The notes: generated by a model not told the origin, from the sequence alone. Positions 1 through 64,000 are shown, numbered from the stretch's first letter. The stretch: DNA of 64,000 bases from Mytilus trossulus (GCF_036588685.1 NC_086373.1:36332001-36396000); one strand, 5' to 3'. Numbers and translations: made by a program.

Positions 1-1274
1 TTTGACATTTTTACCTTTTACATGTGTTATGTCTTTATCTTTTGCTAATACATCGTTGTCCATATAATGGACTTTTATGCATCTGTTATACATTTTGTAC
101 AAGTGAGAGGGTCAGCTAGCTATAAATATACTATTTTCTATATAAGAAAATGCCCGTACAAAAACAGGAATATGACAGTAGTTTTCCATTAGTTTGATGT
201 GTTTGGGTTAGAGACATTCCGTTTTGATTTTTCCTCGGAGTTTAGTACTTTTACGATTTTACATTTTACTTATAAAATTGTCTCGCTCACGATTAGTGTT
301 GTTCGTTAAAAGTATAATATTAACTGTAAAGAAAAAAATATTCTTCTGGTGATATTGTTCGATTTTGCATATTCAACTGAGGGTCTTACAATGGATGTAT
401 CTGCTGCTCACTTTACCTTTTTTGTACAGCCTTTCAGTTTTCACATGAACATTCCAAATATCTTATTTCTTTTGTATACTTATTGAACATCTGAAGTAAT
501 CTCTGGATTTGTTTTGGATTCCTCTTGCTCGGGTTTTTTTTGTTGTGTTTTGTAGAAGGTTGTTTGTCTATACGTGGATCTCCTATTTTGTCTTGATTTT
601 GTCGTCGTTCCTAAGAAATATGAACTCTCATTTTCCATTTTATGTCTTTCGCCTCTTTTTCATAAATAAATATAACCGTTAGGAACCCTCAAACATTTGC
701 AGCAGGATTAAACGTTTTAATGATATCAAACCTTTTCCCTTTTCTGAAATCATAGCATATTAACATCACAAAATAGAAAAACACACGATACAATATCAAT
801 TGAAAGGCTTACCTCAATCAAAAGTGTAGATCGCATTTGATTTATAAGTATTTATGAGATATAAGATTGATTTTATTGTTTTGATATTATTTACAGTACC
901 CGTTTTATGACTTTAATACGAACATGTTTTTAGAATTTTTGTTATAATGATTTTACTTGTCAATTCTTTATTGTCATTTAAAGTCATTAAAAACAACGGG
1001 AGTTATAGAACTTTTATAGTTTTTGGTAAATTTTATTATAATTACAAATATCTGAAGTCTAAGATAGAATGTCTGAATCATTTCATATTTGATAAGATTA
1101 TCTGCCAGTATATGTAATTTGTGTTTGTTTCTGCTATAATAATACATGCATGATTTCTTCAGAAATTTGAGATTTTGGTTTTACTCATACTCCATAACAT
1201 TGTATTACAACAATGTCACCAAAAGAGACGATAAAGACGTAAGTCCGTTACATAATGAACTCCCCCAATTATCA

Positions 1275-1372
1275 ATAAACTCATCATAGATACCAGGATT
1301 AATATTTTACATGTACGCCAGACGCGCGTTTCTTCTACTAAAGATTCACCAGTGACTCATCAGTGACGCTCG
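1275..1372 (-). mobile_element. Degenerate family-B retrozyme fragment
   Basis: acgccagacgcgcgtttc...ctcatcagtgacgctc with stem II disrupted by a short duplication. Confidence 0.7.
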
Positions 1373-1649
1373 ACTGAATAGATATAAGAAAAAAACAAAT
1401 GACTGAATATATTCATGATCTACCCAATGTGAACCAGAAAATGGATGAAGTTTCGCCATGCAATGGATTCACATAGTTAGATAAAGGGAACAAACTATTG
1501 GTTCCAACTGATATAAAATGTAAAAATATGCTTATTAGATATTGTAAATCCGCAAATAAGAAAAAAGGCTAAAAAAAACTCTTTATTTGGCTTATTAATT
1601 CCATCCAGAAAATGGTGTTGGTTAACAAAATCAGCTGATCTAAAGTAGT

Positions 1650-1852
1650 TTTCAAGGGTACCAGGCTTTTAATTTAATACAACAGACGCACGTTTCGCGC
1701 ACAAAAGACTAATCAGTGACGCTCGGATCAAAATAGTTATAAAGCCAAACAAGTACAAAGTTGAAGAGCATTGATGACCCACAATTTCAAAGAAATGTGC
1801 CAAATACGGATACGGTTATCTATGCCTTGAATAAGAAAATTCTGAGTATTTC
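1650..1852 (-). mobile_element. Degenerate family-B retrozyme fragment
   Basis: Homologous to 17137-17280. Core mutated (CUGAUUA). Confidence 0.7.
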
Positions 1853-2269
1853 GCGCCTTTGGTGACGTCTGTTATAACTATAAGATTGTTAGTTGACTAG
1901 ATTCTAAATTCTCCTCTTTTAATAACATATAACTATATTCACTTTTATTGGAATATTGTTTTACAGCACCTGGCCTAAGAAAATTTTTATCCACTTTTGT
2001 AGAATCTTTAATAATAAAGAATGATAATGTTTAGATAACAAAAATGTTCATTAAAATAAGTTCATTGAATAAGTACAATTGCAGAAATTGGCAACTGACT
2101 TCTCGTAAGAGTTATTGCCCCTTATTTGATGTTTAAATGATCTGCTGAACCTTTGATAGACAGTGAAAAACTATAAGGCGTAAAATTGAATATTAAGGCA
2201 ACAGATAATTGCAATAATATTCTGCAAATGAAATCTGCAAATAAATCTACATGGTGGAATTTATTAATT

Positions 2270-2432
2270 ATATAAAAAAGAAGATGTGGTATGATTGTCA
2301 ATGAGACAACTATCCACAAAATACCAAAATGACACAAACATTAACAACTATAGGTCACCATACTGCCTTCAACAATGAGCAAAGCCCATACCGCATAGTT
2401 AGCTATAAAAGGCCCCGATAAGACAATGTAAA
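2270..2432. repeat. High-copy interspersed repeat (related copies at 13945-14060, 16270-16445, 44825-44960, 56090-56345, 59170-59470)
   Basis: Shared agatgtggtatga..gtcaatgagacaact..tataggtca..gccttcaaca..gctataaaaggccc. Confidence 0.75.
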
Positions 2433-2670
2433 ATTAACCAGTTAGATGAATTATTACCTTTGCCAAATGATTTTTATCTTGTTAAATTTGATTTGCAGAA
2501 AATAAAATAGGAAGAGATAAAGAAAAAAATGTGCAGCTAAATAAGATCTACAAATAAGATAGTATGACTTTAATTGTCAACAAACTTATTTAACATGAAT
2601 GATACTGTTTTGCCGTTTTAGCATCTATTTTTTTTATAAAGAAACTGTAGTAGACTGAGAGTATCTTGTA

Positions 2671-3226
2671 GGTGGTATGGGAGTCTAAAATAAAAATGAT
2701 AGAATTTGTGCATACTTTGCAAAAACGTAGTTTCTATTAATGTATATTCAAAAATATAATAAAAATGATAGGTCACCGCGCATTTTTTCAAATTACAGGT
2801 TGTGACAAAATGACACATTTTGTATAGATTATACAGGGAAAAACATCATAAATTTGGAAAAGATAGTTTTCAGACCACCAGACAATGCTTTGAGAATATC
2901 AAAAGATGGGGCCATAGTACGTTTTTTTTTCCGGCTGAAATACAATACAGGGAAATTCCATGTTGATTCCTTCAGAAAATGAACTGACTTAGAGTTTCAT
3001 CCCCTTAAAATGCAAATTCAAAAACATTTTAAAACAACCAAAAATAATCTAAACCTGTAATTATACTTAAATTTATAAGTTTTATACTTATAAAATGGTT
3101 CTTTTACATGAACATTTACATTATATATCTACATTCCTGCATCAAATTTTGCAAGCTTGATAGAAAATCTGGACCTTGTGTTCTCTGTTTTTACAATCCT
3201 AGATGGCTAAAGACACCGATACCACT
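2671..3226. mobile_element. MITE-like element with imperfect TIRs
   Basis: Left ggtggtatgggagtct versus right reverse complement agtggtatcggtgtct, followed by TTAA. Confidence 0.5.
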
Positions 3227-3295
3227 TTAAAGTGCAAGAATGATGATAAACGATCAACATGGAAGACATAATAAAATTAACGGTACCAATTTCCT

Positions 3296-3339
3296 GCACC
3301 AGATGCGCATTTCGACAATACATGTCTCTTCAGTGATGC
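3296..3339 (-). ncRNA. Minimal type-I hammerhead ribozyme (family A), intact
   Basis: GCAUCA CUGAAGA GACA-UGUAU-UGUC GAAA UGCGCA UC^UGGUGC: full core, 6-bp stem I, 4-bp stem II, palindromic stem III. Confidence 0.9.
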
Positions 3340-3644
3340 TCGTGGCCAAAATATTTGAAATCCAAACCTATAAAAAAGATGAAGAGCTATAATCCAAAAG
3401 GTTCAAAAAGTATAGCCAAATCCGTGAAAGGAATCAGAGCTTTGCATGAGGGAGATACATTCCTTAATTTATAATAATTTCCAATAGTTTGTAACAGCAA
3501 ATTTTAATAACACAAAAAATCCGTATTTTCATGCCAGTACCGAAGTACTGGCTACTGGGCTGGTGATACCCTCGGGGACTAATAGTCCACCAGCAGAGGC
3601 ATCGACCCAGTGGTAGTAATAAAATTAACGGTACCAATTTTCCT

Positions 3645-3688
3645 GCACCAGATGCGCATTTCGACAATTCATGTCTCTTCAGTGATGC
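3645..3688 (-). ncRNA. Minimal type-I hammerhead ribozyme (family A), intact
   Basis: Same as 3296-3339 except loop II is UGAAU. Confidence 0.9.
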
Positions 3689-4240
3689 TCGTGGCCAAAA
3701 TATTTGAAATCAAAACCTATATAAAAGATGAAGAGCTATAATCCAAAAGGTTAAACAAGTATAGCCAAATCCGTGAAAGGAATCAGAGCTTGGCATGAGG
3801 GAGATACATTCCTTAATTTATAATAATTTCCAATATTTTGTAACAGCAAATTTTAATAACACAAAAACAAAATCCGTATTTTCATGCCAGTACCGAAGTA
3901 CTGGCTACTGTGCCGGTGAAACCCTCGGGGACTAATAGTCCACCAGCAGAGGCATCTACCTCCTGTGACAAATCATAATTTTGCAAATATTTTTTAAAAT
4001 TTAATACATTTGTAGGAAGGTTTAAATTGTAAACAATACAAATGATTAACAATACAAGATTTATGAAAATACTACTAAATAGTATCAATATGTTTAAAAA
4101 CATAACTGTTTTCAATGAAAAGTAATAAAAAATTAACAAAATGGCAAACTGTTACCAGGTGAGCGATTCAAGCTCAAGAGATCCTTTTTTAAAAGGTTTA
4201 TATTGTGAAATAATCATCAAAATTTACTACTCAACACCAG

Positions 4241-4250
4241 TTTATTTATT
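4241..4250 (-). terminator. Candidate poly(A) signal(s) of TyrA
   Basis: Overlapping AATAAA hexamers ~90 nt after the stop codon. Weak evidence in an AT-rich background. Confidence 0.45.
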
Positions 4251-4339
4251 CTTCTTTATGTCACAAACAGAGGCTAATAACACAAAAACTATTTTGGTAA
4301 CATACATGTAGAATAAATAAAAAAAAGTATATCATTTCT

Positions 4340-5897
4340 TTATTTTTTGTTCTGATAACATTCTTTCCATATCCATTCATTTGAATAATCACAGAAAAAT
4401 TCCATGTAAATGTTTGATTCTCTTTCTATTGGTGTGAACTTGCCATAGAACTGCCAGATCGATAGAACAGCTTCACCAAAGTCGTTACCATACATGAGTG
4501 GACTCTGGGCTGTGACTTTAATTGCACCAGTACAGGAGACATAGTACAGATTTCCATTCTCCCATTTTCGGCATGTTGGTTTACAGAGTCGGCCACATGC
4601 ATCAGATGCAGTGATCATTACTTCTGTTGGTTTATTTGCCGTAGGTTTTTCAACAGCGATGTACCCGATATGAGAGGATATCGGAAGTCTGTTATCAACA
4701 AACACATAATCTGTGTATGTTCCGAAGTAGCTTAATCCAGTAGACTTTAGTCTTACTTTGAATGCACCAGATTCGTCTTCTATACAATCATTATATGTTG
4801 CTGGATTACCTGGTTTAACAACATTTTTCAGACCTTTGTATTTGTGTTCGTCGTACATATCATACCCACTTGGATTTTTTGCGTTAGCGTCAGATTGTGA
4901 TGCAAAGTGAGCCTCTTGAGGTCGCAGATGAACGACTTTAATTGGTATAAATGCCCATTTTCGTACGTCACTTGAACAACCCGCTATGAAGTTATTTTGT
5001 ATAGGTTTACCCATGCATGGTTCACGTTCTTGTGGAAGGTAGATATTTGTTATTTGTTGAGAGTTAACTGTTATTTGATAACTGTGACTGATAGTTGTGT
5101 GGTGTATATGGGTATCTCTTTTCCTCCTGTTACCATGATTGTTACGGAAATTCATCTGGACTCGTCCATTTCTTCTAGCATCAACTAACGGCTGTGTTCT
5201 TGCTCTAAAATTTCGATCTACAGCAGCACATTCTGCTCCGTTGGTTCCCATTCTACATTGCAGATCAGGGGACCCGCAGTAAGTATTCTGTCTCGAACAA
5301 GTAGGCGATAGTTGATAAAAACTTTTTCGTGCTAGTTGAACACCATACCCGTCACGATTTGTTGGAATACGTCCAAGAAATTGCACAACAGGCATGTTCT
5401 TCATCGCAACGTCTGGTAACTGAGCAGGAAGTCCAGTTTTATGAGGATAAGCTGTATTATATTGATGACTGTATCTCCATACTTCCCACAAATAGTCTAT
5501 AAAAGTATGATGTAACCAAAAAATACAATCCCATGGTGCCAATTCGATAGGTCCCATTGATCCACCTATATAATTATGGACATCGTCATGATAAGATTCC
5601 ATGGTGGGATATGGAGATGGTTCGGTCAGACGGTTAATATTTGGCATCCTCATTACATCCCTAACTTCAGCTGACGTGAACAGAGAACCTGCGTTACCAA
5701 CATTTCTGATTACGGCATTACCTCTAACGTCATTAAAGCCTCCGCAAATACCAGTTCGAACAGTTCCACTCATTTCACCAAGATAGTCGGCTGTCCAAAG
5801 TATAGAATTGGCAGGAGTATCCATATTTGCATCAAGACCAGAGTTCCAATATGGCATTGTGACGGAAGGGTCGTAATACTGTAATACCAGTTCTAAT
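4340..5897 (-). CDS. TyrA coding exon 3 (CuB site, second furin site RRKR, C-terminal Cys-rich domain); joined protein 684 aa
   Basis: Acceptor tttcag at 5898, then LELVLQYYDPSVTMPYW...ESYHDDVHNYIGGSM...WDCIFWLHHTFIDYLW. The first 51 aa of ORF 4340-6049 are intronic. Confidence 0.95.
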
Positions 5898-6758
5898 CTG
5901 AAACCAATTAGCATATAACATTCAGATATATATGAAATATGCAATGATTCAACAATGTCTTTTGATGATATGGTTGTGTGTTGAATCAGGTTAAACTTTA
6001 TCAATGATAAACATTTGTTTCTGACGTAAACAAAACACACAAATAACATATTTCAAACGAGAATTTTTTTTTCAACTTTATACATGCCATTTTATAAGGA
6101 TCAAATACTGTTTAAAACTTCGAAGCAGCAAGTTTTCACTCAATTCTTTGGTGGTTTTGATAGCACAATTCGGTTCTTTCGAATTGGATTTATAGATTAC
6201 TGTTCTGCTGTCATATATATTCTTTTGTAAGTTTGTCATGTGTAGAAGAAACATATACCTGTGATGAAAACCAACGTATTCTCTTTCGATAAAATAAACG
6301 TTAATGACCTTAGTTGTTGCTTTTAAAATACTGCAATCAATAGTAAAAAAACCATTGTATTTTTAAACAGAAATAAATTTATCTACCTGTAAAAATATAT
6401 ATTTACAATTTATACTTTTGCTATTTGTGAGAAAACAAAAAAGATGACCCCAAAGGAGTTATAGAATTTCAAAAGTCTGCCTAATATTAATATTATATTA
6501 AGATATATGAAAAGACAATTATCGTTTTAAGTGATATATTTTTCAAAAGATATATATTTTCTGATTATTGTGTAGTTACGCCTGGTAACCAATAATTCAT
6601 GTACACCAATTTATCTTTACTAATCATTATGTGTCTGGAAACTCGTAATGTAAAATTAAGGTGATTAATTATGAGTTTTTATCCACTTTTATGCTTATGT
6701 TTTATGTACACTGATAATAAGCATTAAAAGATGTTTCTTCTTATCATAAAATATTTAC

Positions 6759-6856
6759 ACCAGGATCAGAAATCTGTGATAACCAAGAAAGGCAGGTCCA
6801 CTGTGAGCAGAAGTTCTGACTTGAGAGTTGTGAAATCGGGCAATCCAACCAAAATA
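6759..6856 (-). CDS. TyrA coding exon 2 (CuA site)
   Basis: ttttcag|TAT...GT|gtaaat, 98 nt, translated by hand as YFGWIARFHNSQVRTSAHSGPAFLGYHRFLIL. Three CuA His. Phases 0/2 fit the flanking exons. Not in the ORF track. Confidence 0.93.
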
Positions 6857-7117
6857 CTGAAAAGCAGACGAGAATTCTGACTGTTAATGAGTCTTTATAT
6901 CTAATTTATTGGCAGTTTGATGTATACTGAGAGCTATATACAGATATGATACAGATAACTATTTTGTGTCTTTGTGTTTTTGTAAGTTGATGTTTTTATT
7001 TTCATTAATCTGATGAACTGATTATCAAAGTCTGTTCTTATTTTTTGCTGTTTTATTTTAGCTTGTTATTTGTGAGTTTTGCTTACTGTCGAAAATCTAA
7101 CGGTGAGTTGTCTCATT

Positions 7118-7272
7118 TGGGGTTCGTGTTACTTATTCCTTAGTTTTCTGTGTTGTGTCATCTGTTCTATTGTTTGTCTGTTTGTCTTTTTCATTTTTAG
7201 CCAGGCGTTGTCAGTTTATTTTTTTTGATTTATGAGTTCAACTGTCCCTTTGGTATCTTTCGTCCATCTTTT
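7118..7272 (+). mobile_element. Penelope-like 3'-end fragment
   Basis: ggggttcgtgtt...ggtatctttcgtcc, same family as 8756-8920. Another copy at 22025-22175. Confidence 0.75.
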
Positions 7273-8755
7273 TTATAAATTAAGTGCTCTCACAGAACTT
7301 TTCTACATTTATCCTCATTAGGAAAAGAAAAAGAACAAATGTGAAACTCAATCATATATACATTCCCAAAGGTGATAAAAAAAAATCATAGCCAAAACAA
7401 TCTGCGGACAGCGTTAATTTGTGCATTTTTCAACCATATCAGTTCGGAAACAAAGATCCCGAAATCTTCCATAATATCAGAGAAACTTCTAATTTACTTA
7501 ACCGCGTATATACAAGACGTATCTACTTTGTGCAGTTCAGTTTAAATTCGAATGGATAAATATCGCAATCAACAGGTTGGCGTGGTAAAATCTTTATGTC
7601 TTATTAGTTTCTAACTAAATGTACAAAATGTACATGCATGTTATAAATCTCTGACTAATGGCATATTATACCACCGGGACTAATAGTGCAACAAATGCAC
7701 GGTATTGGTTTACGGATATATTTTCTCATTACAACGAACATTATTTCACCCTGCACAATATTGACTTTCAAACGCTTGTGTGTTACAGGTTGTGATTAGT
7801 TCAGTTTATGATGAAGTTAATAATAATATAAAAAGGAAATCAAAGATACAAGTTGTGCAGTTGCATTATATTTTACAAGTACCATTTTCAAAGAAATAAG
7901 ATGGCTACGCTCACTCGACCAAAGAATACATTTCCGTCAAACTATTAACAACACAATGAATCGGTGGATATTTGATCAAGTAAGGCTATTATTCCTTAAA
8001 TGAGGTTGCAATTTCATCTTATCCTTGTCTTTTTTCAACCCTTCAATGCCTGTATTTGGCTTAAGACAAAAAGTTCGACAACGAGATTCAGTGCAAATAA
8101 TTTTATTATCCAAATGGGTATCTGGTTAAATTATACTAATACCATTTATGCTATTGACAGTATAATGTATTGGTTGCAAACAGGTTGTACTGGTTATGGC
8201 AATGAATAATCTCTAATGTTAAAATGTACAAATTTTCTTATTCCTCTTTTGACTTACAATTCAAAACAACAGAGTGATATTATAATCATCATTATTTGAT
8301 CCTTTTTCAAATGAATCAGTGTGAAGTCAATAAAGTTTGGTGGAAATGTGTATTTCTATAACCTTTCATGTCCTTAATAAAAATTGATGAACAAACTACA
8401 GCTTAACATTTTAACCTTGTATACATAAGAAGATTACAACACAGGTTGCAATAACAAAAACAACAAAATTGAAATATTTGTTTTTTAAACGTCACGTAGC
8501 GACACATTCTGTGATAACCATATTAAACATGAACTGACATTCGTCTTACTTTAAGAAGTGATGTAGTTTAAATAATTCTAATACAACGGTTCAATCAGTC
8601 TTTGTTTTGTGTTTATTTGTAAGCTCAGTAGTTTAGCATGTTTTACAGTCATAGGATCGATGCCATTACTAATTTCATCCCTCAGATAATCACATGCACA
8701 GAAAAATTATTGATAGGAGCTGGTTAATTTTGATAAGTTTTACCCTTGAATATAT

Positions 8756-9582
8756 AAAAGAGGGACGAAAGACACATATGGAACATTCAAACGCATAAAT
8801 CGAAAACAAACTGACAACGCCATGGCTAAAAATGAAAAAAAAAGAAAAACAGATAAACAGATAAACAAAAGTACACATGACACAACATAGAAAACTAAAG
8901 AATAAGCAACACGAACCCAACCAAAAACTAGGGGTGATCTCAGGTGCTCCGGAAGAGTAAGCATATCCTGCTCCACATGTGGTACCCTTCATGTTGCTTA
9001 TGAGATAACAAATCCGGTAAATAGTCTATTTCGGTAGGTCACATTATTGAAAAGAAGGGGATTGTAGTTACGACGTAAAGAACATATCCGATATCATTTG
9101 TGAAACGGTTTATTCCATAACTGTCAACCAACTCCGTAAAATTTACGAAGGAATGATTTCAACTTCACTATTCGGAACTTTTGGTTTAATAGCTTCATTG
9201 TGAGTAGCAACCCCCTATCAGTAAAATCATGATAGGAAATGCAAGCACGGGAATATCGTATCAATTGGAAGATGTATACCCCGTATGCAGATGCTGCTGA
9301 AATGTTGCTTCTTTAAAATGAAAAGTTCACAATTGGAAAGCTGAAATCATTTCTTTTGTCGTAAAGTTTTGTTTCAACCGACCCTCATTGTCAGTTTCTA
9401 GATGTTAGTCAAGATATGAGGCCGACTTAACTGTATATGTAGTATCCTTTATCTCTAGTTCGATGGGATAAATGCGTTCAACATAGTCACCAAATTTTGA
9501 ATTATTTAGTAAAAGAACATCATCTATATAGCGAAAAGTAGAGTTAAAGGATATTGCTAACTTCTTATCTTTCTTCCTAATT
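8756..9582 (-). mobile_element. Penelope-like retroelement remnant (RT C-terminus and 3' region) in TyrA intron 1
   Basis: FNSTFRYIDDVLLLNNSKFGDYVERIYPIELEIKDTT..SASYLD, then with stops and frameshifts KLYDKRNDFSFPIVNF..AYGVYIFQLIRYSRAC. The 3' part recurs elsewhere in the window. Confidence 0.85.
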
Positions 9583-10138
9583 CTAAATATTTTATAAGCA
9601 TGCAGTGCTATTCTTTTTATACTTTGTAAGAAATTCAAAAGTCGAATATTTTAAAGGACAAGGATGTATTAGAATAAATAAACACAAGTGACGAGTGATA
9701 TGACCAAAAAAAGAAAGACTTTAAAAAGATAGCCTAAGAAGTAAATTATAAAAACATCGAGTTCCGAGGAAAATTCAAAACGGGAAGCCCGTAATCAATT
9801 TGCAAAATCAAAAACTAAAACAAATCATTCGAATAGATAAAAACAGTCATATTTCTGAATAATCATATCTCTTGTCATTTTGCCTCAGGGTATTAAATTT
9901 GTTTTTCTCCAAAATCGTTAATAAACGAAAGGAGAATTTAGGTAAGATATCTTAAGACTCATGCCAGTACCGAAATACAGACTAATGGTCTGATGATACA
10001 GCCGGAGATTGACAGTACAGCGATTTCAAACAAGTGCCATCCAATTAAAAATATTACTTCATCATTATAATATATACGTCTGAAGCGTTTTTCTTGTTTA
10101 ACATTCATTAGAAAGGCTTTTTGAAACCCAAGGGTTAA

Positions 10139-10594
10139 GGATGCTCGCCGGTATAAGATTTAAAAAAAAAAAAAATTTTATTATTACCTTAAGTAGTTGT
10201 TACTAAATCATATGTTACAAAATTATTCCAAAAAAAAGATTTTTGTTGGCCCCAGGTGACTTTTAAAATGTAGATATCATTGAAAAAGCTCCAAATTATC
10301 TCCCTTTGGTACAAACATGTCATTTTTTGGTATTAAAATTGAAATACCTTTTTTAACTCATCGGTGACCTATATTTTTTATTTTTATATTCGAATAAGCT
10401 GTTCATAAACTAAATAAGTGTAAGATTCAAGCAATTTCTGTAATTTAGTTCTTTTTTTTTTCGAAGGCAGATTGTGAGCGTAAATGAGCTGTGACCCCAT
10501 TTTATTTATTTATGTATAAGATAAAGTTAATTTATAGAAAAGTAAAGCGAAATCCTATATTAAATTAAAAACATATTTAGACCCGCGAGCCCCC
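10139..10594. mobile_element. MITE with imperfect TIRs, TTAA/TCAA flanks (Kolobok-like)
   Basis: Left ttaa|ggatgctcgccggtataa versus right reverse complement ttga|gggggctcgcgggtctaa. Confidence 0.6.
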
Positions 10595-11859
10595 TCAAAA
10601 ATATAATTTTCATCAGTATGATTTTTTCAAACGAAATTAGAGGTAAAGGGGGAAAGTTTAGTTCTTAAACAACATGTTTAACCCCGCCGTATTTAGTGAT
10701 GAATATATGGTTTCGCTTACGTTCGTACGAAATTGCACTCTTGCAGGTTTTTACTGCACTGTTTCATGTCTCATCCCTTGTCATAATAAAACAGTGAAAT
10801 GGCTAGGCACTATTAAAAAAAGACTTATAATGCAAGAATACATTGCTATACATTGAACTGTTTCAATAAAGTTACAAATTAGGCTTATTTAAAATATTTC
10901 TTGCTAATATGTAAGTTGAGATTTTTTTTCTAATTATAATGGTTTCCCATCTACACAATTCATTTTTAGTGCTGTTGGTGTCCTTCGAAAGATACCACTT
11001 ATATGTTTGATTTAAGATATCGAACAGTGCATGCGCTTTTGAAACTGACACCCTCTACCCGAACACTTTACTTTGTAAGAATTATTCCACTAACACTGCT
11101 TGTAACTTATTATATTTACTCATTTGGAACTGCAAAAGAAATCGAAACATTACTTTTTTGTAAATTGCTCGATATATCCTCAGGATAATTAGGTCAATAT
11201 CAAAGGTCAGATTTGGTCATGTTTTGATATTTGAAATTCAACTTGTGATCGCTCTTTCTTAGAAACCGTTCAGGGCATCGACAAAATGTGCTTACTAAGC
11301 TGTTAGTTGCAACATGTCGTTATTTCTGTATTTTTGGTTACAAGGGCTCATTTACACTAAATAGAATTTGCCCCCTTCTAAAGTTGAAATTAGCTGTATT
11401 GTAATAAAACCCATTCACCACATCTAATAGAGACTTAGGATCTTTTGATTTTAGTTCCTTGCTTTATGACCTTAAAGTTCAGATGAAGGTCAAATCTTAA
11501 TTTGTCGTCTTAGTTTTGCACTTTGCTATGAATTCACATTTATAAATAAATCTATTAGGTCTTTTGCATTTGGTTATTAGACATATGACCTTAGTGTTAG
11601 CAGGAAGAAGACCTTATGATTCCGGAAGTAATAATTTGCTGTAATGATTTCATGTGGAAGAACTAAAAAAAACATGTATTTTTGGAATCAGTGTAAAGTT
11701 ACTCTTCAGATGGTTCCAGTGGAGAATTTTGTTAACAAGAAGAAGAAGCAAATTATCACTCTTATTTCATGCAAACATACATGAATTTAGGATACATATA
11801 TTTTTTTTCGGCGTAAGGAAATCTATATTTTGATTCCGAAAGTGGTTTATTATATCATC

Positions 11860-12032
11860 TTACCTGTATTTGGCAAAATCTTTTGGAAATTTTAGTACTC
11901 TATGAATGCTCTTGAAATACGTACTTTATTTGGCCTTTTGAATATTTTTTTTTTATTTGAGCGTCAATGGTGAGTCTTTTGTATACGAAACGCACGTTTG
12001 TCGCAATTATAAAATTTCAAATCTGATATCTA
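11860..12032 (+). mobile_element. Degenerate family-B retrozyme fragment (TyrA intron 1, antisense)
   Basis: gagcgtcaatggtgagtcttttgtatacgaaacgcacgtttgtcgc; flanks match the other family-B copies. Confidence 0.65.
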
Positions 12033-14793
12033 TTCAATCTAAATTTTCTTATCTTAAGTGAATTGGGATAAAAAGACTTTCAGTTGTTCTCTGAATAATT
12101 GGTTTCCAACAGTAAATCAGTGCTCGTCTAATTTTTTGAAAAACCTTTACAGACACAATTCAAAACTTAAAATTTATTAACACACCAAGGACGTATAACA
12201 GGAAGTTAACTGCTAGAAAAGTTAAGTATTTAAAAAGTGAAGAATTTTTGTGGGGATGGGTAAATCATACTAAAGACTCACTGATAATTGTTTTAAATTC
12301 TTTAAACGTGATTTCCCAGATGCTGACTGTTTGCCTTATTATATTCCTATCGAACGGAAAACCAATACATTATACGCATTAGTGAGTTAGATATTTAGTA
12401 ATCCCATTTGATATTGAAATAAATGCATATATTTGTAAATTTCTATATGAAATATTATCAATATTTGTACATGTGTACGAACGTAAAAGAAGTTAATTCA
12501 TTCTCGACAATAATATTTCCTTGAACGAATGTTTGACGTATTTAAAACATATTTCTAATTATACAGAGTTTCTTAATTCATTGAGAATATATAAAAAAAA
12601 AAAAGGTTTTTGTTTATTGCAAACAAAACCAAGTGACTCAGACATTTATGAATACATTAATCATAACTGCTTATTTCTTCATTGAAAATGTGAACCGGTA
12701 TTGTCTTTTTGTATTTCTGTCTTTTTGATCTTGCTGTCGTCTGTATGTTGTATTGCTCCTTGATATCATCTTAGTTTTTACAGCAAGAAATTGATATTAA
12801 GTAGGAAAAATTTGATTTGAAAACGGACAACCTTAGAAAGATCCTCCATTTTGCCAAGAAATAAGAAATAGCTGCAATAAATTTGTTTGAAGAGATTTTG
12901 TGGATTCAACTCCACGAGGAACGCTCAAACCAAAAAATAGAAAGTAAAAAAAAACCAAAAAAAACCCACTGTACTTGTGTTAAGGGGGCACTTTTAGAAT
13001 CCTGGAGTTTGAACGGGAAATAGTTGTATGTATCACTCAAAGTTGTATCAAAGGACTCTCAATTTAAATTTGAATTGAAATACATGTGAATTCTCCATTT
13101 GAACTGGCATGTTTAATTATTTCATTAGGCACTTAACATTCATTAGTAAACCGATTTTAAACTAAACGGCTATTTTGATTTGAACATCTCTTAAAAGGCT
13201 GAACAAAAAAATATTAAGCCATGTCAAATCTTTCTCTTAATTTTCATACTAAACATCTTTGGTAAATGCGGTACAGTCATTTCTATTGCAGTCCATTTAT
13301 AACTGTTTTTAAAGAAATCAAAATATTTATATTTTAAACATTATATTTAATGATTAGCTATTAACACATTTTATCATGTTTTTCACAGTAAATGAAAAAA
13401 GTGACAATAAGCTGCACTTCGATTCCAGGCAAAAATACTTAAACGGTTTTTATTTAATTTATCAAATTTAGTTTTCTGCAACACGGCTGTAACCTTTCAT
13501 CAATGAATGTTTTGATCAGATACTCACATGTTCTTGAATGTCAATTTCATACTCGTTATGTTTATTATGACATTACAACATTTATATCTAATTAATAACA
13601 TTTTAGCTTAAACATGAGCTAAAAGCTTCAATAATCACACATATGAAATGCACGCTTTCTTACATAAGTAAAACTCACATATTACACAATAATATACAAA
13701 CATTAAGGCATTAAGACAAACCACCCTCTATTTCCAACATTTGGTTTCATGAAATATTAATTTCTTCTAGTTGGGTGTGGAGTATAAAACAAAATCCGTT
13801 GTCTTGATATTAAGTAGTTTATATCTTTCTTGATAACTTTGCAATACTTATAACCTAGAGAGAATAATAATGATCTATCATATCTACCCCTTAAAGTTAT
13901 AGTTTACTCATATGCATTTAAAAGAAGCATTGTTAAAATTGTCGATTAGACAACTCCTCACTGGAGACAGAATGACATAAAAGTGATCAACTATAGGTTA
14001 CCGTACGGTGTTCAAAAATTAGCATAACATATACTACATTGCACTATAAAAGCTCTCGAAATTTAAAATTGATATGCTCGTGTTTACTTCAATCAACACG
14101 AACTTAAATATATCAAGTTTTCATAATTTAAAATTCTGTTTATAGGTTAGATTACTTAACCATGATAAGTAGAACACTTCAAGATTCAAAAAATCATTAT
14201 TTAATAATTTAATCAAATATCTCAAAACAAGAAGTATATCCGAAAAACGATTCATTATATGATATATTATATTGTTTTCAAATATTTCACATTATAGAAA
14301 ACAATAATGAAAAAAAGAAAAAAAATAAAGTTTCGCATTTGTACCTCAGAAATGACGCAAATTTAAATTTTAGACGAATTGTAAAAGAAACAAAAGGTGT
14401 GGAGTGATTTCATCAATACATCATGCTTATTATCTTGGTGTTTTTAAGTGTGCTTTTACTTATAACGTAGGAGTGTGGACTTCGTTAATATTCTTGTTTA
14501 ATAATCTGTTAACAACAGTTAAAAAAGAAGAAAACACAAAAATACAGAGGAAAATTCTAAACGGAAATTCCATAAGCAGATGCAGAAATAAAAAGCCCAA
14601 ACACATCAAACGAATGGAGAACAACTGTCATATTGTTGACTTTGTGTTATATACAAATTCTTACATGGAGATACTGGGGTTACATATGGTTTTACAGCTA
14701 CCTAAATTACTTGCTTGCTAGTCTCAGAGATCTGCTAACAAATAAACGGTTTTATTTTTAATTTCTTACCCCGTTTTATTTGTAATTTCTTAC

Positions 14794-15192
14794 CCCACTT
14801 CTATAAGCCTGGCTCCATGCATTACGAAGTCGTTGTCTTTCTCCTTTGGTCAACATTCTGATCTCTTTACGATATGTGCGTCCTGCTTGTCGCTTCTTTC
14901 GTTTGCCTGATATTTTAGGACAAAGCAGTTTACCTACGAAGTCTGAAATGTCTGACATTGTTGCGTTGTCATGAGGATGGCCACAGTCTCGTAAATTTGG
15001 TCCACTCATCCACATGTATCTTGTTACACATGTATTACATACAGCTTCACTTGTGGATTTAGTAACATCATTATATTTAGTTTTCATGATTATGCATTCT
15101 TTAAGATGTTGCGGTAGTTCTATTTCTTCTATCAAGCATGTTCCTATACTGATGTAAGACAGTATAAACAAGCATGCGAGGGCACACTGCAT
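14794..15192 (-). CDS. TyrA coding exon 1 (signal peptide, Cys-rich prodomain, furin site KRKKR, start of tyrosinase domain)
   Basis: ORF MQCALACLFILSYISIGTC|LIEE...KRKKR|QAGRTYRKEIRMLT...AYRSG, then donor GGG|gtaaga (phase 0). RKEIRMLT matches the usual start of the tyrosinase domain. Homologous to three other exon 1 copies in the window. Confidence 0.92.
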
Positions 15193-15200
15193 TTTGAGAC

Positions 15201-15346
15201 CTGAAAGGAAATGTAAATTTATGAATTTAAGCCATGATTTATATAAATCAAATATGAATTCTTGTGTTTAGGAGCAAAATATGTTATTACCTTCGCTGGT
15301 CAACCTGTGTTTGTAAAAGCACTTAACTATAATCATGTTTTTATAT
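15201..15346 (-). promoter_or_regulatory. Putative TyrA 5'-UTR intron (15201-15290), short non-coding first exon and TATA box (~15338-15345)
   Basis: Acceptor tttcctttcag lies 8 nt before the ATG, donor aag|gtaata at 15290, TATAAAAA just upstream. All four paralogues have a cag acceptor 8 nt before the ATG (44361, 54831, 63575). Confidence 0.55.
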
Positions 15347-16810
15347 TAAAGATTCGTAAAATCCCTACTTAAACATTTTTTTCTCATTTAACTGAGTAAC
15401 AGTTTGATCCTTCACCAGATTTTACGGTGAATTGTTCCCTAATGTGCGGCATAATATGTTTTCTCCTCGTATTATAGATGGATAGATTCACAACAAAAAC
15501 TGCAAAAATACCTACAGAAATACATGCATTATATGCATTATTAAATCAGCTGTTTTCACCATTATGAGATCTATTGTGACTTTAGAATGTACGTATTCTT
15601 AATTGTTTAATAAGTGTACTTTATAGAAAAAATATTTACAATGGTAAATCATTATAGCTGAATGCAAGTATAGTTTGGTTAACAAATATAAGATGACGAG
15701 TAAAGAAAACATGTTACGACTTTAAAAATACGCAATGATGCTTTCAATATTGCCGTTCAATCATTATTTGAATCAGGGTATAAAGTAAAATAGGGAAGAC
15801 GCAAATTTAGAATCAGATTTTGAAAGAGATTATACACTACTTCCGAGTATAACATCCTTTATAAGTCGAAAGCTTATTTTTACTTTTTTTAAAAACCAAC
15901 TAGCAAATCTGTTCCATATGTCATTCATGTACTGATCTATGTCTTCGTTTCCTTGTATCAACATATTTCAAGCATTTAGGGGGCCATTAGCTGCCATATT
16001 CAATGTTACAAAATTAGATCAAAACCTTGAATTTGATTTATCCCATTAGAGAGAAAATACCAGAATTACAAAATTACCATAGGAAACAATAGACAATACG
16101 TGAAATCTAAATAAAGTCTTAAGAAATTTCATGCGCATATAAGTAATAAATTCAAACTATCATGATCGCATTCAGAGTTTGACGATGGTCATAATACCTG
16201 ATACTAAAATAAATATAAATAACAGACAAGTAAGTGTTTCTCGTTTCTCGATTTTTTTTTTTTAAAAAACGTTGGTTTTCCTGTTTGAAGGGTTGCATTT
16301 TAATTTTAATTTCGGGGCCCTTTAAAGCTTGCTGTTCGATGTGAGCTAAAGCTTCGCGTTGAAGGACTTTCATGGTTTACTTTTACAAATTGTGACTGGG
16401 ATGTGGAGTTGTCTCATTGGTACTTATACCACATCTTACCATTTCTAAGACTTCTAAGTAGGTGAAAATAGTATAATGGCGATTTCTGTCAGACCTGTTT
16501 AGTTGGATTTCTTATCAGTAAATTGACAAAGTATGTTATTCATGGTTTACCTGTAGATGAACAATTTATGTGGACTAAATTCTTAAATTAATTGCTTCCG
16601 CTTGGTGATTTCCCTGTCCCAGTTATCATGCTGAATATATGCACTAATGACTTTTTTTTTTATTTTTTATTTATTTTTTCAATAGTCAGGATTTAACATC
16701 ACCCTTACAACACCACCTGACAGAGATGTTACAGGGTTTCAAATATTTAACAACAAAGGACTATTGTTTTATCAAGATTTACACAATCTAAAATATAATT
16801 TTTTGAAAAT

Positions 16811-16897
16811 CTCTTTTTTTTCTCTCTTTATTTCACTCTCCCGCTCTATCTCTCTCTCTCTCTCTCTCGCTCTCTTTCTCTCTTTTTCTCTTTTTTC
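16811..16897. repeat. Imperfect (CT)n microsatellite / polypyrimidine tract
   Basis: ctctatctctctctctctctctctcgctctctttctctc. Confidence 0.85.
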
Positions 16898-17170
16898 ACA
16901 ATTTCTTCATATAGAAATATCTATAGATTATATAATAGAAAAAAAGGTTTACATGTGCTATGCATATATTACATGTTGTTTGCTCTGTTCCATAAATAGA
17001 TGAAAAAGATATATATTGATATAAATTTTGATGTTTAAGATTACCATTCAGGATAAATAATAAGCATAGGGACCCAAAGTTTTTCAAGTTCAAAAACTTT
17101 GTTGTATATTCTTGCTATATATAACTCTAAGTTATGATAGTTATCAAAAGTACCAGGATTATAATTTTAT

Positions 17171-17214
17171 ACGCCAGACGCGCGTTTCGTCTACATAAGA
17201 CTCATCAGTGACGC
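17171..17214 (-). ncRNA. Minimal type-I hammerhead ribozyme (family B), intact
   Basis: GCGUCA CUGAUGA GUCU-UAUGU-AGAC GAAA CGCGCG UC^UGGCGU. Confidence 0.9.
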
Positions 17215-17586
17215 TCAGATCAAAATAGTTAAAAAGCCAAATAAATACAAAGTTGAAGAGCATTGAGGATCTAAAATTCCATTCAAAAAACAAAAGTTTG
17301 TAAAGAAAAAAATCTTGCACCTCAAAATTTTTTCAATATCAACTTAACAATATTTTGCCAGTCCCTATTCAAATTTTAAAAAAATCGCCTCACAAGACTC
17401 ATCAGTGACGCTCAGATCAAAATAGTTAAAAAGCCAAATAAATACAAAGTTGAAGAGCATTGAGGATCCAAAATTCCAAAAAACAAAAGTTTGTAAAGAA
17501 AAAAATCTTGCACCTCAAAATTTTTTCAATATCAACTTAACAATATTTTGCCAGTCCCTATTCAAATTTTTAAAAAATCGCCTCAC
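17197..17586. repeat. Tandem duplication (~197/193 bp)
   Basis: 17197-17393 is repeated at 17394-17586, nearly identical. Confidence 0.92.
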
Positions 17587-18115
17587 TCAACCGACTTTAA
17601 GATAAGAGTTGAAAGATTGTAAATGTACCATTTTCAAATCTCCCTTCTTTTTTATCTGCAATCAGTGTTTCACGTTTGATTTTTTCCATCCCATATAAAA
17701 TTAAAGAATAATCTGTTGATTCAACATGGATTGACATATATTAGGTAAAGACGTAAGCAAATGAATCAATTTTGGAAGTGCAAGAGTCTTAATAACAGTA
17801 ACCTTGCCAAATAGGGTTAGCTTCCTATGCTGCCAACTTTTCAACAATTTTGAAATATCAATGATTTTTATCTGGGTATACACTCTTGAAATAAAGAGGA
17901 ATTCAATCCTAAAACCTTAAAGTTTGAACAGGACCAGATCAGATTTTTTTCAGGACACAAAACCAAGTCAGAATATCTCTTACTTCCAATCCAAACAACT
18001 TTTGTTTTGTTGTATTTATCTTTAATCCTGAGACTTTGTGAAATTTTTCAAAACAAGAAAGGGTCTCTTTTAATGAATCTGCACTTCCATCCAGTGAAAG
18101 AAACGTATCATCTGC
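17284..18115 (-). mobile_element. L1/Tx1-type LINE ORF2 remnant (RT C-terminal half, frameshifted)
   Basis: ADDTFLSLDGS...FHKVSGLKINTTK; SWQHRKLTLFGKVTVIKTLALPKLIHLL; FIWDGK..KRETLIADKKEG-like segment. Confidence 0.85.
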
Positions 18116-18197
18116 ATGTCTGCATTGTTGCGTTGTCATGAGGATGACCACAGTCTCGTAAATTGGGTCCATTCATTCACATGTATCTTGTTACACA
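18116..18197 (-). pseudogene. 82-bp fragment of TyrA exon 1
   Basis: Matches 14948-15030 with 4 substitutions and 1 deletion (~94%). Confidence 0.92.
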
Positions 18198-19439
18198 AGA
18201 TGACTAAAGATAAAATCAGAACGCAAATGGAAAAGTCCTTAAGAGTGAAAAATATAAGATGCAAGTTGGGCGACTCCTCTTCTTTGGCTTTGATGGGCGG
18301 TATGTATATCATACAACACACAAAACCGTCATAACCTACAGAGCTGTTTTGATGAAAGAAAAGTATTACATGAACAGGTTCCTGGTGTGTTGTGTTTTCC
18401 AGGACATCGTATGGACCCAACCACAACAGGTAAAATATGGCAAAGAAAAGTCCAATATAGATATATTTTAGAAACAAATATATGTTAACGAAGTACTATC
18501 ATTTACTTTTTTGTCAATTTGAAATTTTATTTCTGTCTACCTTTATAAAGTTTAGTCATGAGTATGACAAATAGGAAATTTTTGTTAAGTGATGATGCCT
18601 TTTGCTATTTATATTGATTATTTAAAAAATATCTTAGCAAACAACTTTCACAATTATTTTACATATCTTGTCTTAAATTTACTTTAATTATAACACGGAA
18701 AACGTAAAATTTTCTTCTATTTGAGAAGGAGAAATTATATAGATGAAATTTCATAGTTTATATTTCACCAGTATCAGGATTTAATATTTCAATTTTCTTA
18801 GCTTACAGTTGAAAAAAGTTAATAATGTAGATAATATTTCAAAAATGTACAAAAGAATGATGTCAATTGTTTCTGTCATTAATAGAGTACAAACATATAA
18901 TCCGAGATACACATATATACAAAAAGATATCAATACATTCAGTTACACAATCATTCATACTTATTACCTTCTGTCATAGATCATAATTATTCGTTTTGAT
19001 CCATCTGACATAATTTGTTACGGATTCTGTCTTGCTCACAGCTGTGACAACTGAGTATGTGATGCATTCGCATTGTGACGCATGCATATCAGGTCTTATT
19101 TAAATTTGGACTTTCTGGAATTGTTACATTTTGCTTATCTTTGCGGAGCACATTAGATCGACAATGGTTTCTAGCGGGTTTCGTGTTGCTAAGTCTTTAG
19201 TTTTTTATGTTATGTTTCGTGGACTGTTGGGGGTCTTTTCGTTGTTTTTTCAATAGTTTTATCATCGCCTTAAACGTTTCATTTGTAACTTATATGTTGA
19301 CAAACGAAATTTGTATGAATACATATTGATAGTTTTAGATTTGCAATGTATTTCAAGGTAAATGCACGAATGTAATTTACCGAATTATACTAATACTACC
19401 AGCATCAGTAATAGGACGGGTGACACATGCCACAGTAAC

Positions 19440-19835
19440 TGCTGACCCTTCCGGAGCACCTGCGATCAACTCTAGTTTTTGGTGGGGTTCGTGTTGTTTA
19501 TTCTTTAGTTGTCTATGTTGTGTCTTTTGTACTATTATTTGCTTGTTCGTCTTTTTATTATTTAGCCATGTCGTTGTCAGTTTGTCTTCGATCTATGAGT
19601 TTGACTGTCCCTCTTGTATCTTTCGCCCCTTTTTTGATGTATGCGAAGTGTAAAAGGCCTGAGATCACCCCTAGTTTTTGGTCAGGTTCGTGTTGTTTAT
19701 TCTTTAGTTTTCTATGTAGTGTCATGTGAACTATTGTTTGTCTGTTTATCCTTTTCATTTTAAGCAATGGCGTTGTTAGTTTATTTTCGATTTATGAGTT
19801 TAACTGTCCCTCTGGTATCTTTCGTCCCTCTCTTA
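19440..19835 (+). mobile_element. Two tandem 3'-end copies of the Penelope-like element
   Basis: 19440-19635 and 19658-19835 each match the reverse complement of 8756-8960. Confidence 0.8.
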
Positions 19836-21499
19836 AAAATCATTTAAAGATAGAATTATAGTATGTAAATTGATATTTCACTCGTAGAGTCGACGACAAA
19901 ATAATTTAAAGGTCTTCACAAATATGTATTTTTCACGACAAATATTTTCCTTGTCATGTTGTACAGATTGGTGTCAATTTAGTACTGTCTTCCATGTCAT
20001 TATCTTAAACATGTTTTTTGAAAGAACTTACCATTCATAATACAAATAAAAATCAAACTGATCTGAATGAATAATAACAGTTTTATTTTTATTCGCCAAA
20101 CTTACTTGATGAACCTATAATACTTGAAAGTACTACATAGAATTGCATATTTTTGCAATAATTCTAAGAAGTGACTTAATTTAAACTACAGGTTTTCAGC
20201 CAAATAATTTTCTATATCCGCTTAGGGCTCATTTGTATTGTGTTTCCTTTGGTGTGTTGACGACTTCTAGCTCATTATGCATTCAACACTAGTCTTTAAT
20301 CGATTGCTTTTGATCTTTTTCTTCACATCCAATACATAAAAGTCTATTTCCAATTCCTAATCTAGACGTATAGCAAAAAAGTAAGCCACGGAAAATATCC
20401 ATGATCTAGAAGTAATTTTTTTAATACTTACATAAAAAATCCTAAAAACGATAATGAGTTAAATCTTGTGTAAAACAGGAAACATTAGAAAAAATATGCC
20501 TCCCTCATTATTACCTTATTATGGTTCAACTTATTGCAAAAACAACACTAATACATTTTTTCATTGCTATTCCTGTTGGTTTGTGTAGGAAGATTACGGT
20601 ATTGCAGTTGAAATAAGTCTTGTAAAGGATGTTGAAATTTTAAACAAAGTAGGTGACGGCATATTATTATCCTTAGTCATGAAAGGAAATTATTTATTAT
20701 CATCATAATTCTAGGAAAACAACAATCAATCAACCACTCAGTTCTATTACATCGCCTTTTAGAATTTGCTAATTTATCTTTATCCACAGCTCTATAGATT
20801 TGCATAAAATTGAGAATTGAAATAGGAATTACGTCAAAGAGATTACAACCCGATCAAAGAGCATTCAACCGAAGACTACTGTGCATTTAAACTAAAGCAG
20901 GTTCCTAAATTACAAAAATATGCAGTTCAAGGATGGCCTTTCGATGGATTGTGAACCGTCTAATATTGTATAGGACACGGGTATTTGTGAACAGAGGTAT
21001 ACTACAGTTGTTTGATTAATCTTATACAGTTGACCCGTGTGTATCATTTAATCGATGGGTAAACGAAAGCAGGGATAATAAAATAAAATCCACAACTTTT
21101 AAGCACTTTCACGAACTCATTGTGTAGTAAACTGTTAACATACATAATTGAAAGAATGAAATATTTTTTCAACAAACTGGGAGTGATTTTATACAAATAA
21201 ACCCGTTTGTTGGAAAAAAGCCAAATAAGTTTAATAAAAAAAAGTTAAATAACAAAAATACCATACTCCAACTATTCAAAACGGTAAGTCAATAATAAAA
21301 TGACAAAACCAAAAGATTAAGCACATCAAACTTATTGATAACCAGAAATATTCCTGACTTGGTAGAAAATAGTGGATGAAATCTGATTTTATAGCTAGCT
21401 CAACATTTCACTTGTATGACAGTCGCATACAATGGAATTATATTGATAAACGTACAAAAAAACGTGGAAAAAACCCAGACATAATAGTTAAAAATGTCA

Positions 21500-21582
21500 A
21501 ATAGTTATCAAAGATACTAGGCTTATAATTTTAATACGCCCGATACGCGTTTCATCTACATTAAACTCATTAGTGACGCTCA
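21500..21582 (-). mobile_element. Degenerate family-B retrozyme fragment
   Basis: tacgcccgatacgcgtttcatctacattaaactcattagtgacgctc. Confidence 0.65.
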
Positions 21583-22584
21583 AAAATAGGGTCACAGCAA
21601 TCAACATTTCTGTTATAATATTTTTCGAAAAAGCATTCGACTGCATATATTGTCCATGAACTTGTTTGAATGTACTTATCATTAGGTTAAACATATTGCG
21701 TACTACATAGATTTTTGATAGACAGTTTGATATTATTTCGAGAACTGGACTATGGTTTGAATTACTGGAAAGCCAGACATAGGGAGTAGCATTTCCATGT
21801 TATATCAGACTTGTGTGTTCAATAAAAGATAACGAGATCAGAATTAATGCCAGCATGACACGAATAAGTGAGGGTAAAAATCGGTTCCCCTTTCTGTTTT
21901 TGGTATTCCCAATGACAAAGAAGACTACCTGAGAAATCTGAATAATTATCTTTTAGAATGTTTTTAAAAAATATACTGACATATTTCTAAAAATGTTTTT
22001 TGGTGTTGTATTTAGATGACTCTAGGGTTCGTGTTGCTTATTCTTTAGTTTTTTATGTTGTGTCATGTGTATTATTGTGTTTCTGTTTGTCTTTTTCGTT
22101 TTAAGCCATGGTGTTGTCAGTTTATTTTCGATTTATTAACTTAACTGTCGCTCTGGTATCTTTTGTCCCTCTTTTACTTTTAGAGAAGTTTGCAAATTGA
22201 TTTTTTTTTTTTATTTTTTTTTTCGAATTTAAATAACTTAACATCTTAATAAACGGAGATACGGTATGATTTTCAATGACACAACACTTAAGTTCAAATA
22301 AAGTTAACAATATGAAAAAACAAGAAACAATTAAATCGAGAAAAACTGACTTGTCACGACACAATACAGGAACAAACATAAAACACAAAACACGTTTGCT
22401 GATGCAAGTCTCACACACCAAAACATGAACGGTGGTGTAACAGTACAACAGAACAACAAACTTTAAAATCATCCAGAAAGCTTAAGACATCAGATTGATA
22501 CACAGCAAAAAGACATCTCTCATAACAAAAAAGACCCTAAGTAAATAAACTTATCATATATACCAGGATTGAAATTTTACATTT

Positions 22585-22628
22585 AAGCCAGACGCGCGTT
22601 TCGTCTACAGAAGACTCATCAGTGACGT
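22585..22628 (-). ncRNA. Type-I hammerhead ribozyme (family B), core intact, stem I shortened
   Basis: ACGUCA CUGAUGA GUCU-UCUGU-AGAC GAAA CGCGCG UC^UGGCUU. Confidence 0.8.
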
Positions 22629-25600
22629 TCGAATAAAAAAATGTTAAAAGGCCAAATAAAGTACGAAGTTGGAGAGCATTGAGTAAAGATCTGAGAGTTC
22701 ATGCAGTTACTGAAATCTTGTCCAAAGCCAATAACAACTAATGGTAAAATAAGGTATCTTAGACTAAAACGCCAATCAGTACACATCCAACATTCAATTG
22801 ATTTGGTGTATAAACGACATTAACATTCAGATAAAAAAAAAAACATGACCTTGTACAATGGCAAATTATATGGACGGATTGTGGAAACGTAAATGTGCAT
22901 AAATGTAGTATTTAGTATAATGATATCAAAATCAATATGTATACCATTGTCTGTTTTTATGTATTTTTAAGTTCAATGTGCACAGGGAAGATTTTTGTTA
23001 ATTCATATTTGTCTCTTTTGATTTAAGTTCGTAAATCAGGATGAGGTTATCGTTGCAATTATCACTAAAACCAATCGTTCGATTTTCTTTTTCGTCGAGG
23101 CCGGCATTTTTATTATTTTTTCATTTTCGGTATTCTCTCGCAACCAACAAATGTGTCGTATATATACATCTTTAACATTTTTAAGATTTTTAGAGTATGT
23201 TATCGTGTATACGGTTCCGATATTGCTCATAATGTGGTCATTTGTTCAAATTATAATATGACATTGCATTTGCAACAATCATGTTAAGCACTTTTCATGT
23301 ATTAACAAAGATTGGGTTTTTTTCATTACCAACATATTTACAGTTGTAATTGTGTAATTATTTTGTAGATCATGTTTTATTATATGGATCAAATATATGG
23401 TGCTTAGAAAACATGAATGATATAAATATGTATCTTCTATCTTACAAGAGAATTTTAAACAAATGTACGAGATTCGGTACTCAACCTTTTTAAAAAATGC
23501 ATAATAAGGAGGTTTCCTGGATTTTCTATCTTAAAGATCCCTGTTGGTCATTCGACTCTGACTTCAATTGTTTCTGTTTGCAAACGTCCTTGGCTTTCAA
23601 ATATTTTAGCTATTTGCGTTCATAATGAAGGTTAATCTACAAAAGCGTTTCGGAGGCATGACATTGATAATGTGTTGTTTATGTGTTTTCCGCTTCACAC
23701 TCCATTAAAGTGGAATTGAAATGTGATAAATTTGGAATATGATGGATAGAAAAAAGTCAGCAGTTCAATATGCACATTGACAGTATTTGTAAATTCTACT
23801 TGAAACAACTAATAACAGGTTTTGTAAAGAAGATGGTTTATTTCTTTTTACTTTTTTTAACATTTATTCACTTCGTTTCCTTTCATAACTTGTTGTCTTT
23901 CATACATTATGGGTTTTGTTCATTTTTGAAACTCGTAACATTACCTGTAGTTGTTCAAATCCCTATCCTCTTCTCTTTGTTGGGAAGTTGTTTAATTATC
24001 AATCATACTACATCTCATTAGTTTTACAATTGAAAACAAAATTGATTAGCGACGAACTATCAAACTTGTAAGTTCAAACTAATGCTTATTGTTTATTGGA
24101 ACAATGATACTCAATGAGATTCAAATGAGCCATAATAGCACTATCTATTAAATGTTTTAAATATGGGAATATGTACCGAATCTATCGGTGCACCCATCAT
24201 CTTTTCTTTTTGTGATTCCTTTCTTTTTTTTTTTAAATTAATTGTACCTTTGTTATAGATTTAAGAAATTTTAACTATCATTAAACTACTTTTGTCTCTA
24301 ATCAATCTAAGTTTTATTTTTATTGAGTTTTACTTGAAAGCACAGAACCAATTATTGAAAGAGAGCTGACTATATTTAGATAAATCCAGTGAAATAGCTC
24401 AGATACAGAATTAGAATGAGAATGGAAGTGGGGAATGTGTCAAAGAGACAATAACCTGGCGAAAGAACAGTAAACAAACAAAGGCCACCATTGGGTCACC
24501 AACACAGCGAGCAATTCTGCTCAATTCCTGACTCCAGCTGGTCCCTAAACAAAAAAGAATACTTATTCAATGAAAATGGACGTCACACTTAACACAAAAA
24601 CATATAAATGAACTAAAATTTAAAAAAAACCATATAAGAATAACAAAGGCCAGATGTTTCTGACTTGAGACAAGCGCAAAACTGCGGCAGGGTTAAACAT
24701 GTTTTGAAATATCTCAACACTCTTCCTCTCTAGGAAGACATCTAACATTGAAATTTGCAGAGTATTGGAAACTTTGATGGAGTGATAATTCCATTAATCT
24801 ATTTGTTAACTGCATATGCTACAAAACTGTTTATGAAAACGTAAATCAGCTGTAAAGTTAACATAAAATACTTTAATCAAAATACACATTTGCGTTAAGA
24901 TTTCCGTGGATAATGCAGATAATTAGATTTTAAAACTGGGATTATTTTAAATTTGTTTTTCTTAAATTGTTTTGTATCTTTTGGGAATATTGTTGATTAC
25001 ACAAGAACCTTTTCAAGCGGTTCTTTGTGGGAAGATTGCATAATAATTAACAATTGGCTATTGTTTAGAATTATGTATGAACTTAGAAAGTATTTGCAAA
25101 ACAGAGTACTTAAAAGTACTTAGATAAAACATCTAATAATGTATTTTTCGTTTTTAACATACGATTGATTTTTTTGGCGGTTTTAAACAAAAAAAAGTCC
25201 CTTTTAAGGAACTCAATGTTCTATGACAATATTAACTATACTTTAAATAATATACTAGTATTTGTTTGTGATGAACTAAATGGATCGTTAAATATCCCGT
25301 TATTTCTAACGACTAAGGAGAGATTATCAAATAATCTGGAAGACATAAAATTCCGATTCAATGCATGTTTTGTTAAAATATTGTATTTATCATTATTTTA
25401 AATCTTCTACTAGCATTACATTTTTTTATAGTTTTCATTTTAGTACGCCAAAGCCTGGATTAAAATAAATGTTTCCAGAATTTAAATTCCGATGGTTGGT
25501 TGCAATTCATTGGAGATTCAAAATTTGGTTCCTCCTCACAAAACAATTTACTGCGCTCAAAACGTTAGTAACTTTAAGAAAACAGATTATGTGATTGATG

Positions 25601-26299
25601 AGCAACTACACATAAATCTATGATGATTGCTATGCTTATTCTTGTTTATATTTACTTTCTCCGAAATATAGTCTAATGAATTTATTTTTACGATAAAATC
25701 AGACAATATCATAACCGTTTTGACATTTCAAGAGTAGCTTAGGACCTTAACAAGACTGTTGTTGATCACATTACATTATAGATACAGGAATGCATTATGT
25801 ATCGGCAATTATCTTCGAAGCACAACATAATACCCACTGACATTGATCAGGGAGGAAATCTTGATTAAGCAAAGGTCTGTTCTATGTTTCTTTGAGTTTC
25901 AACTAAAGATGAAAAATTTTATCTTCCTTCATAATTGGTTTGGAATACTTTAAAAAATTAATATTGCTTGGTCTTCCAAGTTCTCCACGAAAGCTCGTTA
26001 CAAACTCAAACTGAGGGTAACGCATCAAATATCAGAGGAAAACAACGACACAACAGAAGCACACCATTAAAATGTAACATACACAGAAACTAACTTTATA
26101 TAATATAACAATGGCTATTTTCCTGACTTAATACAGGACATTTTAAGAAAAAAAATGGTGGGTTGAACCTGGTTTAGTGGCATTCCAAACCTCCCGTTTT
26201 AATCGAAATGTTAAATATAACATTAAAATGACAACCTTATATGACAGGATTATAATACAAATAAATGGAAGAAAATATAGGACAGATAAACTCACGAAT

Positions 26300-26480
26300 A
26301 ATAGCTAACAAAAGGTATCAGGTTTAAATTTGATACGCCAGAAGTGCGTTTCGTCCACACAAGACTAACCAGTGACGCTCAGATGAAAAAAGTTCGAAAG
26401 TCAAAACAACTTGAAAGTTGAATTGCACTGAAGACGAAAAGTTCCAAAAAGTTGTGACCAATACGGCTGAGGTTTTCTGG
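26300..26480 (-). mobile_element. Degenerate family-B retrozyme fragment
   Basis: tacgccagaagtgcgtttcgtccacacaagactaaccagtgacgctc plus matching flank. Confidence 0.65.
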
Positions 26481-26629
26481 CTTCCCATTGTTTCCAAACA
26501 ACATTCTTTTTATATAGAATATTTCATACTTCTGCAAACAGTAAATTATATCCCAGTGGGTACTTTATTCAAAAGCTTGCATTTACTTACTATAATGATT
26601 TCCTTGATAAAGGGTTTTTGCTTACAATG

Positions 26630-27100
26630 AAGCTTTAAAACCAGGATATCAAGAAGTGAGGTTAAATTCATTCCTTTGAAGAGTTTACGGACATCATCAC
26701 GGTTGGTTTACCGTTATTGAATATCTGTTTCACAGATGACGACGGATATATTCCAAAAGAGGGGTGAAAGACACCAGAGATACAGTTTATACTTATAGAT
26801 CGAAATAAACTGAAGACATAGAGGACAACCGTCGAAGCCATAATCCCGTCATCTTTTCCTCGTAAGTCATCTACCGTTTTAGACTTTTCACTGAGTATGT
26901 ACTTATATGAGCAACACTACGAGTGTCCCATATGGAGCAGGATTTACCTACCTTTTCGGAGCACCTGATATCATTCCCGTTTTAGTACACTTTGTGCTGC
27001 TCAGTCTTAAACATTATGAGGTCTGTGTTCTTGTTTATCTTTCGTAGTCTTTTCGTTTTTGCCATTGATTTGTCAGTTTGTTTACGATTGGTGAAATTCA
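26630..27100 (+). mobile_element. Older Penelope-like 3' remnant
   Basis: Diverged match to the reverse complement of 8780-9200 (tttacgg..catcac, tggagcaggatttacctaccttttcggagcacctga). Confidence 0.6.
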
Positions 27101-27685
27101 TTATGTTCTTGCCAGTAAGTAACTATCTAATGTTTCTTGAATTTAAACGATGAACCTACACGATTTGAGTCAACACCATTTTAGTCGGATTAATCTGATC
27201 AACATATTATGTTATATCTTTTAATTGTATGTGTAAATATTATTTGGATGTTATGATTTACATTTAATCTTAAAGCTCCTTGAGTACTTTTGAAAGGACA
27301 ATAACACTCACCATAGATACCAGGACTAAAATTAATGATGAGTTAATATTTAACTTATCAGTATTACTATATCAATGATAATTTATGTCAACACAGAAGT
27401 ATTCACTACAGGGTTGATGAATAAACCATTAATTGAGTTTTCTTTTATTATTTTTATTTCTGATTTTTTAGTAACTTAAATTAAGTAAATTTAATACATT
27501 TTAAATGAAATAAGAAATAAATGAAATATAATAAACTAAGTGAAAGATTGTCTTCTTTGAAATTAAATATTTTATTTTATTCTTCTTGTACCATGTTTTA
27601 CTGTCTATTAATAATATAAAAAAAACAATTTCGCATTTGTATACCTTATAATAAACGGTATGTATACTTTTAAAAATTTACTTAC

Positions 27686-27891
27686 CTTTCTAGGGCCTTG
27701 GTCATGTCATACTTGTTGTCTGTAAAGCAGCAGTCCTTATTCAGGAATTTTAGAGACACATCTGACCAGGCCAATAACAATGCATCATCCATTGGGACAC
27801 AAGCACTGTGAACCCAACGATCCCAACAACTGCATTGAATGGTGCAATCAACACATTCTTCATCACATTGAACACACGGATATAAAGCCAT
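27686..27891 (-). pseudogene. Orphan, degenerate PHD-finger exon (probably DNA-transposon derived)
   Basis: aaaATGGC start; MALYPCVQC..IQCSCWDRWVHSAC..FLNKDC follows the C4-H-C3 spacing with two ligands lost; donor AG|gtaagt at 27685; TATAAAA ~40 nt upstream. No downstream exon found. Confidence 0.6.
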
Positions 27892-28559
27892 TTTGAAAAT
27901 GGAAGACAGCACAAATGTATTCATGGTTTTTTATACAAAATTAAAGTTACTTGTAAAAACATTTATATTTGCCAATGAAAATCTTATATTTAGTTTTGAG
28001 AAAATTTTATTAGAACAAACATAAAAATCATCAAATAGATTTGAATTGAATATGTGAAAATTCTTAATTACATTTTATTTAATGTTGAGTAAATTGTTAT
28101 GAAAAGTAATGACCGATTGGAGTAATTGCATTGCTTTGATGTACTGGTTAAATTTTCAAATCCTTTCTGAAAAACAATTATTAGACAATTCTTTGTATAT
28201 ACAGTAAATTTTTTAATACTATATTTTCATAGCGTTTTCCTTTGAAGGCATATGCAATCTTTCTTTTATTCATTCAATGCGATTTCCTTGGTCGCCATCT
28301 TGGAAGTACACACCGATATCCATAATTTTATAATGATCAATATTAACTTACCTGCAACTTGTAAATCATTTTTAGGTTTTAAAATACTCTTCTATTATAA
28401 TTTTATTCAATATTATATGTTTAAAAGTCACTCAAATGTGTTAATATTGATATTTAAGTTATTCGGTCATTACATGTGTTTTTCGGATAATTACACTGTT
28501 ATTCGGTAATTCGAGGTACCGACCATCAACTGGCATCGATCACGTGCTTATAAGTAAGA

Positions 28560-28925
28560 TCATCATGTATACCAGGACTACAATTGTGTACGTCAGAAGC
28601 GTATGTCGTCTACAAAAGACACATTATTGACGCTCAATTCAATTACACTAAAAGGACAGAGTAATGTTAGAAGTTGAAGAGCATTTAGGACCCAAAAATA
28701 TGAATGATTTAGCCAAAACCAGTAAGGTAAACTTTTCCTGTGGTAGAAAATCATTAGAACAAATAATGTTGAGTAAACATTTACTTATATTATAATTATA
28801 CGAAACCAGTACTTTCATGTCAACACAGAAGTTCTGACTTCTAGACTTGTGATATCCTCCGTAACATCTGGGAACAGTATATCGTTAATATATATGTTCC
28901 TGGTAACATCGACCCAATGATTACA
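28560..28925 (-). mobile_element. Degenerate family-B retrozyme monomer
   Basis: Mutated hammerhead at ~28590-28635, followed by ~290 bp of spacer resembling the other copies. Confidence 0.6.
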
Positions 28926-29077
28926 AATAAATTAATTATGTACACAAGCTAAATTTGTAGTTTATCTGAGTTAAAGTAATAAGCATTGGATATAAGTTTT
29001 ATAACATTTGTTTGATGTAAACTTAAGTTACAGAACAGAAACGAAAAGTTCAGCATGTATTTCAGTTGTAAAGAGCA

Positions 29078-29507
29078 TAATAACATTAACGTTACCAATT
29101 ATTCTGCAACATATGCGCATTTCGACAATAAATGTCCCTTCAGTGATGCTCGAGGCCAAAATATTTTTAAATTAACATCTTATTAAAAAGATGAAGAGCT
29201 ATAATTCAAAAAGGTACAAAAAGCATAACCAAAGCCGGTGAAGGAATCAGTGCTTTCTATGAGGGAGATCCATTTCTTAAAATAAAATAATTTCTAACAT
29301 TTTGCAAAAGCAAAATTTGATAGAAAAAAAGCAGTATTTTCATGACATAACCGAAGTACTAGCCACTGGGCTAGTGATTTCCTCGGGAACTAACTGTCCA
29401 CCAGAAGAAGTATCGACCCAGTTGTTGTAATAACATTACCGAAACCAATTGTTCTACACCAGATATGCATTTCGACAAGAAAAGTCTTTTCAGTGATGTT
29501 CGAGTTC
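29078..29507 (-). mobile_element. Degenerate family-A retrozyme with two mutated hammerheads (29106-29149, 29456-29499; 350-bp spacing)
   Basis: Collinear with 3269-3690. Cores are mutated to CUGAAGG and CUGAAAA. Confidence 0.82.
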
Positions 29508-31007
29508 AAAACATAACTCTTGAAATGTAAAAGTGACGACAACAATATTTAAAGTTGATCTGTTTTTAATTGTTTTACGAATTTCGTATAGGTGTCATAA
29601 TATTTGGTTAAGACAAACTTAAGTTAGAGAACCGAAACAATATATGAAGCATAGTTCTGAAATGGTCACGGTAAAAGTGAAGCCATCAAATTCGAACTTG
29701 ATTTGTGTATTGTGGAAATAAGCATTTTGTTTAAGTTTCATAAAATTTGGTTGAGACGCAAACGAAAGTTCTGCATTTGTTAAGGGAGATAACTCTGGTT
29801 GGAAAAAAGTGCTTTCTTTATATATTCGATAAAGTAGAGTTTTGTTTCTATTTAAAGTTATTCTTTATGAGAAACAATGAATACAGTTCATGCATGTCTA
29901 TGCAAGTTAAAAGTATTGCATGTCACATTACCATTTTTTAATCGTAAAATAATGATCATATTCAAATGTAAACCATCGGGAAGTGGTCAGTAAATCTAAA
30001 CAAAATATGTGTGATCTCTGATGTAAAGGGTTAATATGATAATTTTTAAGGGAGTGGAAGTCAGTTTTCTTTTAATTAATTATGTCGAGCAACAATCCGC
30101 AAGAGCTTAAATGAGGTGGAAAGTCAGCATGGAAAATGTGACAAAATTCAAACGAGAAACTAACGGCCTAATCATAACAAAACAATTCACGAATTAAAAT
30201 GACAGACATGAATCAACAATAGACATTGCATAACACTTACAGGTTCTTATCTTGGGACAGATAAAGAATGAGAAGTCACTGTGGGTAAAAGAAAACTGTG
30301 CGCTTCTTTGTCACCTACATGTAAACTGATACAATTTTATAACAGCACACCATAGGGACAAACTATAACAACCAGTTGGAATGGTTTGACTCAATAGATT
30401 GATACAAATCGCACACAAACAAAAACAAATAAAACAATAACAAAAGGCACGAAGCAGTAATAGAAGAGTTCTTGGCTTTATTGAAAGTAAGTTAAAAGAC
30501 AATAACAATTAATAATGATTCAAATTAGTTTTGACACTCAGTGATTTTATAAATTGTAAAATAATAATAACATAAAGAGCTCAAGAATTTTAGCAAGAAC
30601 ATCAAATTAATTTAAATCGTGTCTTCGCTGACTGTCTATGGCGTTAAAACACTCAATCACAAGGGTGCATTTTGACTCATTTTTGTCTCTGGTGCATGAA
30701 TTTTAATTATTAATTGTTAAATTATTAAAACTGTGTTTTTAAAACTAGCGTTCTACTCAAATCATGCTTTCGTGTTGGTTTGACCCGTTGACATAATTTG
30801 TAATGCATTTGTTTTATTCAATGTTTGATTGTTTTGTGATATATTTTTCTCACTATTTTTTTATATTTCCAAGCTTTGGTTAGCGTTCAGAATAACGATA
30901 AACTTTCATTTCTGTTCTTGTACTATTAACAACAAATTTGTTTTATAAAATAAAACCATATGCCTGCACTCCTAACAACAAAATTAACAAGATGACTTAA
31001 GTTACCT

Positions 31008-31482
31008 TTAATCACAGAATCCATTTTTTGGCAAAAACATAACAAACAAATAGCTATTGTGGAATAACGGCCACAGTTCACTTAGAATGACGAGGTCTGA
31101 CATGATTACAGAATGCCGACATGCTAGTTTTAACTGACAAATCTGTGCACCATTGGTAGCAATGGATGCTCAAGTTCCTCCAGGTTAAATTCTAAAGAGA
31201 ACGAGGGTTATGATCCCCAAATACGTCGGGTCTTATTCGCATCACCCCCTGGTTTCAGGGGAGTAAAGATTAACATTTTTTATATTATAAAACACTGAAT
31301 ACATAGGCCATTCTATGTATCATTAACAGTCAAGCTCGAACTGGTACCAATTCAGAACCGGCCACTCAGGGTAGACATGAGATGGTCTCAACAGAACTTC
31401 CTGCGGTACCGCGGGAAAGTAAAAACCTAATATGATCCGACGTACAATTACGGGAAACGATCATAACCCCTTAATCTTGCCA
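31008..31482. repeat. 475-bp direct repeat, copy 1
   Basis: Identical to 32052-32526 except for 2 substitutions. Confidence 0.95.
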
Positions 31483-32051
31483 GATCCCGACATCCTTTTT
31501 GACTGTGACGAGTGATTTTATTACAAAATAATGAACAATTAGAATCGAGTAATTAAAATAAATGCTGCATGATTTTTATCCAAATAAAGTCAAAAGTTAA
31601 ATGCATCTAGGCGAAGAACTAATACCAGGTATTAGTAATTCCATTTTCACACTGAATGTGTCTAAATATTTAGATAAAGGTGGTAGCCATTCATGAAAAT
31701 TAGCATTGACATAATAATTATAGTTCTCGAAAGTATCATTCAGCTAGCAAATCCATCGGCTTGATTGTCTCCTCTGTTTTGTCCAAAAAGTTATGAATCC
31801 GGCATGTTCTGGTCATTCTGAAAAGATAAATAAAACAGCAGCAGACACAAGAATTGTTATTAGATGGCAGATTGCAAGGGGAGGTGGGTGGGTTTTTGAA
31901 ACTTTTACATATCTACAAGATTGGCTAGTGCAATGTAATGCTGACGAGTCATGTGACGTTGATTGGCGGGAAACAAGAACCGGATCCGAATGAGGCAATA
32001 ATCATTTCTCTTTAATTAAATTGGTTTATCTTATAAAAGCGATAAACCGTA

Positions 32052-32526
32052 TTAATCACAGAATCCATTTTTTGGCAAAACATAACAAACAAATAGCTAT
32101 TGTGGAAATAACGGCCACAGTTCACTTAGAATGACGAGGTCTGACATGATTACAGAATGCCGACATGCTAGTTTTAACTGACAAATCTGTGCACCATTGG
32201 TAGCAATGGATGCTCAAGTTCCTCCAGGTTAAATTCTAAAGAGAACGAGGGTTATGATCCCCAAATACGTCGGGTCTTATTCGCATCACCCCCTGGTTTC
32301 AGGGGAGTAAAGATTAACATTTTTTATATTATAAAACACTGAATACATAGGCCATACTATGTATCATTAACAGTCAAGCTCGAACTGGTACCAATTCAGA
32401 ACCGGCCACTCAGGGTAGACATGAGATGGTCTCAACAGAACTTCCTGCGGTACCGCAGGAAAGTAAAAACCTAATATGATCCGACGTACAATTACGGGAA
32501 ACGATCATAACCCCTTAATCTTGCCA
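32052..32526. repeat. 475-bp direct repeat, copy 2
   Basis: Identical to 31008-31482 except for 2 substitutions. Confidence 0.95.
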
Positions 32527-33295
32527 CTTGAGTGTGTCTATACACACTCACCAGAATTTCCCCCCCCTTTTCCTACAACATAAAGGTCCATTTAGGTGAA
32601 CTAGCTAAGAAGGCATTATTCTTTGTTAATATGTTTGAATCTTAGACAATCATATTTTTCCTTTTGTAATAGCTTTGTTATAAAGGTGCTGTTTTTGAAG
32701 ATATCACTTCTTTCGTTGTATTATCCATGTTATATATATATATATTTATCATCATAAAACGCATTGTTTTAGCAGTAATACATCCACTGATAAACCGATC
32801 ATGAATTACCAATGGGTTTACTAAAAGAGTTATCTCGCCTTAACCGGCTTAGTTGAACAAAATGTATTCTAAAAGCACATATGTTTGGAACTTGTTAAAT
32901 ATTTCTAAGAGATATAATGCGATAAATCAGGAAGTTTCTTCATAAAAATAAACAGTATAATCAATAAAACTGAACATCTGTGTATACATTCGGAGATTTG
33001 GGTAATAACTAGATTGATTGGTCACTGCAAGAGTACAATGCAAGATGGTGGTATGCCATGAATCTACTCAATTGCTTTGTTAATCTGTAATATGCACTAA
33101 TATTAGTTTTCCATTTTCAATTTTATAATCCTCTACAATGTTTACGAAAATACATTACCTGTATATATAATAAGTGCTATCCTAGGCACTCCTTCAAAGT
33201 CGTGTAAGTAACGTGACCAATATTTTAGAAACCAAGCGAGTAGAACGTACAAAAAAAAAAATCATATCAATCAATACATAGAAAGTACCACATAT

Positions 33296-33575
33296 CCTGT
33301 ACTAACATGACTAAAATTGGCAATCACATGCATTCCTAGTAGTACTTAAAATTCGGATACAGCTAAGCAGTATGTGCCGCTTTTTTGGAAAGTTCAAACT
33401 TGAATAGTTTTACGTCGAATATATTTTGTGACCTAAAAGAACTAGGCGTTTCCTGTACTAAATTGGCTACCCCATGCATTCCTAGTAGTACTTAAAAATT
33501 CGAATACATGTTTTTGGAAAGTTCTATCTTGAATAGTTTTGCGTCGAATATATTTTGTGACCTAAAAGAACGAGG
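33296..33575. repeat. Imperfect tandem duplication (~155/125 bp)
   Basis: tcctgtactaa...catgcattcctagtagtacttaaaa...cgtcgaatatattttgtgacctaaaagaac occurs twice. Confidence 0.85.
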
Positions 33576-34575
33576 TGCTAGAGTAAAATTCCATGGTATT
33601 ACTTTAAGTAATGGATAGTTGATTTATTCCGACTAGAATTAAAAAGATTGTGTCCATCAGCTTCTAGATAAGAATGCTAAATGTTCTCTTTGATAGAAGG
33701 AAATAGATCAAGAGTATTTGAAATAAATTTAAAAATTCATCGAGTTTCCCATCTGGATAATATGCGTGTTCGTTTGTAAAAGTCCTTAACAGTAACTTAT
33801 ATACCGCATATTTGTTTTGTTTCTAAAAATAGATGTGGGGAAGCCTATAGTTCGTGCCGACATGTAAAATAAATATGATAGTAAAATACAAACGTATTAA
33901 AACATCAATGTTCACATATCTGAGTTAGATAAGACAATCAAAAATAATCTAAACAATACATGTACATGTATCATGTGTATATATACAATAACATTATCGC
34001 ACTTCAAAGTATAGAGGATGTTGTGTACCATGCTCTGTCTGCTGCTTCGTGAGTTATAAAGTAATTTGATAATTGTGTGAATAGTGCACATAATTCTCTT
34101 ATGTTCTCTAAGTTGACTTGTTGGTAAACTAATTGTCCTGTTCATGAGCATATAAGTAAGCTATTTGAAACCTATACAGACTATTGCTTGTATAACTATA
34201 TTTGCTTGTATCACTTTATGAACTATATTTACGCAAGTCAGAAAATTTAGGGTTGGGCTTGGTATGTAGGATTTAACAACGTAAACATGAGCTCTGCAAA
34301 TCTCTCACAAGTTCAACTGACGTGATATTTCATATCAAAATCAAATATCAAATTTAATATAAGCATATTTTACAACAGGAACACATGCATAATGTAAATA
34401 GCTAGGCAAACATGCAAAAATTAAAACAAGCAAGCTAACAAGAAAATAAACGCAAATTGAAAAGTATAAATATATACATGTAACTGAGAAGCTCCCTCGT
34501 GTAAATAGAATTGGTATGATTTAATTAGACAACTCTTCACAGTAGAACAAACGGCAAATAAAATAATAACAAAAA

Positions 34576-34902
34576 GTCATTTTACTGCCTTCAACAACGA
34601 GCAGAGCCCATGCCACATTAACTATAATTATTAGTAGTCACTTTTCTGCCTTTATTTATGAGCAGAGCCCATGCCACATTAACTATAATTAGTCACTTTT
34701 CTGCCTTCATTTATGAGCAGGGCTCATATACTGCATTAATATCAATAAGTCAGTGTACTGCCGTCAACAATGAGCAGAGCCCAAGTCGCATTAATAACAT
34801 TTAGTCACTTTTCTGCCTACAACAATGAGCAGTGCCCATACTGCATTAAACGAAGTCATTGTACTGCATTCAACAATGAGCAGAGCCCATGATACTGCAT
34901 TA
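34576..34902. repeat. Minisatellite, 6 x ~55 bp, inside an interspersed repeat
   Basis: Unit agtca..tactgccttcaacaatgagcagagcccat..gcattaa; the single-copy version is at 2350-2400. Confidence 0.85.
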
Positions 34903-36042
34903 AAGAGTAATTAAAAACCAAAAAGAAAAATGTTAAACAAGTCAAACGAGAAAACAGTAGGCATAATTTATGTACATTTTTTTTTTATATAGTAATGCCG
35001 TTTTAAGTGTATCAAACAGTTTAGGAAATATTTAAGACTGTACATGTTCAAAGGATTTCCACTAGTAAATATTTTAATCTAAGCCATCGACTCTGATGGA
35101 TTTAATCTAAAGCTATCGCGTCATCCGCCACAAAATTTCTCTTCTAACTCTCATATAGTGTATTTCATCTATTACACGTCAGCAGAGCCATCTAACACAT
35201 AGTGTAAAATTGTGTATAATAGTGGTAGAATCTATGAAGTAAATAAAGATGAGGAATTTGCACTTATTGCCCTCGTGTGTATCTTGTGTGTAATAGCGCT
35301 AGGTGCGTCTTCAAAACGACTACATGGTTATATAATTTATGTACATTAAAGCAGACATGTAAAAAAGGCCACGAATTAAATATATGACATCAAATTATAA
35401 TAATAAATAATCCTTTCAGTAATCTTATCTTATCACCATCAGATTATCTTATTCCTAATGAGATAAATATCAATTAGAATAATTATACACCACAAAACAT
35501 CAACTTTTTATTTTTATTTTTTATATATATATAAATTCAACATACCGAGGTTAAAGCTTGACGAAATCTGCAAACCGCTGGAAACAGGTAGTGAATTCTG
35601 TTTGGATCAGTGGTTTTCCTTCTTTTAAATCGTGTTTTCCTTACAAGTGCATCTTGTGCTGTGTTGAATTCTAAACGGGGGCTCCTGGTGTGAAGATTTT
35701 GTTCTGCCATTAAATAATTTATTGATCACCGGTCAATGAGCCACTGACAAATTGTCATTCGAGCATTGTATAACTTTTATGGCGAAGATACATTATTAAA
35801 TTGTTCTAATAATCTCACAAACATAAACATGTCGAAAGAAGCTGGATGTGTTCCTCGTGTTGATGACTCGGTTGATGGCATTGGATCGTGTGGTGACCGT
35901 TCGGTTTACCTTTTAATATCGTCGTTTGCTGACCCTTGCAAATGAAAATCCTTTCTTGGAGAATTGTCTTGTCTCTACGATAGATTCATTTCAAAATATT
36001 AGAATATGATATGCGGATGTCAAAGATATTTTACGATTGCAT

Positions 36043-36201
36043 TTTTTGAAACTTTTACATATCTACAAGATTGGCTAGTGCAATGTAATGCTGACGAGTC
36101 ATGTGACGTTGATTGGTGGGAAACAAGAACCGGATCCGAATGAGGCAATAATCATTTCTCTTTAATTAAATTGGTTTATCTTATAAAAGCGAGAAACCGT
36201 A
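36043..36201. repeat. 159-bp duplicate of 31893-32051
   Basis: 2 substitutions in 159 bp. Confidence 0.92.
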
Positions 36202-36379
36202 ATATACGTTAATTTATACTTTTTTATCCCAAGTTATAGTTGTCTTTTTGACATCGTTTTAAGTATTGTAGTATTTATGTTGTATCCTAAATCAAATTTT
36301 TCCGTTCGTTGTATGTTTACTTGTTTAGTATATATTTTGTTTGATCGAGTTAAACCATTTCAATTGATAGTTTGAATTA

Positions 36380-36580
36380 TTCTAAATACTAAGGATGTTC
36401 TTATCCCAGGCAGAACAACCCTGGCTGTATTAGGCACAACTTTTGGTTCTCAATGCTCTTCACCTTAGAACTTTTTTTGGCCTTTGAATTTTTTTATCTG
36501 AGCTTTCTGGTTAGTCTTGTGTAGACAAAACGCGCGTCTGGCGTATTTAATTATGAACCTGGAACTTTTTAATAGCTATT
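36380..36580 (+). mobile_element. Degenerate family-B retrozyme fragment
   Basis: ctggttagtcttgtgtagacaaaacgcgcgtctggcgtat; reverse complement of the 26300-26480 type. Confidence 0.65.
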
Positions 36581-38519
36581 ATTCGTGTTTCTCTTTCTTG
36601 TATGTTCTCCCTTTTATTTATATTGTAGTCCTGTCATGTAATGTTGACATTTCAATGTTGTATTTAACATTGCCATTAAAGCAGTAGGATTGGCTAGCAA
36701 TAAAAACCAAGTTCGACCTACCTTTTTTTCTAAATTGTCCTGTAACAAGTCAGGAAATGGGCAATTGTTATTGTATAGTTTGTTTCTGTGTATGTTGCAT
36801 GTCGTTTGCTTTTTTTTCACTTAATTCAGTGTTTCTGTTGTTTTGTTGTCGTAATGTACTATAGTGTAATGTTTATTTACGTAATTCTCTGACCTGAATA
36901 TTCTTGCAATTATTTTTACTGTTATGATATGATCTCATCTCAGTGTTATATATAACATTGGCATAAAAGTGCGAGGTTTGGCTAGCCACAAAACCAGGTT
37001 CAACCCACAATTTGTTTTCTAAAATGTCCTGTACCAAGTCAGAAACATGCCCATTGTTATATTATAGTTCGTTTCTGTGTGTGTAACATTTTAGTGTCGT
37101 GTTTCTGTTATGTCGTAGTTCTTCTCTCATATTTGATGTGTTTCCCCAAGTTTAAGTTTGTAACCCGGATTTGTTTTTTCTCTCAATCGATTTATGTATT
37201 TTGAACAGCGGTATACTACTGTTGTCTTTGCTAAAAAGTATTTCTATATATGTTGTAATGTTAAAATACTGTATCTGGTAAGGATGCAGGTTGGCGCCTG
37301 TTAAAACGGACAAACCTGCATTTGTGTCCATATGTCCTTAGTCAGGAACCTATTGTGCAGTGGTTATCGTTTATTGGTGTGATTCATCCGTATTACTCGT
37401 TTCTCGTTTTTATATATAGATAAGACCTTTGGTTATCCTGTTTTGGATGGTTTTACAGTAGTCATAGTTGGATCTGGCGTACTATATTATAAACCTGGTA
37501 CCTTTGATAACTAACCACGTGTCTGGCGTACTAAATTATAATCAAGGTACCTTTGATTACTATTTATACAAGTAGTTTGCTGTTCGGGTTTAGACAAGTC
37601 TCCATGTTGAAAACTATAATATGACTTTATAAATGCTTACTTTCACAGATTAAGACTTGAATAATGAGTTGTCTAATACCACATTATCTTATATCTTTAT
37701 AATATAATAGATGAATGTTTAGACTGCATTCGGTATCGCATAATGAGGAGATTTTGAAGATTGAATCAAGATTTGAACGAATACATGTGTCTATAATAAT
37801 AGCTTTGAATATTGTTTCATTGATGTGTGTTTTCCGTCTTTTTTCGTTGTTTATTATTTTGGCATGATTTTGTTAGTCTTTCTTTGACTTCTGAATTTTC
37901 CCTTTGCGAATAGTCGACCTCTTTTTGTGACGGATGACTTCATTTCAGATACAAATGTGTTACACGCACGCGGAAGTTATACAATTTATTCATAATTGGT
38001 CCTATAAAAAGTCCATTCATCTATTTTCAAATGTTTGCTTTTTTTTTTAAATTTGTTGCTGTTGTTTCACATCGTAATTTGTTGTTGTTGTTTCACATCG
38101 AAGACAAGAGTTAACTTGAATGAAAATATAATAGCATGAAAATCATTGTTAGCCGATAGGATATTGATTATTTATTTTTATTTTTTTTAGTTTCGTTTCA
38201 AAGATCATTACAGCTTCAAATAGACTATATATAAAAGTAAGAAATCTCTCTTTGTACTTTAATTTATTCAGTAAAGAAGCACTTGCAAAGTTTAATGGTA
38301 ATGGTCAATTTTTTAAGAAGTATTTTTGACAGACAAAAAATATAAACTTTTGTGGATTTTTTTTACAATAACACCCCGACGTACAGATTGAAATACAATT
38401 TGGAAAGTGTGTAAAAGAGAAGGATCAATTATATCCTTATCATTTTCAAAGTAGCATTCACTTCTTAATCAATCTCTTGTTCATATAACATATTATCATT
38501 CAAAACTTAATTTGAGCAA

Positions 38520-40074
38520 TTATTTGTGACACGTTTTCCATATCCATTCATTTGAATAATCACAAAAAAACTCTATATAAATATTTGACTCTCTGTCTCT
38601 AGGTGTATATGTGCCTTGGAATCGCCAAATTGATAATACAGCATCTCCAAAGTCGTTTCCATACATAAGTGGACTCTGTTTGGTTACTTTGATAGCTCCA
38701 GAACAAGGGACATAAAAGACATGACCCCCTTCTTGTCTGCGGCAGGTCGGTTTACACAATCGTCCGCATGCGTCGGATGCAGTTACTAGGACTTCCGTCG
38801 GTTTATTCACTGTAGGTTTTTCGATAGCAATGTAGCCAATATGGGAAGAAACCGGAAGTCTGTTATCGACAAAAACGTAATCTGTATATATACCAAAGTA
38901 ACTTAACCCAGATGACTTCAATCTGACCTTGAATGCTCCTGATTGGTCTTCAAAACAATCTTGGTATTTCGCCGGATTGCCCGGATGTACGAGTCTTCTC
39001 AAATATTTGTATTTATGTTCATCATACATATCATATCGGTGGTGTCGTCTATTAACGTTTGTCTGTGATGCAAAATGAACTTCCCTTGGACGAAGATGAA
39101 CAACTTTAATTGGTATAAATGCCCAACGTTTTGAATCAGTTGAACAATCTGCAATAAAATTATTTTGGATAGGTTTACCCATACAAGGTTCACGTTCCTG
39201 TGGAACGTACACGTTTGTTATTTGGTCCGCATTTATTGTTATACTAAAACTATTAGCTATTGCCGTAGAATGATAATGAGTGTCTCTTTTCCCGCGTTTT
39301 TTATTTTTGTTGCGTTTATTACTGTATTTTATTTGAACTTTTTTATGTTTTTTGGCATCAACAAAAGGCTGTGTTTGTTTTTTCAAAAATCTGTCGACAG
39401 ATGCGCATTCTGTACTCGACTTCTTTATTTTACATTGCAAATCAGGCGAACCACAATCAGTATGGTCTTTTGAGCAAGTTGGTGAAAGATGGTAGTAGCT
39501 TTGTCTCGCAAGCTGTACACCAGATCCATCACTGTTCTGGGGAACACGTCCAAGAAATTTTATGAAAGGCATATTCTTTATTGTAATGTTAGGATTTTGA
39601 GCTTCCATTCCGGCTTTTGTTGGATAGGTAGTATTGTATTTGTGAGTATACCTCCATACTTCCCATAAATAATCTACATAGACATGGTGAAGCCAGAAAA
39701 TACAATCCCAGGGTGCTGATTCAATCGGTGCCATTGATCCGCCTACGTAATTGTGCACATCGTCATGATAAGATTCGATGGTGTTATAAGGAGACGGTTC
39801 GACTAGACTGTTAACGTCTGGCATATTCATCACATCCCTTGCTTCGGCGAAAGTAAATAATGATCCTGCATTGCCGCCATTCCTTATTACTGGGTTTCCA
39901 CTGTTATCCTTGGCACCACCACAAAGACCTGTTTTAACTACTCCACTAAATTCTCCAAGATATTCATCCGTCCATAGAATAGAATTTTCCGATTTATCCA
40001 TATTGGCATCCAAACCTGAATTCCAATACGGAAGCGTCACCAAAGGATCAAATTGCTGCAAAATTAGTTCCAAA
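38520..40074 (-). CDS. TyrB coding exon 3 (CuB, furin site KKRGKR, C-terminal domain); joined protein 684 aa
   Basis: Acceptor ttttgcag at 40075, then LELILQQFDPLVTLPYW...ESYHDDVHNYVGGSM...WDCIFWLHHVYVD. Confidence 0.95.
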
Positions 40075-40334
40075 CTGCAAAATTTGATCAAAAAGAACTT
40101 TATTGTAGAGAAAAAACATTGTTAAGCTAAATAATTCTAAAATGTATCTTAATACAATTTGTATTCGATTTAAGGTCAGACAAAATCATAAACGAATTAT
40201 TTCATAAAATTTCTAGTTAAACCTTTTAGAAATTGATTTTGATTTTGAAGGATTAATGAAACTTCTTAATTTAATGATATACGTTTTGTATTTCTACTGT
40301 CTTATTCATTTACACCAACATTGTTGTAAGAAAC

Positions 40335-40660
40335 TTGATGGTCTCTTGGACTTTGTAGCGTGTTCGCCCCCTACGCAGGAAGTCAAGGTTGGAGCCCCGT
40401 CTGGGTCAACTCTAAAGTTGTTATTTGCTTACCTAACACGCGGTATTAAGGATTAAGGACACAGACTAGTTAGTTTGAAGTCAAAACTATGTGTCCAGGT
40501 TGGGTAAAATGTCTTTCTTTTAACTGTGACAGTGTGAATTTGAAATTTCGTATCAGAATGTTTGTCTAGTACAAAGAGGCCAAATATTGATATTACATTA
40601 ACAGTTTCTCGTCCTTAATATACATTTAATTTGCCGCTGCATGGACGTTAAACCGACATT
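40335..40660 (+). mobile_element. Degenerate tRNA-derived SINE-like element in TyrB intron 2
   Basis: Decayed A/B-box head (gtagcgtgttcgcc...ggttggagccccg) plus a body resembling bivalve SINEs; recognised from memory only. Confidence 0.4.
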
Positions 40661-41219
40661 TATCACCATCAGCATTGATGCTTTGTCAACGTATGCCCCA
40701 TTTCTTCTTTTATTCGTATTAAACGATAACATATTTTTGAATAGAAAAGGAAAATTGCAACCAAACTATTCGATGAAATTTCTGTGAATTGATCTTAAAT
40801 TAATTAATGGTTTCTAGGTAGTATATTTCATTCTTACCAAACGTAGCCATTGCTAACTACAACTGCATTGTGTTAAGCAATATTGCATTAAGGGTGTTAC
40901 TCCAATATGTTACAGTTGGGTTTTTTTTCTCAAATGAATATAAAGACAGCTAACGTTCTGGAACCTGTTATCTAAGGGTTGTCGTTTTTGAAGTGGTTAT
41001 TCGTTTGTTGTTTTTTTTATATATAGATTAGACCGTTTGTTTTCCTGCTCGAATGGTTTTACACAAGTCTTTTTTGCGGCCCTTTATAACTTGCTGTTTG
41101 GTGTTAGCCAAGCCTTTGTACTTTTACCTAGATTGGCTTAGTTTTACAAATTGTCACTTAGATGGAGAGTTGTCATATTGGCACTCATACCACAACTTCT
41201 TATATAAAATAATATTTAC

Positions 41220-41317
41220 ATCAGTATCAGGAATCTATGGTACCCTAGAAAGGCAGGTCCATGATGAGCGGACGTTCTAACTTGCTCGTTGTGAAATTTA
41301 GCAAGCCATGCATATGA
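41220..41317 (-). CDS. TyrB coding exon 2 (CuA site)
   Basis: ttttcag|TCA...AT|gtaaat, 98 nt, SYAWLAKFHNEQVRTSAHHGPAFLGYHRFLIL. Three CuA His intact. Confidence 0.93.
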
Positions 41318-43091
41318 CTGAAAATTAAAGATAACATATCGATAAAAATAGAAATATATATCGTTATAAATGACTTTTAGGCGATCTGTAAGGCATGCAC
41401 TTTTTTTTGCGCACTACGACATTGCAGATTTAATCATAGATGGCATGTTTGTTTTCGAAGGGAGTAGATTTTTAATTATTGTTTAAATTACAAAAGCTCC
41501 TTGACCATTAAACCTATTTGTATTTTTTCAGGGGAACGTTTATTGTCAAAGACGTTTGGTAAAGAAAGAAAATATAAGGGAGTTATCTCTCTCTTTGGTC
41601 GGTTTAAGGTTGTTGGTTGGTTTTTTCTTCTTCTGTATAACCGAATACAGTGCATCTTTGTTCAATAAATGTTATACATAGTAATCTCTTTATTAACTTT
41701 TATACGACCATGTTTTTACTTTAAGACAAAAGGCGCAATAATCTTGTGCATTTTACAGAATGCGCATCCACTCTCTACCAATGTAGATCTTTGTTTTGTT
41801 TTTCTCAAAAGATGTTTGATTTAGCTGATTAAAGTGTACATACAGTTTGTCCATCTGTTTCAATTGCTTATTGAAACTCTTATTTCTATAACAAAGGATA
41901 CTAAAATTTATATGTTTGTGGTGTTCCCCAATATCTAATTGTAAATAGAAGACCAAGGGCATGTATAGAAAAGACATATATATATATATATGGGTTTCAT
42001 TACCAGCATTTTGTTTTTTCAAGTTTTAGTATGGAAAATGATCGTGGAAATCATAGTGATATACAAGTGATCTTTCGTTCCTGTTCATGTCAGCACTTAA
42101 TCAACATTACGTTCACTCAATTTTTGTCTGACCACCACAATAAAAAGCGTACTGGGCTTGTGTGGAAGAGATTGTGCAGTGTTTGTTCTCCATCGTGGTC
42201 AAAAGTACAGACTTGATTTGTTTGTGTCTGCTAAGAATATAAAGTAAGGAGATGTGGTGTGATTGTCAATTAGAAAACTTTCAAGTAGAATCCAAATAAA
42301 GTGACAGTAAGCAACTGTAGGCAAACATAAATAACATACACTTACCAACGACAGCGTCTATAATGTGATGAATTTATCTATTTTCTTCTAAAGACTTTTG
42401 AACTACCACGTTACAGTTTTTCTGTCGAGTACAACCATGGGTCCATATTGATGTAGTTTTTAAATGAATAGTTTGTGTATGTTAACTTGTATCAATTTAA
42501 TATTGTGTATCATGTTTTGTTGAGAGGGCTTACATAAACCAAGCCTGTTTCTTGTTCCAATTTAATTGATTTCCTTGAATAAAATACTACTAAAGCTATC
42601 GTATCATTATGTTCTTGCTCTATATAAGCATGTTATGTTTTCCACCGGTTACTTAATCTATATTAGTTTGTCCATCTTTTATCTGATTCCTAATTATGTA
42701 ACAAAAATAAAGATTATTTTGGTCTTCCTCCAACTAGCAGTAAAACCCTTGCCAAAGTGGGACGTCCATTTGGCTGTGCGGGATGTACAAATACTAAGCC
42801 ACGTCATGTAAAAATTGGAACGTTAAATTTGATGCCCTGTGTAGATTGAGTACCATGCTCCGTGGAAGTTAAGAACCCTTGCAACTCTTTATACGGGTCC
42901 ATAGTTGGCCTACCCAATATTCTATCAAGGCAATTTTCTAAAATATTTTTTAATCTTTTTTTGGTTTTCATTTTCATTATCACGGCTCTGTGAATCAATC
43001 TACAGTCTTATTTCTTTTAGACGACCAACGTGTTTACGCCTTAGAATTAACAAAAACTTGCAGTTTGTTGTTTAAAAACATGGAAATAAAA

Positions 43092-43285
43092 GTAAGCTCA
43101 TCACAGATACCAGGATTAGATTTTGTATTTACGCGCCAGACGCTTGACTCGTCTACAAAGGCTCATCAGTGATACTCGAATTAAAAAAAGTTAAAAAGGC
43201 CAAATAAAGTACGAAGTTGAAGATCATTGAGGACCAAAATTCCTAAAATTTTTGCCAAATACATTAAGGAAATATATTCCTGGAT
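43092..43285 (-). mobile_element. Degenerate family-B retrozyme fragment (TyrB intron 1, sense)
   Basis: CUGAUGA is intact but GAAA->GAGU and stem III is broken. Confidence 0.7.
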
Positions 43286-43950
43286 TAAATCAAAAATATG
43301 TTAGAAGCAAGCTAATATTGTCATTAGGATACTAATTTATGCAGATTATTTGAAGACAATTTGCAAATTTCGATCCAATCGACATCAACGACAACATGTG
43401 GTGCAGAACAAAATATTGATTTTATAAGAATCTGAGGTTTTCAAATTCCAGTAGAATTTGAAACGAATACAGGAAAATGGGCTATAACTCTTGGACATTT
43501 ATTATCTCTATGTAAAGAATCTTACCCATTTTAAAAAGATAATAAATGCAAACTACCTTAAATCGTTAATATTCTCAATTTTAGTTTAGTTCATATCGTA
43601 TTACTCATTTGAATGTTTAATGATGTTAAGCGTGGTTTTCTTTTTCTGCTGACAGTTACTGCATTTCTGCGCCTTTCCTCAGTCAAGATTCTCTTGCCTT
43701 TGTTTTTTTTATTTTAGTTCATTATATATTTTGGAGTTTAGCGTGACGTTCATTTTCACTGAGCTAATTTACAACTTTATTTATGGGCCAGCTGAAGTCA
43801 CCTCCTGGTGCGGGATTTTCTCGCTGCGTTGAAGACCCATTGATTGCTCTTTGGTCGGGTTGTTGTCTCTTTGACTTATTCCCCATTTTAATTCTCAGTT
43901 TTACTGGTATTAAAATATGATCTTATCATTGTATTGCAATGATATCTTAC

Positions 43951-44352
43951 CCCACTTTTGGTAGCATTGTTCCAGGCTTTCCGTAATCGTAACCTTTCCA
44001 TCTTTGTTAACATTCTTATTTCTTTACGGTATCGAATTTTACTGGCATCTCGCTTTGTACGTGTTGCTGAATTTTCTTTGCAGAGAAGTTTTCCGAAGAA
44101 ATTTGTAATATCTGTCATAGATGTATTACCTTTAACACTGTAACAATTTTTTAAGTTTGGTCCTTTTATCCACATATATCGTGTTAAACAAGTATTGCAA
44201 ACCGATTCACTTGGCGATATTTTCACATTCTGATGCTGTGTTTTCATGACTATACATTCTTTTAAAAACGGAGGAAGTTCTAGTTGTTCTATCAGGCATC
44301 TCCCAAGACTAACAAAGGTGAGTACCAGTACAAAGCACAATATTTTAGGCAT
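43951..44352 (-). CDS. TyrB coding exon 1 (signal peptide, prodomain, furin site RTKR)
   Basis: MPKILCFVLVLTFVSLGRC|LIEQ...TRTKR|DASKIRYRKEIRMLT...TKSG, donor GGG|gtaaga. Confidence 0.92.
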
Positions 44353-45244
44353 AATTACAGCTGAAGGTAGTTATTCTCTTCATACATGTAACTTCAATCA
44401 TACATGTTACCTTATCAAGAGTTATTGAGAACACAATAAATTACTTAAATATGCGTGTCTTACTTAAAGGCTACTTGCATTAATCATATTTTAGCATTAT
44501 ATAATTTCGCGAAAGTTATTATAATTAACATCAGATTTTCTGGTGAAATGCATGCTAAATGAAGTATACACATTCTTCTGTGGTATTTGTTGTGCACATG
44601 GTTATTTTGTCTACAAAGGAATTATTTTCCTATCGAAATTTAGGAAACTATTGCTAATCTTCTCTGATTGTTTTGAAAAAAAGAAGTAATAAACTTGAAA
44701 TGGGTGGGGACTACTTTGATGATCCCAGATGCTGTAAGTCTTACACAATTCCCTTACTTTATTGAACACCATTTGAACATATATTACGTTCATTGAACTC
44801 TTACAATGTCACTACAGACTAAGTAGATATAAGGATATGTGGTATGAGTGTTAATGAGACAACTCTCCATCCAAGTAACAATATATAAAAGTAAACCATT
44901 ATAGGTCAAGGTATGGCCTTCAACACGGAGAATTGGTTCACACCGAACAGCAAGCTAGAAAGATTTGGAAATAAACATACCGAAAAAGGAACCAAATGAT
45001 AAATACAACCCCAAAACGGAAAATTAATAATATGGAACGAGCGATATTGTCTTTTGTCGTACTCTTTTTTAATTGTCCTAATCTAGAAGAAAAAAGATAA
45101 GTTTTGTTTTGGTGTATTTAATTAAAGTCAATTCCGATGGGTAAATTTCCTCAATAACGTCATATCGAATTCTTGGTTATTTTAAGGAAGTTATATCACA
45201 AACGGAACGACAAGTGTGACTACATTATTAATCAAACTTAATTA

Positions 45245-45805
45245 ATACGAATCTTTACACTCGTATACCAACAGACTCACTAGGTAAATTGGTCTCATTC
45301 TGAATTGCGCGGTTTTGTGACTGTACATTCTTTTAATCGTTTGAAGTTCTAGTTCGTCTACAAAACATCTTCTAAGACTGACATACGTAAGTACCAAGAT
45401 ATATAACAACATAGTGTATGTATAAATACAGCACAGAGGAGGATGACTCTTCATACATTAAACCTCACTTTATCAATACTTATTGAGGATAATCAAAATT
45501 CCTTAAATGTGTGCGTCGTAAATAAAAATCAACTTGTATTATTCATGTTTATTTCATAAATCAATTTCTTAAAAGTTTACATTCTAAGTTACATAAGATT
45601 TTACATGCTAAATTAACTACACAACCTTGTACTATATGTTTTTTGTGCTATTGGTTATTTTGTCAACAAAACAATTATTTAAGCAATCGAATTAAGGGAA
45701 ATTCTGCTAATCTACTCTGTCTGTTTTGTAAAAATTAACTAGTAAACTTGAAAAAGGCGGAGAGTACTTTAAAGAAATCAAATACCACAAGTCTAACACA
45801 ATTTC
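45245..45805 (-). pseudogene. Decayed duplicate of a TyrB-like exon 1 5' half plus upstream region
   Basis: MLLYILVLTYVSLRRCFVDELEL / LKECTV / PSESV across frameshifts aligns to TyrB ILCFVLVLTFVSLGRCLIEQLEL..LKECIV..PSESV. 45600-45805 aligns to the TyrB upstream region 44550-44750. The acceptor AG before the ATG is lost. Confidence 0.85.
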
Positions 45806-45989
45806 ATATAACATATTTTGATTTTTTTTTTTAATAAAAAGATCTGTGTGTTTGCTTCTTGGATTTGAAGTATTTATTCAGTTACTAAGTTGTGTCGTTG
45901 ATTCATGTTTGCCATATTTTTATTTTGTAAATTGTATTGTTCGTAAGTTAGGTCGTTACATTTTCTCTTTCGATTTGATTTACATTATT

Positions 45990-46397
45990 TATATTTGTTC
46001 TTCCCTGGTCGGGATTCGAATTCATATTTCTGAAATATCTTTGCACCAACTCGCCTTCCACTAAGTTCGATGCGATAGACCACTCGAACATCTAAGCTCA
46101 ACGTATTAAATCTCACGTTGGACTGGTTTTATCTTTCCTCGTCAGTTTTTTTATCTAGCGTCGTAACACAGTACTAATATTTAATGCATGAAGATGGCAT
46201 GCACAGTCTCATCTGAATTATTTAACGTATAGGATCTTAAAAATTAATGTAGGATGCAGTCACAGAAATAATTATATTATAAGTACGTCTGAACCAGAAC
46301 AGAACATAATATATATGACGATTTAGAAGAGCGCGTCTAGCATAGTGCAAGGCGATTTGGTGCCACGTAACTCAACTAGTTCGAATCCCGGCCAGGA
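45990..46397. mobile_element. Two divergent tRNA-derived SINE-like heads (45990-46087 minus; 46328-46397 plus)
   Basis: Both carry a B-box-like (G/A)TTCGAATCCCG and share tagtg.aaggcga.ttggtgc. The minus copy keeps an A-box-like cgagtggtcta. Confidence 0.55.
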
Positions 46398-47114
46398 GAT
46401 ATTTAGACGAATTATATAAATAATATAAAAAAATATGAGTTTGCAAACCTTATGTCATTATCACTAGTGATCCTATTGATAACATGTGTCATAGAGTTGT
46501 CACTGGTTCAGACGTATTTATATATATAGTTTTATTTTTAGTTTAAGCTTGTGTTATATTTGCCTTCGGGATTAGATATGATCCGCTCTTCTTAAAATTC
46601 AAGTCTATCCTTAATTAAGGTAAATAATATGGCCTTCTTAATACCGTTTCGGTTCTAAACATCACTGAAGAGACATTTGTTGTCGTAATCCGGATATTTT
46701 GTACCAATTTTTGCACCTTTGTTTGCTGTATATCCATTTTAATGCAAGTTCATAGTTTGTGTTTAGTTTTAAATTAATAATTACGATCCATTTTGTTACA
46801 TCTGGTGATTTATTTATTTTGGCAATCGCCAATGGCAGTCATTAGGGTTTAAGAACATTCGTTGTTCGACCTTCCATTTCGTTAAATTATACTTTTTCAC
46901 TTTTTTGTTTGGAAAGTATTGTTTGTGCTGATTTTTTTTTTTTATATATTATAATCCTGGTACCTTTGATAACTATTGGTACAAGCCATTTAAAGAACAT
47001 ATACAAATAAATGGGAGAACATACAGGACAGAGAATGACACAATTAATAGCTTTCAAAAGGTACCAGGCTTTTAATTTAATACACCAGACGCGCGTTTTG
47101 TCTACATAAAACTC

Positions 47115-47450
47115 GAGATGATATTGGATATTTTCCTTATGTCGTTACTACAATCAACTTCCCTTTTCACTACGACTGTGGCCTACCGAATAAGACTTTT
47201 AATCGGGTTTATAATAACATGAGCAACATGAGGAGCGCCACATATGGAACAGGATCTGCTTACCCTTCCGGAGCACCTGAGATCACCCCATTTTTTGGTG
47301 GGGTCCGTGTTGCTTAGTCTTTGGTTCTTTATGTTGCGTCTTTCGTATTATTATTTGTCTGTTTGCTTTTTTATTTTTCAGCCATGTTGTTGTCATTTTG
47401 TTTTCGATCTATGAGTTTCACTGTCCCTTTGGTACGGTTCATTCCTCTTT
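47115..47450 (+). mobile_element. Penelope-like 3' region
   Basis: Matches the reverse complement of 8756-9095 (cttacccttccggagcacctgagatcacccc...). Confidence 0.78.
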
Positions 47451-48264
47451 TACATTTTACAAATCAAGAAATGAAAAAATTCATGTACGGATGTAGAAAA
47501 TACAAGCTACAAATTAAGAAATAACATTGTACAAATTTGGAAATTGCATGTTGCATATACAAATTACATTTAACAAATTAAGAAATGGCGGATATTCCCT
47601 TCCATAGTTACGGTCCTGATAAGTCAGGCCTTGAAACGCTGAAAAGTCCAGATGTAAAAAATCACCAAAGATATCAATTAAATAAATTGTTGTAGACGCA
47701 CTTTTCATCACTACAAGACTTTAATGCCAGATATTTCCTCTAAAAATATTGGACTAATTGAAACCAAAGTTGGCCACAATCGTCTTTTGGAAATCTAGTT
47801 TTTGTCTCGACTGCGACGAATGTTGCAGACAGTTAGACAAAGGAATAGCTTTCAGACGACTGTGGCAATGACGGTGTCAACAATTGTTTAGTTGTTCTGG
47901 TTCAAATTAGTTTAATAGAAAATATTAGTGATAGATCACCGATATTTTGTATAAAGATGCATTACGATCAGTCCAGATCAGTTTGACGACTATGTTGATG
48001 TCCTGTCCATAGAACATGGTCCAGTGACTTTGAAATAATCAGTGTTTACTTTATAATTTTTAAAACTCTAATAAATTGAGAAACTCTCAAAATAAATATA
48101 TAGTTAATAATTAATTTGAAAACAGCAAAAGTGTTCAACAGGACATGATCTAAATAAAAACTGTAAAGATATCAGAATCCCAAAATCGCGCGAACAATTC
48201 GGAAGATAAAGAAAACTGCAAACACCACAAACGATCAATTGATAAAAAAAAAACAATAACTTCA

Positions 48265-48580
48265 AAAAGTAAAATCACAAAAATATCGAACTCCGGGGAA
48301 AATTTAAAAAGGAACGTCCGTAATCAAATGGCAAAGTCAAAAGCCCAAACACACCAAACGAATGGATAACAACTGTCACATTCCTAACTTGGTACAGGCA
48401 TTTTCTTATGTAGAAAATGGATGGTGGATTAAACCTGTTTTAAAGCTAGCTAAACCTCTCAATTGTATGACAGTCACATCAAATTTCATTATACTACATT
48501 ATACTTCATTAACAAAGTGCGAACAAAACAAATAGACATAATAAGTATAAATGCTAAAGATAGGGGTACAACAGTCAACA
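48265..48580. repeat. High-copy interspersed repeat (other copies at 1-270, 9745-9860, 14535-14720, 21250-21500, 57770-58075)
   Basis: Shared core aaaattcaaaacggaa...aaacacatcaaacgaatggataacaactgtcatattcctgacttggtacagg in both orientations. Confidence 0.75.
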
Positions 48581-51211
48581 AATTTAACTACACCAATGAG
48601 TCTTTTTGACGATTTTTACCGATTTGGTCATATTTAGCAAAACTGTGATATATATATAAAATTGTAAACAGTCAAAATTGCAAGAAAAACAAAATGGCCG
48701 AAATGATGCGTATATTCATCATAGCAGTGATTGCCAGAAATATCCCTTTTTTCCATTTTTGTATTATCTTAAAAGTTATTATTGATGAAGAGAAACTCTA
48801 GATTACTAGCTGAAATGATCAAAATGACAGACCTACCAACTTGTCAACATGACCAAAATTGTTAGTCGACTTCTTATAGGAGCAATTGTCAATAAGAGAC
48901 AATTTCTAAAAATTTAAAACATTTTGGTTAAACGTATAGCAGACAAGAAAAATTGGTAAACATAAAAATTATCAATAGGACAATATCTACACATTTATCT
49001 GCATGACAGAAATTGCTGATTGGCTCCTTAACGCGTTACTTTTTTAATGAAGATTTCTATTTACTTTAAGCATATTTGGTCAAAAATTATAAATGAGAAA
49101 GAAAAATGTATACTGACTGCAAATCTGATCAGCATGAAAAGATCTGCGCCCAATATTTTTATGTTGCCGAAATTTCCAGCAAAGTTTTTATAGGACTTAT
49201 TGCCCTTAGATAAAGACATTTCGTAAAAAGCAAATGACTAGTGCAAAGAGCAAATATGATCATTAAGACGAGATTTGCCAAAAAATTAACGTTTCCAAAA
49301 TTGACAGTTGACGTTTATTGAAGTTATGACCCTTGAAGGTGAATAATGCCTAAATTGTGCATATACTATTGTACATGGAGAATAAACCATAATTAGCAAA
49401 AACAATAAAAAAGCAAAGATCATCAAATAAACCAACATGACTATATTTTCAGTTCCTGTGTCAGTGGGCTCTCGTTTTCGAAAGAGATGCATGTGTTTGG
49501 TTCACATTACCATTTTTTTCCTAAAATGTCCTGTACCAAGTCATGAAAATGGCCATTATTATATTATTGTTCTTTTCTGTGTGTTTTACATTTTAATTTC
49601 GTGTTTCAGTTGTGTCGTTGTTCTCCTTTTATAATTTGATGCGTTTCCCTCAGTTTTAGTTTGTAACCCGGACTTGTTTTTTTCTAAATCGATTTATGAG
49701 ATTCGAACGGTGGTATACTACTGTTGCCTTTATTTATCAAAAAAATCTGTCACATTTCAGAGGAGATTTGTTTTGAGTATTTTTTCAGTCATTTTCGACG
49801 TAAACTTTGTATGGCGTCGAAAATATACAACACCTTTAGATCACTGGAATGAATTCTTTCAAAAATAAAAAATATATCGAAACCAAGGTCGGCACATTCT
49901 GTAAAAATGTTATTTCTGTTAAAGTTTTATCGCTGGTTAGATGCCTCTGCTACCGCTGATTAAATGGTTTGTTTCATTAAAAGATAAGGATAAATCATTA
50001 TGTCACTTCTCATGTGTAAGTTATCAAGCACGACCTGCTATCCTTTCGCACCAAAAGGGATCAACACCGAAAGTAAATATTCGCCTGGATTGGCAGACAC
50101 GAAAATCTAGATGTGCAAGTAAATCGTTGCGTCTTATTACTTTAGCAATGGTAAGCCCAACAAACGTAGCCTTTGACAATTAAAAGACTATGGTGGTGTT
50201 TAACACAGTATACATTTTAAATTTAACTGCCTATATCATCCGACAGCTTGAAGTTCCCATTCGTTGAATAACAAACTGAATGTAAAAACCGTGTTATGTC
50301 CGCTCGTTCGTTAGGGAAAAAGACTTCTTTAAGGTCTGCGTATTCCTAATGACGATCAATTGTTCCTGGGAAGTAAACATATTTACGTGTTTTTAACGAC
50401 ATTTCTGAATTTTGTTTTCGGTTAGGAAAAAGGTTAAAGCTTTATTGATACTTTTATTTTCTTTAATACAAAGTGACACAACAACTATAATTTCAAGTTG
50501 AGAAATGTGATCGTTAACGTCTTGAATCTTGTTTGTGATGATAATATTCGTAACTATCTATGTCAGAAATGTGCAAGTTTAAAATTACTTGTTTTGCCAG
50601 TGTTTCCATTCGTTAAAATATTACTGTATTCCATTACTGTATACCTTGCAACTAGATTATTTACCTGTGTACATTATTTTATTTGCCGGCACTTTGTCCA
50701 AGGTTATGGTTGTTTCTCTGATACTGTTTAAAACGTCTCACCACTCTTTTTATTGGTTTGGTTTTTACATTATGTCATTGACCAATTTTATGTGTTCAAT
50801 TGTTGTCTGTTCATAAGTGTTTCTTGTTTCTGTTATTTTTTTTATTATTATATAGATTAGAACGTTGGGTTTTCTGTTGGAATAGTTTTACACTAGTTAG
50901 TTTGGGAACCCTTAATAGCTTGCTGTTTCATGTGACCCAAGAAGAAGACCGAACTTTGACATATAATGGTATTTTTTTTTTAAATAGTGACTTGGATGGA
51001 GAGTTGCCTCTTTGGCACTCTTGGCACATCTTGTTATATCGAAGTTGTATAAAAGAGTGAGACCAATATACTGAAGAAATATTCATACTCATTAGTCAAA
51101 GTCAAACTAACAACACCAGTATATTAGTAGAGAATGAAAATAATAACTTTTGAAACTTGTTTTTTATAGACAATTGAAGCACTTTTCACCAACCGATAAA
51201 TGAATTTAGCT

Positions 51212-52763
51212 TTATTGTGAATTGCATTCTTTCCATATCCATTCATCTGAGTAATCGCAGTAAAACTCCATGAAGATGTTTGATTCTCTTTCGACTGGAG
51301 TGAATTTTCCCTTAAATTGCCAGACCGATAATACAGCATCTCCAAAGTCGTTTCCATACATCAATGGGTTATCAGCGGTCACTTTAATAGCTCCAGAACA
51401 AGGAACATAATGAATCTCATCATCTATCCATTTCCGGCATGTTGGTTTACACAATCGTCCGCATGCGTCAGAGGCAGTTATCAATGCTTCTGTTGGTTTA
51501 TGCCCCGTAGGTTTTTCAACAGCGATGTATCCAATATGAGAGGATACAGGAAGTCTGTTGTCAACAAATACATAATCAGTGTATGCACCGTAGTAGTTTA
51601 GTCCTGAAGCCTTCACTCTAACCTTGAATGCACCAGATTCGTCTTCTTGGCAATCATAATATGTAGCTGGGTTGCCCGGATGTACCAAATTTTTCAGATT
51701 TTTATATTTGTGTTCATCATAAATGTCATATCTGTTTCGATGTCCGTTTACTTCAGTCTGTGAATTAAAATGAACCTCTTTTGGGCGTAGATGAACAACC
51801 TTAATTGGTATAAATGCCCATCTTTTCACATTAGCTGACGAGCAACCTGCAATAAAGCTATTCTGTACTGGTTTTCCCATGCATGGTTCCCGTTCTTGAG
51901 GAATGTAGATATTTGCTACATCTGTTGCCTTTACTGTGAAAGTATAGGTATTAGAATTATGATGAACACTAGTATCTCGTCTGCCTCTGTTTCCTCTCAT
52001 TCCGTTATTGGAAGTAATCTGGACATTCCCACCATTGGCTGCTTGAATATAAGGTTGTACTCTATTTCTAAATATTCTGTCAACAGCAGTACATCCAAAC
52101 ACTTGTCTGCCAAAACTTCGACATTGCAAATCAGGTGATCCACAATTAACGTTCTGTTGTGAACAGGTAGGTGAAACCTGGTAATGACACTGTGATGCTA
52201 GCTCACGACTATATCCATCTTGGTTTGTAGGAATACGTCCAAGAAAATTTATAGCTGGCATATTTGTCATTTGAATATTAGCCTGTTGTCCTCCATGGTT
52301 AGGTTTATTAGGGTATGCAATGTTATATCCATGAGAATATCTCCATAACTCCCAAACATAATCAATATAAGCATGGTAAAACCAGAAGACACAATCCCAT
52401 GGTGCTAATTCAAGTCCTAACATTGTTCCGCCTATGTAAGCGTGGACACTGTCATGGAGCGATTCCAAAGTGTCGAAGTTGGAATTTTCAACTAATTCCT
52501 CAATTGTTGGTACATTGATTATATAGGTTAAATTGGTCCATGTGAATAAAGATCCATCATTGCCACCATTTCTGATTATTCTATTCCCTCTCAGATCCCT
52601 AACTCCACCACAAATACCAGAGTCGACGAATCCATTCAGTTCACCAAGGTATTCATCAGTCCAGAGTATAGAATTTTCAGGTCTATCCATATTAGCTTCA
52701 AACGTTGTATCCCAATACGGGAGTGTTATTCCAGGTTCATACTTTTGTAAAACTCGTTCTAGT
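51212..52763 (-). CDS. TyrC coding exon 3 (CuB, furin site RGRR, C-terminal domain); joined protein 682 aa
   Basis: Acceptor tttccag at 52764, then LERVLQKYEPGITLPYWDTTFEAN running into ORF 51212-52690 (ESLHDSVHAYIGGTM...WDCVFWFYHAYID). Confidence 0.95.
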
Positions 52764-53609
52764 CTGGAAAGAAATTTTAAAGAAAAAGAAGATATGATTA
52801 CAATGCCAAGTGTGCAATTAAAACCATGGGAAATTATTAAAAACCAAAATAAATAAATTGTATTTGAACTTAGCTGTTCATACTTATATAAAGTCCTTTA
52901 ACATCATGAAGACTGTTTCTGTTATACAACTAACTTTCTGTATTTAAATGCACTAATTGCGCATTATGACAATCAATATCTCTTGTGTGATAATTTAAGT
53001 AAAAAAAACAATTGAAAACCTTATACAATGATATATTCGTGATTTTAAATTATGTTTTTTTTCTATTATATTCTATAATATGTATTAAGTATATAAGTCT
53101 AAGAAATCCGTACATACATGTAAGACAAATGCCAATTCTGTAACAGAAGGATATCAAATCTAATTCAACAGCCGTCTTAAATGGTAACTGTGCAAATACA
53201 TTTAATCTGATTCTAGAAAAGTTAAGAGACAATTGGCTTTCAATAATCAGCATGAAAAACCTGCACTTTAACATACATCTTTAGATTTGCTAAGTTAAAC
53301 ATAAGTTTCATGTTGTTGGTGGTTTTTTTTTAAAATTATTATCATTAGTTAGAAAAACATAGGGTATGGAGTATCCATCCATGATTGCCAAACATCAGTA
53401 CATACACAGCAAAAATAAACACACAAAGCAAAGGAACGGCGCTTTAAGTAATGACTAGTTGTAATGTTATTATGTCACAGTGCTTGTAAACTTGTGCACG
53501 ATAAATTGAACTACCCTGCTAGGTTCAACATTCGGCTTTTTATTTTTAGCAGAATTCAAAGTTGTGACGCACCGCCATTTAGGAAATAAAGATATATTAT
53601 TATAATTAC

Positions 53610-53707
53610 ATAAGAAGCAAGAATCGGTGATATCCGGGGAAGGCTGGTCCGTTGTGACTGGTAGTTCGGATGTTTTCGTTGTGAAATCTAGCGACCAATC
53701 CAAAATC
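53610..53707 (-). CDS. TyrC coding exon 2 (CuA site)
   Basis: ttttcag|GAT...AT|gtaatt, 98 nt, DFGLVARFHNENIRTTSHNGPAFPGYHRFLLL. Three CuA His intact. Confidence 0.93.
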
Positions 53708-54154
53708 CTGAAAATGACAGGTACATGTATGAACTGAGATGTAGAAAACTGTAGTTTTTATTTAATGTACAAAGTTGACAAATTTATTGCCGTTTAATTG
53801 GTTGGGTTTTTTTTCAATATGAATCGCACTATTAAAACGACCTGTCTTTGTATCTATTAAACACTCATTTTCAACATTCTACATATTACTAGACGATGTA
53901 TCTTGCTCAGTCTATGCTTAATGTAGAAGAAACCCAGGAAAACTACTATGAGTAGTCACAACATGTTAATGCAGAAACATCAGCTAAAATGACGTTGTGA
54001 CACTAGATTATGTTATAGCCGGTTTATACTTTTTTTTAACAAATCAGCCGCAATATGATGCTTGTAGAACTAGTATAGTAATATACACCAATACACGGGA
54101 TATTCTCTATTTAAACAAAAAGGCAGGTTACCATTAACTTATGGGGGTAAATGG

Positions 54155-54368
54155 AAAAGATGAACATTTGGTTCTGGTGGAAAGCTGTCTCACTGGTTAA
54201 TAGAGCGGGGAAATATTAAAAAAAATAACATCTGGTTCTGATGGAAAGTTGTTCATTGGCAAGTAGTATAACAGTGAAATATATTTAAAACAAATCATAT
54301 AGTTATGGTGGTAAGTTGTCTCATTGGCAATTATAACGATGAAATATAAAAAAGATGAACATTTGGTT
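54155..54368. repeat. Degenerate tandem repeat, ~3 x 65 bp, in TyrC intron 1
   Basis: cat.tggttctg.tggaaagttgtctcattggcaa...gaaatat repeated. Confidence 0.7.
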
Positions 54369-54423
54369 GGTTGTATTTTTCTTATTATACAAGATAAGTA
54401 AAAAAAAAATCCAACAAACTTAC

Positions 54424-54822
54424 TCCCGAATCATATGCCCGTCTCCATGCTCTGCGTAATCGCTGTCGTTCCGCACGGGTTAGCATTCTGAGTTCTTTTC
54501 GGAATGGAATATTTCTTGTTTGCCTTTTTGTTCGTTTCCTTGATGTTTCTTCACATAGCAGTTTTCCAAATAAGATACTGATGTCCGAAATAGTAGTATT
54601 ATCATTCGGGTGATCACATTTTTGCAAGTTTGGTCCTGACATCCAAAGATATCTTGAAACACAGGTATTACAAACAGACTCACTGGGAGATTTAGTGACA
54701 TCCTGATACTTAGTTTTCATTCTCAAACAATCTCGCAAAGATGGTGGCAGTTCAATCTCTTCTATGAAGCATCTTCCGACACTGGCATAAGTCAATAACA
54801 GTAAAATACATGTACACAACAT
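54424..54822 (-). CDS. TyrC coding exon 1 (signal peptide, prodomain, furin site RKRTKR)
   Basis: MLCTCILLLLTYASVGRC|FIEE...RKRTKR|QTRNIPFRKELRMLT...YDSG, donor GGA|gtaagt. Confidence 0.92.
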
Positions 54823-57199
54823 GGTATTTTCTGATTATGATTTTGGCTTGATCTAGTTTAAGTTTGCGTATTTTCTTTCAATACGCTCAAATCTTTTGTC
54901 ATAGAAACATACAGAAATTATGTTCTAAGAAAAGAATTTAAAAAAAGATGCTGAAATGTGCCTTCTGAATGCCTCAAATTTCACAGCCACCTGTAAGTTA
55001 ACCATGCCTATATATAACACATGTTTTCGTCATGACTTTTAATTTTTTTAACTATTTTTCATTGGATTTTACGGACTGTTTAAGTTTATTAAGCGCAATG
55101 TACTATTTTAATACATGTGTATAGGCATCTATATTTTGTCAAAACAATATATTATGACTAAGCTGAATTGTCTATACATGAGAAAACATTACTGATGTGT
55201 GCATTTGATATTCTTTTAACTTTAAACTTCAAAATCCATTCATCCTTGTGATAGAATCGAGAGAAAATGAAACAGGTTGGTGTTTGAAGGAGTATACCAC
55301 TGATTTGAAAGTTGTACTATGTTAAATGTCACTTGAAAATAGTATCACTGACTTCCGAAGCAATTTCTAATTTCTAATCAGTTCGTACGTCAAACTTGTG
55401 ACATCTGAAAGATTTTGTAATAGGGTTACATACATGGATGATATTTTACTGCTTTTCCTTCTTATACTGAAATTATTTTTTTTTTTATGAAAAACACGTG
55501 GAACAGGTATTTAAAGAAATCAGCTGTCAATCATGATTTTAAAAACGCAATAACAAAATCTCACGCATTCTTGGCATATTTTCACCTGCTTCAGCATAAA
55601 TCGAATTAATGATTTCAGGAATATGCAACAGTGGAAACACATTATTTTTTTCGTTCAGTAACAATTGACCACGTTCCCGAATAAGAAACATTTCATGAAC
55701 GTATGTAAGATTACTTGTACTTTCTGGTATTAATAAGAGGAAATAGAAGGTATATGTCATAGAGATATATAGTAACAAAATTTTTACACTGAATCCATTG
55801 GATCTGTACTAATTGATAGTTTAGTCTTAAGTGCATGCTATTTTTATCAGTTGTCATTGGCTTTGAACTAGTTTTCAGTAGTTGCGAGCGCTCTCAGATC
55901 TGTAATTAGTTTCTTTTTATTGTTGTGATGTACAAGTTCCCAGTCACGTCCACTCTATGTTTTTATTATATGTATTTCTATTGATACCCATCTGATGAGT
56001 TGTACATAAGCCTTTTCGACTTATTTTTATAGCTCGTTCTTATTTGGTTCTGTTACACCTCGGTCAGGTGGCGGGATGTGCATGTATGTGCCTGTCCCAA
56101 GTCGGGAGCCTGGTATTCAGTGGTTGTCGTTTGTTGCTGTGTAACATATTTGTTTTTCGTTCACTTTTTTGTTTTGTACAACAATTAGGCCGTTAGTTTT
56201 CATATTTTTATTGTTTTACATTGTCATTCGGGTCCTTTCTTAGCTGACTATGCGGTATGGGATTTGCTCATTGTTGGGAGGCCGTATGTTGACCTATAGA
56301 TGTTAATTTCTGTGTCATTTGGTCTCTTGTGGAGCGTTGTCTCATCAAGATTTCTGTTGAACTAGATAGAACTAAAATATGTACATGCACAAACAAACAC
56401 AACCAGGAATTAATACAGTAAGAATGCGTAGAAACTTGTCCAAAGTCTTTGATAAGTTTTGTTATGAAGACAAAGTTTTCTTCCGAAGAAGATTTTTGAT
56501 ATATCTGTGCTCAGAAATCCTTGGGGTCAATTTTTAGGGGTAGTGGTAACCGGAGTTCATGGAAAGAACCAACGATCTTCTATGAAAACTTACAATTCTT
56601 AACAAAGAAATAAATGCACAATAGTGACGAAAGTGGCATTAAATTCCGACCAATCAACAAATCAACCATCCTCTGACCAAGTCTAAATTGTAAACATATT
56701 CCGGTTCGTTATTTTAGGGAATTTATACAATGCTTTCTTGTGTGATGTTGTTTGTCAAGGAATACATGTGTTCTTTTACCTCAACGATTCTAAAATCAAA
56801 GACCGTACCCCATCGCTTTGTCCAAATTATTAAGAATAAAATCGTCAAAGATGACGTCGAAATGAAGTTTCATCGTCGTGAGGCATAGTTGACTATATAT
56901 GCATAAGGATTTTATTTTTAAATTCCTAGTTCTTGCTTTTATAGCTCCTCACAAAGTCATGTATTTATTTAAGAATTGAAATTTTCTTTTTGTAATTTAA
57001 TTGGGTTGTTGAAACGTTGACCGAAGCACATTTTGTATGAAGCGCTTCAAAAGGTGAAAAAAGCTTTTAACAACCATATTCAATTACAAAAAAGGGATTC
57101 TGTTCTTTAGCTTCCTTATTATGCATCAACTTTGTAATTTTGAATTCTATCAAAGTTTTCGTATTTTCCTATGCATTGCTGCGACATTGAACTTAGCTT

Positions 57200-57520
57200 G
57201 CCATAAATGCTGAAATTGTAATAATGATTTTTCCCAGATGATTGGGTTCAATTTGTATATCATTAAGGACTAAAGAAACAACAGAGACGGCTTCCCGTGA
57301 CTGTCTCGTTTAAGACTTATACCTCGAACTTGACATAAGTGGTCATATCCGAACTAGAATCTATGACAAACGAGACGAATTCAGTGTCTGAGCAAAAAGT
57401 TGATGAACCAAGTTTATTCCAAAGAACGTTTCGTCCGTTTTCTTATAAAAGTTTATCGAAAGATACCAAGACCGTGTTGATAAATATTCCGTACCAACTT
57501 CATAATTGATACTGTCTTCA
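57200..57520 (+). mobile_element. Penelope-like RT fragment (second subfamily)
   Basis: Translates LKETTETAS..DLYLELDISGHIRTRIYDKRDEF, homologous to IKDTT..SASYLD..KLYDKRNDF at 9350-9450. Confidence 0.7.
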
Positions 57521-58339
57521 GGTATAGATTTTAGTAACTCGAGTTTATATTACATGTATCTGTTTAACGTGTTATTGTATACTTTTAATTGTCTGTTTAA
57601 ATTATTACTTTTAGTTTTTAGTCTATGTTTAGTCTATGTTTGGTATTGTTCATTTGACGTGTACATCCCGTCATTGTGTTGTTGTGCAGCGGTTTGTATT
57701 TCGTTTTTGCTAACTTGCTTTGTCTATATGCCATTTTTGTATTTCTTTGTTTTTTCGTTTTTACGGTGATTAAGATTTTAACACAGTGTTGACTGCTCTA
57801 TCCGTATTTTTGACATTATAATATAATTAGTATGTCTGTTCACAGATCGTAGTCAATATAATGAAATTTTATGCGACTGTTATAGTGACAATCGAGAGTT
57901 TTAGCTAGCTTTTAAACCAAGTTTAATCCTCCATTTTCTACATAAGAGAATGCCTGTACCAAGTCAGGAATATGCTGTTGTTGTCCATTCGCTTGATGTA
58001 TTTGAGCTTTTAATTTTGCCATTCGCTTAGGAAATTTCCGTTTAGAATTATCCTTGGAGTTCGGTATTTTTTCTTTTTTTCAATTTTTTATACTGAAATA
58101 AAAACTTATTTTGAAATGCCTTTATATTTCTGACAGCCAATCAAATTTCATAGATTCTAGTGAACATAAAAAATTAATGAAACATTCCGGGTGAAAATGT
58201 ATCTAGAGAAAAGCGATTCGAACCAATAAAATTTGTAAACCGTTATTTTCATTTTTTTTACATTGCTGGTAATTCTCAAGCAAATTGTACCACATTTGAT
58301 AGGCTATTCGTGAATGTTCTTTAAGCATATGGCTCCACC

Positions 58340-58790
58340 CGTATTTTACGTATTTTTTTACATCCTTAAAATGTTTGAGCATTTTTTATGAAGACTAATG
58401 TGAAAAATGCCTCGGATGTACCAATCTTATCATTTAAGTGTTATTTTCTTTTCGCTATCATGGGACCGATACAACTGCTAGTAGGATTTAAGCCCCAGAT
58501 TGTATCGTCACTTCAAGTAGGCTGTGGTTCGGTATGGACATGATTTATAGCACACGGGTTTACACATTTACGTTCATGCTTAATCTATAATAATTTACTC
58601 TAAAACTAAGGTTTCAATTTCAACAGCTTAGATATCTGCTATTCATTTTTATAGCCCTTTCGTTTAAACAGCTTATCACGTTTTCAAGTATTTATATATT
58701 CAAGGCTTTTAATGTTTTGTGGTTTGTCACACTCAGCGTTCCTGTTAAGGTGAAAAATCGCTTTATACACGCTCCAAGATTTATATCCAT
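58340..58790 (+). mobile_element. Highly degenerate family-C retrozyme-like unit
   Basis: Two decayed hammerhead-like motifs (~58378, ~58736) ~358 bp apart. The spacer resembles the reverse complement of the family-A spacer (ttcggtatggacatga). Confidence 0.45.
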
Positions 58791-59996
58791 TTACATTACT
58801 CATTATTGATTTTAACCAAAGTAAAACGATAGGTGTCTCTTGTGGAACTTTTTACCAATATAGATCATATGAGTACATCTCAGGTGTTGCTCTACTGTTT
58901 TCCTATGTTGTGTTTTGGTTTAGACTGTGGTACTATTGTGTTTTTCCTTTGTCTTTGTAGTTTATCTAGCGAATATTGTCTTTTTTTCCATTCGAGTTTT
59001 GGCACAGTCTGAACCTTAAAGACACTTATTTATTCGAATAGTCCATATGTCCATACTTTGTCATCTTATATTATTCGAAGTTTTGATATATAAATAACTG
59101 TGAAACTTTCTGCTTGGTACGACTTTGAGATCGAATAACTAATATTGTATATATTGCTTTAGAGAGATTTAAAAAGATGTGGTAAGAGTACCCATGAGAC
59201 AACATAATTAGTTAAAGTGAACCATTATAGGTCAAAGTATAGAGCCTTGACTCACATCGAACAGCAGGCTATAAAGGGCCTCAAAAAGGACTTGTGCAAA
59301 ACTATTCACACAGAAGAACCAATAGACTATTTTTTTTAAAAGATAAACGAGAAACGGTTATAAACCACGTCAATAAACGACAACCACTGAACAACAGGTT
59401 CTTGACTCAGGACAGGTGTAAACTAATGCAGATGGGTTAAAATGTGTTAACAGGCGCCAAACTCCACCCTAATCTAAAATAATAGAGTAAAAAATAAAGA
59501 TGCATATTTGTTTTGTTTGTGCTTCGACTACTGTTCAGTTTCTACATGGATTGTTTTGTCTTCCTTCGCCATGAATCTGTAATGCAGTGATTGTTGTTGG
59601 TTCATATCTCACATAATTCGTTTTTGTGAACTGTTTTTGGTATAAATTAATTAGTTAGTTTTTACTTTGAATTGCTTCAATTTCTTAAGGCGAGACCTTT
59701 TAAAGTACCACTGCGGCCCAGCTTTGATTGTTGATGAAATAAATAATGATAATTTCTTTGAAAAGAGTTGTCGTTGAGTATTGGTATACTCGGTAATAAA
59801 ACAGTGTTTGTAATGCCCCTTATCATTTCAGTGAAGGGAGTTCAGGTTCTTTTTAAAGTTAACTCTTGTGGCGGTCGTCTCATTGACAATCATAGCACAT
59901 CTCCTTTCTTCATAATATTCTTGAAATGTTCATGTAAAATTATTAGCACGATATAAAAGAAAAGACAATATGTATTACTTTTATCACAATTCAGTT

Positions 59997-60002
59997 TTTA
60001 TT
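59997..60002 (-). terminator. Candidate poly(A) signal of TyrD
   Basis: AATAAA ~65 nt after the stop codon. Confidence 0.4.
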
Positions 60003-60067
60003 CAGGTTCTGGCTATTATTTCAGATCTGTTACAATTATTAAATTGTATAAAACCAACTACAAATCA

Positions 60068-61631
60068 TTAACGTTTGTATGTATCACTTTGTTTCCACAT
60101 CCATTCATTCGAATAATCGCAGAAAAATTCCATAAATATATTTGATTCATTTTCGATCGGTGTGAAATCTTCGTTAAATTCCCAAATCGATAAAACGCCA
60201 TCCCCAAAGTCGTTTCCGTACATCAACGGACTCTGTTGGGTCACTCTAATGGCGCCAGAACATGGAACATAATAGAGTTTACCTTTAACCCATTGACGAC
60301 ATCTTGGTTTACACAATCGTCCGCATGCGTCAGAGGCAGTTATCAAAGCGTCTGTAGGAGTATACGATGTAGGTTTTTCAACAGCGATATACCCGATATG
60401 AGAGGATATTGGAAGTCTGTTGTCAACGAACACATAATCAGTGTATGCACCGAAGTAACTTAATCCAGTAGACTTCAGTCTTACTTTGAATGCACCGGAT
60501 TCATCTTCTTGGCAATTGTAGTATGTTGCTGGATTACCAGGTCGGACAAGCTTTTTTAAATGATTATATTTGTGCTCATCATACATATCATACCTGTTCT
60601 TGTTTCCATTGGTTTCGGACTGTGAAGTAAAGTGGGCCTCTGTTGGACGCAAATGAACAACTTTAATTGGTATAAAGGCCCATCTCTTCACGTCAGCTTT
60701 TGAACAACCTGCTACAAAATTATTCTGAATTGGCTTTCCCATACATGGTTCATGTTCTTGTGGAAAGTAGATGTTTGTTATTTCGGTTGATTGAATTACT
60801 ATAGATACGGTGTTTTTAATAGTAGTAAGATGGATATTAGTGGTGTCTCTTTTTGTCCTCTTTCCTTCATGGTGATCATCTAAATCAAGCTTGACTTTTC
60901 CACCTTGGACGGCTTTCAGATAAGGTGCTACGCTGTGTCTAAATATTCTATCAACAGCAGTACATCTAAAGGACCCATCAATGCGTCGGCATTGCAAATC
61001 AGGTGATCCACAATACAGGTTATGTTGTGAACAAGTAGGTGACATTAAATATTGGGTCAAAGATGCGAGCTCACGACCATATCCGTCCTTGTTGGTCGGA
61101 ATATGTCCAAGAAAATCTACATATGGCATATTTTCTATTGGGACTTCGGCCTCCTGTATTCTTTTGTTAGGTTTAAAAGGATAGTCAATATTGTAATCAT
61201 GGGTATATCTCCATAATTCCCAAGTATAATCTATGTAGGCATGTTGAAACCAGAAAACGCAATCCCATGGTGCTAATTCCAGTAAGGACATTGTACCCCC
61301 TATATAATTGTGAACATTGCCATGAAGCGATTCCATAGTATCGTAACTAGAATCTTCAACTAAATCGTCAATTCTTTGTTTATTCAATACGTATGTTAAA
61401 TTAGTATGTGTAAATAATGCACCACCATTCCCACCATTTCTTATGATTTTATTACCCCTAAGATCCCGAAATCCCCCACAAATACCAGTGTTGACGAATC
61501 CGTTTATTTCCCCAAGGTATTCATTATTCCAGAGTATGGAATTTTCAGGTTTATCCATATTAGCTTCAACAGTGGTGTCCCAATACGGGAGCGATACTTC
61601 TGGATCAAAACTCTGCAAAATTCGTTCTAAT
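60068..61631 (-). CDS. TyrD coding exon 3 (CuB, furin site KRTKR, C-terminal domain); joined protein 686 aa
   Basis: Acceptor tttacag at 61632, then LERILQSFDPEVSLPYW...ESLHGNVHNYIGGTM...WDCVFWFQHAYID. No stops or frameshifts. Confidence 0.95.
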
Positions 61632-62361
61632 CTGTAAAGAAATATTTATAAAATGTAATTCCTTGCAAAATTTCGACATTATTTATATATGTTACAAATC
61701 TAAACATTTTACAAAATATTCTTATCGTAAGTGTGCTATTTGCAAGTCAACTATTGACAAAATAAAATTTTAAGACGCTACCAGTTGATCAAATGTACAG
61801 AAAAAATATTAAATACGATATCGGTAACCAGTTTTGTTTCTTTGTTGACTTTTAAACTTTAGCTAACTTGTTCAATAAGTCTTCAATCTTTCAATTCTTA
61901 ATAAAATATTGCACGCTTCTAAAATACAATGTTCAGAGGTCGTGGAAAAAACAAGAATAAGTCCTGCATGCTAGATTGAAAATTTATGGCACGATGCTTA
62001 AATATTCTTTCTGATTTTTTTTATATTTCTTGTAATAGACATGAGATATACGGATACACGTTTATTTTGTACTTTTGAATACTTATAACCTTCATTTTAC
62101 TTTTTTTATTTACATCGTAAAAAACTTAGCTTTATCATATGACATTTTCCCCAACAGATTAGTTGAAGTTATACGCAGTATCGTGTCTAACAGCCAAAGG
62201 CACAGCATAATAATGAAAGTATGTTTCATCTTGCTTTTTTACAGCATTTGTCCAAAAAAAATCCCGAACACTCTTGCTTGAGGATTGTGAGAGTTTTCAT
62301 CGAGCAAAAACAAGTTAAAAAAACAGATGTTCTTAAAGAATAAGGAAATGTGCATATTTAC

Positions 62362-62459
62362 ATCAGTAGTAAAAATCTGTAATAACCAGGAAAGGCAGGT
62401 CCACTTTGTGCAGCATTTCTGCTGTTGTCGTTGTGGAATCTAACAAGCCATCCAAAATA
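62362..62459 (-). CDS. TyrD coding exon 2 (degenerate CuA site: His->Gln, His->Tyr)
   Basis: ttggcag|TAT...AT|gtaaat, 98 nt, YFGWLVRFHNDNSRNAAQSGPAFPGYYRFLLL. Frame and splice sites are intact but only one of three CuA His remains. Confidence 0.92.
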
Positions 62460-63167
62460 CTGCCAATAAAAAGTATACATTATAAAGAAACCGTTAAAAC
62501 ATTTAAGTTTCACAACAAAGTTAGAACAAATCAATAATTAGATAACAATAGGTCGTCTCTGTTTTCTGATGTTTGGTAATGACTCAATGGATCGATTACT
62601 AAGTAGGATGCGTTGTCTTGAATAAGTAAACTTATTCTTGCCGATTACGATATCTTATCTTTACTGCATAGAAACAATGCTTGCTTTCTCTGATTAAATT
62701 TTATTAAAAGCGATAATGTAAAGGTGCAGTGTACCTTTTTTTAGAAATAGACAACAATCGGACCAAAGAAACAGCCAAAAGTCACAAATGGGGTTTCAAC
62801 ACAGCGAAAACAAACTGACCCGGAATGGATATAACACTAAAATCCAGAATATATAAACGAACTTAAATTGAAATAAAAACATACAAAACCAACAACGACC
62901 ATAGTTTATTTATAGGAAAACCATTAAGATATAGACAATTATTGAATTTTTATTTTACAAAGAAATAAAAAAAAATAATGTTTGATACTTTATTATAAAT
63001 ATATTGTATTTAAAGGTTAAATCTATAAAACGATTGATGATTGGATATATCTAATATCAACCAGAGTTATTTAATTTCAATATGAAAAAAACGAGTCTTT
63101 AGCGAGTTAATCCTTAGCATCATAATCTAATAACGAGAACTTTTAACATGATACATTTTGTACTTAC

Positions 63168-63566
63168 TCCACTTTTGTAGGCTTTTGACCATGCTCTTTG
63201 TAATCGGAGTCTTTCTGCACGTGTTAACATTCTAATTTCTTTACGAAAAAGAACACTCCCTGCTTGACGCTTTGTTCGCTTTCCTTTTATTTCATCATGT
63301 AGAAGTTTTCCAAAATAGTTACTTATGTCCGATACAGTTATATTATCGTTTGGATGGTCACATTTTTGCAAGTTTGGTCCTTCCTTCCATAAAAATCTTG
63401 TTATACAATTATTACAGACGGACTCACTGGGCGATTTAGTAACGTCTTGGTATTTACTCTTCATCATCAAACATTCCTTTAAAGATGGCGGCAGTTGTAT
63501 TTCTTCAATTAAACATCTTCCTATACTGACCAAAGACAGCAGAAGCCCAATACGCACACACAGCAT
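63168..63566 (-). CDS. TyrD coding exon 1 (signal peptide, prodomain, furin site KRTKR)
   Basis: True start is the second Met of ORF 63120-63596 (tttttcag|gttttaccATG). MLCVRIGLLLSLVSIGRC|LIEE...KRTKR|QAG...YKSG, donor GGA|gtaagt. Confidence 0.92.
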
Positions 63567-64000
63567 GGTAAAACCTGAAAAATATATTGATGTCACATAA
63601 CTGATCTTACTGAAGTTCTCATAATCAGATTTCTAAAACAAAAAGTACACTGTACGAATAGTTCTGTACCAAATGCATTACTTAAATAAAAATAAAAAGA
63701 GCGAAGACAGTCTCGTCCTTATTCTGTCATGCGCTCTCTTCTGACTCTCATCGGAATTAACGTTGATGTAAATGTGTCCTAATTTTAATTCAGACGTTTG
63801 CAGATTTAAACTTTTAGATATTATACAGTTCAAATAAAATCTAGCTTTAGTATTTTCAATTCGCATGCAGCAACTTTTGGAAAAAAATTAGAATAATTTC
63901 AAATTCGCACTTTTCATTTATATTTTAAAATAATTAAAATAATCGGCCACGATAAACATTGAAATATAAATGATAGTTGTATTCTGCTTTATTGGAAGTT

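Follow-up and report, generated by a model that had tools for sequence, protein, structure and literature searches.

Shielding of the active site by an N- or C-terminal domain is standard in type-3 copper proteins (PMC4700666, PMC3658974). In arthropod prophenoloxidases and haemocyanins, an N-terminal helical domain bears a placeholder Phe over the copper site (PMC4700666). When aurone synthase cgAUS1, a latent plant group 2 polyphenol oxidase, has been cut proteolytically, a disulfide is described as keeping its shielding C-terminal domain in place, a tether that was shown by comparing reducing and non-reducing gels and by mass spectrometry (PMC4540782). In mussels, at issue is the timing of DOPA formation and oxidation in the byssus. 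The enzymes behind these two steps are described as poorly understood: the byssal catechol oxidase of 1985 is not assignable to any sequence, and a bacterially expressed homologue was without catalytic activity (PMC11667028).

The window, that is, the whole 64-kb stretch of Mytilus trossulus DNA analysed in this study, contains four tandem three-exon tyrosinase genes, TyrA-TyrD, all on the minus strand, with products of 684, 684, 682, and 686 amino acids, respectively. Every intron is of the GT-AG type and each spliced model has a single stop. The exon joins are independently supported, because the splice models match annotated M. trossulus proteins: TyrA and TyrB are identical (100%) to P0016 and P0026, and the two halves of a fused gene model, P0045, correspond to TyrC (100%) and TyrD (99.9%; residues 1-686). 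A further paralogue, TyrE (P0008), has an accession which follows on from those of TyrA-D, and its gene is located outside the window. All four products share one layout, in which a hydrophobic leader ending in G-x-C precedes a prodomain of 82 residues. An RxK/RR motif then leads into a tyrosinase core (PF00264) of 325-329 residues, and a second such motif into a C-terminal domain (CTD) of 254-259 residues, for which no Pfam or NCBIfam family was matched. The end of the signal was placed by the small residue found at that column in homologues; the hydrophobic N-terminus ending in G-x-C was read from the sequence in TyrA-C, and orthologues are listed with a signal peptide in table 1 of PMC11667028. 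PF00264 scores above its cut-off in TyrA exon 3, all six copper-binding histidines (three CuA and three CuB) are present in TyrA-C, and a Foldseek search matches bacterial tyrosinases with an E value of 1e-13. By their tyrosinase domain and six histidines, TyrA-C are type-3 copper proteins, probably of the alpha subclass, the definition of which includes an N-terminal signal peptide and no transmembrane anchor (PMC3658974).

Table 1. Positions in the window of the TyrA-TyrD genes, their putative cleavage sites, and the residues discussed in the text
Feature	Position	Strand	Remarks
TyrA	4340..15192	-	exons 15192-14794, 6856-6759, 5897-4340
TyrA Cys91	14920-14922	-	
TyrA Cys679 (terminal Cys)	4358-4360	-	
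TyrA furin-type site, RKKR	14890-14901	-	
TyrA furin-type site, RRKR	5117-5128	-	
TyrB	38520..44352	-	exons 44352-43951, 41317-41220, 40074-38520
TyrB Cys91	44080-44082	-	
TyrB Cys682 (terminal Cys)	38529-38531	-	
TyrC	51212..54822	-	exons 54822-54424, 53707-53610, 52763-51212
TyrC Cys90	54553-54555	-	
TyrC Cys679 (terminal Cys)	51224-51226	-	
TyrD coding exon 1	63168..63566	-	leader, 4-Cys prodomain, RTKR site 1, core start
TyrD exon 2	62362..62459	-	CuA region
TyrD exon 3	60068..61631	-	CuB half of core, second RTKR, CTD (8 Cys), stop; PF00264 E 1.6e-18
TyrD His90 (CAT)	63297..63299	-	Cys91 column
TyrD Ser681 (AGT)	60086..60088	-	terminal Cys column
TyrD furin-type site 1, RTKR	63267..63278	-	putative cleavage
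TyrD furin-type site 2, RTKR	60848..60859	-	putative cleavage
TyrD Cys69 (Cys70 column)	63360..63362	-	kept; candidate partner of Cys473 column
TyrD Cys475 (Cys473 column)	60704..60706	-	kept
TyrD His151 -> Gln	62406-62408	-	His142 kept
TyrD His160 -> Tyr	62379-62381	-	

Comparison with the supplementary sequences of PMC11667028 shows that TyrA, TyrB, and TyrD are orthologues of Medu-TYR1, Medu-TYR2, and Medu-TYR3 of M. edulis, respectively, and Medu-TYR4 matches TyrE. TyrA is also the orthologue of M. coruscus byssal tyrosinase-like protein 2 (ANN45959.1), and Perna viridis tyrosinase 5 (U5Y6Q1) is among the nearest known relatives of the window tyrosinases. Medu-TYR1 is the top tyrosinase transcript (FPKM 510), Medu-TYR3 is transcribed in the foot, and peptides recovered from induced byssal threads number 30 for Medu-TYR1, 10 for Medu-TYR2, and 1 for Medu-TYR3 (PMC11667028). 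In the main text of that paper the words 'disulfide', 'cleav', 'latent', and 'AlphaFold' have no occurrence, and the basic cleavage sites, the cysteine pairing, and the lost histidines of TyrD go undiscussed in the sections consulted.

An earlier, sequence-only reading of this locus had proposed that a disulfide joins the prodomain to the extreme C-terminus, because two distant cysteines seemed to have been lost together in TyrD, and that the resulting two-chain clamp around a released core serves latency. With cysteines numbered as in TyrA and counted from the G-x-C signal end, and with the prodomain taken as the region before the first RxKR/RxRR and the CTD as that after the second, TyrA, TyrB, and TyrC have five prodomain cysteines (33, 52, 55, 70, and 91) and nine CTD cysteines (460, 473, 537, 600, 604, 608, 621, 668, and 679). 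The proposed counts of five plus nine, and of four plus eight in TyrD, were reproduced from the spliced models. The cysteines missing from TyrD are precisely Cys91 and the terminal one, and the codons of the residues that replace them, His90 and Ser681, lie just where they had been placed. TyrD does look catalytically dead, with CuA His151 replaced by Gln and His160 by Tyr. The core has six cysteines, an even number, in TyrA, TyrB, and TyrD; that of TyrC has a seventh, Cys358, which the earlier reading had missed and which makes the TyrC total odd.

The double cysteine loss is found in all five rows of the TyrD clade, with differing replacements (His or Asn at 91; Ser, Arg, or Thr at 679), and all 15 remaining rows of the surrounding clade retain both residues. 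The same five TyrD rows all have Gln in place of His151 and Tyr in place of His160; TyrD thus lacks the complete CuA site required of an active tyrosinase or catechol oxidase. Since TyrD nests as the sister of TyrC in a quick tree, the paired loss counts as one evolutionary event, and two further homologue searches yielded no second lineage with both cysteines scored. It could be argued that TyrD is a pseudoenzyme under relaxed constraint, from which both cysteines drifted away independently. The D lineage, the stem of which makes up 9% of the clade tree length, has changed 17 of 260 otherwise invariant positions, including 2 of 18 invariant cysteines, an excess that is not clear and is statistically modest, and P0007, a one-member cluster without an N-terminus and therefore without an available prodomain, lost the terminal Cys separately. 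However, TyrD keeps the other 16 invariant cysteines, and none of the 4, 15, and 10 changes on the A, B, and C lineages, respectively, affected an invariant cysteine. Furthermore, the identity between TyrD and its M. californianus orthologue is 91.5-94.2% depending on the region, similar to that of TyrA, and by such sequence comparison TyrD is a conserved paralogue under ordinary constraint and is not in decay. We consider drift very improbable; TyrD is a conserved, expressed, and probably copper-deficient paralogue.

Covariation of the two cysteines had been put forward as a check of their pairing. The best 150 matches of a profile search gave 149 aligned rows, 81 of them with a prodomain, and covariation was counted in 58 of these 81, the remaining 23 having no scorable tail. 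Both cysteines are present in 10 rows and neither in 40, the terminal Cys stands alone in 6, and 2 rows (P0139 and P0222) have a late prodomain Cys at a position other than Cys91 together with no terminal Cys. Thus, within this set, the Cys91 column is never occupied without the terminal Cys (10/10), but strict covariation holds only in this one direction because the terminal Cys also occurs alone, namely in the TyrE clade (four rows), P0065, and P0091. From this distribution the terminal Cys is judged to be older than Cys91.

Cysteine parity points the same way, as read from 55 representatives of less than 55% identity, chosen among those 72 of the 149 rows that cover all three regions (P0236 and P0267 stand outside these counts and were read by eye). 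Prodomain and CTD counts are odd-odd in 12, odd-even in 4, even-odd in 10, and even-even in 29, so that an odd prodomain goes with an odd CTD (odds ratio 8.7, p 0.002) and shows no association with an odd core (p 1.0). Phylogenetically independent pairs on the tree changed in the same direction in 6.5 of 12 cases and in the opposite direction in 0.1 (median p 0.03); without the window clade the values are 4.1 and 0.4 (median p 0.22). With this clade removed and with other boundaries the direction of the link holds, although the link weakens, p ranging from 0.0009 to 0.13 over 15 settings. Parity is nevertheless a weak guide, as unpaired cysteines are common: the total count is odd in 21 of the 55 representatives. 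Mutual information over the 149 rows recovered the Cys537-Cys600 and Cys608-Cys621 pairs and the 106-179 and 301-360 columns, and interdomain column pairs were at noise level. Further along the family, Medu-TYR10 and Medu-TYR11 have an extra prodomain Cys in helix 1 together with the same terminal Cys, and Medu-TYR12 has neither (PMC11667028); oyster P0267 has three prodomain cysteines, the extra one near the mature N-terminus, and seven CTD cysteines including the terminal one. These cases suggest that disulfide staples may have been added at varied points of one conserved prodomain-CTD interface.

The frequent odd totals would also fit a bond between molecules, in which Cys91 and the terminal Cys join a homodimer, a head-to-tail oligomer, or a byssal matrix protein, with TyrD having shed the two cysteines because it left the assembly. 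The terminal Cys sits on a short free tail, in P0091 it is by count the lone leftover with no intrachain partner, and intermolecular disulfides have been reported for dandelion PPO-6 and PPO-7 (PMC4540782). On the other hand, prodomain and CTD parity are linked rather than independent, and the CTD is needed to place the prodomain already in the monomer model, as described below; we regard the intermolecular bond as improbable. Taken together, the constant company of Cys91 with the terminal Cys, the parity link, and Medu-TYR10 and Medu-TYR11 speak for the proposed pairing, and the six rows with a terminal Cys alone speak against it. Some covalent link between prodomain and CTD in TyrA-C is quite likely, and the exact Cys91-Cys679 bond is somewhat less so, albeit still the probable case.

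The wiring could also be different and multiple, with several prodomain-CTD disulfides: an old Cys70-Cys473 bond, a bond of Cys52 with either Cys460 or Cys679, and one of Cys91 with the remaining cysteine. TyrD would then lose one bond, keep one or two, and stay clamped. Wherever a full-length row has Cys473 (18 of 18), a Cys corresponding to Cys70 follows Cys55 at a distance of 10-17 residues, whereas 53 rows have neither and one row has the prodomain Cys only. Cys52 is missing in P0107, P0108, P0131, and P0236, and Cys460 in TyrE and P0107, which rules out each of these two residues, the partners that a simple scheme would take, as a constant partner, and removal of the CTD from the predicted structure costs most confidence around Cys70. 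Against this, the 18 rows belong to one clade and therefore amount to one gain, Cys460 and Cys473 are neighbours in sequence and often occur together, and P0108 and P0131, with three leftover cysteines (70, 460, and 473), leave one unpaired under any scheme. We give this alternative a little less than an even chance. It shares the prodomain-CTD interface with our preferred explanation and would sever the tie of clamp loss to loss of catalysis. A prodomain-CTD bond of older date may exist between Cys70 and Cys473; TyrD retains this pair, found together in 18 of 18 rows, and so may remain linked. The claim that the clamp is absent in TyrD has thus become doubtful, and a TyrD without any prodomain-CTD link seems to us somewhat unlikely.

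AlphaFold predicts mature TyrA (665 residues) as one compact assembly (pLDDT 91, pTM 0.92), in which only two segments, mature 402-417 and 663-665, have a pLDDT below 50; the stretch leading to the terminal Cys (mature 660) belongs to neither. Prodomain plus core without the CTD is still predicted with a pTM of 0.90. Removal of the CTD lowers the mean pLDDT of the prodomain blocks by 12.4 points and leaves the core blocks unchanged (+0.1, SD 1.8), which makes it likely that prodomain and CTD touch. The block containing Cys91 falls from 70 to 58, the largest falls (-19 and -17) are in the blocks around Cys70, and strands at mature 2-4 and 392-397, the latter just before site 2, disappear. The alignments used with and without the CTD are equal in 75-97% of prodomain cells, a difference that may contribute to the drop in pLDDT. 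In these models, the prodomain probably contacts the CTD and seems to dock on the core while leaning on the CTD; across site 2, the CTD appears to be paired with a strand of the core. A complex prediction of CTD with prodomain scored 0.00; it was run without alignments, the fold of the partner is uncertain, and it carries no weight either way. Sequence searches found no solved relative of the prodomain or the CTD, and a fold search with the CTD returned generic beta-sandwiches as best matches (Z <=5.8) and weak Ig-like leads (scores <=0.81). Absence from these match lists does not make either fold novel.

Each of TyrA-D has two RxK/RR motifs in the linkers between domains. In the TyrA model, site 2 lies within the low-confidence stretch 402-417 and site 1 in a block with a pLDDT of 70-80. 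Judged from these models, TyrA-D carry such motifs in flexible inter-domain linkers, as is characteristic of furin-processed proproteins, and are presumably cleaved. Site 1 is found in 44 and site 2 in 27 of the 55 representatives, whereas about 4 are expected after shuffling; since both are commoner than this expectation, proteolytic processing is likely. Two cuts would give chains of about 9, 37, and 29 kDa. Older reports are said to describe a latent byssal catechol oxidase and a 38 kDa form. We found no description of cleavage or latency of these mussel tyrosinases in the literature, nor of a two-site, two-piece lid in molluscan tyrosinases, nor any assay of monophenolase or diphenolase activity for TyrA-C, in a search confined largely to open-access papers.

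Free release of the core is doubtful: even in the prediction that omits the CTD, the prodomain remains docked on the core, and the core strand before site 2 is left unpaired there. Nor is clamp loss in TyrD more than weak evidence for latency, as it concerns a single paralogue and an extra prodomain Cys is lacking in 38 of the 51 six-His representatives; by the same count, a covalent staple is optional for a catalytically complete member. These numbers would also suit prodomain and CTD that serve as folding, copper-loading, or targeting modules and stay on the active enzyme, with a structural disulfide unrelated to latency. Site 2 is absent in 28 of the 55 representatives, TyrD under its normal constraint retains both domains and both basic sites, and there is the apparent pairing of a core strand with the CTD across site 2. 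This explanation, which we consider rather unlikely, has to contend with the conservation of site 1 far above chance and with the overlay, in alignments that are weak, of prodomain helix 2 on the N-terminal domain of arthropod prophenoloxidase and of the CTD on the C-terminal domains of latent enzymes. On balance, we incline slightly to the view that the lid confers latency.

Our preferred explanation is that TyrA-C are lidded proenzymes, cut furin-style into chains of those three sizes, with prodomain and CTD held together by at least one disulfide, an explanation to which we attach slightly better than even confidence. In this scheme, a small helical prodomain and a beta-sandwich CTD are predicted to pack together and against the copper core, with the Cys91-terminal Cys bond as a likely but optional staple across their interface. 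Furin-type proteases would cut both linkers in the secretory pathway, the 9 and 29 kDa chains would stay disulfide-joined and sit on the core as a lid, and the lid would be loosened at secretion by dilution, pH, or thiol conditions. The lid itself would be family-wide and non-covalent, with staple positions differing by lineage, and TyrD would have lost the Cys91-terminal staple while perhaps still having Cys70-Cys473. A disulfide-stapled lid in TyrA-C is plausible and testable; the genes are known, and the architecture is undescribed in the literature searched. If the top byssal tyrosinase is a cleavable lidded proenzyme, there are concrete band sizes to seek, a possible reason for the inactivity of full-length or bacterial constructs, and a way to active enzyme for adhesive-protein work. 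More speculatively, and with rather low confidence, many secreted molluscan tyrosinases might be furin-processed three-chain zymogens, in which prodomain and CTD together cover the dicopper site and have been fastened repeatedly by lineage-specific staples. Two cuts would ready such an enzyme, and its 37 kDa core would be freed when pH or thiol conditions change at secretion. Prodomain and CTD are both common among molluscs, and neither has a Pfam family. Such a zymogen, if real, would explain how mussels store the oxidase with DOPA proteins without premature tanning, and TyrD would be a non-catalytic subunit or decoy.

Compared with known type-3 copper proteins, TyrA shares the core fold of pro-tyrosinases from fungi and bacteria and of molluscan haemocyanin units, all of which have a shielding domain at the C-terminus (5m6b, 3w6q, 5zrd, 8b74, and 4yd9; VIA Z 16-21, rmsd 2.8-3.4 A, 233-260 aligned residues). 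The alignments extend into the CTD at about 533-583, where the overlap is only a few residues, and end at the core when the model has no CTD. Alignments to arthropod prophenoloxidases and haemocyanin (3wky, 8jib, and 1hc1; Z 7-8, rmsd 3.3-4.7 A) begin at model residues 34-38, in prodomain helix 2, against residues 73, 84, and 75, respectively. We take residues 72 and 75 to be the placeholders in 3wky and 1hc1. These arthropod proteins belong to the beta subclass and have no signal peptide; the likeness of the TyrA prodomain to their domain I is one of position and may not reflect homology. The end points of these alignments are weak hints that prodomain helix 2 and the CTD may act as a joint lid. 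Candidates for the residue closest to the copper site are Tyr59, aromatic in 47 of 63 representatives, and Tyr556, in 103 of 108. With cgAUS1, TyrA-C would share a shielding domain that is held by a disulfide after proteolysis, as predicted on the side of TyrA-C. In cgAUS1, however, the bond connects the CTD to the core, whereas in TyrA-C it would connect the CTD to the N-terminal prodomain and leave the core without a covalent tether. Because the cores of TyrA, TyrB, and TyrD have six cysteines and core parity ignores prodomain parity, a CTD-core disulfide is suggested to be absent in these three. Furthermore, the cleavage of cgAUS1 is unspecific, whereas that of TyrA-C would be furin-type.

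TyrD (exons 1-3), the paralogue devoid of Cys91, the terminal Cys and two CuA His residues, carries further substitutions: Phe in place of Tyr59, Asn in place of Thr54, and Gly in place of Asp270, the last adjoining a CuB His. TyrD is a candidate for a conserved byssal pseudoenzyme. Furin-type site 1, between prodomain and core, is degraded in part of the TyrD orthologues, P0040 having lost the P4 Arg, and this site reads RTQR in Medu-TYR3, the M. edulis orthologue (PMC11667028).

In the public M. trossulus annotation, TyrD and TyrC are merged into a single 1370-aa model (P0045). A stop codon closes TyrD in the window sequence, and the counterparts of the two are separate proteins in other Mytilus species. 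The annotated TyrA (P0016) has 18 additional N-terminal residues as compared to our model, and the same extension, from an upstream start, is found in the M. edulis TyrA transcript; a splice acceptor lies immediately upstream of the Met that we took as the start. Separately, a stray copy of a TyrA exon 1 fragment lies ~3 kb upstream of TyrA, and a pair of identical copies elsewhere represents either a recent duplication or an assembly artefact. Several families of dispersed repeats (48-190 bases) occur window-wide, in either orientation, both within introns and between genes.

Coordinates of annotated and repeated features (window positions)
Feature	Position	Detail
Met taken as TyrA start	15192	start codon of P0016 upstream
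TyrA exon 1 fragment copy	18116-18197	83 bases, 94% identity
Duplicated copies	31063-31362 and 32107-32406	at least 300 bases, 100% identity, spacing 1044
P0045 (TyrD and TyrC)	51212-63566	region includes TyrD stop codon

Additional unpaired cysteines were found in the TyrC core (Cys358) and, in the C-terminal domain (CTD), in the M. coruscus and M. californianus TyrA proteins (P0001 and P0020; Cys475). Apart from Cys, the most conserved CTD stretch is G-L-N/S-Y-x-G-x-Y (TyrA residues 553-560, exon 3), with Gly553, Tyr556, and Gly558 retained in 105, 103, and 104 of 108 representatives, respectively. This motif sits at the end point of the structural alignments of TyrA to latent enzymes, type-3 copper proteins with a C-terminal shielding domain.
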